From assembly GCF_901765095.1 (NCBI RefSeq), contig NC_044037.1, forward strand, positions 104,231,279 through 104,295,278: DNA of 64,000 bases, written 5' to 3'. Positions 1-64,000 of the stretch are shown in pieces (positions within the stretch are counted from its first letter, which is position 1; the number at the start of each line of letters is the position of its first letter). Below the pieces are notes generated by a model, which made no database searches, was not told the origin of the DNA, and was given only the letters and a program-made list of their open reading frames with translations. Position numbers and translations under genes: made by a program. Origin of the DNA: Microcaecilia unicolor. Taxonomy: Eukaryota.

Positions 1-545
1 CCATGCTTATGCATTTGGTTTATAATTTTGTTCTTTATAATAGTCTCTATCGTTTTGCCTGGCACCGGTCTGTAATTTCCTGGATCACCTCTGTAACCCT
101 TTTTAAAAATTGTTGTTACATTGGCCACCCTCCAGTCTTCCGGTACCATGCTTGATTTTAAAGATAAATTACATATTACTAACAATAGTTCAGCAAGTTT
201 ATTTTTCAATTCTATCAGTACTCTGGGATGAATACCATCCAGTCCAGGTGATTTGCTACTCTTCAATTTGTCAATTTGCCCCATTACATCTTCCAGGTTT
301 ACAGAGATTTGATTCAGTTTCCCTGACTCGTCAGCATTGAATACCATTTCTGGCATTGGTATCTCTCCCACATCTTCCTTAGTGAAGACGGAAGCAAAGA
401 CTTCATTTAATCTCTCCATTATGGCCTTGACTTCCCTGAGTGCCCCTCTTGCCCCTCTGTCATCTAGCAGGCCAAACGATTCTTTTGCTGGCTTCTTGCT
501 TCTTCATTTTTTTTTGTATACTTTATTTACATCATCAGAACAGAA
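1..545 (-). mobile_element. CR1-clade LINE fragment (linker / RT N-terminal region), continues past window start
   Basis: Reverse-complement translation gives ...LDGIHPRVLIELKNKLAELLLVICNLSLKSSMVPEDWRVANV..IFKKGYRGDPGNYRPV, colinear with the CR1 ORF at 27755-28100; plus-strand ORFs here are antisense artifacts. Confidence 0.6.
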
Positions 546-547
546 CA

Positions 548-2480
548 CATTGGTTCAATGATGATCTATTACAAATTAAACATAAATGTAGGAGACAGGA
601 GAGAATTTGGGCTAAGGACAAATCCACTGAACAATGGATTGCTTGGGAAAAAACTTTTGAAAAGCTACAAAGGTATGATTGCCAAAGCGTAAACCTCCTA
701 TTATTCCAAATTCATTGGTGATAATCAACCCGAGGAAACTTTACTCATTAGTTAATAGTTTATTGGACACTCAACTAATAACCAATTCAATCGATCCCAC
801 ACCTATTGCTGACCTCTTTAGCTATTTTAAACAGAAATTAGCTAAAATCAGACTAGAACTTAACAAAACCCCTTCATCTGTAGACTATTTCCTCTATTTA
901 CATGATCCTTTACTTCCTCGTTCTCAAGCAGATAGAATCTGGTCCATTTTTCATCCAATCACTGCTAATCAGGATAATCATACATTACGCAAATACGCAA
1001 ATTCACATTGTCTGCTAGATACGTGCCCTACTTATCTCCTCAAGTCAGCTCCTGATTTATTCTTACATTATTTGCACTTGGATCTTACTTTGATGTTGTC
1101 TCAAGGTTTCTTTCCCTCTGATAATGGCAATATTATTTTGACTCCTATACCTAAAAATACCCAAACTAGCTAGCCTAAGTTTAGTTTCCAAATATAGACC
1201 AGTAGCCTCAATTCCTCTTCTTGTTAAAGTAATGGAAGGACTTGTCATGTGCCAACTTATGGCGTATCTCCAGCTTCATTCCATTTTGCATAGCTCACGA
1301 TCTGGTTTTAGGCCCTCTTACAGTACAGAAACTTTGCTTACTGCCTACAGTACAGAAATTGTGCTTACCTCCAGCTAACTTTAGGAGAGAATTAAGTCTT
1401 GGCAACAAAATATTGATACTTCAGTTTGATCTATCCAGTTCCTTTGATACTATTGATCATAATATTCTTTTAAATATTCTTGACTATTACAGAATCTGTG
1501 GAGTTGTCCTGAAATGTTTTTCTTACTTCTTAAGATCTAGGTCATATCAAGTCAAACAATTAGATGAATTTTCTTCCACTTGGTCTCCTGGCTGTGGGGT
1601 CCCTCACGGTTCCCCTCTTTTCCCCATCTTGTTTAACATTAAGATGATACCTCTTGGTCATCTTTTAGAAAAACATGGTCTTTCGACATACATGTATGCT
1701 GATGATGTTACTATTTATATCCCAGTCTCTAAGGAATTACTTGACATAACTCACATAATTAGTCTAGGGATAAAACTTATGGAATCACGGGCTTCTGATT
1801 TCAAACTAAAACTTTACATAGATAAAACTAAGTTTCTAATTATAACTAACCCTCACCATTCTATGAATCTTAGTAACTTTACTATTAAGATCAAAACCTA
1901 TTTCCTTGAGTCATCAATGAAAATCTTGGGAGTCACAATAGATCATTTCCTCACCATTGAAAACCAAGTCTCAAAGTTGACCTCGAGTGTCTTTCACTCA
2001 CTTTGGAAGCTAAAGAGATTGAGGCCATTTTTCTCTAAATCTGTCTTTCATACTTTGGTTCAACCCCTTGTCCTCACCAAATTCAACTATTGCAATTCCA
2101 TCTATGCTAGACTTAAAGATGGTCTTCTCAAAAAATTACAAACAGCTCAAAATACTGCTGCTTGTCTTATATGTAGATCGCTTCACCAAAGTCACATAAA
2201 ACAGAGAATGTGTCAACAGACACACTACCTGGTCTACCAGTTCTGCTCATTTGCACCGCCCTACTATGCTGTCCCAGGTCTTGACATGATCTGTAGTCTT
2301 TTTTTCTCCCTCCACCACTATGATCCCTTTGTGTATATCTCATGCATGATCCAAACACCTCTACTTCTTCTCATCTATTCAAACCTGCTATTTGGGAAAG
2401 TTGCTACCTTATTAAAATTAGAAAGGATCCTCTTCCCTTCTCACTGTCCTGCTCCTCAATAATGCTTTTTTTTCTGTGCG
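548..2480 (+). mobile_element. L2-clade LINE (family LINE-A) internal fragment, degenerate RT
   Basis: ORFs 679-1173 and 1242-2462 align with the full-length ORF2 at 32190-35477 (KCRRQERIWAKDK.. ~ KTQVRRLERAWNKK; ILLTPIPKNT ~ ILLTPIPKDT; LQFDLSSSFDTIDHNILL; YADDVTIYIP; KLQTAQNTAA); multiple stops. Confidence 0.65.
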
Positions 2481-2484
2481 GCCC

Positions 2485-2625
2485 CTTTTGGCCTAGATTT
2501 TATACATGGTGGCAAAAAAATCAGCGCCAAAAAAAACCCTATTCTATAAGCCATGCTTAAAGTTAGGCACAGTTTATAGAATAGCACTTATGCCTAGAAA
2601 TCATGTCTAACTTTAGGGTCAGAAA
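2485..2625 (+). mobile_element. MITE-B family 5' fragment
   Basis: ggcctagattttatacatgg...tattctataagc...ttaggcac...tttatagaatag matches the 5' ends of copies at 21290 and 56575. Confidence 0.4.
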
Positions 2626-2727
2626 CAGAAAAAAGCAACACTGGGCCTTCAGGATGGAGATAAATGTAGAATAAAAAGGACTACATTTATCTCCATCCTG
2701 AAGGCCCAGTGTTTCTTTTTTCTGTTT
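2622..2727. repeat. near-perfect hairpin (47-bp arms, 11-bp loop, 1 mismatch)
   Basis: aaacagaaaaaagcaacactgggccttcaggatggagataaatgtag / aataaaaagga / ctacatttatctccatcctgaaggcccagtgtttcttttttctgttt. Confidence 0.7.
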
Positions 2728-2989
2728 CTGTTTATGCTTGTATGCTGTTTTAACTTCTCTTGTGTAACTTTAGGGTCAGACAACCAAACAGCAGCAGCGA
2801 TCCAAGGAAGGACAAACAGCAGGAGTTTATCCAAATGTCAACTTTAATGAAAACAGGACCCAACCTGGCCAAGTTTCGGAAAACCTTCGTCAGGGGTCAC
2901 ATAGGTTTCCACAATACGTGTGGGGCACGTAATTTTTGGATGTGCGTGCTGGGGGCGGAAAGGACATGTTCTGCACTAGTCAGTTACTG

Positions 2990-3215
2990 CAGCTGCAATG
3001 CCACATGCTAATCAATTAGAGCATGATTAGCACATAAGTCCTTACCGCTTATAAAATAAATGGCTTACGCGCTAATGACCACACACTAATGGGAAAATTA
3101 GCACATGGCAGTTAATACCCCTGTGGTAAAAATGGTCTTAGCACTCAGGAATGACCACACAAGGATGCGCTAAGACCACTTTTTACCACAGTTTGGTAAA
3201 AGGGCCCTTAAATTA
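2990..3215 (+). mobile_element. MITE-A family 3' fragment
   Basis: ends ...ccactttttaccacagtttggtaaaagggccc, matching the 3' TIR of MITE-A copies (..cttagtaaaaggacccc). Confidence 0.35.
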
Positions 3216-3589
3216 CTTACCCTCTTTCTCCAATAGACTTGCATTGGCCCTTTTTTTAAGGGGGGGGGGGGGGCTTATTTCTCTAGACTTCCTAGTCTTA
3301 TTTGGCGCATTTTGAAACTTTATGTATCTTTTTACCAGGTTTTCCTACATGACAGGTTTCACCCCATTTTACTAAATTTTTGTTTTGTTATGTCCATATA
3401 AATGGATGGACAAACCTTTCTCGATCCCTTTTGTATAATCCTTTCCCGATTCCATTGAGTAGGAAACAATTATAAAAATGGCAAAAGCACTCCTGCTGCT
3501 GAAAATTTGCAAGGCTGATGGAATTCTTTCTGGCCTCTCTATATGTGAGTGTGTGCCTGTGTATCCCTTTTGTGTGTTCTGTGTATGGT

Positions 3590-4085
3590 CTGCACGTGTT
3601 GTGTCTGTGGGAGGGAACTGGAAGTAATGAGGGGTTTCCTTATAGGGAGTGGGCACAATTTGCAGGGTTGCTCTTGGGAGTAAGGCCAGTGTGCAGAGTG
3701 ATGGGACAGAATCAGGGGGTAATATTTGGAGGTGGGTCAGTTTGTAGTGTGAAGGGACAATTGTGGGGGTAGTTTTTAGAGACTGATGTTTGCATGGTTG
3801 TGGGGTCATTGCATGGGGTAGGTTTTGGAGGCAGAGTCAGTTTGAAAGGTAGTGGGGCAATTGGGGTATTTTGGGGGATAATGGCAGTATGTGGGGTGAT
3901 GGGGCAGTTGCAGGAGCACAGAGTTTGGGGTGATACAATTTACTGGATAGTGAGATAGGTATTTTAGGGGGTGGCAGTTTGCAGGGGTAAACTTTGAGAG
4001 GTGGGGCAGTTTACAGGATGGTGGGCTATTGAATTGGGTAGCTTATTGGGGGGTTGTGGGATGATGGGACAGTTGAGGAGACACT
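3590..4085. repeat. G-rich minisatellite, ~38-bp unit (ggggcagtttgcaggggtagttttggagg-like)
   Basis: about 13 imperfect tandem units; same repeat family recurs at 50830-51175. Confidence 0.6.
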
Positions 4086-4189
4086 ACAGGAAATTCCTCT
4101 GCCCTGGCCACCCTCTCTTGCTTGTCCTCAGTCACCTAGATTACTTTAACACTCTCTATATAGGCCTTAGGTCTTAGATAACAGTTAAC

Positions 4190-4560
4190 AGTTTATTCAA
4201 AATACAGCCATAAAAATCATTACCGGTCACAGGAAATTTGACCATGTTACCCCACTCCTCAGACCTGCCCACTGGCTACCCCTATCTCATCGTATAACCG
4301 TTAAAGTACTGCTCTTAGTCTACATGATCCGGGCCTCTGGTGAACCCCTATTTCTCTTGGAATTCTTGACTAGTACTTGTCCCTCCAGATCGCTTAGATC
4401 CTCACAACAGAATCTTCTCATTGTTCTTCCCTTTCACACTCTGAGTCATGCTACCATTCAGTGCTCTATTTTTTCAGTTCAGGGTCCAAAACTTTAGAAT
4501 AATCTGTCCCATCACCTTAGACTATGCTCCTGCAATTTAAATCTGAGCTAAAGACTTTTC
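4190..4560 (+). mobile_element. L2-clade LINE 3' (ORF2 C-terminal) fragment, diverged
   Basis: one frame reads ..PLLRPAHWLPLSHRITVKVLLLVYMIRASGEPLFLLEFL..SRSLRSSQQNLLIVLP..IFSVQGPKLWNNLSHHLRL, the HWLP..RI.FK C-terminal motif of the ORF at 35100-35470. Confidence 0.45.
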
Positions 4561-4739
4561 TTTTCTCTGAAGCCTATGGCTAACCTCAATCATAGGAGCC
4601 AACTTTTCAAAATGATTGGGGGTGCTAAATTTTTTTTAAGAGGTGGTGCATTCCCTCACCCCCTCCCTCCCCTCCAAGTTCCAGGCCCCCCCTCTCCTCC
4701 GAATGCCAGTCCCAACCCCAGCCTGACCTCTTCTCCCAC

Positions 4740-5045
4740 AACAGTCCTCGGTCGGTCCGTCCTCGCCTTCCTGCATGCCGCCCAGAATTTTAAAACTCAT
4801 CTTACCTTGGGGTCCTGGCGGCAGCATTGAAAGGCGAGCAGGCTCGGTGCTTCAGCCTTCCCTTCTCTCTCAGCTCTGGTCACGCCCTTACGGAAACAGA
4901 AAATGAGAGCAGGACCAGAGCTGAGAGAGAAGGGAAGGCTGAAGGGCCGAGCCTGCTCGCCTTTCAATGCTGCTGCCGGGACCCGAGGTAAGATGAGTTT
5001 TAAAATTCTGGGTGGCACGCAGGAAGGCGAGGACGGACCGGCGGA
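4740..5045. repeat. large inverted repeat / foldback (arms ~130 bp, loop ~40 bp)
   Basis: 4745-4860 (..ggtcggtccgtcctcgccttcctgcatgccgcccagaattttaaaactcatcttacc..gcattgaaaggcgagcaggctcggtgcttcagccttcccttctctctcagctctggtc) is reverse-complemented at 4900-5040. Confidence 0.65.
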
Positions 5046-5189
5046 GAACTGAGGGAGAAAAGGGCGGGCACCGGGCAGGGTGGCTGGCTGGGAAGGAAAC
5101 TTCCGACTTCCGGTGGGTGCAGAGCTGGTCCTAGGGTTTCTGGCGCCCTCCTGGAGCCTATTAGTCAGCGCCCCTACACATCCAGGGGT

Positions 5190-5800
5190 GGGATCACTAT
5201 GGCTCAGCCCCTACAGTAGTCACACCCCTTTTACCAGCCATGGCGTCATTGAAAATATTACACCAGTATAGAAGAAAAATAACTTGTGGGGGTTTTTTGT
5301 ATTCTAAATGACACAAACCAAATTGGCATACATAGACCATGAATTATGAGAACAGACAGTCTTGCCAACTCTGAAAAACAATGTGTTAGCAAAATCTCAG
5401 AATCTAACAAACAGATCCCTATTCAGACACTTGGCCTTGCAGTCACACATGCAGAACAGAGATAGCCCCTCTTCACATTCTTCAAAAATTAACCTGAAAT
5501 CCTAAGACGTTAGACCCTGCATGCAGCACAATACCAAACAGAAAGAAACACATTGCTATACATTGCAAAATAAGACAACAGATGTAGCAGATGTAAATTC
5601 TCAAAGTGGACATATTCCAAACACTAAAATGAAAATAAAATGATTTTTTTCTACCTTTGTTGTCTAGTGACTTTGCTTTTCTGATCATGCTGGCCCAGTA
5701 TCTGATTCTGCTGCTATCTGTCCTCTTAACTCCGTTTCCTGGGCTTCCTTTCCATTTATTTCTTTACTTTCCTCCTTTCTTCTTCATTTCTTGCTCTATA
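5190..5800 (+). mobile_element. unclassified ~600-bp interspersed repeat (R600), copy A
   Basis: colinear with 29790-30186 (..tagtcacacc..ccagccatggcg..cattgaaaatatta..gatgtaaattctcaaagtggacatattccaaacactaaaatgaaaataaaatgattttt..cttcatttcttg); second copy lacks ~200 bp. Confidence 0.55.
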
Positions 5801-5865
5801 TCCGTAAGTAAAAGCTGGGTCCTCCGCAGACTTGACTGTCCAGTGGATCCAGCTTCTGCCTATTT

Positions 5866-6432
5866 ACTCCATCCATGTGCAGTTTTTCTCCTCTCTTCCT
5901 TTTCCCTCATCTCATCTCCTTCCTCTCTCTTCCCTCCCCTCCATCCATGTCCAGCATTTCTTCTCTCTCCCCTCTATCCATGTACATCTCGTTCCTGTCT
6001 TCCCTTCCCTCCCCTCCATCCATGTCCAACAATTCTCTCCCTGCCCTCCCTTCCATCCGCCCATGCCCAGCAACCCTCCTCTCCCATGCCCTCCATCCAC
6101 CCATGTCCAGCAACTTCGCTGCCCTCCATCCATATCCAGTAATTCTCCTCTCTCCCTTGCTGCCCCCTCCATCTATCCAGATCAAGCAATTCTCCTTCCT
6201 CCCCTGCCCTCCCATCCATGTCCATCGATGCTCCTCTCTCCCCTGCCCCCCTCCATCCATCCATATCAAGCAATTCTCCTTCCTCCCCGCCCCTCCATGT
6301 CCAGCAATTTCTCCTCTCTCCCTGGGCCCTGCCCTCCCATGATCCATGTCCATCGATGCTCCTCTCTCCCCACCTCCATCCATCCATATCAAGCCATTTC
6401 CCTCCTCTCTCCCTGGGCCCTGCCCTCCCATG
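5866..6432. repeat. CT-rich minisatellite, ~40-bp unit (ccatccatgtccagcaattctcctctctcccctgccctc-like), ~14 units
   Basis: direct tandem repetition visible; many spurious ORFs in all frames. Confidence 0.75.
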
Positions 6433-6454
6433 AACACACTTTTCACACCCATAA

Positions 6455-7505
6455 CCATAATTTATTTATTTATTTATTTATTTATTGTATTTGTACCCCA
6501 CATTTTCCCACCTTTTTGCAGGCTCAATGTGGTTTACAGAGTATGGAAATGAAAACGTCATTACATGATTTGAAGACAGAAAAAAAAAGACAGTCAATCA
6601 TAGGCTGAGGTGAAAGAGGAATTCAGATGGAAAGGTGTTAGGTAAGGTCGTGTGAAAGGTGTCTTAGGTGTACTTGGGTAGTTTAAGGAATGATTTGTTT
6701 CATTGAGGGTGACTTTTATAGGCTCTGTTGAAGAGATGTGTTTTCAGGGCTTTGCGAAAGCTTGTTAGATTGGTTATGGTTTTCAGCGCCATGGGTAGTG
6801 CGTTCCAGGACTGTGTGCTTTTGTACGCAAAGGTAGTAGCATAAGCCTGTTTGTATTTCATTCCTTTACAGCTGGGGAAGTTCAGGTTGAGGAATTTGCG
6901 GGCCGATCTTTTGGCATTCCTGGGCGGTAAATCCACTAGGTTTAGCATATAGAGTGGGGCATCTGCATGAATGATTTTGTGTACAGTCGTGCAGATCTTG
7001 AACTCAATTCGTTCCTTGAGCGGGAGCCAGTGTAGTTTCTCTCTGAGGGGTTTCGCACTTTCATATTTAGGTGTTCCAAAAATGAGTCTGGCTGCGGTGT
7101 TCTGGGCTGTCTGGAGTTTTTTGATGGTCTGTTCTTTGCAGCCTGCGTATAGAGCATTACAGTAGTCCAAGTGGCTTATTACCAGTGACTGTATTAGGGT
7201 GCGGAAGATGTTTCTTGGGAAGAAAGGTTTTATTCTTTTGAGTTTCCACATCGATTGGAACATTTTTTTCGTAGTGTTCTTCGCATGGGTGTCGAGAGTG
7301 AGTTTTCGGTCAATGGTGACTCCAAGGATTTTCAGATTTTTTGAGATAGGAAGTGTGCAGTAGGGTGTAGTTATTGTAGGGTAGTTGTTTGTATTGTATT
7401 GGGAGGTGAGAACTAGACATTGAGTTTTTTCTGCGTTGAGTTTTAGCTTGAATGAGTCCGCCCAAGAGTGCATAGTCTGGAAGCTCTGGTTGATCTCGTA
7501 ATTGT
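6455..7505 (-). mobile_element. LINE-A (L2-clade) 5'-truncated copy: ORF2 C-terminus + 3' UTR + (AAAT)n tail
   Basis: ORF 6700-7473 (-) MHSWADSFKLKLNAEKTQCLVLTSQ.. is colinear with 34690-35477 to the stop; reverse complement of 6459-6545 is the LINE-A tail tgtaaaccacattgagcctgcaaaaaggtgggaaaatgtggggtacaaatacaataaataaat. Confidence 0.8.
6700..7473 (-). pseudogene. truncated LINE-A ORF2 C-terminal region (257 aa open)
   Basis: open frame homologous to the last ~260 aa of the 1095-aa ORF2. Confidence 0.75.
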
Positions 7506-7785
7506 TCTAAAAATTATTCTGATGGTCCTATCTCCACCAATAACCGGTTGCATACTGCAATCTCTGTTCTAACAAAGGCCAAAACTGAATTAGCTTCGAC
7601 AGTGGAATTCTGAGTTACTGTTATTTTAGCAGGTTGTCAGTCACGGGTCTTACTTGCTCTCTGGTCTTTATCCTCCTCTCAACAGCCATTTCCTTATTGT
7701 CCTTCCCCTCCATCGATCAATGCTAGTTTTCTCTCCCCTACCCTCCCGCTCCCATGTTCACCTGCCCGCCCTCTTCTATTTAAAT

Positions 7786-7930
7786 TTACCTCCGTCGCAG
7801 CGTCAGTGAAAGCACTGGCCGCCCGCTAGCAGCCTTCCCTTCGCTTCGCTCGGCAGTGTCCCGCCTTCTTCTGACATCATTTCTGCGACAGTGCTTTCAC
7901 TGATGCTGCGACGGAGGTAAATTTAAATAG
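7786..7930. repeat. foldback: 42-bp inverted repeats separated by ~55 bp
   Basis: ctatttaaatttacctccgtcgcagcgtcagtgaaagcactg ... cagtgctttcactgatgctgcgacggaggtaaatttaaatag. Confidence 0.55.
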
Positions 7931-8439
7931 ACGCTCAGCTGCAGCCTGCGACATCGGAGGGTAAGCGATGGCGGTGCCCTTCAGAAGTCGGCGCCCCCCG
8001 CCCCTGCCAGTGCCTGAGCGGCTGAAAATATTGGGGGTGCTTGAGCACCCACAGCACCCATGGAGTCAGCGCCTATGACCTCAATCCCACTTCGGGTTTC
8101 ACTGTTGGCCAGCCTGAACTATACAGTTCCTTTCCTCTTGTGCTCTCTTCCCCCCCCCCCCTTTCCTGTCATTTATTATAGTTCATTCCCTCCTCTTCTC
8201 CTGTTCTTGTTCAATGTACTATGTCAAAGTACTTAAGTAAAAGTAAAAATTAATGTATATTTTAATACTTTAGTAAAAGTAAAAGAGCAATGAAGATCAC
8301 AAAAAATTAACTTAAGTAAAAAAGTTACTGCCTAATATAATGCTTTTTGAGTAAAAATAAAAAGTACCGTAACTAACATTTTTATCTCAAGCTGCAAAGG
8401 ACTCAAATACAAATCAACTTACGCATACAGTTTTTCCTA

Positions 8440-8795
8440 TATTAGCACACAACTATGGAACACATTACCAAAAAACTTGAAAACCATATACGACCATCTA
8501 CACTTCAGAAAGACACTTAAGACCCACCTGTTTAAAAAGGCATACCCTGCACATCCAACATAACTACCTGAGCTCAGCGACACAACAACGCCAAAGTTCG
8601 TAATGGCCATCACCGAACCCCACCGTCGAACGTTTCCTCTATGTGGTCCTACCACATGAACCTTACCCTATCAAAGCTTCACCTTTGTATTTGTATACAT
8701 CGGAATCTTCAACTGCTCTCCGGCACTATGTAAGCCACATTGAACCTGCAAAGAGGTGGGAAAATGTGGGGTACAAATGTAACAAATAAATAAAT
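8440..8795 (+). mobile_element. LINE-A 3'-end fragment (C-terminal codons + tail), inserted inside the hAT remnant
   Basis: LWNTLPKNLKTIYDHLHFRKTLKTHLFKKAYP then ..ctatgtaagccacattgaacctgcaaagaggtgggaaaatgtggggtacaaatgtaacaaataaataaat. Confidence 0.6.
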
Positions 8796-8849
8796 CCCAA
8801 CAATTTTATTGCTCTACAATTCAATCTACTCCATTTTTGAAAGTGACTG

Positions 8850-8940
8850 TCACTCATATTTTTATTTATTTATTTTATTTGTAGCATTTGTATCCCACAT
8901 TTTCCCACCAATTTGCATGCTCAATGTGGCTTACATTTGC
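8850..8940 (-). mobile_element. LINE-A tail fragment
   Basis: reverse complement of tttgtatcccacattttcccaccaatttgcatgctcaatgtggcttaca. Confidence 0.5.
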
Positions 8941-9010
8941 CGTAATGGCGGTTGCCATTCTGGGTAACAGAATTACAAATGGTATTGCATTAAGGTGCAT
9001 GCATACATGG

Positions 9011-9133
<123 letters not shown>

Positions 9134-10119
9134 CATGTGTGTACATACATAGTAAGAATAAATTATGGTTTTGCATGAAGGTTCCTGAGTAATAAATTGG
9201 ATTGTAACATACATTAGGTCATCGACTATAGAGAGTGCGCTTGTGAGTCTTTAATCCACCACAGCTAAAAAGGTGTTCAACAACTGCACTATCAGGAAGT
9301 GGATTGTTCAGTCTGATGAAAAATTCCTTCAAACCAGGCCAGGCCGCAGTATTACTGATGCCTTTTAACTGGGTGTGCAGGTATTGATCAAGGGAGTCTG
9401 TCTGAAACACTTGACTTCCTTATAGCAAAGAACGTTTTAACATCATCATTGTCATTATCATTAGTAGTGGTTCTAATTCATGCCTTGCATCTTCATCTTT
9501 GTTATCATTGTCATGCTGGCCATTTACAGAGAAGGCTTTCAGAAAGTTGAAATCATTGTCTGTTGTTGACCTAATTATTTTTCGGCTGATGGCAAACTCT
9601 TGAATGTCTTCAAGAACTGATGCAAGAATGTCATATGTATGGAAACTCTTCAGTCTTAAGGCCAGACAAGCAGACTATCAATCCAGTGGACAGTCACGCC
9701 AATGTAAAGTTTTCCATGGGATGTCCAGCAGTCTGTTGTGATAGAGACATATGGCTGTTCACCAAAAATTGCAACCAGCTTCAGCTTCATCTCTGCTTCA
9801 AAGTGACCAAATTCATCACTGTTCTGTTTGGCTGGAGACTAGTTAGTTCAACAAGCACAGGCAACTCTACTATTCTCATAGGCTGTATTCCCTGAACACC
9901 AAAATTTAAGATGAGATGATCCACTGTTTGTGTGATGAGGTTTGCAACTGCAAAATCCTGTTCTAGGTTTACTGAGGAATCATCATTTAGGTCTCTCTGC
10001 CACTTTTACTTTTAACTGCAAGCATCAGAAGTAATTAGGTAAAAGTAGTAAAAATTGGTAAAATTATTACTTCAGTAAAAGTAACAAATCTTTCCTGTAC
10101 TTCTTTACAAGTAAAAGTA

Positions 10120-10270
10120 ACAGAACTTTTACTTAAGTACAGTAACTATTACTATACAACACTGCCTTCCTGTCTCCCCTCCACTTACGTGTATGTCCAT
10201 TCTCCCTCCCTCTTTATATTTGATTGTAAGCCACCTAGATATTAATTTGATGAGTGGGATATAAACCCTG
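10120..10270 (+). mobile_element. diverged LINE-tail-like fragment
   Basis: gattgtaagccacctagatattaatttgatgagtgggatataaaccctgaataaa resembles tgtaagccacattgagcctgc..ggtgggaaaatgtgggatacaaatgtaacaaataaa. Confidence 0.3.
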
Positions 10271-10589
10271 AATAAACTTGGAACCCTTAGAGACACTGCA
10301 GAGGGAACCAGAGCCTGGCAGAGGTGAGAGGAGAAGAGCAAAGAAAAGGTGAGAGGGAGTTTGCTGACTGTGAGAACCACAGAGAATCAGGGCAAAGAGA
10401 ATCCAGCCAAGAGGTTGAGTGGGAGAGAGAGAAAGTTCAACCAAGACACCTGCAGGGAAGCAGAGATACAACCCTGAGTGCTCACTGAAAAACTGCCCAG
10501 AACAGAACAGCTGGTTGTGAGAGACACTGTTGAGACAGCAGATTCTAATGAGACTAGAGGGCATGACTGTAAATTTAGAAAAACTGTGG

Positions 10590-10700
10590 ATAGAACCGCT
10601 ACTTAGAGCCTGCTATAGGACACTAAGAAAGCAAATAGAATGTTAGGTATTATTAAGAAAGGAATGGAAAACAAAAATGAGGACGTTATAATGCCTTTGT
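10590..10700 (+). mobile_element. CR1 ORF C-terminal fragment
   Basis: KANRMLGIIKKGMENKNEDVIMPLYRT (compare KANRMLGIIRKGIENRCEDVIMPLYHS at 28790). Confidence 0.5.
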
Positions 10701-11135
10701 ATCGCACATGCCTATGGAGCCTGCTCAAGGAGCAGGACCCGCACCATAGTGTGCTCTTTTTGTATGACTACTATATCGGCGCTGTGCCATACCCATTCTC
10801 TCCTCTTGTTACCTCTCCTCCCACTGATGTCCCCTTGTTTTTCAATCCTGGTGCACTGAGGCCACCAGCCTGCTCACCCTACTCTGGCCACCACAGACAA
10901 GGTAAGATATCTTTACCCCATACATGCTTCCAACTCCAGCTCTCACACACCACTGTTTCATGTTCCCACCTACAACTAGTCCTTCTCAATGCCCATTCTA
11001 TGAGGGGGAAACACTTTCTTGTGCGGGATCTGATCGTTCAATATTCTATAGATATTCTGTATATTACAGAGACCTGGCTGACCAACAGTGATCTCTCATA
11101 CTTGATAGAAGCAGGTCCTCTGTGATACTCATATC
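10700..11135 (+). mobile_element. L2/RTE-like LINE 5' fragment (start of endonuclease domain)
   Basis: LLNAHSMRGKHFLVRDLIVQYSIDILYITETWL (compare VNARSAVSNSIDILDWITTDKLDLLFITETW at 32620); truncated at ~11135 where the L1 3' end begins. Confidence 0.4.
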
Positions 11136-11761
11136 TTTATACCAATAGAAGTTATACAAAAGGGGGAAGACTGGCCCTCCTAAATCCTTCTACCCTACCT
11201 ATTTGTCCAGCTACCCCTTTTGTGCCCCACCCCATCAAATTCCTACTTTTTAGACCAGTCACATCCCTCCATTAGATTTCCTCCTTATCTATCACCTTTT
11301 GCCATTCACCACCCAATCCTATCAACTTCTCCAAACAACTATTAGTGACCACTGTTTACATTTCTAGAGTCCAATTGTATTCGACAAGCTCAACCTACAT
11401 CTTAGACAACCTTAAAGCCCCTTTCAATGAAGACGTTCAGCACTTTCTTTATGTTTAAATCTATTTTTATTGGATGGCAGTCATAATCAACATCACATTT
11501 TACACAATTCTTCCATATATACTTAAACCCAAGTATTTGACAAAACTTTCATCATATGATTATACATATTATGGGCGAATGCTATCGCCTTGTCTCTTAA
11601 ACTTTTAGTAACAAGAACATCTGTATTGACAGCTTTCACTATACATCTGAATTTGGTTATCTTTCATCCTTTTGAAAACTTTTATCTCCCCTCTCCCTCC
11701 CATTCTAACTCCCCTCTCCCCCCCCCCCCCCCCCCGTCCCTTTTAAGTCATAGCAGTTTAG

Positions 11762-14700
11762 TCAGTAGTTCAGTATGTGGCTACGTGCTGCAGATGTCAT
11801 TGAGTCCCAAAACGGACTCCAACGCTGTTGGAATTTCACTCCAATCCTTGACTCCAAGTCCCTTATAGACATGCGCTCCATACGTAATAGGGACACCATA
11901 CGAACATGCCACTGCTGCCATGTAGGGTATTGATAGGATAGCCACTCTGCAAGGATCGCTTGCTTACCAACAATTATTACTCTCTGTATAAATGCAGCAT
12001 ATCCTTTTTTTTTTGAGGACACCCCCAAGTCTGGATGTCCAAATAGCAACAGTGGGTCATAATGCCATGTTTGTCTCCATATCTTGGTGACCCAGGCTAT
12101 GATTTGTTTCCAAAATTTCTGTATACCGACGCAAGTCCAAAACATATGGCCTAGAGTAGCTCCTGGGGCACCACATTTTACACAATCTCCCCAGGGCAAT
12201 AACCCCATGTAAAATGCTCGTTTTGGTGGGATGTACAGGCGTAGAGCTATTTTATATTGTAGTTCCCAGTGGGTCGCAAAATCTGTGACTCATCTTATCT
12301 GCAGGACATGAGATTTCAGCTGTTGTTCTAAGACTGTTATTTGCAAATCCCCAGTCCACAAGTGTGCCAATCTGCGGTATTCCAGTTCTGCGGTTGTATC
12401 CCGTATATGTCTGTGATGATACGACATCGGTACTCTCTGCTGCGACTCCAAGGTAAAAGCTGAAGAGAGTTCTTCTTGAACATCTTCTGTCATCGATGTC
12501 CATGGTAGTGTAGAGATATAGTGGCTCAGCTGTCCATAATAAAATTTATCACTGTCCAATAGTGTATATTCGTTTTGCAAGTCTGGAAACGTTCGCATAT
12601 GACCTTCTCTAGTCACCACTTGTAACAAATATACTATTCCTTTTTGTTTCCATTTTTGAAATACAGAGTACATTTGACCTGGTACAAAAGCAAAGTTATC
12701 ACAAATTTGTAAGTATGGTGTCACTTTTATATCAAAGTGGTGTAATCGGCACACCCATCTCCATATTGCTCTAGCCGTTGTCATAATCCCAGAGTATTTT
12801 AAGGTATATGGCATGGGTGCGCCTGTAGCGTGTAGGTAATTGCTAAAATGTAATTTCGGGGTAAGGCTCAATTCTAGGGCTGTATTTGTGTAATCACTGG
12901 TATTCCTATACCAGTCATTTATGTGCCTCATTCCGCTAGCAACATTAAGATAGCGGAGGTTTAAGACTCCCATCCCTCCATATTCCACTGGTATACTTAA
13001 AGAATTAACAGATAAACGGGCCTTTTTCCCTTTCCAAAGAAAGGTCTGTAGCTGTTGATTCAAAATCTGTTCATCTTTTCTCCTCAAATACAGTGGTATA
13101 GTTTGAAAACAATAAATCCATCTGGGGGCTATAATCATATTAAATAATGCTATTCTCCCTAGTAACGATACCGGGAGTGCACTCCAAGTTTGTAAACTTA
13201 ATTTTGTGTCTGTAAGCAGTTTTTGTAAATTAAGTTCATATAGCTGTGACAACTGATCTGGAATGCGGATTCCCAAATACTTAATAAATCTCTTCTCCCA
13301 AGTAAGGGGAAAATTATTCTTCCAATCTTGGTTATCTCCCTTAACTACCTCTAACGCTGACGATTTAGACATATTTAGCTTAAGACCTGATAGTTGTCCA
13401 TATCTATTTATCTCAGTTAACAAAACTCGCATTGATCTAGGTGGGTCAGTGACAGTCAACAGCAAGTCATCAGCGAAAGCCAGTACCTTCACCTGCTGTC
13501 CTGCCACCGATATTCCTGTAATGTTTCTTTGTTTCATGAGTGTACGTATGAGTGGTTCTAATGATATCACAAAGAGGGAAGGTGAAAGAGGGCAACCTTG
13601 CCTAGTACCCCTCATAATCTCAAACTCTTTCCCTCGCAATCCATTAACCAACACTTGTGCTCCTGGCTTGTAGTAAAGAGCCTGAGTCGCTCACAGAAAC
13701 CAGCCTGTAATTCCCATAGCTTCCATAGTATGAAATAAGTATTCCCACCCTACCCTGTCAAATGCTTTATCTGCATCTAGACTCACTATTACTGATGGGA
13801 TCTCCCCCTCTTGGCTGGATGCCATCGCCAATAATAGGCGGCGTACATTATGCGTGGCTTGCCTATTTCGAACAAAGCCTACTTGCTCCATTCCAATTAA
13901 TTTGGGCAGATATTTTGCAAGTCTTTCCGCCAGTATTCCTGCCAACAGTTTTGTGTCTACGTTCAACAGAGATATTGGTCGGAAATCTTCTGCTCTATTA
14001 TGCGGTCTTCCCGGTTTAGGTATTAATGTAATTAAAGCTGAGTTGGCAAAACGGGGGAAGCCCCTCCTCTCTATCACCTCCTCAAAATATTCTAGTAATG
14101 CCAGCTGTGCTTCCAGGGGCAAGCTTTTGTAATATTCCCCGGAATACCCATCGGGTCCTGGTGCCTTGCGTAATTTAAGTTTCTTAATCGCCTGTTGCAG
14201 TTCTCCCAGGATCAGTGGTGCATTTAGCACAGTCAATTCTTCACTCGTCAACTTTGTGAGCCCCGCCTTATCTAAGTATTCGTGTACCAAACTTGGTTCT
14301 GGTGGAGCACTGGCTGAGTAAAGTGAGGTGAAATGATTAGTAAAACCCTGCCCAATTTCATTTTGTGTGACTATAATTTTACCTGTATCATCCTTTAACG
14401 CAGCCACCACCCGAGGTGCACCCCAATTTTTGATAACTCTAGTTAATAACCTCCCTGTTTTATTACCAAAACGTTGCAATTTATATTTATAGTAGATCGA
14501 GGATCTGGTCTCATTTTCATGCAATAAAGTGTTTAGAGTTATTTGGATTGCTTTCATATTCTCTAAAGCAGTTAATGTGTGTTTATGTGCATATATTCTC
14601 TTAGCTTTCGCTAGCTGTTTTTCTAGGCGCAGAATGTTTGCCACCCGCCGCTTTCTCCTAATATTACAATAGGCTATGAGGTCACCTCTCAAGACTGCTT

Positions 14701-15571
14701 TCGAGGCAGACCAAAATAAAGATGGGTCTGTTTGTGCATGTTCCTTATTATTAATAGCGTAATCACCCCACTTATTTGCCAAGTATTTCTGAAACAGGGG
14801 GTCGTTATGTAAATATGCTGGGTATCGCCATCCTGTTCCTCCAGCACCCCCGCCCGTAATCTCGAGATCTAGCCACACTGATGCATGGTCTGATATTTCT
14901 TCCGGTCCTATATGGGCTGCCTTTACCTGGGAAAACATAGATCTTTCTATGAATATGTAATCTAACCTCGCTAAGGTGCCATGTGCCCTGGATCTATGTG
15001 TGTAATCTTTTTCCCCAGGATGCATCACTCTCCAGGTATCCACTAGGTTTAGAGCTTTTGTGAACATTTTCAATCCTTTCGCCCTCTGTCCTAAATAATG
15101 TGATGAAGTGGGATTTGAGGTATCTTCTCTTGGATTAGATACTAAATTAAAGTCACCCAATACCAACAATTTATTTATTTTATGTTGGATACAACTATTT
15201 TCTAGCGATCTGAAAAACCCTGGGTCATATTCATTTGGGCCATATACCCCCACTAATAAAAATTCAGTGCCCTGCATCCATACCTTTAAAAGGAGGGTAC
15301 ACCCGTGTTTCCCTTTCTCCACTACCGATATTTTACATGCTAGTCCTTTTCGGATTAATACCACCACTCCACCTCGGCGCCCTTTGGCTGCTACTGCATG
15401 GCATTCCCCCACCCATGATCTTTGCAACTTTGCATGTTCCACATCATTAAGTCTCGTTTCCTGAAGGCAAACTATATCAGCCTTATACCTTTTTAAGGCC
15501 GTTAAGATTTTATTCCGCTTTATAGGGGATGTTATACCCCCCACATTCCAAGATATTATTCTAATTGGCAT
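11762..15571 (-). pseudogene. L1 ORF2 (AP-endonuclease + reverse transcriptase + C-terminal Cys domain), single frame interrupted by two in-frame stops
   Basis: MPIRIISWNVGGITSPIKRNKILTALKRYKADIVCLQETRL.. (EN); ..FADDLLLTV.. (RT); C..C..HMFWTC (C-term). All three pieces share the reading frame (end coordinates congruent mod 3). Confidence 0.8.
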
Positions 15572-15969
15572 ACCATGAAAGTAATATTAGTATTCCCACC
15601 ATCACCACCATATAAGGGCACCCCCTTGTTCATTGAGCACATATTGTAATTTGTCAGGTTTCTCATAATCTGTGCACATAAATATTCTATTAATAAGTTT
15701 CTAAATAAACATTTCTTACTGACCATCTGCCAAAGATTTCCCCCCAATCTATTTCCCCTTCCCCCCTCCCATCCCCTTATCCCATCAACCCCACATATAC
15801 CCTTCCCCATCCACCTAAACTAGTCAGGTGTTGAGATAAGGACTTCAGTGAACAGTAGAGACCCCAAACTCCACAGATTAACCAAACATACATACATACA
15901 CTTATTCTGAAGGTTTTATACATTGTAACTCCCACAGAACGCTTCTGCACAATGGAAATAAACTTATGT

Positions 15970-16836
15970 TCAAACAGCATCAATGATGTTATTTTCGACG
16001 AGATATTTTTTCGCATCTGATACTGTAGGGAATATTTTCCACTGGTCCTGTATGAGCACTTTTAATTGGGCTGGGTATTGCAATACAAAGCGGATTTTCT
16101 TAAGTACCAAGGTTGAACAAATCGCATGATATTGCCTCCGTTTCTCTTGAACTAGAGTAGAAAAGTCTTGAAAAATCAACACATTCTTTTTATTGTATTT
16201 CAGCGTATCTCTTTTGTGCTTGAATCCTTGAAGGATTTCTAATTTATGGCGATAATTTAGTATTTTCGCGACAACCACGCGTGGGCGGTTATTATGGCAA
16301 TCCTCTGTTCGGCGGCCCACGCGGTGTGCTCTTTCCACAATAAGCGGTCCCATCGTATCTGTAATCGCTAACTCTTTTGAGAGCCATGTTTCCAGCCACG
16401 TGTCAAGGTTTCTTTCTGGGAGCGCCTCGTCCAGTCCGACAATCCGTATATTATTTCGACGTGCTCGATTTTCAAAGTCATCCAACAAGTTTCTTTGATC
16501 TGCGAGCTGGCGTCGTAGGTTTATAATATCTGGGCTAAATCCACGTGTATCATCTTCAACGGCTGAAATTCTGGCCTCCAAATCTCCTACCCGGATTCCC
16601 ATCCCGTCTAATGTAGTTTGGTAAGCTTCTATTTTGGTATTCAGCGCTTCCCATTTCGGCTCCCATGCTTTCGTGATCGCCTGGGTAAGCTGCAGGAGTT
16701 GATTTTCAGTAAACGCAGGTCCCATAATCGCGGGTTCCTCCGCCATCTTGGTATCCCCGCTGCCTGTTTTAAGTTTGTCTTTTTTCACGGATTTTTGAGC
16801 CATGTCTTTCGGAAGCACTTTGTAGTATTTTTCCAT
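15970..16836 (-). CDS. L1 ORF1p (coiled-coil + RRM-like + CTD), apparently intact, 288 aa
   Basis: ..LEARISAVEDDTRGF..DFENRARRNNIRIVGLDE..PRVVVAKILNYRHKLEILQ..VLIFQDFS..; homologous to the ORF1 at 36295-37203. Confidence 0.75.
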   Translation of the reverse strand: MEKYYKVLPKDMAQKSVKKDKLKTGSGDTKMAEEPAIMGPAFTENQLLQLTQAITKAWEPKWEALNTKIEAYQTTLDGMGIRVGDLEARISAVEDDTRGFSPDIINLRRQLADQRNLLDDFENRARRNNIRIVGLDEALPERNLDTWLETWLSKELAITDTMGPLIVERAHRVGRRTEDCHNNRPRVVVAKILNYRHKLEILQGFKHKRDTLKYNKKNVLIFQDFSTLVQEKRRQYHAICSTLVLKKIRFVLQYPAQLKVLIQDQWKIFPTVSDAKKYLVENNIIDAV

Positions 16837-16839
16837 ACA

Positions 16840-16960
16840 GTGAAGTCGTTCCGTAGGTTTTATTTATGCAAGATTTATATTTTAGTGGAGTCAGGGGTCT
16901 CAGAGCTTCGACAGCACGCTGCTCCCTAGCTCATGACGTCACCGGAAGTCCTCAGCACTT
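16840..16960 (-). promoter_or_regulatory. putative L1 5' UTR internal promoter with CRE (TGACGTCA) adjacent to ETS-like CCGGAAGT
   Basis: agctcatgacgtcaccggaagtcctc at 16925-16950; similar region (gtcacgtgatg, gctccgagacccc) at the 5' end of the second L1 (~36160). Confidence 0.3.
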
Positions 16961-17699
16961 TCTTTAAAGTTTACCCCTCCACCTTCACATAATTGTTCCC
17001 ACAATATAGCGCCGAACACACCCTGGAGCTTCTCTGTTTATCAGTACTGGTGCTGCAACATTTGAGGCTCTTTTCTCTTTAGTTCCTTCTAAGGCAGGGT
17101 TTCTCAAGCAAGTCCTTGGAACACATATGGTCAGTCAGGATATCTACAATGAATATGCATGAGTTCGATTTGCATAGAATAGAGGAAGGGCATGCAAATA
17201 TCTCTCATGTATATTTATTGTGGATATCATGAAAACCTGATTAGCTGGGTGTGTCCTGAGGGCTAGGTTGAGAACCCCTGTTCTAACAGTTGCAGCTACT
17301 GCCAAGTTTTTAAATTTTAGTTCTATGTTCTCTGCCTTCTACAGCATGAATTTTATGACATATTATTCTGTCTTTTCTTTAATTACATTTTTTCAATTTA
17401 ACATTTCCAAATAAGATGAGGGAAAGGACAAAAAAAAAATCACAGAAAAGCAGCAAAAGGAAGAAGAGAAACATGAAAGCACCATCTGTCAAAAAGTCCA
17501 CTTTACATGACCTATTACTGTTGAATAAATGATGAAAACTTTTTTTTAACTTGTAAAACTATTTATTATTGTAATAGAGCCATTTCCTGCTGGGTCACTG
17601 GTCCTGGAAGTTACAGAATCTGTGAAAAGAGCAAGAAAATCATGATACATGTTGGCATCCTGTATTAAGACAATTAAGGAAAGTGTTTTTCATGTGTTA

Positions 17700-17865
17700 G
17701 TTAATATTGGGGGTAATTCTATAAAGGTCGCCTGAAGCTAGGTGCTAGGATGATGAGCGCTAAGTTGAAATTCTATAATGGCAGTTGTGCATGCAATTGC
17801 TGTTATAGAATAGAGCATAAAATCCGTATTTAGGTGCCTAACTTTAGGCTTGAGCACTTATGCTG
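17700..17865. mobile_element. MITE-B family fragment
   Basis: ..aattctataaagg..aaattctataatgg..tatagaatagagc..ttaggtgcctaactttagg. Confidence 0.4.
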
Positions 17866-17869
17866 TCTC

Positions 17870-18260
17870 AGAGGTGGACAGAGAGTGGTCTGAGCCCCCA
17901 GTCAATGAGGACCATTGGGCTCCCCCCCCCCCCCCCAGTCCTGCTGCTGACACTGGAACTTCCCTCTGCCACAGCCTGGGCTTGTGGAAGAAGGAAGTGA
18001 CGTCAGGAGGGGGCGGGCTGTGGCAGAGGGAAGTTCTGGCATCAGCAGCTGATGACCGATTTAGCTGTCGGTGCCCCTGCCTGCCAAGAGGGGGTTTGGG
18101 GACAGGAGGGGAGGGTGTCCCAGTCCTGGTTCCGGAGGAGAAAGAAGGACATCACACATCGGGCACATGGAAGGGAAGTACTGCCCCCCCCCCCCCCAGC
18201 CCTGGGTCCTCCGGCACTGCCCAGCTGCCCATATGGTCAGTCCACCCCTGCACGGGCTCA
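17870..18260. repeat. GC-rich imperfect palindrome with poly-C blocks and central CRE-like TGACGTCA
   Basis: gaacttccctctgccacagcc ..gaagtgacgtcagga.. ggctgtggcagagggaagttc; flanking cagtcctgctgctgacactgg / cagcagctgatgacc; C16 runs at 17926 and 18187 placed symmetrically. Confidence 0.5.
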
Positions 18261-18735
18261 ATGGCTGGTGTAAATGCTTGCAACTAACTGTAGTTAGTTA
18301 GGTTTGTAAATACTAGTATTCTACAACTGCTTGACACATCCCCAACTCACAAACACACAATGAAAAAGGAAAAGCAATCCTACATATAAAGTCCAAACAG
18401 GAAAAGAATATGAGTGCACGAATAGTCTTCCTATTCAACCACAGAGATGTAGGAAATACTGGAAATATTTTATTGGTAAATATGCAAATAGACTTGACAC
18501 AGGACCCATGCACAGTGCCTGCCTCAGGAGTCATGAACTTGTGCAACACTTGCTGTACCTCAGTGTGAGGGGGTTCAAAGAGCTCTGCCCCTCACCTTTA
18601 AGAACAGACCCTTAGACAGCCTGAGCCACCTTAAGAACACCAGTCCTGCCCGGGAGGAGGGGTGGAACCTAAAACCAGGAAGTATATAAGACAGGGCTTA
18701 CAGGGTAAAGAGGCCCAGGGAGAGAAGATTTGAAT

Positions 18736-18842
18736 CCTACTACTACTTAGCATTTCTATAGCGCTGCCAGGGTTACGCAGCGCTGTACAAGTTTAAACAT
18801 GGGGAAGGACAGTCCCTGCTCAAGAGAGCTTACAATCTAAAG
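18736..18842 (+). mobile_element. SINE-X: ~105-bp interspersed repeat with terminal (ACT)n
   Basis: (ACT)n-catttctatagcgct.c.agg.gtacgcagcgctgtaca..gacagtccctgctcaa.agagcttacaatctaa; other copies 21012-21112, 49360-49465, 63017-63118. Confidence 0.55.
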
Positions 18843-19269
18843 GAATCCCCAGCATATGACATGGAAGGTAAGGTACTGTTCCAGAATCACAACCTGGCTG
18901 AGGTAAGTAATTTCCATAATCACAACCTGGCTGAGTTAAGCCATTTGATTTACCAGATAGAACTTCATAAGTTTTGCTTTGAGCCAGACCTGAAACACAG
19001 CCGAGAACCAAGAACTATTCGGCTGTGTTTGGGGCTTGGCAATCCCTGCAGCCGCAGACTCTGTTTGACCTACCATCAGAGGCTTGCATACAACAGAATG
19101 TACTGAACTGCAGAGGTTTTCTATCCTACATCTCGGGCCCTGTGAAAGGAACAGGCTCGAGGATTCCATTGAATAAATACTTATTTTTGATTTCACCCCT
19201 TTGTCCAGCTATGTTATTTTACTGGCCCACTACCCAACCCTCGCTCGGGGTCTCACAGAGTCACACTCA

Positions 19270-19405
19270 GTGTATCAAAGTAACCACCACTAGGGTGCAA
19301 CAGCAGAAAAAAATGTCCTGTCAATTGTGTGATGATCACATTTCTGTTCCAGTACAAGGTCTGTGAAAGGACATTTTTGCTGCTGTTACACCCTAGTGGT
19401 GGTTA
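19270..19405. repeat. hairpin: ~38-bp near-perfect inverted repeats with ~55-bp loop
   Basis: taaccaccactagggtgcaacagcagaaaaaaatgtcct ... aggacatttttgctgctgttacaccctagtggtggtta; additional 12-bp-stem palindrome aaacacagccga..tcggctgtgttt at 18995-19035. Confidence 0.55.
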
Positions 19406-19651
19406 TTTTGATAAACTGAGGTACAACAAGTTTTGCACAAGATACACAACTCCTGAGGGAGGTGCTGTGCGCCGAAACACAGGTCCTGTGTCGAGTATTA
19501 CCTACATCTCTGTAGTTGGATAGGAAGGCTATTCGTGCAATCCTACTCTTTTACATCCCCGACTCCTCCATGCCCCTCCCAGGTCAAGGTCCTCTCCAAT
19601 TATTGGTACTTATCACCAATTAAGTGCCAACTTACCTCCAATTAGATAATT

Positions 19652-20072
19652 AAGGGCCCCTTCTACTAAGCCGCGTAGGCGCCTACGCGTGCCCAAAATG
19701 CGCCAAATTGGAGTTACCGCCCAGTTACCACATGGCCCTTGTGGTAATTTCAATTTTGGCGTGCGTCTGCTATGCGTGTCTGAAAAATATGTTTTATTTT
19801 CTGGCGCGCGTAGCGGATGCGTGCCAAGTGGCATCTGACATGCATAGGTCATTACTGCCCAAATTCTTTACTGCTAGGTCTATGGCTGGTGGTAAGGTCT
19901 CAGACCCAAAATGGACATGCGGCAATTTTGATTTTGCTCCACGTCCATTTTCGTCAAATAAAAACAAGCCTTTTTTACAGGTGCGCTGAAAACTGATTCT
20001 GCGCGCACACAAAACCTGCGCCTACACTACCGCAGGCCATTTTTCAGCGCACCTTTGTACAAGGACCCCTAA
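19652..20072 (+). mobile_element. MITE-A: ~420-bp non-autonomous DNA transposon with TIR ~AGGGGNCCTTTTACTAAG
   Basis: 5' taagggccccttctactaagccgcg ; 3' ..cctttgtacaaggacccctaag; colinear with copies at 24172 and 22315. Confidence 0.7.
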
Positions 20073-21011
20073 GTTATGAGCATAACCAACCCTATTCTAT
20101 AACTGCATCCCCAACTTTTGGCACCATTTATAGAAATTGGGGCTTTGTGTTTGCTTAGATGGCACAGATAAAGAAAGCATTGTTATAGCAAAAGGTATTA
20201 ATCTTTTATTTGAAAAACAATCAAAATGCACAACACATGTGGAGGCACATTTTCAAAGCACTTAGACTTATGGAACTTTGTAAAGAAGTGCTTTGAAAAT
20301 GAGCCCCAAAATATATTAGGCCCAAAAAGAAAGGAGAGCTTAGAATAAGACTCAAACAAGGCGCAAGAGGTCAAGAGCCCGATTGAAATAATCTTACCAG
20401 ACCTGCTGCTTAATTAATGGGCTGGGGAGAAAGGAGAATAGGAGGCAACGTTGAATGGAGAAAGAAATACACAGGAGAGGAGGACAAGGTCAAATAACTC
20501 CCAGCCGTGAGGGGGTAAGTGCCTTTTAATGTCTTGCTTCTAACTATTCTGGAATATGAGAAGAGGGCTGAAACTCTCCTTCCCCTGAAGGACTAACTCA
20601 TTCACCCCTCATGACTCAGAGTTAATAGTGACCTCAGAGAGAGAGAATAGGGGTGGACTGATCCTCTAATAAATTGCCCCACTACCATTCCTTACAAGTT
20701 CTTGAGCAGCTGGTAGACCAGGAGTGCTAGCACCAGAATGATGGCCCCTATCAGGATCTGCCGCAAAAGCTTTCCAATGGCCTCTGATGGCAAAATTAAA
20801 AGGAGAAAAATAATTATAAGCTAGCAAGAAACACAACTCTTATTTTATCTTACTGTGTCCACCTTGATGATGTCACTTCCTGTTTAAAACTCTTTCAGGG
20901 ATTCCTGATAGCATGCCCATGTTGAGCGATATCACAAATAGCACTTCACATATCCTAATGTCCAACCGGCTGGTTTGTGCAGTAATGCCACAACTGAAAC
21001 AGCATAACACA

Positions 21012-21112
21012 GTACTACTACTACTACTACTACTAACATTTCTAAAGCTCTACTAGGGTTACGCAGCACTGTACAATTTAACATAGAAGGACAGTCCCTG
21101 CTCAAAGAGCTA
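21012..21112 (+). mobile_element. SINE-X copy
   Basis: (ACT)9 ..catttctaaagctctactagggttacgcagcactgtacaa..gacagtccctgctcaaagagc. Confidence 0.5.
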
Positions 21113-21289
21113 TTGCCCATATTGTCAGTGCACCTTTTGTACAGACCCATTAAATAACTACATGTGATTGATGTATATCATCCCAACATATCAGCAATCA
21201 ACAAACTACTGTGTTCAATGTTATGTACACGCTCTATCAGTATGGCCACTTTATGACTACTGCAGGACAGGAGAAGATGGTCTAAAAGA

Positions 21290-21860
21290 ATGTCAACAAA
21301 TTAGAAAATATACATAAAGGGCTAGATTCTATACATGGCACCTGAAAATTCCACACGGAAAAAAAATATGCCTAGGTGTATTAAGTACATAAGTATTGCC
21401 ATACTGGGACAGACTAAAGGTCCATCAAGCCCAGCATCCTGTTTCAAACAGTATGCCTAAATTTTATTGAATAGGCTTAAATTTTCACATGGTATATAGA
21501 ATAATACTAAGTGCTGTTCCACGTGACCAAATGTTGTCGTGGCCATTTATCCCAACACCTAAATTAGGTGCAGAGCAGGTGTATTCTATAACAATGTGCG
21601 TAGATTTTAGAAACGCCCATGCCCTGCTCATGGCCATGCCCCCTTTTCAACTATGTGACTTAGAATTTAGGCACACCACATTACAGAATACGCTTAGCAA
21701 GTTGTGTGCATAAATCTTAATGCCAATTAGTGCTGATAATTGCTTAACATCCATTAACAGCTCTAATTAGCTAGTTAACCAATTAAGTTATTCACATTAT
21801 TATAGAATACGCTTCGATTTCTACACAGAAATTAAGGCGCCATATATAGAATCCTGGGGA
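21290..21860. mobile_element. MITE-B: ~570-bp element with TIR core (T)AGATTCTATA
   Basis: 5' gggctagattctatacatgg ; 3' ccatatatagaatcctgggg; internal ttaggcac / tatagaata / aattagtgc motifs shared with 56575-57090. Confidence 0.55.
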
Positions 21861-22314
21861 AAGTGTGAGACAATGACATGTTTCACCTTCTTCTATTCTC
21901 TTCCATGGCCTGAAACTGCAATTGCCTGATAATTTTTAGTTTAGATCTAGAATTCTGAATGTCATCTAAATTGTTTCACTGGTTTGGGCATTTTTATATG
22001 TGTATGGACAAATGGACTGAGCATCGACAGCAGGCAGTCTTACATCAGTGCTAAGAAACACAAGTGGGGAAAGTATGCATAGCATGGCTCATGGAATTCT
22101 TTCCAAAACATCTGCATATAAATGCCCTTGTCTGCCTTCCTATTGGCTAAATCTTACCAAGAGTCTCTGCAGCTAGTTACAAAGGACACAGGGAGGGCAG
22201 GCTCAGTTACATGGGTGGGAGGAGGCAGGAGTTACTAGAGAACGCCAGATATTTATTTAAAAAATCAATATACTATCCTTGGAAGTTTACAACATAACAT
22301 ATACAGGGGCCCCT

Positions 22315-22683
22315 TTAGAGAGCGGCGGTAAGCCCAATGTGGGCTTACCACTTGCTTTTCCGGTCCAACGTGGCCACCAGCGGTAGTCTCGCCCCAATTG
22401 CATGCCATTTCTGGGGGAAAAATAAAACCTCCAGAAATGGCTTGCGTGGTGGAAACTCAGAGGTAATTGCACATCGCTGCACGTTGCCCAGTTACTGCCG
22501 GGTTGACGCTGGAGCCCTTATTGCCACCTCAATGGGTGGCAGTAATGGTGGGCTCCACCATTACTGCATGGTCATTTTTTCAGGTTTTACTGGCTACGGA
22601 ATAAAGGGCCCTGGCAGGCAGGAAAACCGGCCCCCACCGCTAGCATAAGGTCCTTTTCCCCACAGCTTAGTAAAAGGACCCTA
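22315..22683 (+). mobile_element. MITE-A copy (variant subfamily)
   Basis: 5' caggggcccctttagagagcggcggtaagc ; 3' cacagcttagtaaaaggaccctac. Confidence 0.65.
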
Positions 22684-23089
22684 CAATGCATTAAACAAAC
22701 ATAAAAGAAGCATAAAATCATGAACCATATCAACAGCTCAGTATCATCACCATCAATTCCAAGATATTTAATCTGCCAACAACAGTATATTCTAAAAAAA
22801 TAAAAGAAAATAAAAATTATAAAATAATAGATGCAAATTTTGAGTCATCTTGTTTGAAATGCCTGAAAAAACAAATGAGTCTTTAATTCTTTCTTGAATA
22901 AATCTAAATTCTTTATAGCTTCCAACTCAGAAGATAATGGAGTTCCAAAGCTTTGACCTTGAGGAAAAATGGAAAATTATTTGCAGTTTCATAAAACCTT
23001 GAAAACTTGGCTTTATGTGGCTAATTTTGGCTAAGTGTTATGATAAATTGGAAAAATTCTGTACTGTTAAGCTTTTTATAATTAGCTAG

Positions 23090-23190
23090 GTTTATACTAT
23101 GTTTGATGTTGTAAGTTGTAGTATTGTAAACCAATTTGGTGCCTTATGGTGTACCACGGTAAATCAAATGAATAAATCAAATCAAAGATA
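23090..23190 (+). mobile_element. diverged LINE-tail/SINE-like fragment
   Basis: ttgtaaaccaatttggtgccttatggtgtaccacggtaaatcaaatgaataaatcaaatc has the same architecture as the LINE-A tail. Confidence 0.25.
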
Positions 23191-23509
23191 TAACATTGTT
23201 GACCTATAGTCATCTAATCTGATATTATGAAATGATGGCACATCCAATAAATCTTTATTTGCAGATTTTAATATTCTAGGTCAGTAGATGTGTTTGAGCA
23301 ATAATAATGCTTTGAAAATTAAAGATAGTACTTTATACTTAATTTCAGATTATTTGGGTAACCTGTGAAGCTCATGTAAAACAGGAGAAATATGACCAAA
23401 TTTCTTACAACCTACAGGTGAATGAGCAGCATGTAATGTTCTTAGAACCTGAGCTGGTAAACCACGAAACAACGTGTTGCAATAATCAATGTGTGGAACA
23501 ACAACACTA

Positions 23510-24165
23510 TGAACTATTGATGTAAAATTGTCATGAAATAGACTCGCAATCGCCTAAACAGTCTCATTTTGTAAAATATCATTTGAGTAATCTTAAGTGT
23601 GGTCTCAAAGAGAGAGGAGTCAAGTATGACTCCTAGAATTTCTCTTGAGATGACAATAAATTTGAAGGAAAATCCACTGTAGAAAAATCTGATAAGGCCA
23701 TAACATGTGTTTTTGCCGTATTTAATTCTGATAATGCCATAACGTGTTTTTTCCATATTTAATTGTACATGATTTGCTTTCATCTATATGCTTGCAGTTT
23801 TCAAAGAAAAGATAAAAAATTCTATTGCCTCATCAATAGATGTATTAATAGAAAAGAAAAATTGGATATCATCAGCATAACTTTTATATTGCAAGCCCAG
23901 ACAAGTCAATAACTTGCAAACTGAACTAAAAAAGATATTGAGAAACATAGCTGAAAGGGAAGAACCTTGAGGAAGTACATAAGGGGTCCCAAGCAAGAGA
24001 GAACTTTCTGATCCATGTACAACTGAAAATTTCCAAGATTAAAAAAAAAAAAAAAGCTAAACCGCTGTAAAACATTCCAGAAATTCCCATAGCCTCCAAT
24101 CGTCTTAACAAGATTTCTATGACTAACAGAGTCAAAAGCAGCAGAAATATCTAACTTCACTAGGA
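23510..24165 (-). mobile_element. LINE reverse-transcriptase fragment (three frameshifted ORF pieces)
   Basis: ..LVKLDISAAFDSVSHRNLVKTI.. ; ..PQGSSLSAMFLNIF..YADDIQFF.. ; ..MKANHVQLNMEKT.. on the minus strand. Confidence 0.6.
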
Positions 24166-24171
24166 AAAATT

Positions 24172-24589
24172 GAGGGGCCATTTTACTAAGCCGTGTAAGC
24201 GTCTACATGTGCCTAACGCACACCAAGATGGAGTTACTGCCCAGCTACTGCATGGGTCTTGTGGTAATTTCATTTTTGGTGCGTGGCCAAAAAATAATTT
24301 TTATTTTTGGACACGTGTATCAGACATGCGCCAAGTGGCATTTGATGCACGTAGGTCATTACCGCCCAGTTACCGTGTGAGACTTTACTGCTAGGTCAAT
24401 GGCCTGTGGTAAGGTCACAGATCCAAAATGGATACCTGGCAATTTTGATTTTGCTGCACGTCCATTTTCGGCAAAATTTTTTAAAAGGCCTTTTTTACAG
24501 GCGCATTGAAAAATGGATTGTTTGCACTCAAAACCTGCGCCTACACTACCGCAATCCATTTTTCAGTGCGCCTTAGTAAAAGGACCCCT
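24172..24589 (+). mobile_element. MITE-A copy
   Basis: 5' gaggggccattttactaagccgtg ; 3' gcgccttagtaaaaggacccctg; ~85% identical to 19652-20072. Confidence 0.7.
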
Positions 24590-25480
24590 GAATACCTTTG
24601 AAAAAACCTGTCCTAACCTTGTCAAGGATGGTCCCAAGAAACAGGTAGGCAAGTTGTCTATAGGTCTCAAAGAAAGGAAATTGTAGAAGCAGACATGATG
24701 ATTTCTTTGGTTGGTCAAGTTAAAATAACACCAGATATGGCCATGTTTCGTCCTGATGGGCTGGATGATGTAAAGAAACTTCCACCGGACTTGGAAAAGG
24801 TTCACAGCAAAAGTTTATTAATAAAACCTGGACTCGACACGAGTCGTGTTTCGGCCACTCTGGCCTGCCTCAGGAGTCCATGTATATTATTGCTATAGTG
24901 TTTTCTGGAAAAGCATGCAATCTTCAAACAATATGTACAGCAAAATGAAGCTGTGTAACAACGATCTCCTTGACATAAGTGTGTGTAGTCAAAACGAGAT
25001 GAGCACCATCATAAAAACATTGAACATCATTTTTAGACAACAGAAGCTTCTCATAATAAATCTTTGAAGAACAATCTTCCTCAGGATCAAGAGATTTTGC
25101 TTTGACATAGCTACATTTCAGAACATCTCTCTTGAAATGTGTGAATGCTTTCAAGAGAAAGGATACCCAAAACATTGCATTGACAAGTGCTATAAAAGAG
25201 AGCTGAAGGCATGGACAGAGCCCAACTACTGAGCCCTACTCCAAAAGCAAAGGAGAACAATATAGTTTGCACTCTACCCTTTACTGACCTCTCGAAAGGT
25301 ATCACCTAAATACTGAGGACTCATTGGCATATAATAGAACATTTGGACCATTTCAGTGACAAGAGGTTGATCATGGCCCACAATAGAGGTCAGAATCTAA
25401 TAGACCTACTGGGACCATCTGTGCTCCCTGAAATAAAAAAGGCATGATTTTGCTTTTAGGCATGGCAGCCCCCCTTTATT

Positions 25481-25548
25481 TAAGAGCCCTTTTACTAAAC
25501 TGTGCTAAAAGGTGGCCTGCGCTGTGACTAGTGTGTGGGTGTGCCAGG
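25481..25548 (+). mobile_element. MITE-A 5'-end fragment
   Basis: aagagcccttttactaaactgtgctaaaaggtggcctgcgc. Confidence 0.4.
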
Positions 25549-27178
25549 GAGATAAAATTTCTAGAAGTAATTAATGACTGCTTCTTGCAGCAGCTAGTCC
25601 AGGAACCGACAAGAAGGGTAGCTATTTTGGATCTGGTCCTTGGTGGCATGCAGGGCATAGTTTGAGAGGTGGCGGTGTTGGGTCCCCTGGAAAAGAGTGA
25701 TCATAACATGATTAAATCTGAGCTACACCTGCAAAGGAAATCTACTGTAGCTGCATTTCATTTTCGAAAGGGCAACTATAATAAAATGAGGAAAATGAGT
25801 GGAGGAGTGGCCTAGTTGTTAGGGTGGTGGACTTTGGTCCTGGGGAACTGAGTTTGATTCCCACTTCAGGCACAGGCAGCTCCTTGTGACTCTGGGCAAG
25901 TCACTTAACCCTCCATTGCCCCAGGTACAAATAAGTACCTGTATACAATATGTATGCCGCATTGAGCCTGCCATGAGTGGGAAAGCGCGGGGTATAAATG
26001 TAACAAAAAAATGGTTAAAAAGAAACTAAAAGGATTGGCTGCAAAGGTTAGGACATTAAATCAGGTGTGGACTTTACTCAAAAAAATACCATCTTGGAAG
26101 CCCAGTCCAGATGCATTCCATGTATTTGCAAAGGTGAAGAGAAGAGAAAACGTCAGCCAGCATGGTTAAAAGGTGAAGTAAAAGAGGCCATTACAGCCAA
26201 AAGATTGTCCTTCAAAGAATAGAAAAAGCACACAAATAAAGAAAATAAGAAGCAACATAAGCACTGGCAAGTCACATGCAAAGCATTAATAAAGAAGGCT
26301 AAAAGAGAATATGAAGAGAAACTTGCCACAGAGGCTAAAACTAACAGTAACAACTTTTCCAGGTACAACAGAAGCAGAAAGCCTATAAGGGAATCCATGG
26401 GACCGTTAGATCATGAAGGAGCAAAAGGGGCACTCAGGGAGGACAAGGCCATAGCGGAGAAACTGAATGAATTCTTTGCTTCTGTCTTTACAGAAGAAGA
26501 TGTAAGAGATCTGCCTGTACCGGAAATGGTTTAGAAGGGTGATGATGTGGAGGAACTGAAAGAAATGTCGGTGAACCTGGAAGAAGTACTGAGCCAAACT
26601 GACAAATTAAAGAGTAGTAAATCACCTGGACTGGATGGCATACATCCAAGAGTACTCAAAGAACTCAAGCATGAAATTGCTGATCTGCTGTTAGTAATAT
26701 GTAACCTGTCATTAAAATCGTTCGTAGTATCTGAAGATTGGAGGGTGGCCAATGTGATGCCGATTTCTAAAAAGGGTTCTAGGTGTGATCCGGGAAATTA
26801 CAGACCGGTAAGCCTGACATCAGTGCAAGGCAAAATAATGGAAACTATTATAAAGAATAAAATTAAAGAACCAGTACACAAACATGGTTTAATGGGACAG
26901 TCTGCATGGGTTCAGCCGAGGGAAGTCTTGCCTCACCAATTTGCTTCTTTTCTTTGAAGGCGTGAATAAACATGTGGATAAAGGTGAGCCGGTTGATGTA
27001 GTGTATCTAGATTTTCAAAAAGCTTTTGATAAAGTTCCTCATGAGAGACTCCTGAGAAAATTGAAGAGTCATGGGATAGGACGCAAGGTTCTGGTGTGGA
27101 TTGAGAATTGGTTATTGCACAGAAAACAGAGGGTAGGGTTAAATGGTCATGTCTCTCAATGCAGGAGGATAATCAGTT
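25548..27178 (+). mobile_element. CR1-A copy 1, 5' part (EN C-term, linker, RT N-term); continues at 29512-29560 and 30187-30725
   Basis: ..ILDLVLGGMQGIV..SDHNMIKSELHL..FHFRKGNYNKMRKM[SINE]..KKKLKGLAAKVRTLNQVW.. then ORF 26547-26957 SKSPGLDGIHPRVLKEL..EDWRVANVMPISKKG..GNYRPVSLTS and 26941-27165 FFEGVNKHVDKGEPVDVVYLDFQKAFDKVPHERL..RVGLNG. Confidence 0.7.
25802..25995 (+). mobile_element. tRNA-derived SINE with MIR-like core and LINE-A-derived 3' tail, inserted in CR1 copy 1
   Basis: ggaggagtggcctagttgttagggtggtgg..gagtttgattccc (A/B-box-like) ; gggcaagtcacttaaccctccattgcccc (MIR-like core) ; tgtatgccgcattgagcctgccatgagtgggaaagcgcggggtataaatgtaacaaaaaaa (LINE-A-like tail); flanks ..aaaatgagt | aaaaaaatgg.. 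suggest a short AAAATG-like TSD. Confidence 0.6.
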
Positions 27179-29510
27179 TTGATATCAACCTTGAAGTAAC
27201 TATACATAGGAAGTTAAATACGTTAGCGTTTAACTTTAAAAAAGGAGACTATGATAAAATGAGAAGAACGGTTAAGAAAAAACTTAGAGGGGCAACTGAG
27301 ACGGTAAAAACTGTACAACAGGCATGGATGCTATTCAAAAATACCATCCTGGAGGCCCAGGCCAAACATATTCTGCGAATTAGAAAAGAAAGACGGAAGT
27401 CCAAAAGACAGCCGGCGTGGTTAAAAAGTGAGGTGAAGGAAGCTATTAGGGCTAAAAGAAACGCCTTCAGAAAATGGAACAAGGAACCGTCTGAAAATAA
27501 CAAGAAGCAGCATAAGGAGTGTCAAAGCAAATGCAAGGCGCAGATAAAGAAGGCCAAGAGGGATTATGAAAAAAAGATAGCAGTAGAGGCAAAAAAACAT
27601 AGTAAAATTTTTTTCGGTATATTAAAAGCAGGAAGCCGGCAAAAGAATCGGTTGGGCTGCTGGATGACCGAGGGGTAAAAGGGGCGATCAAGGAAGACAA
27701 AGACGTAGCGGAGAGATTAAATGAATTCTTTGCTTCGGTCTTCCCCCAGGAAGAATGGGTGGGATACCGGTGTCAGAAATGGTATTTCAAGTGGACGAGT
27801 CGGAGAAACTTACTGAATTCACGGTAAACCTGGAGGACATAATGGGGCAGTTCAGCAAACTGAAGAGTAGCAAATCACCTGGACCAGATGGTATTCATCC
27901 TAGAGTACTGATAGAACTGAAAAATGAACTTGCGGAGCTACTGTTAGTGATATGCAATTTATCCTTAAAATCGAGCGTGGTACCGGAAGATTGGAGGGTG
28001 GCCAATGTAACGCCGATTTTTAAAAAAGGTTCCAGGGGAGATCCAGGAAATTATAGACTGGTGAGTCTGAAGTCAGTGCCGGGGAAAATGGTAGAGGTTA
28101 TTATTAAAAACAAAATTACAGAGCACATCCGAGGACATGGATTACTGAGACCAAGTCAGCACGGCTTTAGTGTGGGGAAATCTTGCCTGACCAATTTACT
28201 TCAATTCTTTGAAGGAGTAAACAAACATGTGGACAAAGGGGAGCCGGTTGATATTGTGTATCTGGATTTTCAAAAGGCGTTTGACAAGGTGCCTCATGAA
28301 AGACTACAGAGGAAATTGGAGGGTCATGGGATAGGAGGTAATGTTTTATTGTGGATTAAAAACTGGTTGAAGGATAGGAAACAGAGAGTGGGGTTAAATG
28401 GGCAGTATTCACAATGGAGAAGGGTAGTTAGTGGGGTTCCTCAGGGGTCAGTGCTAGGACCGCTGCTTTTTAATATATTTTCAAATGAATTAGAGATGGG
28501 AGTAACTAGCGAGGTAATTAAATTTGCTGATGACACAAAGTTATTCAAAGTCATTAATTTGCGAGAGGATTGTGAAAAATTACAGAAGGACCTTACGAGA
28601 CTGGGAGACTGGGCGGCTAAATGGCAGACGACGTTTAATGTGAGCAAGTGTAAGGTGATGCATGTGGGAAAAAAGAACCCGAATTATAGCTACGTCATGC
28701 AAGGTTCCACGCTAGGAGTTACGGACCAAGAAAGGGATCTGGGAGTCGTCGTTAATAATACACTGAAACCTTCTGCTCAGTGTGCTGCTGCGGCTAGGAA
28801 AGCGAATAGAATGTTGGGTATTATTAGGAAAGGTATAGAAAACAGGTGTGAGGATGTTATAATGCCGTTGTATCATTCCATGGTGCGACTGCACCTTGAG
28901 TATTGTGTCCAATTCTGGTCGCAGCATCTCAAGAAAGATATAGTGGAATTGGAAAAGGTGCAGCGAAGGGTGATAAAAATGATAGCGGGGATGGGACGAC
29001 TTCCCTATGAAGAAAGACTAAGGAGGCTAGGGCTTTTCAGCTTGGAGAAGAGACGGCTGAGGGGAGACTTGATAGAGGTATATAAAATAATGAGTGGAGT
29101 GGAACAGATGGATGTGAAGCGTCTGTTCACGCTTGCAAAAAATAGTAGGACTAGGGGGCATGCAATGAAACTACAGTGTAGTACATTTAAAACAAATAGG
29201 AGAAAATATTTCTTCACCCAACACATAATTAAACTCTGGAATTTGTTGCCAGAGAGCGTGGTGAAGGCGGTTAGCTTGGCAGAGTTTAAAAAGGGTTTGG
29301 ATGGTTTCCTAAAGGATAAGTCCATAGACCGCTACTAAATGGACTTGGGAAAAATCCACAATTTCGGGAATAACATGCATAGAATGTTTGTACGTTTGGG
29401 AAGCTACCAGGTGCCCTTGACCTGCATTGGCCGCTGTCGGGGACAGGATGCTGGGCTTAATGGGCCTTTGGTCTTTTCCCAGTATGGCATTACTTATGTA
29501 CTTATGTAAC
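27178..29510 (+). mobile_element. CR1-A copy 2 (5'-truncated, young), nested inside copy 1; ends in 8-bp (CTTATGTA)2 tail
   Basis: starts in linker (FNFKKGDYDKMRRTVKKKL..), intact RT to stop, 3' UTR ..attggccgctgtcggggacaggatgctgggcttaatgggcctttggtcttttcccagtatggcattacttatgtacttatgta. Confidence 0.8.
27755..29338 (+). CDS. CR1 ORF2 reverse-transcriptase region through native stop (527 aa open, partial: 5'-truncated element)
   Basis: SKSPGPDGIHPRVL..DWRVANVTPIFKKG..NYRLVSL..LDFQKAFDKVPH..SGVPQGSVLGPLLFNIF..KFADDTKL..FNVSKCKVMHVG..EYCVQFWS..VQRRV..RGH..FFTQ..WNLLP. Confidence 0.85.
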   Translation: MGGIPVSEMVFQVDESEKLTEFTVNLEDIMGQFSKLKSSKSPGPDGIHPRVLIELKNELAELLLVICNLSLKSSVVPEDWRVANVTPIFKKGSRGDPGNYRLVSLKSVPGKMVEVIIKNKITEHIRGHGLLRPSQHGFSVGKSCLTNLLQFFEGVNKHVDKGEPVDIVYLDFQKAFDKVPHERLQRKLEGHGIGGNVLLWIKNWLKDRKQRVGLNGQYSQWRRVVSGVPQGSVLGPLLFNIFSNELEMGVTSEVIKFADDTKLFKVINLREDCEKLQKDLTRLGDWAAKWQTTFNVSKCKVMHVGKKNPNYSYVMQGSTLGVTDQERDLGVVVNNTLKPSAQCAAAARKANRMLGIIRKGIENRCEDVIMPLYHSMVRLHLEYCVQFWSQHLKKDIVELEKVQRRVIKMIAGMGRLPYEERLRRLGLFSLEKRRLRGDLIEVYKIMSGVEQMDVKRLFTLAKNSRTRGHAMKLQCSTFKTNRRKYFFTQHIIKLWNLLPESVVKAVSLAEFKKGLDGFLKDKSIDRY

Positions 29511-29559
29511 AGTGAAGCATGGATCTGTATTGGGACTGGTGTTATTTAACATATTTACA

Positions 29560-30186
29560 GGGCTTTTTTGTGCCGGTAAGCACTGGTACGGCGTACCGGC
29601 ACCTTTTTTCCCTCCGGCGAGTCCTGCACCCTTCCTCTCACTCCTCTACTTACTACTACTTCGGATTCAGCAGCACGAATGGTGCAGGCAGCGATTGAGA
29701 GAGGCTGGTAGCATCGGAGCTTCCCTCTGCGAGTCCCGCCTATGTTGTTTCAACTTCCTGGTACCGGTACTCATTATGGGCGGGGTCACCACATATGGCT
29801 CCACCCCTATGATAGTCACACCCATATTAGCCATACCCCTTATACCAGCCATGGCGCATATAAACAAACATCATTGAAAATATTATACTAGTATAGGAGA
29901 AAAAAATAATGTGATTTTTTTTCATTATACTTTCTGTAAGCTGTTACAGCTCCAGTATACCCAGTGCAAAATAAGACAGCAGATGTAAATTCTCAAATTG
30001 GACATATTCCAAACACTAAAATGAAAATAAAATGATTTTTTCTACCTTTGTTGTCTGGTGACTTTGTTTTTCTATCCATATTGATCCCAGTCTCTGATTC
30101 TGCTGCTCTCTATCTGTTCCCTTAATTCCATTTCCAGGGCTTCCTTTCCATGTATTTTTTTACTTTCCTCCTTTCTTCTTCATTTC
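29560..30186 (+). mobile_element. composite repeat inserted in CR1 copy 1: GC-rich hairpin-bearing head + R600 copy B
   Basis: gtgccggtaagcactggtacggcgtaccggcac (palindromic) ..; 29790-30186 colinear with 5190-5800. Confidence 0.5.
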
Positions 30187-30725
30187 TTGGGTGTCATTGC
30201 AGATAATACGCTGAAATCTTCTGCTCAGTGTGTGGCGGTGGCGGCCAAAAAAGCAAACAGAATGCTAGGAATTATTAGGAAAGGGATGGGTAATAAGACT
30301 GAAAATACTATAATGCCTTTTTACCGCTCCGTGGTGCGCCCGCACTTTGAGTATTGCATTCAGTTCTGGTCGCCGTATCTCAAAAAGATATAGCAGAATT
30401 AGATAAGGTTGAAAGGAGAGCGACCAAAATGATAAAGGGGATGGAACTCCTCTCGTATGAGGAAAGGCTAAAGAGGATAGGGCTCTTCAGCTTGGGAAAG
30501 AGATGAATGAGGGGAGATATGATTGAAGTCTACAAATTCCTGCGTGATGAAGAACAAGTAGAAGTAAATTGATTTTTTACTTGTTCCAAAAGTACAAAGA
30601 CTAGGGGACACTCGAGGAAGTTACTTTTAAAACAAATAGGAGGAAATATATTTTCACTCAATGAATAGTTAAGGTCTGGACCTCTTAGCCAGAGGATGTG
30701 GTAACAGCAGTTAGTGTTTCTGGGT
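30187..30725 (+). pseudogene. CR1-A copy 1 ORF C-terminal remnant (resumes after two nested insertions)
   Basis: ORF 30187-30393 ..KSSAQCVAVAAKKANRMLGIIRKGMGNKTENTIMPFYRSVVRPHFEYCIQFWSPYLKK, then frameshifted ..RGH..RRKYIFTQ.. Confidence 0.65.
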
Positions 30726-30739
30726 TTTTTTTTTTATTA

Positions 30740-33700
30740 TTTTTTTATTTATAAATTTAAATCATTATTTCAAGGATTTACACTTGATCAGGAAAGTGTT
30801 ATTAACAATCAAAATATTAAAGGAAATGTTATATAACATATATAATAACATTCAGGCCGACAGGTAAGGAGCTCAGGTAAGGAGCTCCTGAGGTCCAGAA
30901 CAAAAAGACCTACCTGACCATCCAACGCCGTTCACGACCGGTCTGGAATGGACCGGAACTGAAACGGAACTGATCCAAAGCCGACTGGGGAGCTGCAGGA
31001 CCACGGGCTGAACGCCAGCACGAACGAACAAACCCGAGACGACCTGTCTGCTAGTTGCCACGAGGTCGAAACGCATCCCTGGCCGGCAAGGACCACCTGG
31101 GCATATTTAAGCCTGCCTGGATCAGTCTGATCAACCCCAGCCGAGCTGAATCTGGAGCTGAGACCGCAGCTGAAACCGACCGGTGGATCACCAGCGGTCC
31201 GACCGGACTGAAATCCAGCCGGGCGGAGGCCAACCGACGGCCTAGCGGGAGACCGCCACGAGGTTCACCACGAGGTTGCGCCCCCGCAATCCGAATCAGG
31301 AGCACCGGAGAGACCATCGAAACCGGTGTGGAGACGGAGAGCCCAGAGGTGGAGAACCCAGAGGTGAGCCGCGACCACATCTTACAACTCCGCGTGGCCA
31401 CCCAGTGAGTTCGGGGAGCCGTGTTCGTGGCACCGGAAACGATCCGGCCGACCACGCGACCGGTGGAAAGTTGACCGGACAGTGGTTCGAAGCCCGGAAG
31501 GCCGCGGAACAAGCGGAGCGCCGACCGGCCTGGTTGGCCTGAGGACTGGAAAACAGGAGCGGCCTATCCCCAATGTGGCACGCTCCAGAATCGTCCGACT
31601 GCTGCCCAGGAAGCCGCAAGCGGATTGAGGGAAGTAGGCGCACCCCGCACCCGACTGCTCCACGCGTCGGAGCGCAGACAGACAAGAGTCGACCAGCTTG
31701 AGGTGCGGCAAAGCGACGGCGACTCCTGAGCCACACACAAGTCCTGTGGTGGCTGCATTAGAGACACCGAGCACCAGACAACCGAGCCACTGGTCCCCGT
31801 GGCTGCTGGGAACAGGAGCTACCTCCCGAGGCTGAACTGAGTAATAAAATACCTGCTCGTCTTAAATGCATGCATGCACTGCTTTAGCATGATTTAAAAA
31901 TCCTCGCTATACTCTGCTCACACTAAACTGAATGCAACTGTGTCTTAGGCCAATATAGCACCTTTAAATGTTGCCAAGCTTTAATTTAAATTGCTGCTAA
32001 GACCAATGCATAATAGCGAACTGTTACCAAGCAAGCTTTAGCTTTTACATAATTTAAAATCCTTGCTTCACCCTGCTTTGCTTTGCTTTGCTTACTGCCA
32101 GCTTTGAACTAAACTGTTGCTAAGCTTAATTGAAAATGTTAGCACTACTCCGCGTGAATTGTAGCCAAGCTCAAATGCAATTGTAAACGTTGTATCGCTC
32201 AAATACACACCAATTACTTATTTGTCACAGCACCCAACACACAGAAATGAACACCAGCAATACACTCATAACCATCCAGTGTCTCATTATATTCGTACAC
32301 GCAAACACAACACAAAACCTAGACAACAACAACTCCACTACTCACAATCCGCATAACACTCACACACACACCATGCATGCCCAAAACAACAACCCACTTA
32401 CATATCACCAATCCCATGCACAACCTTTAAACAACCTACCAAATCAAAGACACAACAACAACCAACCAACTGGAACAAACCCCGAATATGTACACCACCG
32501 ACGAAATAAGGAAAACAATGAAAACAACAGACTCAACCAACGAAAAAACAGACAGTTAATAAAAATAAACACATCTAACCCCACCTTGGAACCACATCAC
32601 CCAATCCAACTAGGATACGTCAATGCAAGATCAGCAGTAAGCAACTCGATAGACATACTAGATTGGATCACCACAGACAAACTAGACCTCTTATTTATCA
32701 CAGAAACCTGGTTCCATAGTCCTACGGACCCCGCCATCCTACAAACGTGCCCACCAGAATACAAAATCACGCACTGGACAAGAAATGGAAAAAAAAGAGG
32801 AGGCGGAATAGCTTTAATACACAAACCTGAATTCACCATCACAATCACAGGCGAATCTACCTCACCACAACTTGAAATTGCTTCGACAAGAATCAACCAT
32901 CCAAGCCTAATAGGACACCTTAACACAATCCTATTCTACAGGCCACCAGGAAAATGGCAAGACGCCCAAACACAACTCATGGATTTCATCTCGAATACCT
33001 GCGTATCAACCTCAAACATCCTCATACTAGGCGACATCAACTTACACCTAGAAGATGACACCATACCAAGTACACGAGAATTCAAAGAACTCCTACAACT
33101 CTGGGATCTGCAAATACCCAACTTACAACCAACACATGAAAAAGGACACACACTAGATATCATAACAAATAGACTCGAACCGAATTCAACTATCACACTT
33201 ACCAACACAAAATGGACACCCACATTATGGTCAGACCACCATAAAGCAAATGTCACCCTTTACTGGCAAAAAATACAACCAAACACAATCAACAAACATG
33301 AGCGAACAACCTACACAACGAGAGGAAAAATAAACCCCACAACATTCTGGCAACAGATCTACCAGAGCGAATGGATTACAAACGCTAGCACCATCCAATT
33401 CCTCCAAGAATGGGACGATATAAGCATAACAACATTAGACAAAATCGCCCCAGCCCAAACCAGAACATCACACAGGAAAAATGCAAATCCATGGTTCAAT
33501 GAAGAGCTGAAAAAACTGAAAACACAAGTCAGGAGACTTGAACGAGCCTGGAACAAAAAGAGAGATGAACAAACACTAAACGACTGGAAACAACTTCGAA
33601 GAAAATACAAATACACCATCAAACAGACAAAAAGACTACACTACAAAACATTAATAGGACCAAACTACAAAGACACACATAAACTCTTCAACCTCGTAAA

Positions 33701-35830
33701 CAAACTGTTAGACACCACACCTGTCACAACCAACAGCAAAGATATACCAAGTGTCGACAACCTTGCAAAATACTTCAAGGAGAAAATTGTACAATTACGA
33801 CACAAAATACCCGCAAGCCCTATAGAATACACCGTTCTCCTAGACTGTCTAGATCCAGTAGAAGGAACACACCCAGCAGACAGAACCTGGACCGAATTTG
33901 AACTATTACCAGAAGAACTCATCTCTAAAACTCTCAAAAAATATGCCAAATCTAACTGCAAACTAGACAAATGTCCAAACAGCCTCATGCAAACTGCTCC
34001 TCAACAATTCATAATAAACCTAACAAACCACATAAACTACATGCTACAAAATGGACTCTTCCCAAAAGAAAAAGGAAAAATCTTACTCACACCAATTCCT
34101 AAAGACACAAAGAAAAACACGAGCGAAATAACCAACTACAGGCCAATTGCATCCATACCACTAATAACCAAGATAACCGAAGGTATGGTTACCAAACAAC
34201 TCACAAACTATCTAGACAAACATTCAATATTGCACGATGCCCAATCAGGATTCCGTTCGAATCACAGCACAGAAACAGTATTAGTCACCCTTATGACCAA
34301 ATTCAAACAAATAATTGCAACCGGCAACAATATACTCCTACTACAATTTGACATGTCTAGCGCCTTCGACATGGTTGACCATGAAATCCTACTACACATA
34401 CTTGAATACTTTGGCATCGGAGGAAATGTCTTGAATTGGTTCAAGGGGTTCCTAACCCTGTGCTCGTACCAAGTCACATCAAATTCAACCACGTCCAAGG
34501 CATGGATACCTGAATGTGGAGTCCCACAAGGATCACCTCTCTCTCCAACTATATTCAACCTAATGATGATCCCTTTAGCAAAACTCCTATCAAACCACAA
34601 CCTCAACCCGTATATATATGCCGATGATGTAACCATATACATCCCATTCAAACAAGACATCAAAGAAATCTCCAGTGAAATCAATCAAAGTCTACACATC
34701 ATGAACACATGGGCAGATGCATTCCGCCTGAAACTAAACGCAGAAAAAACCCAAAGCCTGATACTCACCTCCCAATACAACACAACTGAGTTCAACGTGA
34801 TAAACACACCAAACCTAAAACTTCCAATCTCAGAAACGCTAAAAATCCTTGGAGTGACTATCGACCACCACCTAACACTCAAAACTCACGCAAATAACAT
34901 AACCAAGAAGATGTTCTTCAGCATGTGGAAATTGAAAAGGATTAGACCATTCTTCCCAAGATCCGTCTTCCGTAGCCTAGTGCAATCCCTCGTCCTTAGC
35001 CACTTGGACTACTGCAACTCATTATACGCAGGCTGCAAAGAGCAAATACTGAGGAAACTTCAAACAGCCCAGAACACAGCAGCCAGGCTCATCTTCGGAA
35101 AACCTAAATATGAAAGGGCAAAACCACTACGAGAGAAACTACATTGGCTTCCACTCAAGGACCGCGTTACTTTTAAAACTTGCACACTAGTCCATAAGAT
35201 CATTTACGGTGAAGCCCCAGCGTACATGTCTGATTTAATAGACCTACCACCTAGAAATGCCAAAAGATCGTCCCGAACTCACCTCAACCTCCACTACCCA
35301 ACCTGCAAGGGCTTGAAGTACAAGACGATACACGCGTCAACCTTTTCCTACAAGAGCACGAAGTCCTGGAATACATTACCACGCAACCTAAGAATGATTA
35401 ACGAACAAACCTCCTTCCGTAAACTACTGAAGACACACCTGTTTGAACAAACCTACGGAAAGAGCCAAAACACATAGAAACTACTGACTGTTCACAATGC
35501 AATACACATCCACATCTGATCCATCATCCCTTTATCCAGTCAATCACACATTCAACCATGGAACTACAGTATGTACACTATATGTCTAGGTGCCTATTAA
35601 TGCCCTTTTTTCTCTCATTGTCTCCTTCTAATGTCCCTATGTTGTTGTCCCACTGCTATACTACTAAGGATATTCGAATGTCTCGCACAACTCTGTTCAA
35701 TGTATTCTATAACCTAGTCGTAACAAATGTATTTCTATTATTCAAGTCTTATTGTAAGCCACGCTGAGCCCGCAAATAGGTGGGAAAATGTGGGATACAA
35801 ATGCAACAAATAATAATAATAATTATATTA
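30740..35830 (+). mobile_element. full-length L2-clade LINE (LINE-A): ~1.4-kb 5' UTR (CpG-rich block 30870-31850, ~130-bp tandem repeats 31870-32130), ORF2, 350-bp 3' UTR ending in the family tail + (AATA)n
   Basis: tail at 35750-35825 tgtaagccacgctgagcccgcaaataggtgggaaaatgtgggatacaaatgcaacaaataataataataat; 5' boundary inferred from where CR1 copy 1 breaks off (30725). Confidence 0.7.
32190..35477 (+). CDS. LINE-A ORF2: AP-endonuclease + reverse transcriptase + L2-type C-terminal region, 1095 aa, intact
   Basis: ..SIDILDWITTDKLDLLFITETW.. (EN); ..YRPIASIPLITKITE..FRSNHSTETVLV..LLQFDMSSAFDMVDHEILL..GVPQGSPLSPTIFNL..YADDVTIYIP (RT); ..HWLPLKDRVTFK..LWN.LP..FRKLLKTHLF (C-term). Confidence 0.88.
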   Translation: MYRSNTHQLLICHSTQHTEMNTSNTLITIQCLIIFVHANTTQNLDNNNSTTHNPHNTHTHTMHAQNNNPLTYHQSHAQPLNNLPNQRHNNNQPTGTNPEYVHHRRNKENNENNRLNQRKNRQLIKINTSNPTLEPHHPIQLGYVNARSAVSNSIDILDWITTDKLDLLFITETWFHSPTDPAILQTCPPEYKITHWTRNGKKRGGGIALIHKPEFTITITGESTSPQLEIASTRINHPSLIGHLNTILFYRPPGKWQDAQTQLMDFISNTCVSTSNILILGDINLHLEDDTIPSTREFKELLQLWDLQIPNLQPTHEKGHTLDIITNRLEPNSTITLTNTKWTPTLWSDHHKANVTLYWQKIQPNTINKHERTTYTTRGKINPTTFWQQIYQSEWITNASTIQFLQEWDDISITTLDKIAPAQTRTSHRKNANPWFNEELKKLKTQVRRLERAWNKKRDEQTLNDWKQLRRKYKYTIKQTKRLHYKTLIGPNYKDTHKLFNLVNKLLDTTPVTTNSKDIPSVDNLAKYFKEKIVQLRHKIPASPIEYTVLLDCLDPVEGTHPADRTWTEFELLPEELISKTLKKYAKSNCKLDKCPNSLMQTAPQQFIINLTNHINYMLQNGLFPKEKGKILLTPIPKDTKKNTSEITNYRPIASIPLITKITEGMVTKQLTNYLDKHSILHDAQSGFRSNHSTETVLVTLMTKFKQIIATGNNILLLQFDMSSAFDMVDHEILLHILEYFGIGGNVLNWFKGFLTLCSYQVTSNSTTSKAWIPECGVPQGSPLSPTIFNLMMIPLAKLLSNHNLNPYIYADDVTIYIPFKQDIKEISSEINQSLHIMNTWADAFRLKLNAEKTQSLILTSQYNTTEFNVINTPNLKLPISETLKILGVTIDHHLTLKTHANNITKKMFFSMWKLKRIRPFFPRSVFRSLVQSLVLSHLDYCNSLYAGCKEQILRKLQTAQNTAARLIFGKPKYERAKPLREKLHWLPLKDRVTFKTCTLVHKIIYGEAPAYMSDLIDLPPRNAKRSSRTHLNLHYPTCKGLKYKTIHASTFSYKSTKSWNTLPRNLRMINEQTSFRKLLKTHLFEQTYGKSQNT

Positions 35831-36294
35831 GATTCCATAATTACAAATAAGAGGAAAAAATAAGGAAACATTTTTTTAAAGGCAATTAAGCACCTAAGAT
35901 AGGATAGGAATTAAACAATTACTCTCCTGAAGCTCTTTTTGAGGCAACAAAGGATGTTTAATGGGAAGGTTCCATGAATATATATTTAACTGCATTATGT
36001 CTTATGATACATTTGCAAGGATATCTCAAATAGAATGTGCTCCCTAGTTGCAAAACGGCAGATTTCAATATTAGAAATTGTTTCCTCCTTCGCTGGGTTT
36101 CTCTCAAAACATCAGGGAACAGAAGAATTTTTAAACCCAAAAATAATAAAGGAGTCACGTGATGCTAGGCGAAAGGAAGGTCGCCGCTTGTTAGAGCTCC
36201 GAGACCCCTCATAGAACAACTTCCCCTAGCGCTGCACACATCAGCAGAAAAACCCACGAAATCGAGCCAGAAGGGTAAGGGAAACTTCTCCAGT

Positions 36295-37203
36295 GTGGGC
36301 AAAGGTTGGCTGGCTGAGATTCAGGTCGGAATGGATGCAAAAATCAGCCGGAAAGACAGCACACGAAGCCGCATGGGCGAAAACAAAATGGCGGAGATTG
36401 GCGCGTCGAGTGAGTCGGTGAGTTCCGCATGGGCGGCAGAGATAACCGCGGAAGTCTCAACCCTATTAGAGGCATCAGTCGATAAAAAACTGCAGAAAAT
36501 CTCAGATCAAATAGTGCAAATGGACGGTAAACTGGAAAGCTTACGCACAGATTTGACTGGGTTCCAGCAGAGGCTGTCGGACGTTGAAGATCAGTGCCAG
36601 CAATGTGAAAGCAAGCAAGAGCAAATGCAGGAGCAACTGAGCAAACTAGAAGCTAAAGTCGAAGATCTAGAAAATAGATCACGCCGGAATAATCTAAGGC
36701 TGGTGGGGCTGCCGGAGTCTATACGCGAGGCAGAGCTGTGGGAGTTCCTTGAAACATGACTGCCCAAGACGTTAAACTTACCCGGGCTGAAGAAGGAATT
36801 AAAAATTGAGCGAGCGCATCGGCTGGGCCGCGCTGGACAAGACTTAGAGAGGCCACGTGTAATAATATGCAAAATTCTCAACTATACCCACAAACAAGAA
36901 ATATTGCGAGCATGGAGGGCGAGAGGCAAAGTGCAGTATGAGACCCGCAATGTCCTTTGTTTTCAAGATTTTTCAGCCGCAGTGGCGGCCCAGCGCAGGC
37001 AATTTGTGGAAGTGTGCAAGCGCCTGTATGAAAAAAAGGATAACTTCGCCCTGATGTTCCCAGCCAAACGTAGAATTCAGTATAAGGGCAAACAACACTT
37101 CTTCAGCTCACATGTGGAGGCCTTGCACTTTGCTAACAAAATGGAGCAGAGACCGGAGGAAGAGAGCGAGGTCGCAAGTGTTAGCAGCCCAAGGGATCCC
37201 TGA
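36295..37203 (+). pseudogene. L1 ORF1p, single frame with one in-frame TGA at 36760
   Basis: ORFs 36295-36759 and 36904-37203 are in the same frame and the intervening 141 nt has no other stop; ..LEAKVEDLENRSRRNNLRLVGLPE..PRVIICKILNYTHKQEILRAWRARGKVQYETRNVLCFQDFS. Confidence 0.75.
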
Positions 37204-37893
37204 GAAAGGAGACGAATCAGGCCCGGTTGGATTATGTCCAGAGGCAACAAGTTGACATGAAAGCAGCGGAAGATAGAGTGGACATTGACTACATGCAAGT
37301 TGGTGTGACTGTTCAGCATGGACTGTAAAATAAATATAGAATCCTTGGGTACATGCAGGTACTTTCTCGGTCCATGGAGGGCTTACTATCTAAGTTTTTT
37401 GTACCAAGGGCCGTGTCTATATTTAAGTATAACAGATGTTAATTTAAGGTTAATGTTGTATATGCTGAGAAGCAGGACTGTGTAATGTTAGCAGTTTACA
37501 ATTAATAGGGGGAGAAATATAATAATCTGGAGGTCAGCGCTAGGGGGAAGAGGGGGGGGGGGCGTGACTCGTTCTCTAGCGAGAACTACAGGACAGGAGA
37601 GGAAGGAATTCAGGGGTGGTGGGAGGGAAGGGGGAGGGGAAACAGTGGAAGGGGGGTGTGGGAGGGAGGGTTCTCCTTTTTTTTTTTTCTTCTTCTCATT
37701 TGTCAGTTTCATACGGTTATCAACAATCCTGCTATACGGTTCGGAATGGATGTGGGTGCTGGGGTGGAATGCTGCAGGTCAAAGGAAGGAGGGTGCTCAT
37801 GGGCTGGGGGGCACCCTTCAGTGTGCAGAGTTATCAGATATTGTTATGGATATAAGACAGAAGGCTGAACCCACTTAGGTTAATCTCCTGGAA

Positions 37894-40800
37894 TGTGGGG
37901 GGGATTTCCTCACCTGTCAAACGTACTAAAGTCCTGCAGGCATTGCAGAGACACAGAGCAGACATAGCATTCCTCCAGGAGACCCATCTCTCCAATAATG
38001 AGCACAGCAAATTCCAGAAGGGTTGGGTGGAAATGGCAGTAGGCTCTCCAGCACTGGGTAAAAAGGGAGGAGTGTTGATATTAATTCGGAGGGGCCTGCA
38101 GATGCGAATTAAAACAATAAAACGGGATGAGGGAGGTAGGATAGTGATAATGGAAGTAGAAATAGGCACATCTTCATATAACCTGTGCAATATATATGCA
38201 CCCAATGTGTATGACAAGAAATTCTATAACAAGTTATTGGAACTGCTGGGCTCCTACCAGGGGGGCAATGTCATACTAGGAGGGGACTTCAACATGGTGA
38301 TAGACCCTGGGATTGATAGATGTGGTGAATTGGGTTTGCAGCATAGATTTCAATCACGAGGTGTGCCTTTCCTCTGCTCAGCCCTAAACTTGATAGATGT
38401 GTGGAGGGTGTTGCACACCTCGCAGAGGGACTATACTCACACCTCCAGAGCACACTTGACCCAATCCCGTATTGATTATTTTCTCATATCCCCGGCACTG
38501 TTTTCTCAAGTGCCAAAAGCAGAGATAGGCCCATGCGAGATTTCAGACCATGCGATAATATGGCTTGAACTACAGGTCACTGGAAGAGGGCTTGAGAAGG
38601 GAGGGTGGAGATTTCCATTTGAATTGTATAGAGATCCAAATTTTAAGTCATTCATAAGTGAAAAATGGCAGGAATTTGAACAATTTAATGGAGATCACCG
38701 ACACAATGCGGTACTGTACTGGGAAACAGCCAAAGCAGTTATGAGGGGAGAGGTGATAGCCAATAGAGCAAGAGCCAGGAAAATGAGGGACAAAGAGATC
38801 CTTCACTTGGAAAGAGAAGTTCGGGCGAGAAGAAAGAGACTAGGGGAGGAAGTCACGGATGAGAACAAGGAGTTGCTCATAACTCAGAAAAACCTAAATG
38901 AGCTCCTTCATCAAAGAGCACAGAAAACACAAATGTACTATAAACACCAGCTATTTCAATATGAAAACAAAGCAGGCGCATTATTAGGCAGGCTGGTGCA
39001 AGGGAAGAAAGGGCCCTCAAGGATTCTACAAATGAAGGATGGAGGAGGGAATCTCCTAAGGGAGACAGGAGATATTATAGGGAGATTTAGGGAATTTTTT
39101 ATGGCGCTATATGCAGATCCTACCAATATTGTGGAAGACAGTAACTTATATCTAACAAACCAAAATCTGCCCAAGATCACAGAGGAGCAAAGAGAGACTC
39201 TAAACAATCCTATTGTGGAAGGGGAATTGATGTTGGCCCTACAGCAGAGTGAATTACATAAGGCGCCGGGACCAGACAGATTCAGTATAGCATTCTATAA
39301 GATCCTACAAGAGCAGGTCACACTTCCCCTGTTAGATTTATACAACAACATGGTCTCAACCGGGACAATACCAGACTCCCTTAACATAGCAAAAATTATA
39401 TTATTACAAAAACCTGGGAGGGATGAAACTGAGGTAAGTTCCTATAGACCAATTTCCCTATTGAATAGTGATCTTAAATTATATGCGAAGATCCTGGCCA
39501 ACCGACTGGCAAAGCTTTTGCCTTGGTTAATAGCACCTCCTCAAGTTGGGTTTGTGCAAGGGAGGACAGTGGCAAAGAATATGAGGGCCCTGCTGGCATC
39601 CTTGGAGACAGTGGAACGACTGAAAAGGCCCTCTCTGGTTGTCAGTTTTGATGCGGAGAAGGCCTTTGATAGGGTGGTGTGGGGCTTTCTGTTTGCGGTG
39701 CTGACTAAGATGGGCATTGAAGGGGCTTTCCAAGAGGTGATAGGAGCACTCTATGTAAATCCCCAGGCATATTTGTGGATCAAGGGGGAACAGTCACCCT
39801 TATTCCCAATCAGGAGGGGTACGAGACAGGGGTGTCCTCTCTCGCCCCTACTATTTGTCTTGGCATTAGATCCATTGATCAGGGAAATTACGGATCACCC
39901 GGAAATAGAGGGGGTAAATTGGGGACCCGAAGGGTTTAAGGTATCTGCTTTTGCAGATGATATACTGGTTCACCTTACCCAACCAAAATGTTCGTTGGAG
40001 GCCTTATTAGAACTCTTTAGGGAATATGGGGATTTCGCTGGTTTTAAAATAAACTATTCAAAATCACTAGCGTTAGCAACTGACAATAGTGTGAGGCAGA
40101 TGTGGGGAGCAGCATTCCCACTGCGATGGGCATCAGAGTCACTCCAATACTTAGGGGTACAGATCCCCAAGAAAACATCGGAAATACATTTGATGAATAT
40201 AGGCAATAGGATCGCAGTTTTGAAGGACCGGCTAGACAAATGGGGAGTCCTGCCACTCAACCTGCATGGGAGAGTGCATCTGTTTCGTATGGTGGAATTT
40301 CCACGATGGTTATACTTATTTCAGGTACTCCCCATACGATTACGGGCTAAAGATTTAAATCAAATCTTCAAACATGTCAGGAAATTTATTTGGAGGGGGT
40401 CGAAGCCAAAACTCCCTTTGAAGTTAATGATGGGGTCGTGGAGAGAGGGAGGCATTGGATTACCAGACCTCCGTCGCTACAACCAGGCCAGTTTACTCCA
40501 GCACCTGGGTGATTGGTTATTAGATAGGCAAGATTATACCCCCTGTAGCCTGGAGCAAGAGTGCTTCAAACCTTTTCACTTATATTTTTTGTTGCAATGC
40601 CCGAGCCGCCAACTCCCGACATGGGTAAGCAACAGTGTATTGGTAAGACCTTTGAGACAGGTATGGAGAGAGTTAAATGAGACCTGGGGGCTAGCGGTGG
40701 ATATAACAGATCTTTTACCTCTGCAGGGTAACCCACAGTTCTCACCAGGTACGGAGAACAAAGTACTTTGTAGTTGGGCAACGATGGGGATCACCAGGTT

Positions 40801-41098
40801 GGAACATGTACTGGATTCTAAGGGACGATTATTGGAGCTAGGAGCTCTAGGGGTAGGTATCACTCAGAATCATCAATTTGCGTATTATCAGTTAGCACAT
40901 TATGCTAGATCTTTAGAGCAAGGGAAATTGAGCAGTGGACATGGGCGCCATATAAGGGCATTCTTTAGTTCCGTGCAAGGGAGGTGTTTATCGGTCTCTG
41001 GATTAGAAAAAGCGTTGGGGGAGTTGAGTAGGGGTAGAGATACAGAACGTATTTTAGGGAAATGGGCCCAAGATCTGAAGCGTCCGAACCTGAAATGA
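37894..41098 (+). CDS. L1 ORF2 endonuclease + reverse transcriptase, open for 1067 aa (frame open further upstream; C-terminal Cys domain 41099-41659 cut off by in-frame TGA 41096 and TAG 41271)
   Basis: LISWNVGGISSPVKRTKVLQALQRHRADIAFLQETHL.. (EN); ..SLVVSFDAEKAFDRV..RGTRQGCPLSPLLFVLALDPL..AFADDILVHL (RT); downstream same-frame ..CSKCGQREGTLYHYL*ECYKIQNFWRQI.. Confidence 0.85.
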
Positions 41099-41912
41099 GA
41101 CTTTCAGAAGTTATCGGCTAGAATTCCCGCCTTGTCGAGAAACGCCGCCTTGAGGGAATGTCAATACAGGATTTTATATAGGGCATACATGTCAAAATAT
41201 CAAGTATCCAAATTTGGAGGAGAGGTTGATTCCTTATGTTCTAAATGTGGGCAGCGGGAAGGCACATTATATCACTACCTTTAGGAGTGCTACAAGATCC
41301 AGAACTTCTGGAGGCAAATTGTGGGATTTTTAGAGTCGGTATTAAAGAGCAGGATCCCGCTTACTCCGCAGGGTCTACTCTTAGATCAGTATGAGTTATT
41401 TGTCTTGCACACTGGAGAGGCCCGGCAGTTCATCAGGAAAGCCAGTTTAGTAGGTAAGAAACTGATTTTACAGGCTTGGGTACACTCCGAACCCCCGGAT
41501 TACTGGCATTGGAGGAATAGTCTGTATGAGCTGCTGATGATGGAGAGGAGAGAAGTGGGATCCTCCCCAAAAGGAAAGAGGGCATTCCTGAAGATTTGGG
41601 AGCCATATATACAGTCATTGGCACCCAGGGCTCGTAGTTTTATTCTGAACCAATTATGAAGTGGCCATAAACTGAGTTTTTTCTTCTTCTTCTTCTTTTC
41701 TTTCTTTTTCTTTTCCATCATTTATTTCTTTAGGAATAATAGGATGGGGGGAGTAGGTGGACAAAAAGGGAGAAGTCTGGGTTGTTTAATTCCAAAGTGT
41801 ATGGGAGTTCCGCTAAGGTGGATTTGATATTACACTTATGCTATATACAATGGTTAACAGAACAAGTTATAGCAATTGTTGTAGGTAGATTGGTATAGTA
41901 GAATAACCTGCT

Positions 41913-42948
41913 TATAATCGAACGAGAAAAACGCCCAAGTTCCGACCTAAATCGGGAGATGGACGTTTATCTCACAAAAACGAATAAAGCGGTATAATCG
42001 AAAGCCGATTTTTGGACGTTTTCAACTGCACTCCGTCGCGGATGTGGACAAAGTTGATGGGGGCGTGTCAGAGGTGTGGCGAAGGCGGAACTGGGGCGTG
42101 GTTATCTGCCGAACAAAGATGGGCGCATTTCACCGATAATGGGAAAAAAGTATGCGTTTTTAGCTAGAATTTAGGACACTTTTCCTGGACCCTGTTTTTT
42201 CACGAATAAGGCCCCAAAAAGTGCCCTAAATGACCAGATGACCACTGGAGGGAATCGGGGATGACCTCCCCTGACTCCCCCAGTGGTCACTAACCCCCTC
42301 CCACCACAAAAAATGAAGTTTCACAACTTTTTATTTTCACCCTCAAATGTCATACCCAGCTCCCTGACAGCAGTATGCAGGTCACTGGAGGAGTTGTTAG
42401 GGGGTGCAGTGGACTTCAGGCAGGTGGACCCAGGCCCATCCCCCCTACCTGTTACAATTGTGCTGCTTAATGCTTATTAGTCGTCCAACCCCCCCAAACC
42501 CACTGTACCCACATGTAGGTGCCCCCCTTCACCCCTTAGGGCTATAGTAATGGTGTAGACTTGTGGGCAGTGGGTTTTGAGGGGGATTTGGGGGGTTCAA
42601 CACACAAGGGAAGGGTGCTAAGCACCTGGGAGCTCTTTTACCATTTTTTTTGTTTTTGTAAAAGTGCCCCCTAGGGTGCCCGGTTGGTGTCCTGGCATGT
42701 GAGGGGGACCAGTGCACTACGAATCCTGGCCCCTCCCACGAACAAATGCCTTGCATTTATTCGTTTTTAAGCTGGGCGCTTTCATTTTCCATTATCGCTG
42801 AAAACCAAAAACGCCCAGCTCACAAATTGTCGAATAAAACATGGACGTCTATTTTTTCCCAAAATACGGTTCGGTCCGCCCCTTCACGGACCCGTTCTCG
42901 GAGATAAACGCCCATGGAGATAGGCGTTTCTGTTCGATTATGCCCCTC
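41913..42948 (+). mobile_element. DNA-C: ~1-kb non-autonomous DNA transposon with ~22-bp TIR ATAATCGAAC(G)AGAAAAACGCC
   Basis: 5' cttataatcgaacgagaaaaacgcccaagttccgacctaaatcgggagatggacg ; 3' ..ggagataggcgtttctgttcgattatgcccctc; second copy at 46378-47447. Confidence 0.6.
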
Positions 42949-43839
42949 TAAGTCTGCCACAATAAGAGTGACGCTCTCAGGAATGGGGGAGGGGGCCATC
43001 AGAGCACAGGACCCAGGACCTCCCCCGGAACGGGAGTCAGTCCAATAAATGAAAAGTTGAAGCACACACACATTGACCACCACTCAGAGTGGGGGGGAGG
43101 GGTAGAGACAATATGTTAAAAGTTTGATGATGAGCTGTATCATATGGTTTAAACAGAGCATGTTTGTATACTTTGAATCTCTGTATATTCAGCAGGTTGA
43201 AGGTGTTTCTTTTGAGTTGTCATCAATAAAAAATGTTGAACCATAAACCCAAAAATAATTTTTCTTTGTTCTTAAAAAACAATCGGAAGAGCCTCTGTTG
43301 ATCAGGTAACTAATGTCGCCGTGGTTAATTCAGTTTCGGAGGTTTCCAACAAGGCAGAGACATCCATAGAATTTTGTTGTTGTTGAACAGATTCTTTCTT
43401 TGATTTATTGTAACCAGGTACCTTTCTTGTGCAGCCACAGATAGAACAATCTCCTCCAGCCACAGGCTCCCGGTACAATGAAGAAATAGATGTCCACCAG
43501 TAACTTCAATCTTAAGGACTTTTATTCCCTGCAGGTTTCTAGTACACAGTTCCAACAGCAGCATTCACCTTCAATCTTAAGCACATATAAGCCACCTGAA
43601 AGAGTGTGGCCAATAGTCCCCTTTAAGCAGCAGGCTATCAGCACATACCAGGATTCAATACAGGCTTACAGTCAGCTCCAGTCTGGGCTCTTTATCCAGT
43701 GCACAATAAACAGTAGTTCAATTCCCAAGACACAGTTCTTTCAGTTCATCATCACAGTTCAGTCACCAAGCAGCAGTCTCTACCTTCTATCCTTCAGGAG
43801 AGTTCAATACTTTAGGGACACCCTCTACCCAAGGAATTT

Positions 43840-43940
43840 CAGCCTGCTTCAGTACTTTAGGGACCTCCCTGCCCAAAGGTTTTCAGCCTGCAAATACTTT
43901 AGGGACCTCCCTGCCCAAGGGTTTTCAGCCTGCAACTGCT
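43840..43940. repeat. ~35-bp tandem repeat x3 (tactttagggacctccctgcccaa.ggttttcagcctgcaa)
   Basis: direct read. Confidence 0.6.
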
Positions 43941-44234
43941 TCTCTCCCCTGAACTGAACTCCTGGGACTCCTTCCCACCTGCCTAATCAATCCCTGGCTT
44001 CAGCTACCACAACCAATCATTCTCCTTCCATTAGCTTCCCCACACCCATACCAGCTGAGTTAAGCATTAGACTAATGAGACCAATGATGAGCTCCTGCAC
44101 ACAGGGTTTCCTAACTCTCTTTCCGCCTAGTGGCAGCCACTCTACACAACCTGCCAGCTTACACCCATGTCTTCCCCGATTGCAGCTAGGAGTCCAGTCC
44201 GGGTTCTTCATCTCACCCTCTGGCTCCTTGCCTG

Positions 44235-44385
44235 CAATGCCTTCTGGGAGGAAATATTTTTTCACTCAATGAATAGTTAAGCTCTGGAACGCTTTGACAG
44301 AGGATGTGGTAACAGCGGTTAGCGTATCTGGGTTTAAAAAAGGGTTGGACAAATTCCTGGAGGAAAAGCCCATAGCCCATAGACC
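44235..44385 (+). mobile_element. CR1-A extreme 3' (ORF C-terminal) fragment
   Basis: ..RKYFFTQ*IVKLWNALTEDVVTAVSVSGFKKGLDKFLEEKPIA. Confidence 0.5.
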
Positions 44386-44387
44386 TT

Positions 44388-45240
44388 GTGAGACTTGGGG
44401 ATTGGGCATCCAAATGGCAGATGAAGTTCAATGTTGACAAGTGCAAAGTGATGCACGTGGGAAGGAGGAAACCGAATTACGGCTATGTCATGCAAGGTTC
44501 CGCTTTAGGAGTTACGGATCGAGAAAGGGATCTGGGAGTCATCGTGGATAGGACGTTGAAATCTTCCACTCAATGTGCTGCGGCGGCTAAGAAGGCGAAC
44601 AGAATGTTGAGTATTATTAGAAAAGGGATGGGAAACAAGCATGAGGATGTTATAATGCCATTATATCGCTCCATGGTGCGACCGCACCTGGAGTATTGTG
44701 TTCAGTTCTGGTCACCTCATCTCAAAAAAGATAAAGGAATTGGAGAAGGTGCAGAGAAGGGCGACAAAAATGATAAAAGGGATGGGACCCTATGAGGAGA
44801 GGTTAAGACGGCTAGGACTCTTTAGCCTGGAGAAAAGGCGGCTGAGGGGTGATATGATAGAGGTGTTCAAAATAATGAGTGGGGTAGAGCAGACAGATGT
44901 GAAGCGTTTGTTTACGCTTTCTAACAATAATAGAACCAGGGGACACAAGATAAAATTAGAATGTGGTAGGTTTAAAACAAATTGGAGAAAGTTTTTCTTT
45001 ACTCAGCGCGTGGTTAGACTCTGGAATTCATTGCCGGAGAAGGTAGTGACGGCAGCTGGCCTTGCTGAGTTTAAAGGGGGTCTGGACAGATTCCTGAAGG
45101 AACAGTCCATTGATAGTTATTAAATTTTGGGGTTTTGCCAGGTACTTCGGGGCCGGGATTGGCCGCTGTCGGAGACAGAGTGCTGGGCTTGATGGACCTT
45201 TGGTCTTTTCCCAGCGTGGCAGTGCTTATGTACTTATGTC
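44388..45240 (+). mobile_element. CR1-A 3' fragment (RT C-term to 3' UTR, one frameshift), followed by a further 3'-UTR fragment at 45290-45420
   Basis: ORF 44388-44795 LGDWASKWQMKFNVDKCKVMHVG..KANRMLSIIRKGMGNKHEDVIMPLYRSMVRPHLEYCVQFWSPHLKK; ORF 44698-45123 ..VQRRATKMIKGM..RGH..FFTQRVVRLWNSLP..; 3' ..ggccgctgtcggagacagagtgctgggcttgatggacctttggtc..cttatgtacttatgtc. Confidence 0.7.
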
Positions 45241-45414
45241 TGCTATTGAGACAGACATGGGGAAGCAACTGCTTGCCCTAGCATTTGTAGCATGTAATCT
45301 TGCCATGATTTGGGTTTCTGCCAGGACCTGACTTGGCCACTGTTGGAAACAGGATACTGGGCTAGATGGACCATTGGTCTGACCAATATGGGTACTCTTA
45401 TGTTCTTTTGTACT

Positions 45415-46148
45415 CAGTTAGCACCAGGTTAGCGTGGGAGCCCTTACCACCACCTTAATGGGTGGCGCTAAGTGCTCCCCCCAGCCAGTGGCGTTCCGTG
45501 GTTGCCTGACACCCAGGGCGGATCGCCACTGCTCCCCCCTCCCCCCCGGGTGCAGGGCAACACGGCACCCACACACATACACACACAGTCCCCACTTTCC
45601 TTCCAAGTTCCAGCTCCGTCCACCCCAGCGTGGCGCCTCGCATCTGCAGCGCAGCTGTAAAAAAAAGAAAATCGCCTCGTCATCGGCCCTTCCCTCACTG
45701 TGTCCTGCCCTCTGACATAACTTCCTAATTCCTCGAGGGCGGGACACAGTGAGGGAAGGGCCGGCGATGAGGTGATTTTCTTCTTTTTACAGCAGTTCTG
45801 CAGATGCGAGGCGCCATGCTGGGGTGGACGGAGCTGGAACCTGGTTGGCAGGTGGGGACTGCATCGGGGGGGGGGGGGAAGGCGGTTCCATGCCGGGGGG
45901 GGTGTGGATGGACGGAGCGGAGCACCCCCCCACCCGCTGACACCCGGGGCGGACCGCCCCCACCGCCCCGCCCTTGCTTCGCCACTGCCCCCAGCATGGC
46001 CACACAGTAAGATCAATCTTACCTCATGGCCATGTCATTTTTTCAGCCTTTTTACCCACTGCGGTAAAAAGGGCCTCATCGTGCAGCAAAAGTGGCCCCC
46101 ACCACTACCGCAGGGCCCTTTTTACCGCAGCTTGGTAAAAGGACCCTA
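45415..46148 (+). mobile_element. MITE-A-related element carrying a large internal palindrome (perfect-looking core arms ~115 bp at 45598-45710 / 45732-45845)
   Basis: 3' end ..ccctttttaccgcagcttggtaaaaggaccctat; core ttccaagttccagctccgtccaccccagcgtggcgcctcgcatctgcagcgcagctgtaaaaaaaagaaaatcgcctcgtcatcggcccttccctcactgtgtcctgccctc | 20-bp spacer | reverse complement. Confidence 0.55.
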
Positions 46149-46377
46149 TAGTTAGTCAAATAATAAAGCTATAATGCATCCACTCTTCCTGTGTAAAACA
46201 TACTAAACAATTGGAACCTCAAATCTCCTGATAGGGGGTTGTAATATTGTTGGATATTCCCCGTCACTTTGGGAGTCCATTTATATCATTGGTTCCTAAG
46301 AGGAAATAAAAGAGCCAGTGTAAAAAAAACCTCCTAGCTGATGGAGAAAATCAACTTAACATAGTAACATACATGGA

Positions 46378-47447
46378 GGGGCATAATCGAACGCGAACGC
46401 CCATTTGTAAAAACGTCCATCTCCGAGAACGGGTCCGTGAAGGGGCGGGCCGAATCGTATTTTAGAAAAAGATGGACGTTTATCTTTAGTTTAGAAAATA
46501 CGGTTTGTGCCGGGCAAATGCATAGGATTTGGGTGTTTTTTGAGCTAGGCATTTTCGTTTTTCAGCGATAATCAAAACCAAAGCACCCCAGCTCAAAAAC
46601 GAACAAATCCAAGGCATTCCCAGAGTGGGTTGATTAGATGTCCTTCCCTTTCCATTAAGTCCCTCCAAGTTTCTGTCAGCCAATCACAGCTGTTTAGCTG
46701 ACATCGTGTCAGCTAAACAGCTGTGATTGGCTGACAGAAACTTGGAGGGACTTAATGGAAAGGGAAGAACATCTAAACAATTGATTCATGTGGTGCAGTG
46801 CTTAGAACACTAGCCTGGGAACCAGAAGGTGGCTGGTTCAAATGTCCTTTTTTACTAATTTTTAATTTGGACGTCTCCAATTGCACTTGCATGTTTTTTT
46901 TCCCTTCGGATTTTTGCTCTCTGCATGGGTCCGGGCAGCACCAACTAAACTAAATTTGCTCTGGGGACCAGCATGCTGCTGTCATGGAGCTAGGGATGAT
47001 ATTTGAGGCTGGCATAGAGGCTGGAAAAAAAGTGTTTAAAGTTCGGGTTTTTTTGGTGGGAGGGGGTTAGTGACCACTGGGGGAGTCAGGGGAGGTCATC
47101 CCCGATTCCCTCCGTTGGTCATCTGGTCATTTAGGGCACTTTTTGGGACCTGTTCGTGAAAAAACAGGGTCCAGAAAAAGTGTCCTAAATTCTGGCTAAA
47201 AAAGCCTTTATTTTTTCAATTATCAGCCGAGCGCGCCCATCTCTCCTCAGTCGATAACCACGCCCCAGTCCCGCCTTCACCATGCCTCCAACACGCCCCC
47301 GTCAACTTTATGCGTTCCCGTGACGCAGTGCAGTTGGAAACGCCCAAAATCGGCTTTCGATTATACCAATTTGGGCACCCACAAGAGAAAGACGTCCATC
47401 TCCCGATTTAGGTCGGATTTTGGGCGTTTTTCTCTTTCGAAAATAAG
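46378..47447 (-). mobile_element. DNA-C copy 2 (inverted orientation), inserted into the microsatellite tail of a CR1-B element; carries a ~400-bp internal substitution (46640-47040)
   Basis: ggggcataatcgaacgcgaacgcc.. ..ggcgtttttctctttcgaaaataag termini; flanks catagtaacata / atagtaacatagtaaatgaaggcag are the (ACTATGTT)n tail of CR1-B. Confidence 0.55.
46625..46790. repeat. near-perfect ~165-bp palindrome (arms ~80 bp) inside DNA-C copy 2
   Basis: ttgattagatgtccttccctttccattaagtccctccaagtttctgtcagccaatcacagctgtttagctgac atcgtg tcagctaaacagctgtgattggctgacagaaacttggagggacttaatggaaagggaagaacatctaaacaattgattc. Confidence 0.75.
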
Positions 47448-48110
47448 CTGGATAGTAACATAGTAAATGAAGGCAGAAAAAGACCTGAACGGTCCATCCA
47501 GTCTGCCCAACAAGATAAACTCATTTTACATGGTATGTAATACTTTATATGTATATCCGAGTTTAATTTGTCTCTGCCTTTCTCAGGGCACAGACCATAG
47601 AAGTCCGCCCTGCACTGGTTTTATTCTCCAAATACCAGCGTCGCCACCCAATGTCCATTAAGATTCCATAGATCCATTCCTTCTAAACAGGATTCCTTTG
47701 TGTTTATCCCACGCATGTTTGAATTCCATTACCGTTTTCATCTCCACCACCTCCCGCGGGAGGGCATTCCACGTATCCACCACCCTCTCTGTGAAAAAAT
47801 ATTTCCTGACATTAGTCCTGAGTCTACCTCCCTGTAACTTCAATTCATGTCCTCTAGTTCTACCACCTTCCTGTCTCCAGAAAAGGTTCGTATGCGGATT
47901 AATACCTTTCAAATATTTGAACGTCTGTATCATGTAACCCCTGTTTCTCCTTTCCTCCAAGGTATACATGTTCAGGTCAGCAAGTCTCTCCTCGTACGGT
48001 TTGCAATGCAAATCCCATACCATTTTCGTAGCTTTTCTTTGCACTGCTTCCAGTCTTTTTACATCTTTAGTCAGATACGGCCTCCAAAACTGAACACAAT
48101 ACTCCAACTG
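47448..48110 (-). mobile_element. CR1-B (second CR1 subfamily) 3' fragment: ORF C-terminus + 3' UTR + (ACTATGTT)n tail (tail continues at 46340-46377 beyond the DNA-C insertion)
   Basis: ORF 47658-48107 (-) ..EYCVQFWRPYL..VQRKATKMV..YEERL..LEERRNRGYMI..RTRGHELKL..VRKYFFTERVVDTWNALP; 3' UTR (rc) ..ttgggcagactggatggaccgttcaggtctttttctgccttcatttactatgttactat. Confidence 0.7.
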
Positions 48111-48589
48111 GTTCCAAAATAATCCTTCTACCTTATAAAACAGATTAGAATGAATGAGTATGCTTTATATTTCTCAATCTAAACATTAAGTTGCTGAAAA
48201 AGGCTAACTTGCCACATTACAAATATATCCAATGTGTGGAAAACACAAAGGTTCACTTATTTTAAGAACAACAGCCCTGTCCAAAGTGGTTTCCACTACA
48301 ATCTTTCAAGTGTCACCATCTGGGGCTGCTCCACGTATCCTCTGTACTACAGTACATTTCCTATCCAACAACCTTTTCTTTTTCAACAACAGTGCCTTGT
48401 TTTGCTTACATAACTCGCTGCTTCAGGAAGAAAAAACCTCCTCTGTAGAATTTTTAAGGCTGTAAAATCTACTGCACCTAACTATACACCATTATAATCA
48501 CCCTTCACCCTGCAGGTGTGTCCCATATTTAGGTACAGTAGGTAATTTGGTGGTTTTGGAGGGCTCATGCTTTCCAGCACAATTGTACT

Positions 48590-49290
48590 AAGTAGAATGG
48601 GATTTGGACCTGGATCCATAGAAACAAAAGAAATGGCAGATAAGAGCCAGCTGGCCCATCCAGTCTGCCCATCCACAGCAATCATTATCTCCTCCTTTCC
48701 CTAAGAGATCCCACATGCCTGTCCCATACTTTCTTAAATTCAGACACAGTCTTTGTCCCAACCACCTCCACTGGGAGGTGATTCCATGCATCCACCACCT
48801 TTTCTGTGAAAACATATTTCCTTAGATTACTCCTGAGCATATAAGCTCTTAACTTCATCCTACGCCCTCTCATTCCAGAGTTTTCCTTCATTTGAAAGAG
48901 GCTCGACTCCTGTACATTAACGCCACAGAGGTCTTTAAAAGTCTCTATCATATCCCCTCTCTCCCGCCTTTCTTCCAAAGTATATATAATGAGAGCCTTT
49001 AGCCTGTCCCCATACGCTTTAATGTAGAGACCACTGACCAATTTTGTAGCCTCCCTCTGGACCGACTCCATCCTATTTATATCTTTTTGTAGGTGTGGGC
49101 TCCAGAATTGTACACAGTATTCTAAACGGGGCATCACCAGAGACTTATACAAGGGCACTATAACCTCTTTTCTTCTGCTGGCCATTCCTTTCCTTATGTA
49201 TCTGAGATTCTTCTGGCTTTGACCGTTGCCTTTTCTACCTGTTTGATCATCATCCCCAATTCTCGCTCTTCTTTCATACACAGAAGTACT
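48590..49290 (-). mobile_element. CR1-B 3' fragment, second copy
   Basis: ORF 48685-49281 (-) ..RKEVIVPLYKSLVMPRLEYCVQFWSPHLQKDI..VQREATKLV..RGDMIETFK..RGRRMKL..LRKYVFTEKVVDAWNHLP; 3' UTR (rc) ..gggcagactggatgggccagctggctcttatctgccatttctttt. Confidence 0.7.
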
Positions 49291-49359
49291 TCACCCCTAT
49301 TCTATACTGTTCCCTTGGATTTTTGCAAACTAAGTGAATGACCCTGCATTTTTTTCACA

Positions 49360-49465
49360 TTACTACTACTACTACTATTTAGCATTTCTATAGCGCTACA
49401 AGGCGTACGCAGCGCTGCACAAACATAGAAGAAAGACAGTCCCTGCTCAAAGAGCATTAAATCTG
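49360..49465 (+). mobile_element. SINE-X copy
   Basis: (ACT)5 tatttagcatttctatagcgctacaaggcgtacgcagcgctgcacaaacatagaagaaagacagtccctgctcaaagagc. Confidence 0.5.
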
Positions 49466-49559
49466 AGTTGTCAATTGCTGGACCATTCTTGAAGCTTTGC
49501 CAGATCCCTCCGCATTCTATCCACACCCTCCAGGGTGTCCACCCTATTACAGAGACAAA

Positions 49560-49900
49560 CTATGTTCACAGTCCACTGCACTGACCACTAGGCTACTCTT
49601 GGGAGCTGTTTGCCACTCTGTCATACAGCCTGGTATCACCTTTCAGTTTCAGTTCTTAAGGGGGTGGGAGGGGGACAGCATCCACTGGGGCATTAAGGAA
49701 GGGTCAAGTCTTAATCCCTCCAGTGGTCAGCTGGTCAGTTAGAGCGCCTTTTTGTAACAGATGTGATTGAAACAGGTCTAGATAAGTATGTCCTTTTTTG
49801 CCTTGGACGTTTCTTCCTGTTCTATTATTGATGAAAGACATCCAACTTTTGGGCCTGCCCTAGTCCCACCCAAAACATGCCTCCAACACACCCCTTTATT
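49560..49900. mobile_element. diverged DNA-C-related fragment
   Basis: ..gggggtgggagggggacagcatccactgggg..ccctccagtggtcagctggtcagttagagcgcctttttg..ggacgtttcttcc..catgcctccaacacacccc parallels DNA-C 47040-47300. Confidence 0.3.
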
Positions 49901-50469
49901 ATTTGGATGAACTGCAATGAAACACGTCATAATTTTGCATCTTGAAAATTGCAATTTAGACTTTTTCAGAATGGATTTTTTTCAGCCATTTTGAGATGAC
50001 TTGTGGGCTTCAAAAATATAACTCCATTGGTTTAAGTTAGTGCCCCTGATGTAGCCCATTCAGGGTGAAGCATGGCCATGTCAGGTGTTATTTTAACTTG
50101 ATTAACCAAATAAATTATTTTAAAGATTTTATCTACCTTTTACCATGTCTGCTTTGCTTCTTCAATTTCCTAGTCTTGTCAAAGATGAAAATCAAAAGGG
50201 TTTCCATATTATGTTGTGGTCAGAACCCAAACTGATAATTGGACAGAATTTCATGATCCTTAATAAAATCTTGTAACTGATCCAAAGCTAACTTTTCAAA
50301 CATTTTGCCCAAAAAAGAAAGAGGAGAAGAAATAGACTGATAATTATCAGGGAACAAAGGATCTAAGAGCTATTTTGGAGTAAAGATCTTACAATTGCCC
50401 ACTTTAAATTAGTGGGAAAAATTCCCTCCTGAAAAGACCTATTCACTGAAAAAGAAATTGGTCAAGTCC

Positions 50470-50700
50470 TCACTTAGGTGTAGATTCAATAAATGGCACT
50501 TGAAGTAAGGTGCAAGGATGATCCACACTAAGATAGTATCCTGTAAAGGGCTCCATGTGTAGAACGATCTTTACAGAATACTAGCTTAATGCACATTTTG
50601 CACCTAACTTTGGGCGTGAGCATTTACGCCTGCCAAAAGCTGGTGTAAATGCTCATGCCCAACTGATGGCAGATAGGCACATAAATGACATTATTCTATA
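50470..50700. mobile_element. MITE-B family fragment
   Basis: ..ttaggtgtagattcaataaatgg..tttacagaatactagc..aggcacataaatgacattattctataacatc. Confidence 0.4.
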
Positions 50701-50829
50701 ACATCTTACCAAATTTCTGGGAATGCCCCTGACCTGCCCATTTCCCTACCATGGCCATACCCTCTTTGGAGTTGGTTCCATGAAATTTAGGTGCACATGT
50801 TACAGAATAGAGTGTTGTGTCAGTTACAG

Positions 50830-51175
50830 GTAGAGTATTTATTGGGTGTGGTATAGTTTGACAAGGTTGTTTATAGGGGGTGGGGCACATTGTAGGTAGT
50901 GGGTAGGAGAAATTGCAGGGGGTATTTTTTTTAGGAGTGGGGCAGCTTGCGAGAGGTAGTTTTAGGAGTGGGTCAGCAGAGGCAGTTTTTGGAAATAATG
51001 CAACATAGGTGGTGGGGCAGTTGTAATGGGTAGTTTTAGAGATGGGGCAATCTGCGGGATGGTGTAGCATATATGAGAGCTGGTTATTGGGCTGTGGGGG
51101 ACAGTTTAGTGGGTTGGGAAGTTGTGAGGGGAGGTAGGTTTTCAGGGGGCAGGGCAATTTGCAAGTTGTGGAAGA
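50830..51175. repeat. G-rich ~38-bp minisatellite, second locus of the 3590-4085 family
   Basis: ..gtggggcagttgtaatgggtagttttagagatggggcaatctgcgggatggtg.. Confidence 0.55.
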
Positions 51176-53754
51176 GTAGGGAATTCTACTTTTTAAACTG
51201 CCTTTCCTTGTTCTCTAACTGCTACATTTTAACCTAGGTTTCTATGCTACAGGAGCTGGAACTCCTTTTCCGATATAAAAACATTAGGCCATATTTAGGG
51301 GGACTCATTTCTCTGGAACCCTTGGCCCATTTTTGAACTCTGTGTTTCTGTTTACTCCCCCAGCCCCCCCCCAAAAAAAAAATAAAAAATCAGGCCAAGT
51401 TTGATCCCATTCTGTTAATTTTGAATGCTACAAAGCTACAACTCCTCCCATAGAAATACATTTGGTCTTTTTTTGGGGGGGGGGAGGGGTACTTATAGCT
51501 GAGGAACTCCCAATAAAATTTGATATGAGTACGAAAATAGGCCTGTTTAAAGTTTTTCCCTCATGCCAAGTTTTATGCTATTCCATTAAATTTTGGGGGA
51601 GTTATTTTGCCTCACCATACAAAAAGGAATTAGCACTCTCACACAAACAGTTACAAAAATCTGCTAAAAAATCCATGTATATGACAATAGCCATCAAAAC
51701 AAAAAAAAGGTTTTTATGTATGCGTTTCTAGCCATCTTTCAACAACATCAAATATGGAGAAAAAAGATCTTAGAAACCAATCTCAATGCCCTTTATGGAA
51801 ATTATCCAGTATGGGTTCAATGTTCAAACCTTAAATCATGGCTAGAGAAATAAAGCTTCAAAGAGAATACGAACAAGCAAGCTGGTGCTCTGAAACTCAT
51901 AGTCATGAAAACAAAAAAAGCAATAAAGTTCACTTATCTGTGTTCAATATCATGTCCAAATCGCCGCTTGCTGCGTCAAGGAATTCTGTAGGGTCATTGA
52001 CCAAACTGTTATCCAACATGGCTCCCATCATAACATTAACATTGGAATATAATCTGCTTGTACCTACACAGTTCTAAATGGATTACATAACAAGAGAACT
52101 AGAAAATTTTACTGGGATTTACATATTAAGAAAGAGTATTTATCAACACTGCTTTATACTTGTACTAACAAATTAATTTAAGACATATTTGTGAAACAGT
52201 ATAGTTTTAACTTTTCTCCTAAAATCTAAATAATTACAAGAGGACCATGAAGCCTTACATAAGTCTACTCCCAATTTTGCTGCTTGAAAAGCAAACAGAG
52301 ATTCACAAATTTTTGTTCTCTTCTTGCCTTTAATAAAAGAGAAACTAAATAGATTGTAAATGCTTTCTCTGCATGGTCTAAGACAGTTTAGTAAATATAA
52401 AATGTTCATACGTATATGACGGAGCTGTACCAAACAAAATTTTATAAAGAATGCAAAAAAAATTAAACTGTATTCTGGCTTCAATTTGGCTTTCTTATTT
52501 TTCAGTATAGGAGCAATTATAATATCTCCTAAATCTTGGTGTTGGGGGGGGGGGGGGGGACAGATGATAAAGAATACTGCAACCACATTAACAAGCAATG
52601 TTTAAATCTCAAAGAGGCCACCCTCATTATATGTGGCAAACAAGAATTGAGTAAACAATAAGGGCTAGTACATTTGCAAAAAAACTTGGTCTAATTGTCA
52701 GCTTGTTCATATTCTTTTTGAAGATTTATTTCTCTGGCCATAATTTAGGGTTTAAACATCAAACACTGATTTTTTTTGACCGATGATTGGAAAATCTATG
52801 CTGGATGATTTCTATAAAGAGCATTGGGATTGGTTTCAGAGGTCTTTTTATCTCCATATTTGATATTGTTGGAAGTTGTTTTCTTGTGATAGAAACACAT
52901 ACGTCACTTTCTTGTTTTGATGGCCATTGTAATATAAATTGAGTTTTTTAGCAGAGTTATTTTGTCCCCAGTATCCCTATTGTATAATTTTTTTTGACTT
53001 CCATTGGGTTGGAAAGAATAACAACTATAACAGATTTGTTTAGAAACAGAATGGCAACTAAGATGGAGAAAATATATTTTTTAAAGTTAATGAATGTTTG
53101 ATCACACAAGGTACATGGGGACTGCCCTTGGAATATTGTAACTGCTGATGTGTCTGTGAATCAACAAACCAGGTTTGTTGAGTCACAAGTACATCAGCAG
53201 TTATGATAATCCGAGAGACAGCATTGCATATTTCAAGGTGTATTGAAATCTGGTGCTATATTTGAGATCTAGAGTGTTGAATACATCAATTTTGAAGATT
53301 CCTGAAGCAGGCCGCTGTGACCAAAACACTATTTGTGTTGAGTCTGTTGGATGTTTGAATAAAATTCCTGCATGATTTACACGTCATCTAGCTCTAATTT
53401 TTTTTTTTTGTGTCAACTTCGCTGTGTTTTCTTGATTTGACTTGTACTTTGCGAGGGACCTTGTTCTTCTGTGTTCTGTTGGAGGCATCCTCTAGCCACT
53501 TAATTCTGTAACCTACCATCACTTTATTGTTTTTTTTTAATACCACGGTTCTTTCTTAAATGTGTATACCTTCCACCTCAGATATTTATGCTAAGGCAAT
53601 ACACGTTTTTTCATCAACCATGAGTATTGGAGGGAACTCTAAGCATTAGCTGTGTTAACACTCCTCACCAGTACTGTTATGAGAGAACCAGGTGTCTTCC
53701 CTCCCTCCCTTCCCGGGATCAAGTGCATTTCCTCATGACACGACTGACTCGTGC

Positions 53755-54067
53755 TCACTCTCTTGAATAGATCACAAACGCAAATCTACTGGGGTATTTC
53801 CTGAGCCACAATGCTGGTGTCAGTGCTTTGCTGGGGTTTTTTTTTGCAGAATGCAATGGTAGAAAGACAGAAGGTGACAGCAAGCAGAAATAATAGTTAT
53901 TCATACTTGAGCTGTTCGACATGGGCTTTTCTCCGATAAATTTATAAACAGCATTGCTCTTGTTTGTGTCTGAGTCAGGATAGTCGAACCACATGGGATT
54001 ATTGTCAATGTCCAGATCATATTCATCCATCACTTCCTGTTCCCTTCGCCTTCTCAGTATTGCTGGA
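53755..54067 (-). CDS. candidate 3'-terminal coding exon of an unidentified host gene (low confidence)
   Basis: minus strand: polypyrimidine tract + ag acceptor (tctcttaccatccatttcttttattggttccag|CAATACTGAGAAGG), open frame ..ILRRRREQEVMDEYDLDIDNNPMWFDYPDSDTNKSNAVYKFIGEK.. to TGA at 53755; AATAAA on the minus strand ~220 nt downstream (~53527-53532); non-repetitive surroundings. Confidence 0.3.
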
Positions 54068-56384
54068 ACCAATAAAAGAAATGGATGGTAAGAGATAATC
54101 CTTGAAAGACAGGAACAGTTAGAAAGACAGCTGAGCATTGGACAAATAAAGCAAACTACAGCTTAGTTCAAATGTGGAGTTTGAGGAGGCACCATGGTGT
54201 GGAATCTGGAGATAAAGTGTGGCTATTTCCTGGGAAAAATGTGTGTTCCTATAACTTTACTGTCTATTGCATTATGCTATATCTCAAGATTTTCCAGGAT
54301 AAATTACATGAAGGACCTGCACTCATGGTATGTCATGTTCAAGGTTCCATCGTTGATGGGACCTCATTTCCTATCATGTCATAAATTATCCCATTCTGTT
54401 ATGTCAGTTCTCATGGTGTTTGATACTAAAGCCCAAACATCTTCAGATTACTGAAATTATGTCCCTACAGGTCAATCATCTAATAGTAGGCCCTTTTGGA
54501 AGATGTGATCACACAAGATTGTTTTCATGTGAAGAGAAAGGGATTAAGACTTATCCTTAGCACTGAATCCTAATGGGAAAGGAGGGAAGATAGATGGGAA
54601 AGTTGCTTAGCAACATGTTGATCAATAAATTACTTCTGGATTTCCTGTATGCAAAATAACTATAATCCTTTCCCTATGCTTTGTAAATGTCCAAATGTAA
54701 TGTTCAACTATACTTAGCCTTCCAAAGTTCCTTAGGTTTCTATGGACCTTTTGAAGGCTAAGTGCTTCGAAAATATGCCTCTTAGTTATTTTCCATTGTC
54801 TTTCAAGAACAATTGTAGCTGCAAGCCTCAGCTGGAAACTCATTCATATTCTTCAAAGTAAGTTTTAACCAACTCTTTTGACAATCTTATCCTATGATAA
54901 TATGAATGAGTCAGTTTCTGGTGTTAAGGCCTTGACATCTCCAGATTACTAAACCCTGGCTTTCATTGGTCAGGGGTCTAAAACTAGGCCAGGTATTTTG
55001 ACCCAGAACAGGGATATAGGCCAATGTGGACAAGCTTTAATGTTAGTGGCTTTAGCTCCATGATGGTAAGAATGAGGGCTGGAGGAAGAGAAAGAGGAGT
55101 GTCCTGGTTTCCCTACACCTCCTTCCCCTCCTCACTTCTTACCCCTAGAGGTCAGTCTTCCTCACCTGACTGTAGTGCTTCACTTGTGACGTTGAGTGGG
55201 GATGGAAGGGAGGGGAAGGGGAAATGAGATGGAGTCACTAAGCTGCTTATCAGTACCAGCTGCTGGAGAGGAACTGTGGGGGTGAGAATACAGGAAAAGT
55301 AACACTTAACAGACCTAGGGAGCACTATACAGTCAGAGAAGCTACTGCCTCAGAACCCTAAAGGGTTGCCCATAACAGGATTTGAACCCACAGCATAAGT
55401 ATATTTTGCATAGGTATTAAGGGAACTGAACTATCCCTCCAGGTCTGGATTTTAGTGTAATGACAGCTGTTGCTTGTTCTGTACTGTCACCTGTAATATC
55501 ACTGTCACCATACAGAATATATCAATCCATCTCAGTCTGTCTCTATATAGTCTCATTCTACTATAATCTAATCTATGTTTAATATTTATAATATTATTGT
55601 ATCCATAGGCAGCAGAAAACGATAAACTACTGGGGTCATAGCTCCAACAATATTTTGTCCAACTTCATCAGCAATTAGAGAGCTTGGAGTCAGGGCTGGA
55701 GATTGGCTGGTTGGGCCTCTCCAAATACAATTGTGTAACATTGTCCCTTGTATTTACCTGTACAGCATTCATTGTATCTATCTAGTGTGTCCCTCCTATT
55801 TCAGGCTGTTTATAATATCTCTAGTACCTCCCACACTTTGCCCAGGACAGGCATTCACCTGGGACAGCCATGGCTGAAACTGGCAGGGAGAAACCCCAGA
55901 GCAGCACTCGGTAACCCTCTAGCATCCTCGTTTCTCACATGGCAGTGCCTTCCTTCCCCTCTCACCAACTTTCCTCACCCTCCCCCCACCCTTTCCAGCT
56001 GCTGTCACAAAGCAAGCCTGAATAGACTCAGCGGTGTCATCCTGGGCTCCTGGAAGAAAATCTTGGGTCCCTGGAGGAAAGATGATGGAATCACAGGTAT
56101 CACAGTCACACCTTGTGACATCACTGCCTGAAGCTCCAAGCAGGCCATTCTAATGAGGTCATGGTGTGCTATCACAGTGCAGCTCAGAATTGCCACAAAC
56201 CTTGGAAGCTGAATCTCTAAATATCTTGAAATCCTCTGTAAGCTAGAAGAACCATAGACGTAATTTCTGAGCACTAATTACCTACCAATTGAATTCAATA
56301 ACATAGGGACCTTCATATGTATATAAATCACTAATACCTGTATATGTAAACATTTATGTGTCAATATGGACATAACACAACTCT

Positions 56385-56568
56385 TCCATTGTACGATTCC
56401 CTAATGTGGCCGTGCCACATGAACTTTATCTTACCACAATATCACTTTGTATTTGTTCACACCGGAGCCTGCAAAGGTCTCTCCGGTACTATGTAAGCCA
56501 CATTGAGCCTACAAATAGGTGGGAAAATGTGGGATACAAATGTAACAAATAAATAAATAAATAAATAT
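56385..56568 (+). mobile_element. LINE-A 3'-tail fragment
   Basis: ..ctatgtaagccacattgagcctacaaataggtgggaaaatgtgggatacaaatgtaacaaataaataaataaataaat. Confidence 0.6.
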
Positions 56569-56574
56569 GCAGCC

Positions 56575-57090
56575 TAAGAGCTAGATTCTATGTATGGTGA
56601 CTAAAAAAATCAGTACAAAAAACCCCACCGCTTAAGCGGTATTCTATAAGTTGTGCCTAAAGTTTGGCGCGGTTTATAGAATAAACACTTAAGCGGACAG
56701 GTCGTGCATAAATTTAGGCACCACCATTTGAACCAACGAAAACTTGGTGCAAATGCCCCATCTAAATTTATGTGTGGAGCACTGTTATTCTATATTTAAG
56801 CATGTAACTCAAAACCATGCCCCCAATCCACCCCAAAACACCCATGACCTTCCCATTTCCACGTCCCCTTTTTTGGACCATATGTAAATTTTAGGCACGG
56901 ATCCCACACCTAACTTTACGTGCGTAATCCACAATTAAATCTAATTAGTGCCAATAATTGTTAAAAAGCCAATTATTAGCACTAATTAGCTCATTAATTT
57001 TATTAAATTGCACACACAAATCAGAGCCACTTCTAAATTTGCATGCACAATTTTGGGAGATCTTTATAGAATCAGGCGGTATGTAACTAA
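56575..57090. mobile_element. MITE-B copy
   Basis: 5' gagctagattctatgtatgg ; 3' tctttatagaatcaggcgg; internal ttaggcac, attagtgccaataattg, attagcactaattagc. Confidence 0.55.
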
Positions 57091-57774
57091 GCACATATTT
57101 CTGATAGCATGTAGTCTGCAGGTGAACTACTACTCACACCTAAGTGTATTTGCACCTGTATACCAGGTTATGCTTATTATTCTCTAAAGGAAAATAAGCA
57201 TCTACTTTTCATTACAAAATATGCACCAATCAGGTGCCCTCTGGCTACCTATATATAGATGCAGAATTCTAGAACAATCCCTCCCATTCATCCTACTACA
57301 GGATTTGGGAAAGGCTGACTTGAAAGGCAACATTATAGAGATCTTAGTAAGAAAGAAAAAAAAGATAGGAACAAAGAATAAGAAAAACTACTTTTTAACA
57401 TTTTCTTTATTGAAAATTATTATATTTTCTACCACACAAAACACTTGTACAGAAATCAAGAGGAAACTATATCAATCTAGGAGCACTTTTCCAATATAGA
57501 AAAGAAATAGTATAGGCATTCAGTCTACAATATTGGGGGGGATAAGCTAAGGAAATTGTGAGGAAAAATCATACCCAGATTCTAATAATTAAGACTAAGC
57601 TAAGTAACACCTGACCATGTAGCTTAATCTACTATTTGCAAAGTTACTCATTGGATCCAGGCAGCAAAAATGATGCTATTTTCTTACTGTTAATAAGGCA
57701 GACAACTGAGTAGGCTCACATACTTGACCGATTTAAATTTTACAATACATTTACAAGGATAGTTAAGAAAAACA

Positions 57775-58150
57775 AAGATCCCCCTATTTGTAGGACTCCT
57801 GGTTCAAGCAAAAGAAAACCTTTTTCTTCTCTTCTGAGTTTCCCTTGTAACATCAGGAAAAATTCTGACCAAAGTACCCAAAAACGTGTATCTCTGTTTA
57901 AAAAACACACATAATAACCAGTCTTGAGTGAAGGTTTGGATGGCTTCCTAAATGAAAAGTTCATAGACCATTATTAAAATGGACTTGGGGAAAATCCACT
58001 GCTTATTTCTAGGATAAGCCGCGTAAAATGTATTGTACTATTTTAGGATCTTGCAGGTACTTGTGACCTGGATTGGCCACTGTTGGAAACAGGATGCTGG
58101 GTTTGATGAACTGTCGGTCTGTCCCTGTATGGCAATACTTATGTACTTAG
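57775..58150 (+). mobile_element. CR1-A 3' fragment
   Basis: minus-strand ORF 57740-57964 is the antisense artifact seen also at 29005-29325; 3' UTR ..ggattggccactgttggaaacaggatgctgggtttgatgaactgtcggtctgtccctgtatggcaatacttatgtactta. Confidence 0.6.
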
Positions 58151-59274
58151 GTATTTATGAAGAGAGGGCCAAAGCCACAACTAAAGTAGTCAAAAGAAAG
58201 AGATTGTGCTTCAGAAGATTCCAGTACTGCAGAAATATTTAATGTATCCATCTCCAGGATACCCTACATATGTTGATTATCAGAATCTTTTTTTGAGAAT
58301 ATAGCTAATATATTTTTGAAAACAGAGGCACTAATTCCTCAGGAACCTGAAGCACTTCTCTCAAATAAGGCTTAAATATATCTTTGGAGGAAAGTAATAG
58401 TAGTTTAGGAAAATGTATTATATATAAATTAAAATGTCTCATAACATTTTCCAAATTCTCCATGTTCCTCTTCATTGTTATAATATCTTTCATTAAATTT
58501 AGATTTGCCTCTTGAATATATTTTTTAAACACAATGCATGATCATCCAAGGCTTGCTTATTCTGCTTTACTTGTTGTTCTAAAGAGTTAAATTACTAGTT
58601 AAATTATTTTGAACTACCATATTTATACTAGCAAATTGCAGTGATAAAGCCTTGCCCCAATTCAGAAATGGCTGTCCACCCCACCTCCCTCTTCCCCTGT
58701 TTTATCAACCATTGGACCCTTAACAAATGTTATGATCGTGGTCAGAACCCCTCTCAAACGTACCTTTTTCCTGGTGGTCAGCTTCTTAGCTGGCTTCTGT
58801 TTCTTTTGTCTGTCCTTTCTAAGCTAGCTCTCTCTCTCTGTGCTGGCAGCTTCCAGCAGCATGACTCTAATTGTTTCACTTTACTACAGCTGTGTGTGTG
58901 GACTGAGTTAGCTCTACCTCTCTTTGGGTGTACTGGCTTCAAGTGCTTCACGGTGCTGCACTGGTGTGGGTTGGGCCTCTCTGGGTTTCAGTGTGCTCTC
59001 TGTGTTTCAGTGTGCTGCCTGGGTCTAGGGAGTGTGACATCATCAGGGAGGGCCTTGATAAGGAAGTGGTGTTCTTTCCTTCAGGGCCTTTGCAATGGTT
59101 CCATTTGCTTTAGGTAGGGTGGTGCAGTGTGCACTTCTGACTTTGTGTCTAGTTTCCCTGCTTGCTTTTGCTAAAGGTCCAGGTTAGTGTTACTGCAGTG
59201 TGCACTGGTGACTGTGTATTTAGCTTTCCTCCTTTTCCCTTGTAGCTCCCCTGCTTTCCCTTTGGGTGTGGTTA

Positions 59275-59570
59275 GAAGCACTGCTAGTTTGCTGTTAGAA
59301 GTACTTCTGGTTTTGGTGCTGTAGGAAGCACTTCAGTTTGCTGTTAGAAGTACTTCTGGGTTTGGTGCTGTAGGAAGCACTTCAGTTTGCTGTTAGAAGT
59401 ACTTCTGGTTTTGGTGCTGTAGGAAGCACTGCTAGTTTGCTGTTAGAAGTACTTCTGGGTTTGGATGCTGTAGGAAGCACTTCAGTTTGCTGTTAGAAGT
59501 ACTTCTGGGTTTGGTGATGTTACAGGCACTTCAGTTTGCTGTGAGAAGTACTTCTGTAGCTTTGTGCTTT
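59275..59570. repeat. 58-bp minisatellite x5 (gctgtaggaagcacttcagtttgctgttagaagtacttctgggtttggt)
   Basis: direct read; embedded in a larger ~440-bp-period repeat (59160-59700). Confidence 0.75.
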
Positions 59571-59924
59571 GTGGCACCTGGGTTAGGTTAGTGCGGTGGT
59601 GCACTGCTGTAGCGTGGGGGCTTAGGAAGCTCCTTTGCTAGCTTGTGTATTTAGCTTTCCTGCTTTTCCTTTGTGGCTTCCCTGCTTTCCCTTGTAGTGC
59701 TTGGTAGCACTTCTGCTGTGTGTTTAGTGTTTAGTAGCACTGCTGTTGGTTCACTGTTAGGAACCTCTTGTTAGTTTAGTACTTGGAGCACTTCTGTTGC
59801 AAGCTTGTTCAAGGATCCTGGTCCCTGGGTTATCCGGTATCCGGTAAGTCCTGCCGGCCACTCGAACCCAAGGGCTCAACCCTTGGGGGGGGTAGTGGCC
59901 AAGCGCAGGTGAAGCTGTACGGAC

Positions 59925-60070
59925 CAGTCCAGTGTGCTCCAGTCCAGTGTGTTCCGGGCCGGTGTGTGTTCCAGTCTGGTGCGTTCCAGTCCAGTGTGTT
60001 CCAGTCCAGTGTGTGTTCCAGTCCAGTGTTCCAGTCCTGTGTCCTCCAGTCCGGGGGATTCCAGTCCGTG
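59925..60070. repeat. short tandem repeat, ~14-16-bp unit (ccagtccagtgtgtt)
   Basis: direct read. Confidence 0.65.
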
Positions 60071-60319
60071 TGTTCCGGCTCGCTGGGCAGTGCCTGCAGT
60101 CCCTGCCAGTGCCGGTGTGCTTGCCCAGCATTGGTTGGTGGGTTTTGCCTGCTGCTGTTGCTCCTCGTCAGCAGCCCAAGGGCTCACGTTTGCTCCAGAG
60201 CCCAGCCCCGCGGGCTCTGAACCTGAGAACCCGACACAAATCGGACGTCCCCTCCCTGCATGTTATTCCCCTCCTTCCCATCCAACAAAAGAAAAAAAAT
60301 GGCTGCCCAAATAGATTCC

Positions 60320-60752
60320 TATGTAAATACTGTTGGTCACTGTAATTTAAACTTGAAAGATGGAGCCAACCTTGTTTCAAATTTGAGCCCTTCAATGGTA
60401 CCTTACATGAGCACGCAATTATGGAATGCATTACCCACAGACCTGAAAACAATCGACGAAACAACTATCTTTCGCAAATCTCTGAAGACATATTTCTTCA
60501 ACAAGGCCTACAATGAGAACTTACAGCCCCACTAATCCACTTCAACAACCCATTCAGTTATGAAAGCCCACCTTCTATAAATACCCTAATAAATCCCTTC
60601 CTTCTTCTTTCTTCCCTTAATTAATCTCTACATAATACTAACTGTACCTGATATACTGGAATAATTATGTTAACAATACTATGTAAGCCACATTGAGCCT
60701 GCATATAGGTGGGAAAATGTGGGATACAAATGCAATAAATAAATACCTCCAA
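60320..60752 (+). mobile_element. LINE-A 3' fragment (last ~70 codons + 3' UTR + tail)
   Basis: ORF 60260-60535 ..HCNLNLKDGANLVSNL..LWNALPTDLKTIDETTIFRKSLKTYFFNKAY ; tail ctatgtaagccacattgagcctgcatataggtgggaaaatgtgggatacaaatgcaataaataaat. Confidence 0.65.
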
Positions 60753-63016
60753 ATCCAGCTAGTTGCTCTTCTAACACTTGCTCACTGTATTCCTTTGGCC
60801 GTTTACTGCCAGGCTCTATTAATCCAGAAAAGAAGCCTCCAACGCCTCTCTTACACTGCCCCTCTCTCTTCACCAGACTTCAGTGAAGGTTGCTGAGCTA
60901 GGGGGTATTCAAAACTACTGCCAGCTATTCCGCACAACCAACTCATCATTTTCATGCACCTCCAATGTGTTCCAACCAAGGACCATGCCAACTACTGCTT
61001 CTATCTATACAGTGGTGCTCACCAGTTCTTTCAGGGGTGTGAGCAGTACCTTAGAGGGAGCCTCCCCCCCCCCCCCCCACCTGCTTTGCTCTGTGACTGT
61101 TTCTTTTCAGCCATTTTGTCTTTGACGTCCCCGCGTGTATTGTGCCACCGATGTTCGGTCTGCTTTACAATACATTTTCCCACTCCTAACGTTCTGACTT
61201 CTGCTGCTATCTCTGCCCTTATTTTGTTTTTTTGGACAGATAAGAAGCATGATCATGAGCGTGGAAATAGCCAGGAGAACTCTTAACAGACAGGCCTTAT
61301 CGTAGTCCTTTCTCTGTTTCTGAGAAGCGTGCTGCACGTCATCCCTGATTTATTTACCTTACTTTTTTTTCACCTGCCCACAACCCCAGGACATGGCTTC
61401 TTGTGGGATGCTCTCCTCCATGGCTATTTCAGATAAAAAGAAACATAAAATGTTAGGACGACACACACAGGAAAAGCAAACACATGTGCATCTTTACACT
61501 CACCTCAATATGGTAAGAAGTTAAAATAAAACACTAGCTATAAAGAGGAACAAATGCCGATGCAAGCAGCAAGTAAAGAGAAAAGCCTATTTCAGATAAA
61601 GAGAAAGAAAAAAAGGTTACAATAATATACCTAGGAAAGGCATACATCAGAGAAACATATGTGCATCTTACACTCACTTCAACCCAATTTTTTTAAAAAG
61701 CTATTGCCAAATACTAAATTGAGCACAAGGAACAACAGTAAGCAAAGACAAAAGAGACCGGCATGCAAAACTGCCAGCTTAATGCGTAAGCACCACGCAC
61801 AACAGCCACTGCACATGCACGAGAGAACTGCATTATTCTGGGCTGGTATAACCATTTGATACAAATATTATTTGCATATCATTACCTTTGAACATTGCTT
61901 AGCTATTTTTTGGGTCCTGTTTAATCTTTAATGTTTAATTGATACTTGATATACCGCCTTTCCTAAGGAGGTCAAAGCGGTTTCCAAATTGCAACAAAAA
62001 GAATATAGTAGGAAAAGAACTCCATTATATAACAAGAAAGACACATTCATACTATAAAACAAATACAATTTGTCATTTAAGCAAACCAACCCTACACCAT
62101 TTCACTGAGAACAGTAACAACTGTTCAACCCGAAGGATTGTTGAAAGCTAGATTGAAAAAAATCAGTTTTCAAGAGTGTTTTAAAACACAAAAATGGAAG
62201 TTCTGACTTTAGTCCAGGGGCAGGTTATTCCAAAGCCAAGGTACCAAAAAATAAAAAGCTGCTGAAGGGCAAAGCCAGGTGATTAGAATCTAATGATCGA
62301 AGCATTCGAGCTGGGTTACGTTGTGGTCACTTGACTCAGGGAGAAGTGTAAAGGTTTGAACAGCAGGAAAATCTGTAAAACATTATAAGGCAGCAGAATC
62401 AGCATAAATTCAACACCACACAAATAGATATTTCTTGGCTATGGGTGCATCTGTGCATAGCTTTGATCATCAGCCCCTAGATCAGCAGGATCTGGGGAGC
62501 TCAACAGGACAACTGCGGTGGAGGGCTTCACAATTCCAGAGACAAAAATATTCAGAAGCCAAAGTCCCCAACTCCCCATGCGCTACTGGTGTGGTGCTTC
62601 CACACTGGATGGATCCATCCATAGGTCCAGAAACAGGCAGCTGTTGGGATTCAGAGGAGAAAATTCTCAGCTTACCTTTTCTCTTCACCATTGAGATTGT
62701 TAAAATGTGTGTAAGTTTAGCAAGATACTACTGCCGCCATCTTGGCTCCTTCCCAAATAAGAAAAACTACTGGATTTTAGGTCTCTCCAAAAATAACACA
62801 GAATGAAGGTGTGAGGAAATTACACGCAAAAATCCTGGTAATCAGAGTCAGGTAACCATGTTAAAGACAGGCTAGAATCACTAACAAGATCGAGTTAGAG
62901 CATTAGGGAGTGGGGTAGGGTTATTCGACTGACAGGGTTGATCCAGTCCTGGGTTTGTCTCATTGCATGCAGAGACTTAGAGAATTCAATTGAGATATCA
63001 GAACTACAAGAATAAC

Positions 63017-63118
63017 AACTACTACTACTCATCATTTCTATAGCGCTACTAGACGTACGCAGCGCTGTACACCTGAACATGAAGAGACAGTCCCTGCTCG
63101 ACAGAGCTTACAATCTAA
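63017..63118 (+). mobile_element. SINE-X copy
   Basis: (ACT)3 catcatttctatagcgctactagacgtacgcagcgctgtacacctgaacatgaagagacagtccctgctcgacagagcttacaatctaa. Confidence 0.5.
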
Positions 63119-63129
63119 TTAGGACAGAC

Positions 63130-64000
63130 AAACAAGAGAAGTCCAACCACTACAAAGCAAACCTCTCTCTCCAATGGCGAATAAAAGATTCACCTCACAA
63201 ACAAGAACGAAAAACCTATACAACGAGAGGCAAAATAGATCCGGTAGCATTCTGGCAACAGTTCTACAATAATGAATGGACTACAGTGACAGATTCAAAC
63301 CAATTTCTCCAAGAGTGGGACAATAGATGCAGAAGCATACTAGACAATATAGCACCGCTTCAAACCAGAACCTCACACAGAAGGAACTCAATACCATGGT
63401 TCAATGAAGAACTGAAAAAACTAAAAACACAAGTTAGAAGGTTAGAACGAGCATGGAATAAAAAGAAAGACGACTCCACAGTCAACGCTTGGAAGCAACT
63501 ACAAAGAAAATACAAATACACCATTAAACAAACTAAAAGATCATATTACAAAACTAAAATTGGACCAGACTTCAAGGATACACAAACTTTTCCAACTCGT
63601 GAACAAATTACTAGACACTACACCGGTGACCTCTAACAGCACTGACACACCAGCAGCAGACAACCTTGCGAAATACTTTAATGAGAAAATCATAAAATTA
63701 CGACTCATGATACCTGTCAATACCATCAACTACACAAAACTCCTTGATTGTCTAGACCCTAACCCTGGTGAATACCCAGCGGACAGAACCTGAACCAACT
63801 TCGACACACTATCGGATGATACCATCTCCCAAATGCTCAAAAGGTTCGCCAAGTCCCAATGCAAATTAGACATATGCCCTAACAACCTTATAAAGTCTGC
63901 CCCTCAACAATTCATATCAGACCTCACGAAGCACGTGAACCATATGCTACAAAACAGACTCTTCCCAAAGGATAAAAGAAAGATTCTATTCACCCCTATA
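63130..64000 (+). mobile_element. LINE-A 5'-truncated copy (mid-ORF2, frameshifted), continues past window end
   Basis: ORFs 63079-63636 and 63560-63793 ..ERKTYTTRGKIDPVAFWQQFYNNEW..PWFNEELKKLKTQVRRLERAWNKK..YKYTIKQTKR.. ~ 33290-33900. Confidence 0.8.

Follow-up and report, generated by a model that had tools for sequence, protein, structure and literature searches.

Two L1-like LINEs lie, one on each strand, in the 64,000-nucleotide stretch of Microcaecilia unicolor DNA analysed here (the window; contig NC_044037.1, positions 104,231,279 to 104,295,278). The question they raise is whether they are recent insertions of a single active family, disabled by stop codons alone, as an earlier note on this DNA had supposed. 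In our view they are very probably two independent full-length L1 non-LTR insertions, each from a separate family of non-mammalian vertebrate type, the two families being deeply diverged.

The structure, frames, stops, target-site duplications (TSDs), domain identities and divergence given below are observations on the two copies themselves. Copy 1 is a full-length L1 of 5,500 bp on the minus strand (11452-16951), and copy 2 a full-length L1 on the plus strand (36148-43243). Perfect TSDs, of 15 bp in copy 1 and 16 bp in copy 2, lie exactly at the element ends and set these boundaries, which replace the earlier edge of copy 1 at 11140 and the earlier span of copy 2, 36150-41900. The latter had stopped near 41900, the point at which an element of about 1.05 kb interrupts the 3'UTR. 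The parts are as follows.

11437-11451, unstranded: TSD on the 3' side of copy 1, TCAGCACTTTCTTTA on the plus strand, an exact 15-mer match to 16952-16966
11452-11761, minus: 3'UTR of copy 1, 310 nt by sequence reading, with a G-rich polypurine tract and AATAAA about 14 nt from its end, without poly(A) tail
11762-15571, minus: ORF2 of copy 1, 3,810 nt, 1,269 codons and terminator in one frame; APE endonuclease, reverse transcriptase (FADD) and CX2CX8HX4C motif
15572-15969, minus: ORF1-ORF2 spacer of copy 1, 398 nt, with G-rich stretches
15970-16836, minus: ORF1 of copy 1, 867 nt, intact, 288 aa; coiled coil, RRM and CTD (type II)
16837-16951, minus: 5'UTR of copy 1, 115 nt, starting GGACTTCCGGTGACGTCATGAGC
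16952-16966, unstranded: TSD on the 5' side of copy 1, an exact match to 11437-11451
36132-36147, unstranded: TSD on the 5' side of copy 2, TAAACCCAAAAATAAT, an exact 16-mer match to 43244-43259
36148-36330, plus: 5'UTR of copy 2, 183 nt; GAGCTCCGAGACCCCT lies about 45 nt in
36331-37203, plus: ORF1 of copy 2, 873 nt, 290 codons, interrupted in frame by a TGA (36757-36759) where copy 1 has W
37204-37864, plus: ORF1-ORF2 spacer of copy 2, 661 nt, with a G-rich tract and, after it, a T-rich one
37865-41659 (start approximate), plus: ORF2 of copy 2, 3,795 nt, about 1,264 codons in one frame; APE endonuclease, reverse transcriptase (FADD) and CCHC motif
41660-41906, plus: first part of the copy 2 3'UTR (531 nt), with a T/C-rich polypyrimidine tract
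41907-42956, plus: nested non-autonomous element of about 1.05 kb, bounded by inverted repeats, inside the copy 2 3'UTR
42957-43243, plus: second part of the copy 2 3'UTR, ending ...TCAATAAAAAATGTTGAACCA, homologous to the copy 1 3' end and without poly(A)
43244-43259, unstranded: TSD on the 3' side of copy 2, an exact match to 36132-36147

Pfam recognised Exo_endo_phos and RVT_1 in the ORF2 of both copies, and the best named protein matches of ORF2 were annotated as LINE-1 ORF2 proteins. Residues 3-1234 of the copy 1 ORF2 aligned as one stretch to residues 8-1232 of human ORF2p (8sxt_A, E=1.9e-130). A profile of both ORF1s matched residues 2-198 of human L1 ORF1p (2ykp_A, E=3.4e-13) across the coiled coil, RRM and CTD; the Pfam Transposase_22 match to ORF1 was sub-threshold (E=0.0026). 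ORF1s of the Tx1 type are described as type I variants, which have RRM domains as well as zinc knuckles (PMC5203782). Neither ORF1 here contains a zinc knuckle (CX2CX4HX4C), with only 2 and 5 cysteines present in copies 1 and 2, and membership in Tx1 was rejected on this type II architecture. With an ORF1 of the human type, free of any zinc knuckle, and an ORF2 colinear with human ORF2p from end to end, both copies are assigned by sequence to L1 proper with a type II ORF1, the comparison with Tx1 being drawn from its published description. Of the earlier label 'L1/Tx1', then, the first half stands and the second falls.

Aligned to each other, the two ORF2s are colinear end to end but only 35% identical, and the ORF1s 33% identical; judged by this divergence, the copies are members of two separate families and not, as previously thought, of one. 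Each family would then have to have been recently active separately. Apart from one Microcaecilia unicolor gene-model fusion, 47% identical to ORF2 over its N-terminal half only, no protein retrieved was more than 35% identical to ORF2, so the exact families are not represented in the protein collection searched.

Each ORF2 is preserved in a single frame. Searched with a profile HMM of 154 full-length ORF2 homologues from L1, each copy gave a single one-frame domain match, covering profile positions 17-1273 in copy 1 and 17-1270 in copy 2, and no other frame of either copy matched significantly; there are thus no internal frameshifts. Where each ORF2 frame has 2 stops, shuffled sequences of the same composition had about 77-83 and never fewer than 52. 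These two are both TGA in copy 1 (13693-13691 and 12292-12290), and a TGA (41096-41098) and a TAG (41282-41284, within the CCHC motif) in copy 2. The earlier note had read the strands, the single frames and the number of stops, including the TGA in the copy 2 ORF1, just as we find them.

It had overlooked a further defect. Upstream of the endonuclease domain, the copy 2 ORF2 has no in-frame ATG and reads ...*DRRLNPLRLISWNVGG, where copy 1 has MPIRIISWNVGG. Since the nearest ATG (37846-37848, in the spacer) is 1 nt out of frame and followed by a stop after 10 codons, loss of the start codon or a 1-nt indel is possible at the extreme N-terminus. With two ORF2 stops in copy 1, and one ORF1 stop, two ORF2 stops and no ORF2 ATG in copy 2, neither copy can encode its full proteins; the uninterrupted ORF1 and ORF2 of a retrotransposition-competent L1 are found in neither. 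That stops alone disable the elements is therefore doubtful for copy 2, given its missing ATG and the 1.05-kb element in its 3'UTR. Every defect is a single-nucleotide change, and elsewhere the conserved residues of catalysis and structure are intact, as if one or both copies were in fact intact and active and the stops were a minor allele or errors of assembly or sequencing. However, five independent stop-making errors in 9.3 kb of coding sequence would be improbable for a modern assembly, and copy 2 also lacks the ORF2 ATG and carries the 1-kb insertion. We regard this account as the least probable of all.

The TGA stops had been ascribed to CGA to TGA change. This explanation fails, as far as the alignment tells, for at least one of the four TGA stops: that in the copy 2 ORF1 aligns with a W of copy 1, which implies TGG to TGA, a G-to-A change. 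The other three lie in variable alignment columns and may or may not have arisen from CGA. The copy 2 TAG stands where copy 1 and 125 of 155 homologues have W (TGG to TAG, again G-to-A).

The stops could also come from a defective progenitor rather than having been acquired in place. The copies would then have been dead on arrival, the stops and the missing copy 2 ATG being either inherited from a progenitor mobilised in trans or made during retrotransposition, the latter possibly by AID/APOBEC-type cytidine deamination of first-strand cDNA, which would appear as sense-strand G-to-A. In copy 2, each of the three changes with an inferable ancestral state is indeed of this kind, namely the two W codons and GGA to AGA, which produces G472R in the conserved PGPDG motif, and no indels accompany the several point defects. 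Yet these are just three events, transitions are the commonest substitution anyway, and another private change, the fourth, is the transversion E669D; moreover, cis-preference, established for mammalian L1, would draw most new copies from intact RNAs. Taken together, we find these routes rather improbable.

The two target sites are unrelated, unique sequences, with one insertion per family, and no repeats spanning either insertion junction occur within the window. Among 300 shuffled flank pairs, the longest common word was 13 for the copy 1 flanks and 14 for those of copy 2. Both TSDs begin TAAA and are preceded by T runs. TSDs at such AT-rich, TT/AAAA-like sites fit target-primed reverse transcription, a mechanism that we infer from L1 biology: the chromosome would have been nicked at TTT/(T)AAA, L1 RNA would have been copied into it, and the outcome would be a complete element between duplications of 15 or 16 bp.

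That both insertions are recent is supported by the perfect TSDs, by the CpG retained and by conserved residues left intact. CpG observed/expected is 1.13 in the ORF1 of copy 1 and 0.84 in that of copy 2, the remainder of the window having 0.39. Among 41 ORF2 columns conserved in at least 98% of homologues, copy 1 has no violation and copy 2 has one. The stop counts correspond to about 1% neutral divergence (about 0.9-1.3%, with a Poisson range of about 0.1-4%). From this internal evidence of one copy per family, no second copy of either having been found, we infer decay of about 1%, and the same evidence suggests that each parent family was active until recently; the earlier note's view of recent insertion is thereby upheld. 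No internal indel was seen in either copy despite the roughly 40-60 substitutions that the stops imply, whereas at usual indel-to-substitution ratios a few indels might be expected among so many; the numbers are too small to decide.

The element nested in copy 2 bears on age as well. Both its ends align with a second copy at 46368-47454 (minus strand), and it is DNA-transposon-like, with terminal and subterminal inverted repeats. The two nested-element copies are about 80% identical, which, if it reflected age, would conflict with a young copy 2, and the putative 8-bp TSD of the element inside copy 2 is imperfect (6 of 8 positions match). Both features would suit old L1 insertions with frames kept by selection on a domesticated function or by gene conversion from active relatives. 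However, the two L1 TSDs together show no mismatch in 31 bp, which by our calculation is unlikely above about 5% divergence per side, ORF1 CpG is 2-3 times background, and no full-length protein can have been domesticated, given the stops in ORF1 and ORF2. The 80% identity itself is probably subfamily divergence rather than age, because the central parts of the two nested-element copies are entirely different. Old insertions are therefore highly improbable, and we retain recent insertion. Unless it was present in the progenitor beforehand, the nested element does not belong to the L1 family proper.

The 3' ends of the two copies count against this reading. Boissinot & Sookdeo (2016; PMC5381506), who described the L1 families of frog (Xenopus tropicalis), zebrafish and Anolis, state that L1 ends in AATAAA and then a poly-A tail in all the species that they examined. 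Here AATAAA lies 12-14 nt from each end with no A-run afterwards, the junctions being ...AAACA|TAAAG and ...AACCA|TAAAC, and no tail of more than 3 A occurs in either copy, so that the AATAAA half of this 3' feature is present and the tail half is missing. The copy 1 terminus ...AATAAAAATAGATTTAAACA directly adjoins the TSD at 11437-11451, and a homologous terminus, CATC(C)AATAAAAAT..TT.AAC(C)A, is common to both families. Conceivably, both L1 lineages are tail-less and have a 3' end that is precisely recognised or positioned, as in 'stringent' LINEs, instead of being poly(A)-primed, with the copy 2 family possibly having captured a DNA-transposon-derived 3'UTR element and copy 2 possibly inactivated by G-to-A editing. 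We offer this composite reading tentatively and think it unlikely. It may be noted that families at 35% ORF2 identity both adjoin a TAAA-initial target without an A-tail, and that the imperfect TSD of the nested element contrasts with the 16/16 match of the copy 2 L1 TSD.

How do the copies, taken as recent insertions of two L1 families, compare with known systems? Tx1 (Xenopus Tx1L and relatives) shares with them an ORF2 with APE endonuclease and reverse transcriptase, and occurs beside L1 in fish and amphibians. Tx1-group elements are site-specific, whereas the target sites here, one per family, are unrelated and unique, and both ORF1s here are type II without zinc knuckle. Human LINE-1 (L1HS; 8sxt/8uw3, 2ykp) is closer, with the same bicistronic layout, the coiled coil, RRM and CTD of ORF1p, an ORF2p of endonuclease, reverse transcriptase and Cys-rich C-terminus that aligns end to end, TSDs at AT-rich TT/AAA-like sites, and a G-rich polypurine tract such as that in the copy 1 3'UTR. 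In contrast to human LINE-1, the 5'UTRs of our copies are about 10 times shorter and do not begin with a YY1 site, the spacers are long rather than 63 nt, the A-tail is absent and base composition is not A-rich; a single lineage is active in human, against many coexisting families.

The clade 2 L1 of frog, zebrafish and Anolis differ from the present copies in having poly(A) after AATAAA, and the copy 2 5'UTR and 3'UTR exceed the frog maxima of 162 and 365 nt (PMC5381506). Otherwise the likeness is extensive. The total of about 5.5-6 kb, the short 5'UTR (115 and 183 nt here), the long spacer (398 and 661 nt, against a range of 257-1,032 nt), the ORF2 of about 3.8 kb and the GC content of 42-45% are alike, all part lengths of both copies falling in or near the published ranges; so are the G-rich spacer stretches and the polypurine or polypyrimidine tracts of the 3'UTR. 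The 5' start of copy 1 (GGACTTCCGGTG; GGACTTCCGGTGACGTCATGAGC) matches the conserved L1 termini GACTTCCGGTG of lizard clade 1 and GGACTTCCGGTT of zebrafish, and in copy 2 a GAGCTCCG motif some 45 nt inside the element matches one that all frog L1 families share about 40 nt from their start (PMC5381506). Very divergent families likewise stand side by side in one genome as young copies, the within-clade divergence of about 38.5% between frog L1 families (PMC5381506) resembling the 35% ORF2 identity found here. In conclusion, the two copies fit the published picture of non-mammalian vertebrate L1: they follow the ordinary pattern for L1 of fish, amphibians and reptiles.

Each of the two L1 elements, copy 1 on the minus strand and copy 2 on the plus strand, is flanked by a perfect direct repeat, the target-site duplication (TSD):

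11437-11451 and 16952-16966, copy 1 TSD, 15-bp repeat TCAGCACTTTCTTTA
36132-36147 and 43244-43259, copy 2 TSD, 16-bp repeat TAAACCCAAAAATAAT

These repeats, whose presence at the element edges the earlier note had proposed as a check, delimit copy 1 to 11452-16951 (5,500 bp) and copy 2 to 36148-43243. Both 3' ends were initially misplaced, at 11140 and 41900. The additional 310 bp of copy 1 (11140-11451) are flanking DNA, and position 41900 marks the site where an element of ~1.05 kb breaks the 3'UTR of copy 2. The longest chance matches between flanks in 300 shuffles were 13 and 14 bp, and repeats of 15-16 bp never arose; the observed repeats, moreover, lie exactly at the element ends. The two elements have homologous 3' termini over the final ~28 nt (TGCCATCCAATAAAAATAGATTTAAACA and TGTCATCAATAAAAAATGTTGAACCA), and the 5' start of copy 1, GGACTTCCGGTG, matches the conserved L1 5' termini of lizard clade 1, GACTTCCGGTG, and zebrafish, GGACTTCCGGTT (PMC5381506). 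Thus, judged by TSDs at their ends, the shared 3' end and the 5' terminus of copy 1, both copies are complete and free of 5' truncation. Copy 2 also carries, ~45 nt from its start, the GAGCTCCG motif reported as common to all frog L1 families (PMC5381506). No junction-spanning repeats from which the empty insertion sites might be rebuilt were found in the window; an L2-like fragment beside copy 1 stops ~270 bp short of the junction.

Within these boundaries, the coding regions read as follows:

16836..15970, minus strand, copy 1 ORF1, intact, 288 aa
15571 (ATG) to 11764-11762 (TGA), minus strand, copy 1 ORF2, 1,269 codons in one frame
36331..37203, plus strand, copy 2 ORF1, 290 codons with one TGA at 36757-36759
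~37865 to 41659, plus strand, copy 2 ORF2

Only two TGA codons, at 13693-13691 and 12292-12290, interrupt ORF2 of copy 1, and the ORF2 frame of copy 2 is broken solely by a TGA (41096-41098) and a TAG (41282-41284). These stops, including the ORF1 TGA, agree with those read from the sequence before. Shuffles of the same composition contained ~77-83 stops per ORF2 frame and never fewer than 52; the observed ORF2 frames are therefore far from chance. To look for frameshifts, we searched all frames with a profile HMM derived from 154 full-length L1 ORF2 homologues. It returned one match per element in a single frame, covering profile positions 17-1273 in copy 1 and 17-1270 in copy 2, and no significant off-frame match in either copy, which led us to reject a hidden, compensated frameshift within ORF2. 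The two ORF2s are also colinear over their full length; their alignment of 1,272 columns shows 35% identity and contains 17 gapped positions. The earlier description of two near-intact L1-type LINEs carrying in-frame stops, without frameshifts, was thus right in substance. That the copies are broken by stops alone holds for their single frames, but it overlooked the nested insertion and a defect at the start of copy 2 ORF2.

This ORF2 has no in-frame ATG. Its N-terminus reads ...*DRRLNPLRLISWNVGG, compared with MPIRIISWNVGG in copy 1, and P0185, a Microcaecilia relative, begins MVNIVTW at the equivalent position. The closest ATG of copy 2 (37846-37848) lies in a frame shifted by one nucleotide, which closes after 10 codons. 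Three explanations may be considered: the start codon may have been lost, a 1-nt indel may lie at the very N-terminal end, or translation may begin at a non-AUG codon.

Pfam recognized an APE-type endonuclease and a reverse transcriptase in both ORF2s, and copy 1 ORF2 gave a single alignment, over residues 3-1234, to structures of human L1 ORF2p (E=1.9e-130). Both copies possess the FADD motif and a CX2CX8HX4C motif; the TAG of copy 2 falls within its CCHC motif. A profile of the two ORF1s covered the coiled coil, RRM and CTD of human L1 ORF1p (2ykp, E=3.4e-13), and neither ORF1 contains a zinc knuckle. The Tx1 group, in contrast, has ORF1 proteins of type I variants, which combine RRM with zinc-knuckle domains (PMC5203782). 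Because their ORF1s lack the knuckle and match the human type, both copies would resolve to L1 proper rather than Tx1, an assignment drawn from protein sequence. Of the initial label "L1/Tx1", then, we keep the first half and reject the second, as the ORF1 is of the wrong type for Tx1.

The lengths of the corresponding parts are:

5'UTR: 115 nt in copy 1, 183 nt in copy 2
ORF1: 867 nt in copy 1, 873 nt in copy 2
Spacer between ORF1 and ORF2: 398 nt in copy 1, 661 nt in copy 2
ORF2: 3,810 nt in copy 1, 3,795 nt in copy 2
3'UTR: 310 nt in copy 1, 531 nt in copy 2 with the nested element excluded

These values fit the clade 2 L1 architecture of frogs, fish and lizards, and both UTRs of copy 2 exceed the frog L1 maxima (PMC5381506). 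The two copies had been taken to represent a single, recently active L1-type family. With only 35% identity between their ORF2s and 33% between their ORF1s, we reject this view: they belong to two families, whose ORF2 identity is similar to the within-clade divergence of frog L1 families (~38.5%).

The closest database relatives of the ORF2s were L1 proteins of fish and frogs, with identities of 30-34%, and searches with both ORF2s reached at most 30-35%, apart from one match of 47%. This match, limited to the N-terminal half, was to a gene model of the caecilian M. unicolor that has absorbed an L1. In the protein collection searched, neither L1 family has a close relative. Exact-protein look-ups with copy 1 ORF1, the 626-aa ORF2 fragment of copy 1 and P0185 found nothing on record. 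When the window was searched by tblastn with the four L1 proteins, neither family yielded additional fragments, and the sole other match was a distant CR1 reverse transcriptase; a scan of the entire window against Rfam gave no matches.

Decay of CGA to TGA had been offered as the source of the TGA stops. Where it can be tested, this explanation fails. The ORF1 TGA of copy 2 aligns with a tryptophan of copy 1 (FLET*L vs WLETWL), and we therefore reject a CGA origin for it; the column of the copy 2 TAG is likewise W in 125/155 homologues and in copy 1. Since both align with W, these two stops are TGG codons altered by G-to-A and did not come from CGA. The three remaining TGA stops occupy variable columns (S/K/N/Q, S/K/T/N and E/D), for which a CGA origin is possible. 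Copy 2 also bears a private G472R change in the conserved PGPDG motif (GGA to AGA), again G-to-A on the sense strand. With so few events, we regard this pattern as an anecdote and no evidence of editing.

Four internal lines agree that the insertions are young. First, 31/31 TSD positions, both copies taken together, are identical, which by our own calculation is unlikely if each side had diverged by more than ~5%. Second, the CpG observed/expected ratio is 1.13 in ORF1 of copy 1, 0.84 in ORF1 of copy 2 and 0.60 across the whole of copy 1, compared with 0.39 in the rest of the window. Third, at 41 ORF2 columns conserved in at least 98% of the 154 homologues, copy 1 shows no violation and copy 2 shows one; at the 53 columns conserved in at least 95%, the counts are one and three, with one common to both. 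Fourth, a random substitution in these ORFs has a ~5% chance of creating a stop, so that the stop counts (two for copy 1, three for copy 2) translate to ~40-60 substitutions, or ~0.9-1.3% divergence (Poisson range ~0.1-4%), provided that the stops post-date insertion rather than stemming from an already defective progenitor. "Very recent insertion" is consequently a reasonable description in relative terms, with decay of ~1% rather than zero.

The 3' ends and the element nested near one of them are located as follows:

11452-11480, minus strand, L1 3' end of copy 1, adjoining a TAAA-initial TSD
43215-43243, plus strand, homologous L1 3' end of copy 2, adjoining a TAAA-initial TSD
41907-42956, plus strand, nested element of ~1.05 kb with terminal and subterminal inverted repeats
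46368-47454, minus strand, second copy of the nested element, aligned with it at both ends

Both L1 copies end in AATAAA, then 13-14 nt ending in CA, followed directly by the TSD starting with TAAA, and a poly(A) tail is absent from both. In this they differ from the L1s of every species examined in PMC5381506, which end in AATAAA and then a poly-A tail. In these two copies, priming may have taken place right where the tail begins, or may have relied on TAAA microhomology; their tail-less homologous 3' ends abutting TAAA-initial TSDs suggest precise 3'-end positioning or microhomology priming.

The nested element is non-autonomous, with inverted-repeat ends ...ATAATCGAAC.../...GTTCGATTAT.... 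Its termini are ~80% identical to those of the second copy, and the centres are unrelated. Its putative 8-bp TSD matches at 6/8 positions (TAGAATAA and CACAATAA), and that of the second copy is perfect (8/8, GTTACTAT); such a duplication would suit a hAT-like element. Taken at face value, the ~80% identity and the 6/8 TSD would imply that the nested insertion predates that of copy 2, which is possible if the L1 progenitor already bore the element in its 3'UTR. Alternatively, given the unrelated centres, the ~80% identity may represent subfamily divergence, and we may have positioned the TSD a few bases away from its true site.

The window is a dense patchwork with at least three LINE clades, counting the two L1s. 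Other features noted in it are:

32190-35477, plus strand, uninterrupted 1,095-aa ORF with endonuclease and reverse-transcriptase domains
679-2462 (plus), 6700-7497 (minus) and 63079-63999 (plus), older relatives of this 1,095-aa LINE
26547-29338 (plus), 44388-45123 (plus), 47658-48107 (minus), 48685-49281 (minus) and 10640-10760 (plus), CR1-like LINE fragments
35753-35828, 6458-6544, 8725-8936, 56487-56568 and 60676-60753, repeated module of ~70-80 bp, 82-94% identity, containing ...GCCACGCTGAGCCCGCAAATAGGTGGGAAAATGTGGGATACAAATGCAA...
16745-16755 (minus) and 36385-36396 (plus), conserved CAA(G/A)ATGGCGG (K-M-A-E) in the ORF1s
59275-59556, tandem array, 49-bp unit x5.7, 92% match, unrelated to the L1s
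59924-60076, tandem array, 15-bp unit x~10, unrelated to the L1s

The 1,095-aa ORF, ~700 bp upstream of copy 2, resembles an L2/CR1-like LINE and seems intact; its best database matches reach only ~30% identity. The CR1-like fragments bear the typical C-terminal motif ...IMPLY...LEYCVQFWSP..., and 26007-27177 and 27264-28432 form a tandem or nested pair (72% identity). One module copy, at 35753-35828, is followed by an (AAT)n run, and one lies ~280 bp downstream of the 1,095-aa ORF; the module may be a LINE 3' tail held in common with a SINE. The K-M-A-E motif, ~80-90 nt downstream of the first ATG in copy 1 and ~55 nt in copy 2, resembles the YY1 core CAAGATGGC of mammalian L1 5' ends; it may be the site of a promoter element or of the actual ORF1 start codon.

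In conclusion, the practical worth of this analysis lies in annotation, namely the exact boundaries, TSDs and defects of two full-length L1s, which could serve as starting points for building a family consensus and for counting intact copies in the host genome. Mammals maintain one active L1 lineage at huge copy numbers, whereas fish, amphibians and reptiles harbor many divergent L1 families with a few young copies each. The two L1s provide one more case of this known contrast; two features go slightly beyond the textbook picture, namely the lack of poly(A) tails and the nested element within the 3'UTR of copy 2.

Follow-up and report, generated by a model that had tools for sequence, protein, structure and literature searches.

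An intact L2-type LINE and its 3′ tail family in a 64-kb window of the Microcaecilia unicolor genome

Results

Organisation of the LINE

The DNA analysed here, referred to as the window, is a stretch of 64,000 nucleotides from Microcaecilia unicolor. It contains a LINE with a single long ORF, a 3′ stem-loop and a terminal microsatellite, together with shorter elements that carry the same type of tail (Table 1).

Table 1. Features of the LINE and of related elements in the window
Feature	Position	Strand	Remarks
CpG-island-like block, 989 bp	30857–31845	+	candidate 5′UTR or internal promoter
AT-rich leader with two degenerate direct repeats	31846–32246	+	contains 9 ATGs
Degenerate direct copies, ~155–160 bp	31881–32033 and 32041–32170	+	z=7.9 against shuffles, local alignment
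Single long ORF, ORF2-type, 1095 codons	32190–35477	+	stop at 35475–35477
N/H/Q/T-rich low-complexity N-terminal leader, aa 1–135	32190–32594	+	predicted disordered
APE-type endonuclease (EN)	32604–33269	+	~aa 139–360; Pfam PF03372
Candidate tail-binding-region motif PWFNEELKKLKTQVRRLERAW (by homology)	33489–33551	+	aa 434–454; conserved
Reverse transcriptase (RT) domain	34107–34862	+	aa 640–891; Pfam RVT_1, 9e-36
C-terminal domain	34863–35474	+	motifs LDYCNSL, LHWLP..R..FK, FRKLLKTHLF
3′UTR, 275 nt, family-specific	35478–35752	+	not common to other tail-bearing fragments
Conserved 3′ stem-loop, 47 nt	35753–35799	+	three stacked stems, internal loops between
Single-stranded AAATGCAACAAATAA, then terminal (AAT)n microsatellite	35800–35827	+	3′ end of LINE
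MIR-like CORE-SINE	25802–26011	+	tail 25951–26004, L2-type, then A-run
SINE A-box-like motif	25808–25818
SINE B-box-like motif	25851–25861
SINE MIR core	25885–25910	+
5′-truncated related L2-like subfamily copy, 71% aa	6458–7497	−	ORF2 C-terminus, own 3′UTR, tail 6540–6476(−)
5′-truncated L2-like copy, 56% aa at C-terminus	8375–8791	+	tail 8727–8791(+)
Tail-only fragment adjoining microsatellite	8863–8936	−	too short for LINE/SINE call; tail 8936–8874(−)
LINE 3′ fragment	56366–56566	+	3′UTR common with 8375–8791 copy (79%); tail 56491–56554(+)
5′-truncated L2-like copy, 39% aa at C-terminus	60338–60744	+	tail 60681–60744(+)
Closest relative in window, 67% aa, 74% nt	63142–64000	+	runs off window end

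The ORF runs for 1095 codons without a stop, as an earlier note on this DNA had claimed, but the start assumed there does not stand: the TTG at 32190 is a start only by bacterial-code listing and is not eukaryotic, the first in-frame ATG lies at 32247 (giving 1076 aa), and the next lies at 32373 (giving 1034 aa). The endonuclease, RT, and C-terminal regions read from the DNA are borne out by Pfam domains and motifs. In particular, Exo_endo_phos is found at residues 153–325 together with the endonuclease motifs NARS, TETW, YRPP, GDIN, PTH, and SDH, the RT carries FDMSSAFD, GVPQGS, and YADD, and the catalytic motifs of both domains are all present in invariant alignment columns.

An AlphaFold model of the ORF is confident from residue 139 onward. 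In the model, the endonuclease domain has a fold that matches L1 EN, the tail-binding-region motif falls in a helix, the RT domain has the RTs of R2 and L1 ORF2p as its PDB matches, and the C-terminal domain is helical with high pLDDT. The best structural matches of the model as a whole are to full-length human L1 ORF2p, at 14% identity, indicating that the ORF has a LINE ORF2 fold but not an L1 sequence.

The N-terminal leader (residues 1–135) is modelled with a pLDDT of ~25. Its DNA (A 44%, C 32%, G 9%, T 16%) contains no in-frame stops, where base composition predicts ~6; the two remaining frames have 9 and 4. The low complexity of the leader had been recognised correctly, but its reading as an ORF1 remnant or a novel extension was rejected: the leader is predicted to be disordered, a Pfam search with it gave no match, and the nearest relatives carry comparable leaders (100–300 aa, with an N..NLI.I-type motif directly before the endonuclease), so that it is neither.

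An ORF of this kind could in principle be something other than part of a mobile element: a dead relic whose frame has stayed open by chance, or an RT gene domesticated by the host. In part of the frame, the A/C-rich composition makes stops less likely, and no identical copies were seen in the window or the collections searched. Against this, the other frames are closed, every catalytic residue is kept, the hairpin tail and microsatellite are intact, the neighbours are other young LINEs, and there are neither introns nor a host-gene context; we consider such an origin very improbable. Judged from the intactness of its ORF alone, the LINE is probably mobile.

The 3′ tail and its distribution

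At its 3′ end the LINE RNA has no poly(A) but a conserved stem-loop of ~47 nt and, after it, a short tandem repeat. RNAalifold yields 16 pairs in the stem-loop, one of them compensatory, with a minimum free energy of −18.5 to −18.9 kcal/mol (z −3.2 to −3.6). The tail spans 35753–35813 and is followed by (AAT)n to 35827; in the other tail copies the terminal repeat is (AAAT)n, of 2 to 7 units. A 28-mer of the tail has 6 matches in the window and 0 in shuffles, far beyond chance, and a profile search of the window finds exactly 7 copies at E<=1e-17, confirming that the tail is a conserved module common to several elements. The sequence quoted for it in the earlier note is the consensus of the fragments; that of the LINE departs from it at 4 of 61 positions.

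Besides the LINE, five fragments and one SINE carry the tail at this threshold, rather than the eight or more fragments once counted; a site near 10225 was rejected as a tail copy (profile search, E=5, not significant). Sequence comparison identifies at least four of the five fragments as 5′-truncated LINEs of other L2-like subfamilies, and not as copies of the LINE at 32190–35477. In the window, this ~60-nt tail type forms the 3′ end of several diverged subfamilies of L2-like elements, as well as of one MIR-core SINE. The copy at 63142–64000 is likewise 5′-truncated, since it begins at aa 348.

The core of the SINE is identical at 24 of 26 positions to the published mammalian MIR core used as reference (PMC6344866). 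The SINE itself had been called correctly, except that it runs to about 26011 rather than 25995. Its proposed tRNA-derived head contains A- and B-box-like motifs, but neither ARAGORN nor Rfam calls a tRNA in the SINE. Compared with the SINE tail, that of the LINE is 74% and that of another subfamily 82.5% identical; the apical loop of the SINE tail differs from that of the LINE. Of the proposed pairing of this LINE with a tail-borrowing SINE, the homology of the tails stands (74–83%); because the tail is only 74% identical to that of the LINE, the SINE would be a partner of the tail family, not demonstrably of the LINE at 32190–35477.

Probable placement in the L2 group

The tail-binding-region motif is in register with ZfL2-2 residues P324, W325, E341, and W344 and with basic residues at +7, +10, +14, and +18, residues reported to be conserved throughout the L2 clade and required for binding of the stem-loop (PMC4176376). 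A six-frame scan of the window finds the strict motif only at this ORF and at 63394, and does not find it in the CR1 and L1 ORFs of the window. Human L1 ORF2p matches the window's true L1 at E=2e-137 and the L2-type ORF at 4e-11 to 2.4e-10, in the RT only. In a tblastn search of the window with the L2-type ORF, the CR1 copy is found at 23% identity and the L1 is not detected.

The nearest database relatives, L2-like elements of metagenomic origin (P0001–P0004, loci L001–L005), are very distant in sequence, their ORFs having 27–29% identity across 87% of the query. They resemble the LINE ORF in the N..NLI.I motif before the endonuclease, in LERxW/Y, and in a C-terminal domain that aligns with that of the LINE and contains LDYCNSL, LHWLP, and FKxxLKTxLF, the last two of which we take to be typical of L2. 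Their loci have a short 3′UTR followed by (ATT)n, with unrelated flanks in four contigs. Upstream of the ORF, L002 has repeats as the LINE does, in this case tandem units of ~205–210 bp, whereas L002 and L003 differ from it in having a small overlapping upstream ORF (110 aa), and all the loci differ in having <0.7 kb of upstream sequence that is not CpG-rich.

The organisation of the LINE is similar to that of eel UnaL2 and zebrafish ZfL2-2. In particular, these elements encode EN and RT in one ORF, in which the two domains are separated by a basic tail-binding region with PW...E..W in the same register (PMC4176376), and they have a ~60-nt 3′ tail comprising a stem-loop split by internal loops and a terminal repeat of variable number; a conserved hairpin and variable short repeat are described for UnaL2 and zebrafish L2 tails (PMC1636434). 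The UnaL2 tail also occurs on UnaSINE1/2, as the tail type of the LINE does on a MIR-core SINE, and ZfL2-2 has repeat units in its 5′UTR, as the LINE has in its candidate 5′UTR. Differences include the terminal repeat, which is (AAT)n/(AAAT)n here and (UGUAA)n in UnaL2 and ZfL2-2; the sequence and loop of the hairpin; a longer stretch of ORF before the tail-binding motif, by ~110 residues relative to ZfL2-2 (P434 versus P324); a longer candidate 5′UTR (~1.4 kb) with a CpG-island-like block; and a total length that would be ~5.0 kb rather than ~4.2 kb.

The earlier description of an APE- and RT-bearing LINE of the L2 clade holds for the intact ORF and the L2-type organisation; membership in the clade would follow from the exact-register tail-binding motif and the UnaL2/ZfL2-type 3′ architecture. 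LINE clades are defined by RT phylogeny, other stringent LINEs also have short 3′ repeats and stem-loops, CORE-SINEs carry tails of different LINE clades, and the database relatives are of low identity, all of which would allow a position in a CR1/Jockey-group sister clade (Rex1/Babar, CR1/L3, Crack, Daphne, or similar) or in RTE. We regard such a position as unlikely, given the register of the published L2-clade residues, the lack of the motif in the CR1 and L1 ORFs of the window, the low identity to its CR1, the C-terminal motifs common with the closest relatives, and a single-ORF and tail plan equal to that of UnaL2 and ZfL2-2.

The upstream region

A GC-rich block does lie upstream of the ORF, with 62% GC, 85 CpG, and a CpG o/e of 0.89 versus 0.42 for the window. 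The block has no long plus-frame ORF, no Pfam or Rfam match, and no significant internal periodicity. The AT-rich leader that follows contains repeat families D1, D3, and D6 (repeat search); in place of the ~130-bp tandem repeats reported before, of which TRF finds none, it has the two degenerate direct copies in Table 1. The 5′ end placed at 30740 lies inside a T-run and finds no support, the only sharp boundary being at 30856/30857, where the composition switches. The segment 30857–35827 is flanked by AT-rich DNA on either side. The 129 bp at 30728–30856 look like the poly(A) terminus of an element on the minus strand, making the surroundings of the locus a nest of insertions.

The ~1.4 kb before the first ATG would most simply be a candidate 5′UTR and internal promoter, with the CpG block followed by the repeat leader; this is the weakest step of our interpretation. 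No target-site duplication was found for the LINE at the locus, and therefore its full-length status and the inclusion of the block are unproven. The LINE might instead be 5′-truncated or shorter and the block foreign: a host CpG island, another element, or a 5′ transduction, in which the block was acquired from an upstream promoter via read-through transcription of a source copy. Consistent with a foreign block, no second copy of the LINE's 5′ region or of the block was found in the window or the sequence collections searched; GC skew is ~0 (G~C) in the block versus −0.3 to −0.6 in the ORF (C>G); composition changes sharply at the block/leader junction, 31846; AATAAA is present at the 3′ edge of the block (about 31842); repeats comparable to the 5′UTR units of ZfL2-2 or L002 are lacking in the block; the minus-strand poly(A) end adjoins it on the left; the upstream regions of the nearest relatives are short; and 9 ATGs lie in the 400 nt between block and ORF. 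On the other side, the block lies between AT-rich flanks, in a nest of TEs that shows no sign of a gene, and itself matches no Pfam or Rfam family; its AT skew is +0.33 (A>T), matching the LINE sense strand; and its high CpG o/e is what DNA of the same young age as the intact ORF would show. ATG is depleted in the block (2 versus 10.1 expected) on the plus strand only, which speaks for the block as part of the LINE, but other trinucleotides deviate to the same degree. A foreign block is a possibility of some weight, though we tend to doubt it.

Discussion

The element at the locus is most probably a single-ORF non-LTR retrotransposon that inserted recently and probably retains the ability to retrotranspose; it would belong to the L2 group and, like UnaL2 and ZfL2-2, to the LINEs of stringent type. 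By analogy with experiments on UnaL2/ZfL2, the ORF protein would bind the stem-loop of its own RNA via the PW...ERAW region, the endonuclease would nick target DNA, and reverse transcription would begin within the (AAT/AAAT)n repeat at the end, where slippage on the template would account for the variable number of repeats. Frequent early termination would leave 5′-truncated copies nearby. SINE RNAs, as Pol III transcripts from A/B boxes, would be mobilised in trans, each by whichever L2 lineage recognises its version of the tail.

L2-type LINEs beside CORE/MIR SINEs with an L2-type tail, as in the window, are also found in mammals (L2/MIR), tuatara, and platypus. The tail of the LINE may be similar to the human L2/MIR tail. 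Mammalian L2/MIR elements are ancient fossils, whereas the ORF here is intact; tuatara and platypus have recently active L2 and MIR families, and tuatara L2 is reported as possibly still active (PMC7116210). The LINE is an ordinary, well-preserved L2-type element of a vertebrate genome, of a kind already known.

The LINE encodes an intact endonuclease and reverse transcriptase

Analysis of the LINE, an L2-type element whose tail and terminal repeat extend to 35827, reveals a long ORF with the L2 domain plan, comprising an N-terminal APE endonuclease (EN) and a reverse transcriptase (RT), without RNase H or restriction-like endonuclease (see table). Specifically, a Pfam search of the ORF identifies Exo_endo_phos (PF03372; residues 153-325; 5e-7) and RVT_1 (PF00078; residues 640-891; 9e-36), and no other domain. 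The EN motifs (NARS, TETW, YRPP, GDIN, PTH, and SDH) and RT motifs (FDMSSAFD, GVPQGS, and YADD) are complete and constitute invariant columns when the ORF is aligned with its 11 best database relatives. The frame, the domains, and the catalytic motifs confirm the claim of an intact ORF made in the earlier note. Use of the bacterial code accounts for the listed TTG start, an artefact; starting at the in-frame ATGs at 32247 (GAAATGA) or 32373 (ACCATGC) yields proteins of 1076 aa and 1034 aa, respectively. In an AlphaFold model of the protein (mean pLDDT 74.5), confidence is good from residue 139 onward. Among solved structures, the model is best matched by full-length human L1 ORF2p, with an identity of only 14%; the predicted fold is a LINE ORF2 fold, and the sequence is far from that of L1.

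The segment preceding the endonuclease, previously suggested to be an ORF1 remnant or a novel extension, is neither. The 150 codons in question comprise A 44%, C 32%, G 9%, and T 16%, and contain no stops in the reading frame, compared with 9 and 4 in the two alternative frames and with ~6 expected (estimated from base composition), indicating that the frame is kept open beyond what composition allows. Residues 1-135 have a pLDDT of ~25, and therefore are predicted to be disordered, and the leader has no family match in Pfam. The nearest database relatives (P0001-P0004, metagenome-derived) carry leaders of ~100-300 residues ahead of the endonuclease, and have in common with the LINE a short N..NLI.I-like motif located ~15-30 residues upstream of the endonuclease. 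The proline of the tail-binding motif is P434 in the LINE versus P324 in ZfL2-2, 110 residues later in the LINE. Together, the leaders of the relatives and this offset indicate that such a leader is normal for the group.

Coordinates of the LINE, its upstream block, and related elements in the window
Feature	Position	Strand	Description
LINE open frame	32190-35477	+	1095 codons without stop
GC block	30857-31845	+	CpG-rich, upstream of LINE ORF
SINE	25802-26011	+	MIR-like CORE-SINE
67% relative	63142-64000	+	Closest L2-like copy in window; 5′-truncated
Tail copy	7497-6458	-	ORF2 C-terminus ...FRKALKTHLF..., stop, different 3′UTR, then LINE-type tail
Tail copy	8375-8791	+	ORF2 C-terminus ...FRKTLKTHLF..., stop, different 3′UTR, then LINE-type tail
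Tail copy	60338-60744	+	ORF2 C-terminus ...FRKSLKTYFF..., stop, different 3′UTR, then LINE-type tail
Tail copy	56366-56566	+	3′UTR in common with 8375 copy; tail-bearing
Tail copy	8936-8863	-	Tail fragment, too short for assignment

Probable placement of the LINE in the L2 clade

Membership in the L2 clade is formally defined by clustering of the RT domain with L2 references in a phylogeny. The protein-database relatives of the LINE ORF are unlabelled and have at most 29% identity, and its PDB matches are L1 and R2 only. On the indirect basis of the exclusion of L1 and CR1, a tail-binding motif, and the architecture and relatives of the element, we consider it likely that the LINE belongs to L2.

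An L1 assignment is contradicted by comparison with human L1 ORF2p, which matches the window ORF at 37895-41098 with E=2e-137 and matches the LINE ORF, in the RT only, with E values of 4e-11 to 2.4e-10. A tblastn search of the LINE ORF against the window returned no match to the L1 at 37895-41098, and the LINE lacks poly(A) at its 3′ end. A CR1 assignment is contradicted by an identity of only 23% (aa; tblastn) to the window CR1 copy at 27956-29323 and by a different 3′UTR and tail.

Hayashi et al. located the tail-binding region in the interval separating EN from RT, reporting that ZfL2-2 Pro324, Trp325, Glu341, and Trp344 are conserved across distant L2-clade LINEs and that basic residues equivalent to ZfL2-1 K379, R383, R387, and K390 are needed for stem-loop binding (PMC4176376). 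In the LINE, residues 434-454 (PWFNEELKKLKTQVRRLERAW) place P0, W+1, E+17, and W+20 in exact register with ZfL2-2, and place basic residues (K/R) at +7, +10, +14, and +18; position +21 is missed, being N, with K at +22/+23. A six-frame scan of the window with the strict motif identified only the LINE ORF and, at 63394, the 67% relative. The LINE ORF thus contains the published L2 tail-binding region, a motif that may not be exclusive to L2. The nearest relatives share with the LINE ORF the sequences LERxW/Y, LDYCNSL, LHWLP..R..FK, and terminal FKxxLKTxLF, and their elements have a short 3′UTR followed by (ATT)n, with unrelated flanks in four contigs. The C-terminal motifs LHWLP...FK and FKxxLKTxLF, which are typical of L2 consensus sequences, are absent from the CR1 copies of the window and offer a lead toward L2.

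The 3′ tail is shared by diverged L2-like subfamilies

The 3′ end of the LINE comprises a stop, a 275-nt 3′UTR, a conserved tail (35753-35813), and (AAT)n to 35827. A profile search of the window yields exactly seven copies of the tail at E<=1e-17: one on the LINE, five on fragments, and one on the SINE. The earlier note had counted at least eight short fragments, including one near 10200; the site near 10225 is not significant in the profile search, and the fragments are not copies of the LINE: three have their own ORF2 C-termini and different 3′UTRs, a fourth has its 3′UTR in common with the 8375 copy, and the fifth is too short for assignment. The combination of differing C-termini and 3′UTRs with a common tail indicates that a ~60-nt module has persisted in four or more diverged L2-like subfamilies (39-71% protein identity).

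The seven aligned tails yield a consensus hairpin having 16 conserved pairs in three stacked stems, with one compensatory change, from A-U in the LINE tails to G-C in the SINE. Single tail sequences have folding energies of -18.5 to -18.9 kcal/mol (z -3.2 to -3.6). Downstream of the hairpin are an unpaired AAATGYAACAAATAA and a terminal (AAT)n or (AAAT)n, present in 2-7 units among copies. This plan is the one established experimentally in eel UnaL2, a single-ORF element whose conserved ~60-bp tail combines a stem-loop with a terminal (UGUAA)n; the LINE has the ~60-nt stem-loop tail and terminal short tandem repeat, without poly(A), described for L2 (PMC1636434). In UnaL2, the stem-loop and the repeat are both required for retrotransposition, the repeat is where reverse transcription begins, a process that involves template slippage, and UnaSINE1/2 carry the tail as well (PMC1636434).

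The 10225 site (10225-10280, +) is a diverged tail-like sequence, ttgtaagccacctagat...gggatataaac; downstream, at ~10960-11200 (+), lies decayed endonuclease-coding sequence from a different L2-like LINE (25% aa identity to residues 92-210).

A MIR-core SINE carries a tail of the same family

The SINE, present as one copy in the window, contains an A-box-like TGGCCTAGTTG (10/11 to TRGCNNAGTGG) and a B-box-like AGTTTGATTCC (9/11 to GGTTCGANNCC), at a spacing of 43 nt; no second pair of this kind occurs in the window. Neither ARAGORN nor the Rfam tRNA model detects a tRNA in the SINE head, so a tRNA origin is at most plausible. The SINE core, TGTGACTCTGGGCAAGTCACTTAACC, is identical to the mammalian MIR core at 24 of 26 positions (sequence from PMC6344866), bearing out the MIR-like core described previously.

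The last ~58 nt of the SINE align with all six LINE tails (74-83% identity; E 1e-5 to 3e-11) and form the same hairpin. Identity is 74% to the tail of the LINE and 82.5% to the tail of the 8375 subfamily, and the apical loop differs from that of the LINE; in the zebrafish system, the hairpin loop decides which protein binds (PMC4176376). Thus, of the proposal that the SINE borrowed its tail from the LINE, the homology of the tail stands: judged by identity and loop, the SINE is a user of the tail family of the LINE and is not demonstrably the partner of the LINE itself.

The SINE tail (25951-26004), whose hairpin reads CCGCATT...AGCGCGG with the loop CAUGA, has CpG at three sites where all six LINE tails have CpA/TpG, one of them being the compensatory stem pair. 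A SINE-like sequence (…tatagcgctactagacgtacgcagcgctgtaca…gagcttacaatcta…) is also present at ~63030-63140 (+), directly upstream of the 67% relative.

The region upstream of the ORF

The 1.4 kb upstream of the first ATG consists of the GC block, which has the properties of a CpG island (989 bp; 62% GC; CpG o/e of 0.89 vs 0.42 for the window), and an AT-rich segment (31846-32246). The latter contains two degenerate ~155-160-bp direct copies instead of the ~130-bp tandem repeats noted earlier, and TRF finds no tandem repeat in it. Repeat units have been described in the ZfL2-2 5′UTR, and in the P0004-bearing locus L002, tandem units of ~205-210 bp lie upstream of the ORF (L002 1-690); the repeat region of the LINE therefore fits an L2 5′UTR. 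L002 also has a small overlapping upstream ORF of 110 aa, and its copies end in (ATT)8-10.

We consider it somewhat more probable that the GC block belongs to the LINE than that it does not, on indirect support. AT-rich DNA flanks 30857-35827 on both sides, and the block has the high CpG content of young DNA. Its A>T skew of +0.33 is ORF-like, but its GC skew of ~0 is unlike that of the ORF. On the + strand, ATG occurs 2 times versus 10.1 expected (z=-4.1; 0/1000 dinucleotide shuffles as low) and is the most depleted of the 64 trinucleotides, while on the minus strand it is not depleted (6 vs 6.1 expected); against this, other trinucleotides deviate as strongly, and the next 400 nt contain nine ATGs. 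Also against ownership, internal periodicity or 5′UTR monomers in the block are not significant (z<=2.9), no target-site duplication of >=10 nt surrounds the LINE (the longest shared word being a 9-nt T-run), metagenome scans with a GC-block 26-mer and a tail 25-mer, plus a viral scan, returned no copy, and the 129 bp to the left look like a minus-strand element's poly(A) end. A look-up of identical proteins returned no copy of the LINE 5′ region, the best protein-database match being 29%, and the sole window relative with internal LINE sequence is truncated at residue 348. The label "full-length" is overstated.

The 129-bp stretch (30728-30856; 17% GC) lies between a CR1 fragment and the GC block, reads on its minus strand like a 3′ terminus that carries AATAAA and ends in poly(A), and has no second copy in the window. 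An ORF1 in the GC block was considered and rejected, there being no long ATG-initiated + frame and no Pfam match. Rfam identifies no ribozyme or other RNA family in the LINE.

Neighbouring elements

Upstream of the LINE, the CR1 fragment stops at 30727 and is not picked up again past 35830, alignment scores being within those of shuffles, and nested insertion of the LINE into CR1 finds no support in this test. A CR1 3′ piece at 57933-58162 (+), 27 kb away, starts 6 nt past the break point of the 30400-30727 CR1 in reference-copy coordinates; the two may derive from a single old CR1 interrupted by a later insertion nest, or the match may be coincidence. Directly downstream of the LINE is a genuine L1 (36295-41098, +), in which an intact 1067-aa EN and RT ORF (37895-41098) is preceded by a coiled-coil ORF1-like ORF (36295-36759). 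A second L1-like element (12290-16836, -) is broken up into ORFs of 454, 626, and 288 aa; across 1062 residues, its aa identity to the first element is 36%. Sequences at 35982-36119 and 57720-57860 (+), just upstream of the L1 ORF1-like ORF and the CR1 3′ piece, respectively, are 64% similar. Decayed L2-like ORF2 fragments at 530-2288 and 4121-4592 (+), with 44% and 35% aa identity to the LINE ORF, indicate several old L2 lineages in the window.

Discussion

Our results portray the LINE as a well-preserved, single-ORF, L2-type element with a canonical stringent-type tail, probably young and possibly competent, accompanied by a MIR-core SINE that uses the same tail family. The earlier account was right in outline; it went too far on how many tail copies there are and what they represent, on the tandem repeats, on full-length status, and on how new the N-terminus is.

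A more far-reaching reading, which we regard as improbable, is that this L2 lineage is still active in a tetrapod-grade vertebrate, driven by an acquired, AUG-poor, CpG-island-like 5′UTR promoter of ~1 kb, with the disordered ~100-aa leader as a functional addition. To our knowledge, a CpG-island-like 5′ end of this type is undescribed for L2. If true, this reading would provide an experimentally tractable L2/MIR system outside fish.

The LINE alters no concept, since all its features have described counterparts in UnaL2/ZfL2-2 or L2/MIR, and it would aid repeat annotation of its genome. Intact L2s are seldom encountered outside fish and a handful of reptiles and monotremes, and L2/MIR fossils make up a sizeable share of mammalian regulatory DNA. 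This potentially competent copy combines a hairpin tail with a tail-binding motif and shares its genome with a MIR-core SINE; it could therefore be a useful substrate in retrotransposition and RNA-binding assays.

What the first reader, a model, noticed from the sequence alone, without database searches (positions are those of the whole stretch)
46625..46790. Long, essentially perfect palindromes (hairpin-forming DNA) at several sites
There is a 165-bp palindrome at 46625-46790 with ~80-bp arms and a 6-bp centre atcgtg. Further palindromes lie at 4740-5045 (~130-bp arms), in the 45598-45845 core (~115-bp arms), at 2622-2727 (47-bp arms, one mismatch), at 19275-19404 (38-bp arms) and at 7786-7930 (42-bp arms). 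Arms this long with near-zero mismatches must be evolutionarily very young or actively maintained. They may be foldback/MITE-type elements, hairpin by-products of hAT-like excision and repair, or precursors of hairpin small RNAs (endo-siRNA or miRNA-like). The 46625 palindrome carries CCAAT-box-like cagccaatcacagctg motifs on both arms and lies inside a DNA-C element in place of ~400 bp of that element's normal interior. Such palindromes are also candidate fragile or replication-slippage sites.
Basis: seen in the sequence. Interest (0 to 1): 0.6.

Follow-up and report, generated by a model that had tools for sequence, protein, structure and literature searches.

The report
Transposon-derived hairpin palindromes, mixed origins
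The long DNA palindromes are real, but they are unrelated by-products of transposable elements in a repeat-filled, probably caecilian (amphibian) genome region, with no sign of a dedicated function, so this is ordinary repeat biology.

Summary
All six palindromes exist and are far beyond chance: 14 close inverted pairs here against 0 in 20 simulated windows. "Essentially perfect" holds for only three. These are 46630-46780 (74-nt arms, 2 mismatches, 61-bp perfect core, 3-nt centre TCG), 2620-2730 and 7775-7931. The two longest are 88-91% matched, and their mismatches look like ordinary decay.

The palindromes do not resemble one another, and none has a second copy in the window. No Rfam family reaches threshold. 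The setting is dense LINE and transposon DNA, probably caecilian.

Origins are mixed:
- 45586-45861 lies inside an inserted ~500-bp hAT-like element with a perfect 8-bp target duplication. A related repeat copy lacks the insert.
- 2620-2730 looks like a small hAT-type foldback element.
- 19266-19420 abuts the terminal repeat of a 1.15-kb element.
- 8728-8936 is two inverted LINE tails.

The flagship at 46630-46780 sits in a non-autonomous transposon, where about 306 bp differ from the other copy. It has no target duplication. Its arms weakly resemble that transposon's ends in "inside-out" polarity. This favours a young local inverted duplication by template switching over a mobile foldback element. 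Whether it recurs elsewhere in the genome could not be tested. Interest is low.

The parts
46630..46703 (.). Left arm of the flagship palindrome (74 nt; exact core 46643-46703)
   Evidence: 97% complementary to 46707-46780. The 61-nt core is an exact reverse complement.
46704..46706 (.). Centre / loop TCG
   Evidence: 3-nt loop in the minimum-free-energy hairpin.
46707..46780 (.). Right arm of the flagship palindrome
   Evidence: DNA hairpin energy is -86.3 kcal/mol with z -21.4; RNA energy is -140.6 kcal/mol with z -21.5.
46650..46666 (-). Motif GGAGGGACTTAATGGAA in the left arm, resembling the host transposon's terminal repeat GGAGGGGCATAATCGAA (14 of 17)
   Evidence: Suggestive only: nhmmer E=2.5 window-wide.
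46744..46760 (+). The same terminal-repeat-like motif in the right arm. It reads away from the palindrome centre ('inside-out' polarity).
46677..46692 (+). CAGCCAATCACAGCTG (CCAAT plus CAGCTG). Its mirror copy is at 46718-46733 on the - strand.
46368..47454 (+). Ends are GAGGGGCATAATCGAAC ... TTCGAAAATAAGCTGG.
41904..42956 (-). Copy 1 of the same transposon family, about 80% identical, flanked by TTA on both sides
46619..46924 (+). Segment of copy 2 unrelated to copy 1's interior (42425-42744). It holds the palindrome, a tRNA-like SINE-head-like stretch (about 46786-46845) and T-rich sequence.
   Evidence: The SINE-head resemblance is from memory, not tool-tested. ARAGORN and Rfam found no tRNA.
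45586..45861 (.). Palindrome with 127-nt arms at 88% (45586-45712 / 45735-45861)
45486..45987 (.). Inserted hAT-like element that contains the 45586 palindrome. Ends are CAGTGGCG.../...CGCCACTG. The 8-bp target duplication CCCCCAGC is at 45478-45485 and 45988-45995.
   Evidence: the only solution found; 0 of 400 random and 0 of 70 GC-rich control intervals give such a solution; the paralogous host-repeat copy 22484-22698 lacks about 523 bp here.
4721..5069 (.). Palindrome with arms of about 147 nt (4742-4888 / 4906-5051) at about 90%, GC-rich, downstream of a decayed L2-like ORF
2620..2730 (.). 111-bp foldback with 50-nt arms and 1 mismatch. Ends are CAG...CTG. The flanking 8-mers TTTAGGGT / TTTATGCT match at 6 of 8. 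There is also a 23-nt direct repeat at 2601-2623 / 2758-2780.
19266..19420 (.). Palindrome with 47-nt arms at 91%. Its right arm abuts the inner edge of the right terminal repeat of a 1.15-kb element (18402-18564 / 19415-19552).
7775..7931 (.). 43-nt arms with 1 mismatch and a 71-nt spacer. CpG-rich, no target duplication.
8728..8936 (.). Inverted pair made of two L2-type LINE 3' tails.

Best explanation
The palindromes are a mixed set of transposon-derived inverted repeats in LINE- and transposon-dense DNA that is probably caecilian. They are not one family and not a dedicated functional element.

The flagship (46630-46780) is a young inverted duplication inside a non-autonomous terminal-inverted-repeat transposon. 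One 74-nt stretch was copied in reverse next to itself, leaving a 3-nt turn-around (TCG). That stretch may comprise a transposon-end-like motif plus about 36 nt lying outside it. The most likely cause is a polymerase switching template, folding back and then switching again, during replication or during repair of a transposon-associated break. This replaced part of the element's interior.

The other palindromes arose in other ways:
- as the interior of a hAT-like insertion (45586);
- as a small hAT-type foldback element (2620);
- as a subterminal hairpin beside a long terminal repeat (19266);
- as two LINE tails inserted back to back (8728).

Shown: the structures, their context, the lack of relatedness, the target duplication and the empty-site-like paralogue for 45586. 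Inferred: the template-switch mechanism and the absence of function.
For: - Structures and significance.
- No sequence is shared between palindromes, and there are no extra copies in 64 kb.
- Setting: intact L1, L2 and CR1 ORFs. The CR1 ORF is 86% identical to a Microcaecilia unicolor protein. An L1 ORF2 has its best identity, 47%, to another M. unicolor entry. Caecilian genomes are 68-73% repeats and LINE-dominated (PMC10195157).
- Flagship context: it is embedded between two blocks about 80% identical to a second copy of the same transposon, and 46619-46924 is unrelated to that copy's interior. A third decayed copy shares copy 1's sequence near the right junction.
- Flagship as a mobile unit: no target duplication or terminal-repeat solution exists at or near the arm ends.
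- Arm-to-end resemblance: the arms resemble the host family's ends. The local alignment score is 15 against copy 1 with 0 of 200 shuffles as high. The match to copy 2's left end is 21 of 27, and the motif matches at 14 of 17. Polarity points outwards from the centre.
- Age: both mismatches lie in the outer 13 nt of the arms and the inner 61 bp are exact.
- Literature: template switching is documented to create perfect inverted repeats in one event, and to homogenise and extend imperfect ones (PMC10710096; PMC13100816 abstract).
- Palindrome 45586: perfect 8-bp duplication with CAGTGGCG ends, 0 of 470 control intervals, and a paralogue lacking the insert.
- Decay in the long palindromes: 11 of 17 and 11 of 19 mismatches are transitions, and 8 and 7 lie in CpG context.
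Against: - Genomic copy number of each arm could not be measured. No tool here reaches a caecilian assembly: metagenome and prokaryote scans found nothing, as expected, and exact-protein look-ups failed. The flagship could therefore be the standard interior of a multi-copy subfamily.
- The arm-to-transposon-end resemblance is not significant window-wide. nhmmer gives E=2.5 and 9.6, and the arm's best local score against the rest of the window is matched by 5 of 30 shuffles. It is nominally significant only when the search is restricted to the host element.
- No ancestral or orthologous sequence is available to show which arm is the copy.
- For 2620-2730 two readings conflict: an 8-bp duplication matching at 6 of 8, or a 23-nt direct repeat.
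- 4721-5069 and 7775-7931 remain unassigned.
Confidence: 0.55

Rival explanations
1. The flagship is itself a foldback or MITE-type mobile element, or the standard interior of an amplified subfamily of the host transposon. It would be multi-copy in the genome and would have arrived here by transposition rather than being made in place.
For: - Other palindromes in the same window do look like such elements: 45486-45987 with an 8-bp duplication and 2620-2730 with CAG...CTG ends.
- The arms carry transposon-end-like motifs.
- TTGATT occurs directly at 46630-46635 and again at 46781-46786. This could be a degraded 6-bp duplication.
- Non-autonomous transposon families often have variable interiors (general knowledge).
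Against: - No solution combining a terminal repeat with a target duplication exists at or near the arm ends.
- The end-like motifs face inwards, so the termini would lie at the centre rather than the outside.
- There is no second copy of either arm in 64 kb that does contain three copies of the host family.
- The TTGATT repeat overlaps bases that also extend the inverted symmetry, so it is ambiguous.
- DNA transposons are about 20-fold rarer than retrotransposons in caecilians (PMC10195157).
Confidence: 0.25
2. One or more palindromes are transcribed and act as long-hairpin small-RNA precursors (endo-siRNA or miRNA-like). For example, an inverted copy of a transposon end could silence that transposon family.
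For: - The predicted RNA hairpins are extremely stable. The flagship gives -140.6 kcal/mol with z -21.5.
- The flagship's arms may contain transposon-end sequence. This is the architecture of the maize Mu killer locus (from memory).
- Template-switch hairpins can become miRNA genes (PMC10710096).
Against: - No Rfam family reaches its gathering score. The sub-threshold hits are to many unrelated miRNA models on both strands, which is what any perfect hairpin gives.
- Perfect stems of 61-147 bp are unlike animal pre-miRNAs (general knowledge).
- No expression or conservation data are available.
- The longer palindromes are decaying with CpG-type substitutions that break pairing.
Confidence: 0.07
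3. The near-perfect palindromes are assembly artefacts, that is chimeric fold-back reads.
For: Cannot be excluded without reads. Early long-read assemblies can contain inverted chimeras (general knowledge).
Against: - The arms are only 43-147 nt long. They are embedded in continuous sequence with no N and carry mismatches and asymmetric spacers of 3 to 71 nt.
- Several sit in coherent biological contexts such as a target duplication or the edge of a terminal repeat.
- Missed-adapter artefacts usually mirror kilobases (general knowledge).
Confidence: 0.03

Closest known systems
Template-switch mutations that create or perfect inverted repeats (quasi-palindrome correction; the four-point template-switch model; PMC10710096, PMC13100816)
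   Same: A single event yields a perfect reverse-complement copy beside its template with a very short turn-around. It replaces pre-existing sequence rather than simply inserting. It can homogenise the inner part of an imperfect repeat, and the flagship has an exact 61-bp core with mismatches only at the outer ends.
   Different: Documented events are mostly tens of bases. Here the copied tract is 74 nt, and up to about 147 nt in other cases. No ancestral sequence is available to demonstrate the switch points.
Foldback elements and MITEs of the hAT superfamily (8-bp target duplication, ends beginning CAG/TAG)
   Same: Element 45486-45987 has a perfect 8-bp duplication and CAGTGGCG ends. 2620-2730 is a 111-bp unit made almost entirely of two 50-nt arms with CAG...CTG ends.
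   Different: The flagship has no duplication and the wrong polarity of its end-like motifs. Copy number is unknown for all. The terminal repeat of 45486-45987 is only 8 of 10.
Internally rearranged non-autonomous transposons produced by abortive gap repair, and 'double Ds'-type inverted structures in maize Ac/Ds (from memory)
   Same: The interior of a terminal-repeat element is replaced by unrelated filler and inverted duplications while both ends are kept.
   Different: The host family here is not shown to be hAT. Copy 1 is flanked by TTA/TTA, which hints at PIF/Harbinger. No excision history can be shown.
Mu killer (maize): an inverted duplication of a transposon end that makes a silencing hairpin RNA (from memory)
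   Same: An inverted duplication that may include a transposon terminal sequence plus adjacent DNA.
   Different: The arms are 74 nt rather than kilobase scale. There is no evidence of transcription or silencing, and the similarity to the transposon end is only about 70-80%.
Human palindromic AT-rich repeats (PATRRs) at translocation hotspots (from memory)
   Same: Near-perfect palindromes of a few hundred bp with tiny spacers, capable of cruciform extrusion.
   Different: PATRRs are AT-rich. The palindromes here are 39-58% GC and lie in transposons.

Membership tests
Foldback / MITE mobile element (flagship 46630-46780) | Target-site duplication directly flanking the terminal inverted repeats | tested here: not met
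   Searches found no 6-10-bp duplication with matching termini within 130 nt outside or 15 nt inside the arm ends. The only candidate is an ambiguous TTGATT at 46630 and 46781.
Foldback / MITE mobile element (flagship 46630-46780) | Transposase-recognised termini at the outer ends of the unit | tested here: not met
   The only transposon-end-like motif (GGAGGGACTTAATGGAA) reads away from the centre on both arms, so the presumed termini face inwards. The motif similarity is itself only suggestive.
Foldback / MITE mobile element (flagship 46630-46780) | Multiple dispersed copies in the genome | not testable with these tools
   There is no other copy in the 64-kb window. No caecilian genome is reachable.
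hAT-type non-autonomous element (45486-45987, containing palindrome 45586-45861) | 8-bp target-site duplication | tested here: met
   CCCCCAGC is present at 45478-45485 and 45988-45995 as a perfect match. None of 400 random or 70 GC-rich control intervals gives such a solution.
hAT-type non-autonomous element (45486-45987, containing palindrome 45586-45861) | Short terminal inverted repeats beginning CAG/TAG | tested here: met
   CAGTGGCGTT against CAGTGGCGAA (8 of 10).
hAT-type non-autonomous element (45486-45987, containing palindrome 45586-45861) | Empty site lacking the element | tested here: inconclusive
   A paralogous copy of the host repeat (about 70% identical, not an orthologous site) at 22484-22698 lacks about 523 bp at this position.
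hAT-type foldback MITE (2620-2730) | 8-bp target duplication with CAG...CTG termini | tested here: inconclusive
   The termini CAGAAACAGAAA match at 12 of 12. The flanks TTTAGGGT / TTTATGCT match at 6 of 8, nominal p about 0.004. A competing 23-nt direct repeat lies at 2601-2623 / 2758-2780.
Known miRNA or other curated RNA family (Rfam 15) | Covariance-model score at or above the family's gathering threshold | tested here: not met
   There are no hits in the whole window. The best sub-threshold hits are 95.5 against 200 (MIR839) and 62.4 against 97 (mir-5880), on both strands and spread across many unrelated families.
Template-switch-generated inverted repeat | One arm ancestral and the other absent in the ancestor or outgroup, with switch points explaining the change in one event | not testable with these tools
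   No orthologous or ancestral sequence is available. Consistent features are replacement of interior sequence, a 3-nt turn-around and an exact inner core.
Palindromic AT-rich repeat (PATRR-like fragile palindrome) | AT-rich composition | tested here: not met
   GC content is 0.43 for the flagship and 0.39-0.58 for the others.
Inverted pair of retroposon copies | Each arm matches other dispersed copies of a LINE or SINE | tested here: met
   Met only for 8728-8936, whose arms match L2 3' tails at 6463-6543, 35740-35819, 56479-56558 and 60669-60748. Not met for the six listed palindromes.

The most novel reading that the evidence does not exclude
The flagship is an inverted duplication of a transposon end plus adjacent DNA. 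When transcribed, it would form a 74-bp perfect hairpin that yields small RNAs against the terminal repeats of its own transposon family. This would be a vertebrate counterpart of the maize Mu killer locus. More broadly, template switching at transposon ends would be a recurrent source of such self-targeting hairpins in caecilian genomes.
Probability: 0.05. Interest if true: 0.6.

Novelty: new member of a known kind. Interest (0 to 1): 0.2.

Why it matters
The result is mainly a clean-up. A striking-looking set of long palindromes turns out to be ordinary, mixed transposon debris, and it should not be treated as one class, as maintained structures, or as candidate RNA genes without expression data.

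There is modest wider value. The window shows three separate cases in which a hairpin-forming tract replaces or sits inside the interior of a non-autonomous transposon: 46630, 2620 and 45586. With access to whole caecilian assemblies, this would be a simple system for asking how often template switching at transposon ends makes new inverted repeats in a LINE-dominated amphibian genome.

Tried and rejected
- **One family?** I compared the palindromes with each other and with the whole window using BLAST at word sizes 7-9. Only 9-16-nt matches in C/T-rich stretches appeared, all at E>=0.05. The idea that 4740, 7775 and 45586 share a conserved centre was dropped.
- **Known RNA?** Rfam at gathering thresholds gave nothing. 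An E-value scan of 45400-47100 gave only generic hairpin hits below threshold. ARAGORN found no tRNA.
- **Other genomic copies?** Exact-word scans of the metagenome and prokaryote-genome collections found nothing, as expected for vertebrate DNA.
- **Reaching caecilian DNA?** Look-ups by exact protein for three window ORFs or hits and for two Microcaecilia proteins were all 'not on record'. An L2 ORF search gave no close relatives.
- **Flagship made of two retroposon copies?** Rejected, because neither arm matches anything else in the window.
- **4721-5069 as two inverted LINE 3' ends?** Rejected, because only a 21-nt weak match lies outside the arms.
- **The two halves of host copy 2 as separately inserted elements (46376-46669 and 46745-47451)?** Neither has matching 3-bp or longer flanks (read directly).
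- **The SINE-head-like piece (46786-46845)?** There is no second copy in the window.
- **CACTGTG/CACAGTG heptamers near the centre of 45586?** Judged to be chance.

Full report
**What the window is.** The 64 kb is vertebrate DNA packed with transposable elements. It holds long ORFs of two L1-type LINEs, an L2-type LINE and CR1-type LINEs, many short dispersed repeats and no N. The CR1 ORF is 86% identical to a Microcaecilia unicolor protein. One L1 ORF2 has its best identity, 47%, to another M. unicolor entry. A caecilian origin is therefore likely. Published caecilian genomes are 68-73% repeats, dominated by LINEs, with DNA transposons about 20-fold rarer by bases (PMC10195157).

**Checking the observation.** All six palindromes are present.
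- The flagship spans 46630-46780. Its arms are 74 nt with 2 mismatches. The inner 61 bp of each arm (46643-46703 and 46707-46767) are exact reverse complements. The centre is the 3-nt TCG.
- As single-stranded DNA the flagship folds into one hairpin of -86.3 kcal/mol (z -21.4). As RNA the value is -140.6 kcal/mol.
- 2620-2730 (50-nt arms) and 7775-7931 (43-nt arms, 71-nt spacer) each have a single mismatch.
- The two longest are much less perfect. 4742-4888 / 4906-5051 is about 90% matched. 45586-45712 / 45735-45861 is 88% matched. Their 17 and 19 mismatches are mostly transitions, and 8 and 7 of them lie in CpG context.
- 19266-19420 has 47-nt arms at 91%.
- The window contains 14 close-range inverted pairs, against none in 20 composition-matched simulations. 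All tested palindromes fold far better than shuffles.

However, 'essentially perfect' applies to three of six, and the mismatch pattern of the long ones looks like ordinary decay rather than maintenance.

**Are they one kind of thing?** No. No arm matches any other palindrome or any other place in the window. Short shared words between 4740, 7775 and 45586 lie in C/T-rich sequence and are not significant. No Rfam family is matched at threshold. Below threshold, the hairpins hit many unrelated miRNA models on both strands, as any perfect hairpin would.

**Palindrome 45586-45861.** It lies inside an inserted element, 45486-45987. The ends are CAGTGGCG... and ...CGCCACTG, and the element is flanked by a perfect 8-bp direct repeat CCCCCAGC. 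This is the signature of hAT-superfamily transposons. None of 400 random or 70 GC-rich control intervals gave such a solution. The element interrupts an older repeat. A second copy of that repeat at 22484-22698 lacks about 523 bp at this point and has a short 13-bp-stem hairpin there instead.

**Palindrome 2620-2730.** It is a 111-bp unit made almost entirely of its two arms, with CAG...CTG ends. The flanking 8-mers TTTAGGGT and TTTATGCT match at 6 of 8, so it could be a small hAT-type foldback element. A 23-nt direct repeat (2601-2623 / 2758-2780) offers a competing reading as a local duplication. The palindrome occupies the place of about 230 nt of interior present in another copy of the surrounding repeat at 56.6 kb.

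**Palindrome 19266-19420.** Its right arm abuts the inner edge of the right ~150-nt terminal repeat of a 1.15-kb element at 18402-19552.

**Inverted pair 8728-8936.** It is simply two L2 3' tails in opposite orientation.

**Unassigned.** 4721-5069 and 7775-7931 could not be assigned. Both are CpG-rich relative to the window and lack target duplications.

**The flagship in context.** Two copies of a roughly 1.1-kb non-autonomous transposon lie in opposite orientation at 41904-42956 and 46368-47454. They are about 80% identical. Their ends are GAGGGGCATAATCGAAC and TTCGA(T/A)(T/A)ATAAGC(A/T)GG. Copy 1 is flanked by TTA on both sides, which hints at PIF/Harbinger but is not established.

Between the two homologous blocks, 46619-46924 in copy 2 is unrelated to 42425-42744 in copy 1. 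A third, decayed copy at 49570-49894 shares copy 1's sequence near the right junction, so copy 2 is probably the derived form. The derived segment holds three things: the palindrome, a stretch that from memory resembles the tRNA-like head of a CORE/MIR-type SINE (not confirmed by ARAGORN or Rfam), and T-rich sequence.

**Is the flagship a mobile foldback element?** The tests do not favour this.
- No target duplication with matching termini is found at or near the arm ends.
- Restricting the comparison to the host element, the arms resemble the element's own terminal repeat. The local score is 15 against copy 1 with 0 of 200 shuffles as high. The match to copy 2's left end is 21 of 27. GGAGGGACTTAATGGAA matches GGAGGGGCATAATCGAA at 14 of 17. 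This is followed by a GGACATCT motif like the family's subterminal GGACGTCT repeats.
- The polarity is 'inside-out'. On each arm the end-like motif reads away from the centre, so about 36 nt of 'outside' sequence per arm lies between the motifs. A foldback element would have its termini on the outside.
- This resemblance is only suggestive. Window-wide it is not significant: nhmmer gives E=2.5 and 9.6, and the arm's best score elsewhere in the window is equalled by 5 of 30 shuffles.

**Most likely mechanism (inferred).** A polymerase leaving a transposon end ran about 36 nt into adjacent DNA and folded back at a tiny turn-around (GACA-TCG-TGTC). It copied 74 nt of its own product or the sister strand, then switched again. 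This would have happened during replication or during repair of a transposon-associated break. The result is a perfect inverted duplication that overwrote part of the host element's interior.

Template switching is documented to make perfect hairpins in a single event, and to homogenise and extend imperfect inverted repeats (PMC10710096; PMC13100816). Both mismatches lie in the outer 13 nt of the arms, which has a nominal chance of about 3% under uniform decay. This is compatible with inner-arm homogenisation but is weak evidence.

With 2 mismatches in 74 nt and only one CpG, the duplication is much younger than the divergence between the host-family copies (about 20%).

**Rivals.**
- The palindrome may be the standard interior of an amplified subfamily, or a foldback MITE in its own right (confidence 0.25). 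This cannot be excluded because genomic copy number is untestable here.
- A functional hairpin-RNA locus, for instance a Mu killer-like silencer of the host family, is possible but has no positive evidence (0.07).
- An assembly artefact is unlikely given the short arms, the mismatches, the asymmetric spacers and the coherent contexts (0.03).

**Verdict.** The finding is real as an observation and ordinary in interpretation. It is a mixed collection of transposon-derived inverted repeats. The flagship is best read as a young local inverted duplication inside a non-autonomous transposon. These are new instances of known kinds of structure. Interest is low unless small-RNA data or whole-genome comparisons show a function or a recurrent mechanism.

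Noticed in passing
window 36295-41098 (+), 12290-16836 (-), 32190-35477 (+), 27755-29338 (+): Long, apparently intact LINE ORFs are present: two L1-type elements with ORF1 and ORF2, one L2-type and one CR1-type. This suggests recent retrotransposon activity. The CR1 ORF is 86% identical to a Microcaecilia unicolor protein, pointing to a caecilian origin.
   Followed up: partly
window 26007-27177 and 27264-28432: A roughly 1.25-kb partial tandem duplication lies within or next to a CR1-type element, at 72% identity.
   Followed up: no
window 8728-8790 / 8874-8936: An inverted pair formed by two L2-type 3' tails. The same tail family also occurs at 6463-6543, 35740-35819, 56479-56558 and 60669-60748.
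   Followed up: yes
window 45995-46032: A 22-nt mini-palindrome CACAGTAAGATCAATCTTACCT (46003-46024) is flanked by the 8-bp direct repeat CATGGCCA. It looks like a minimal hAT-type insertion or excision remnant next to the hAT-like element.
   Followed up: partly
window 22538-22567: The copy of the host repeat without the hAT-like insert carries a perfect 13-bp-stem hairpin (GCAGTAATGGTGG GCTC CCACCATTACTGC). This is the position where the other copy holds the ~500-bp insert.
   Followed up: partly
window 2493-2617, 56581-56718, 20088-20135: A short repeat family has its own internal hairpin (2539-2584) and recurring TAA(A/C)TTTAGG motifs. Each of the three copies has an inverted repeat of unrelated sequence 3-215 nt downstream, at 2620-2730, 56933-56999 and 20232-20317.
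   Followed up: partly
window 59275-59556; 5867-6329; 9045-9117; 59924-60076: Tandem arrays: a 49-bp unit with 5.7 copies at 92%; C/T-rich units of 40-84 bp; (AG)36; and a 15-bp unit with 10 copies.
   Followed up: no
window 7775-7931, 4721-5069, 45586-45861: The GC-rich palindromes have a higher CpG observed/expected ratio (1.18, 0.67 and 0.65) than the window (0.42). They are either young or unmethylated.
   Followed up: no
window 46786-46855: Directly after the flagship's right arm lies a stretch that resembles the tRNA-like head of a CORE/MIR-type SINE (GTGGTGCAGTGC...GGTTCAAATG), followed by TTTTTT. The resemblance is from memory. ARAGORN and Rfam do not call it, and there is no second copy in the window.
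   Followed up: partly
window 18402-19552: A 1.15-kb element with terminal inverted repeats of about 150 nt (116 of 164 aligned columns). It contains a nested short repeat (18751-18817) whose family also occurs at 21037-21103 and 63033-63099.
   Followed up: partly
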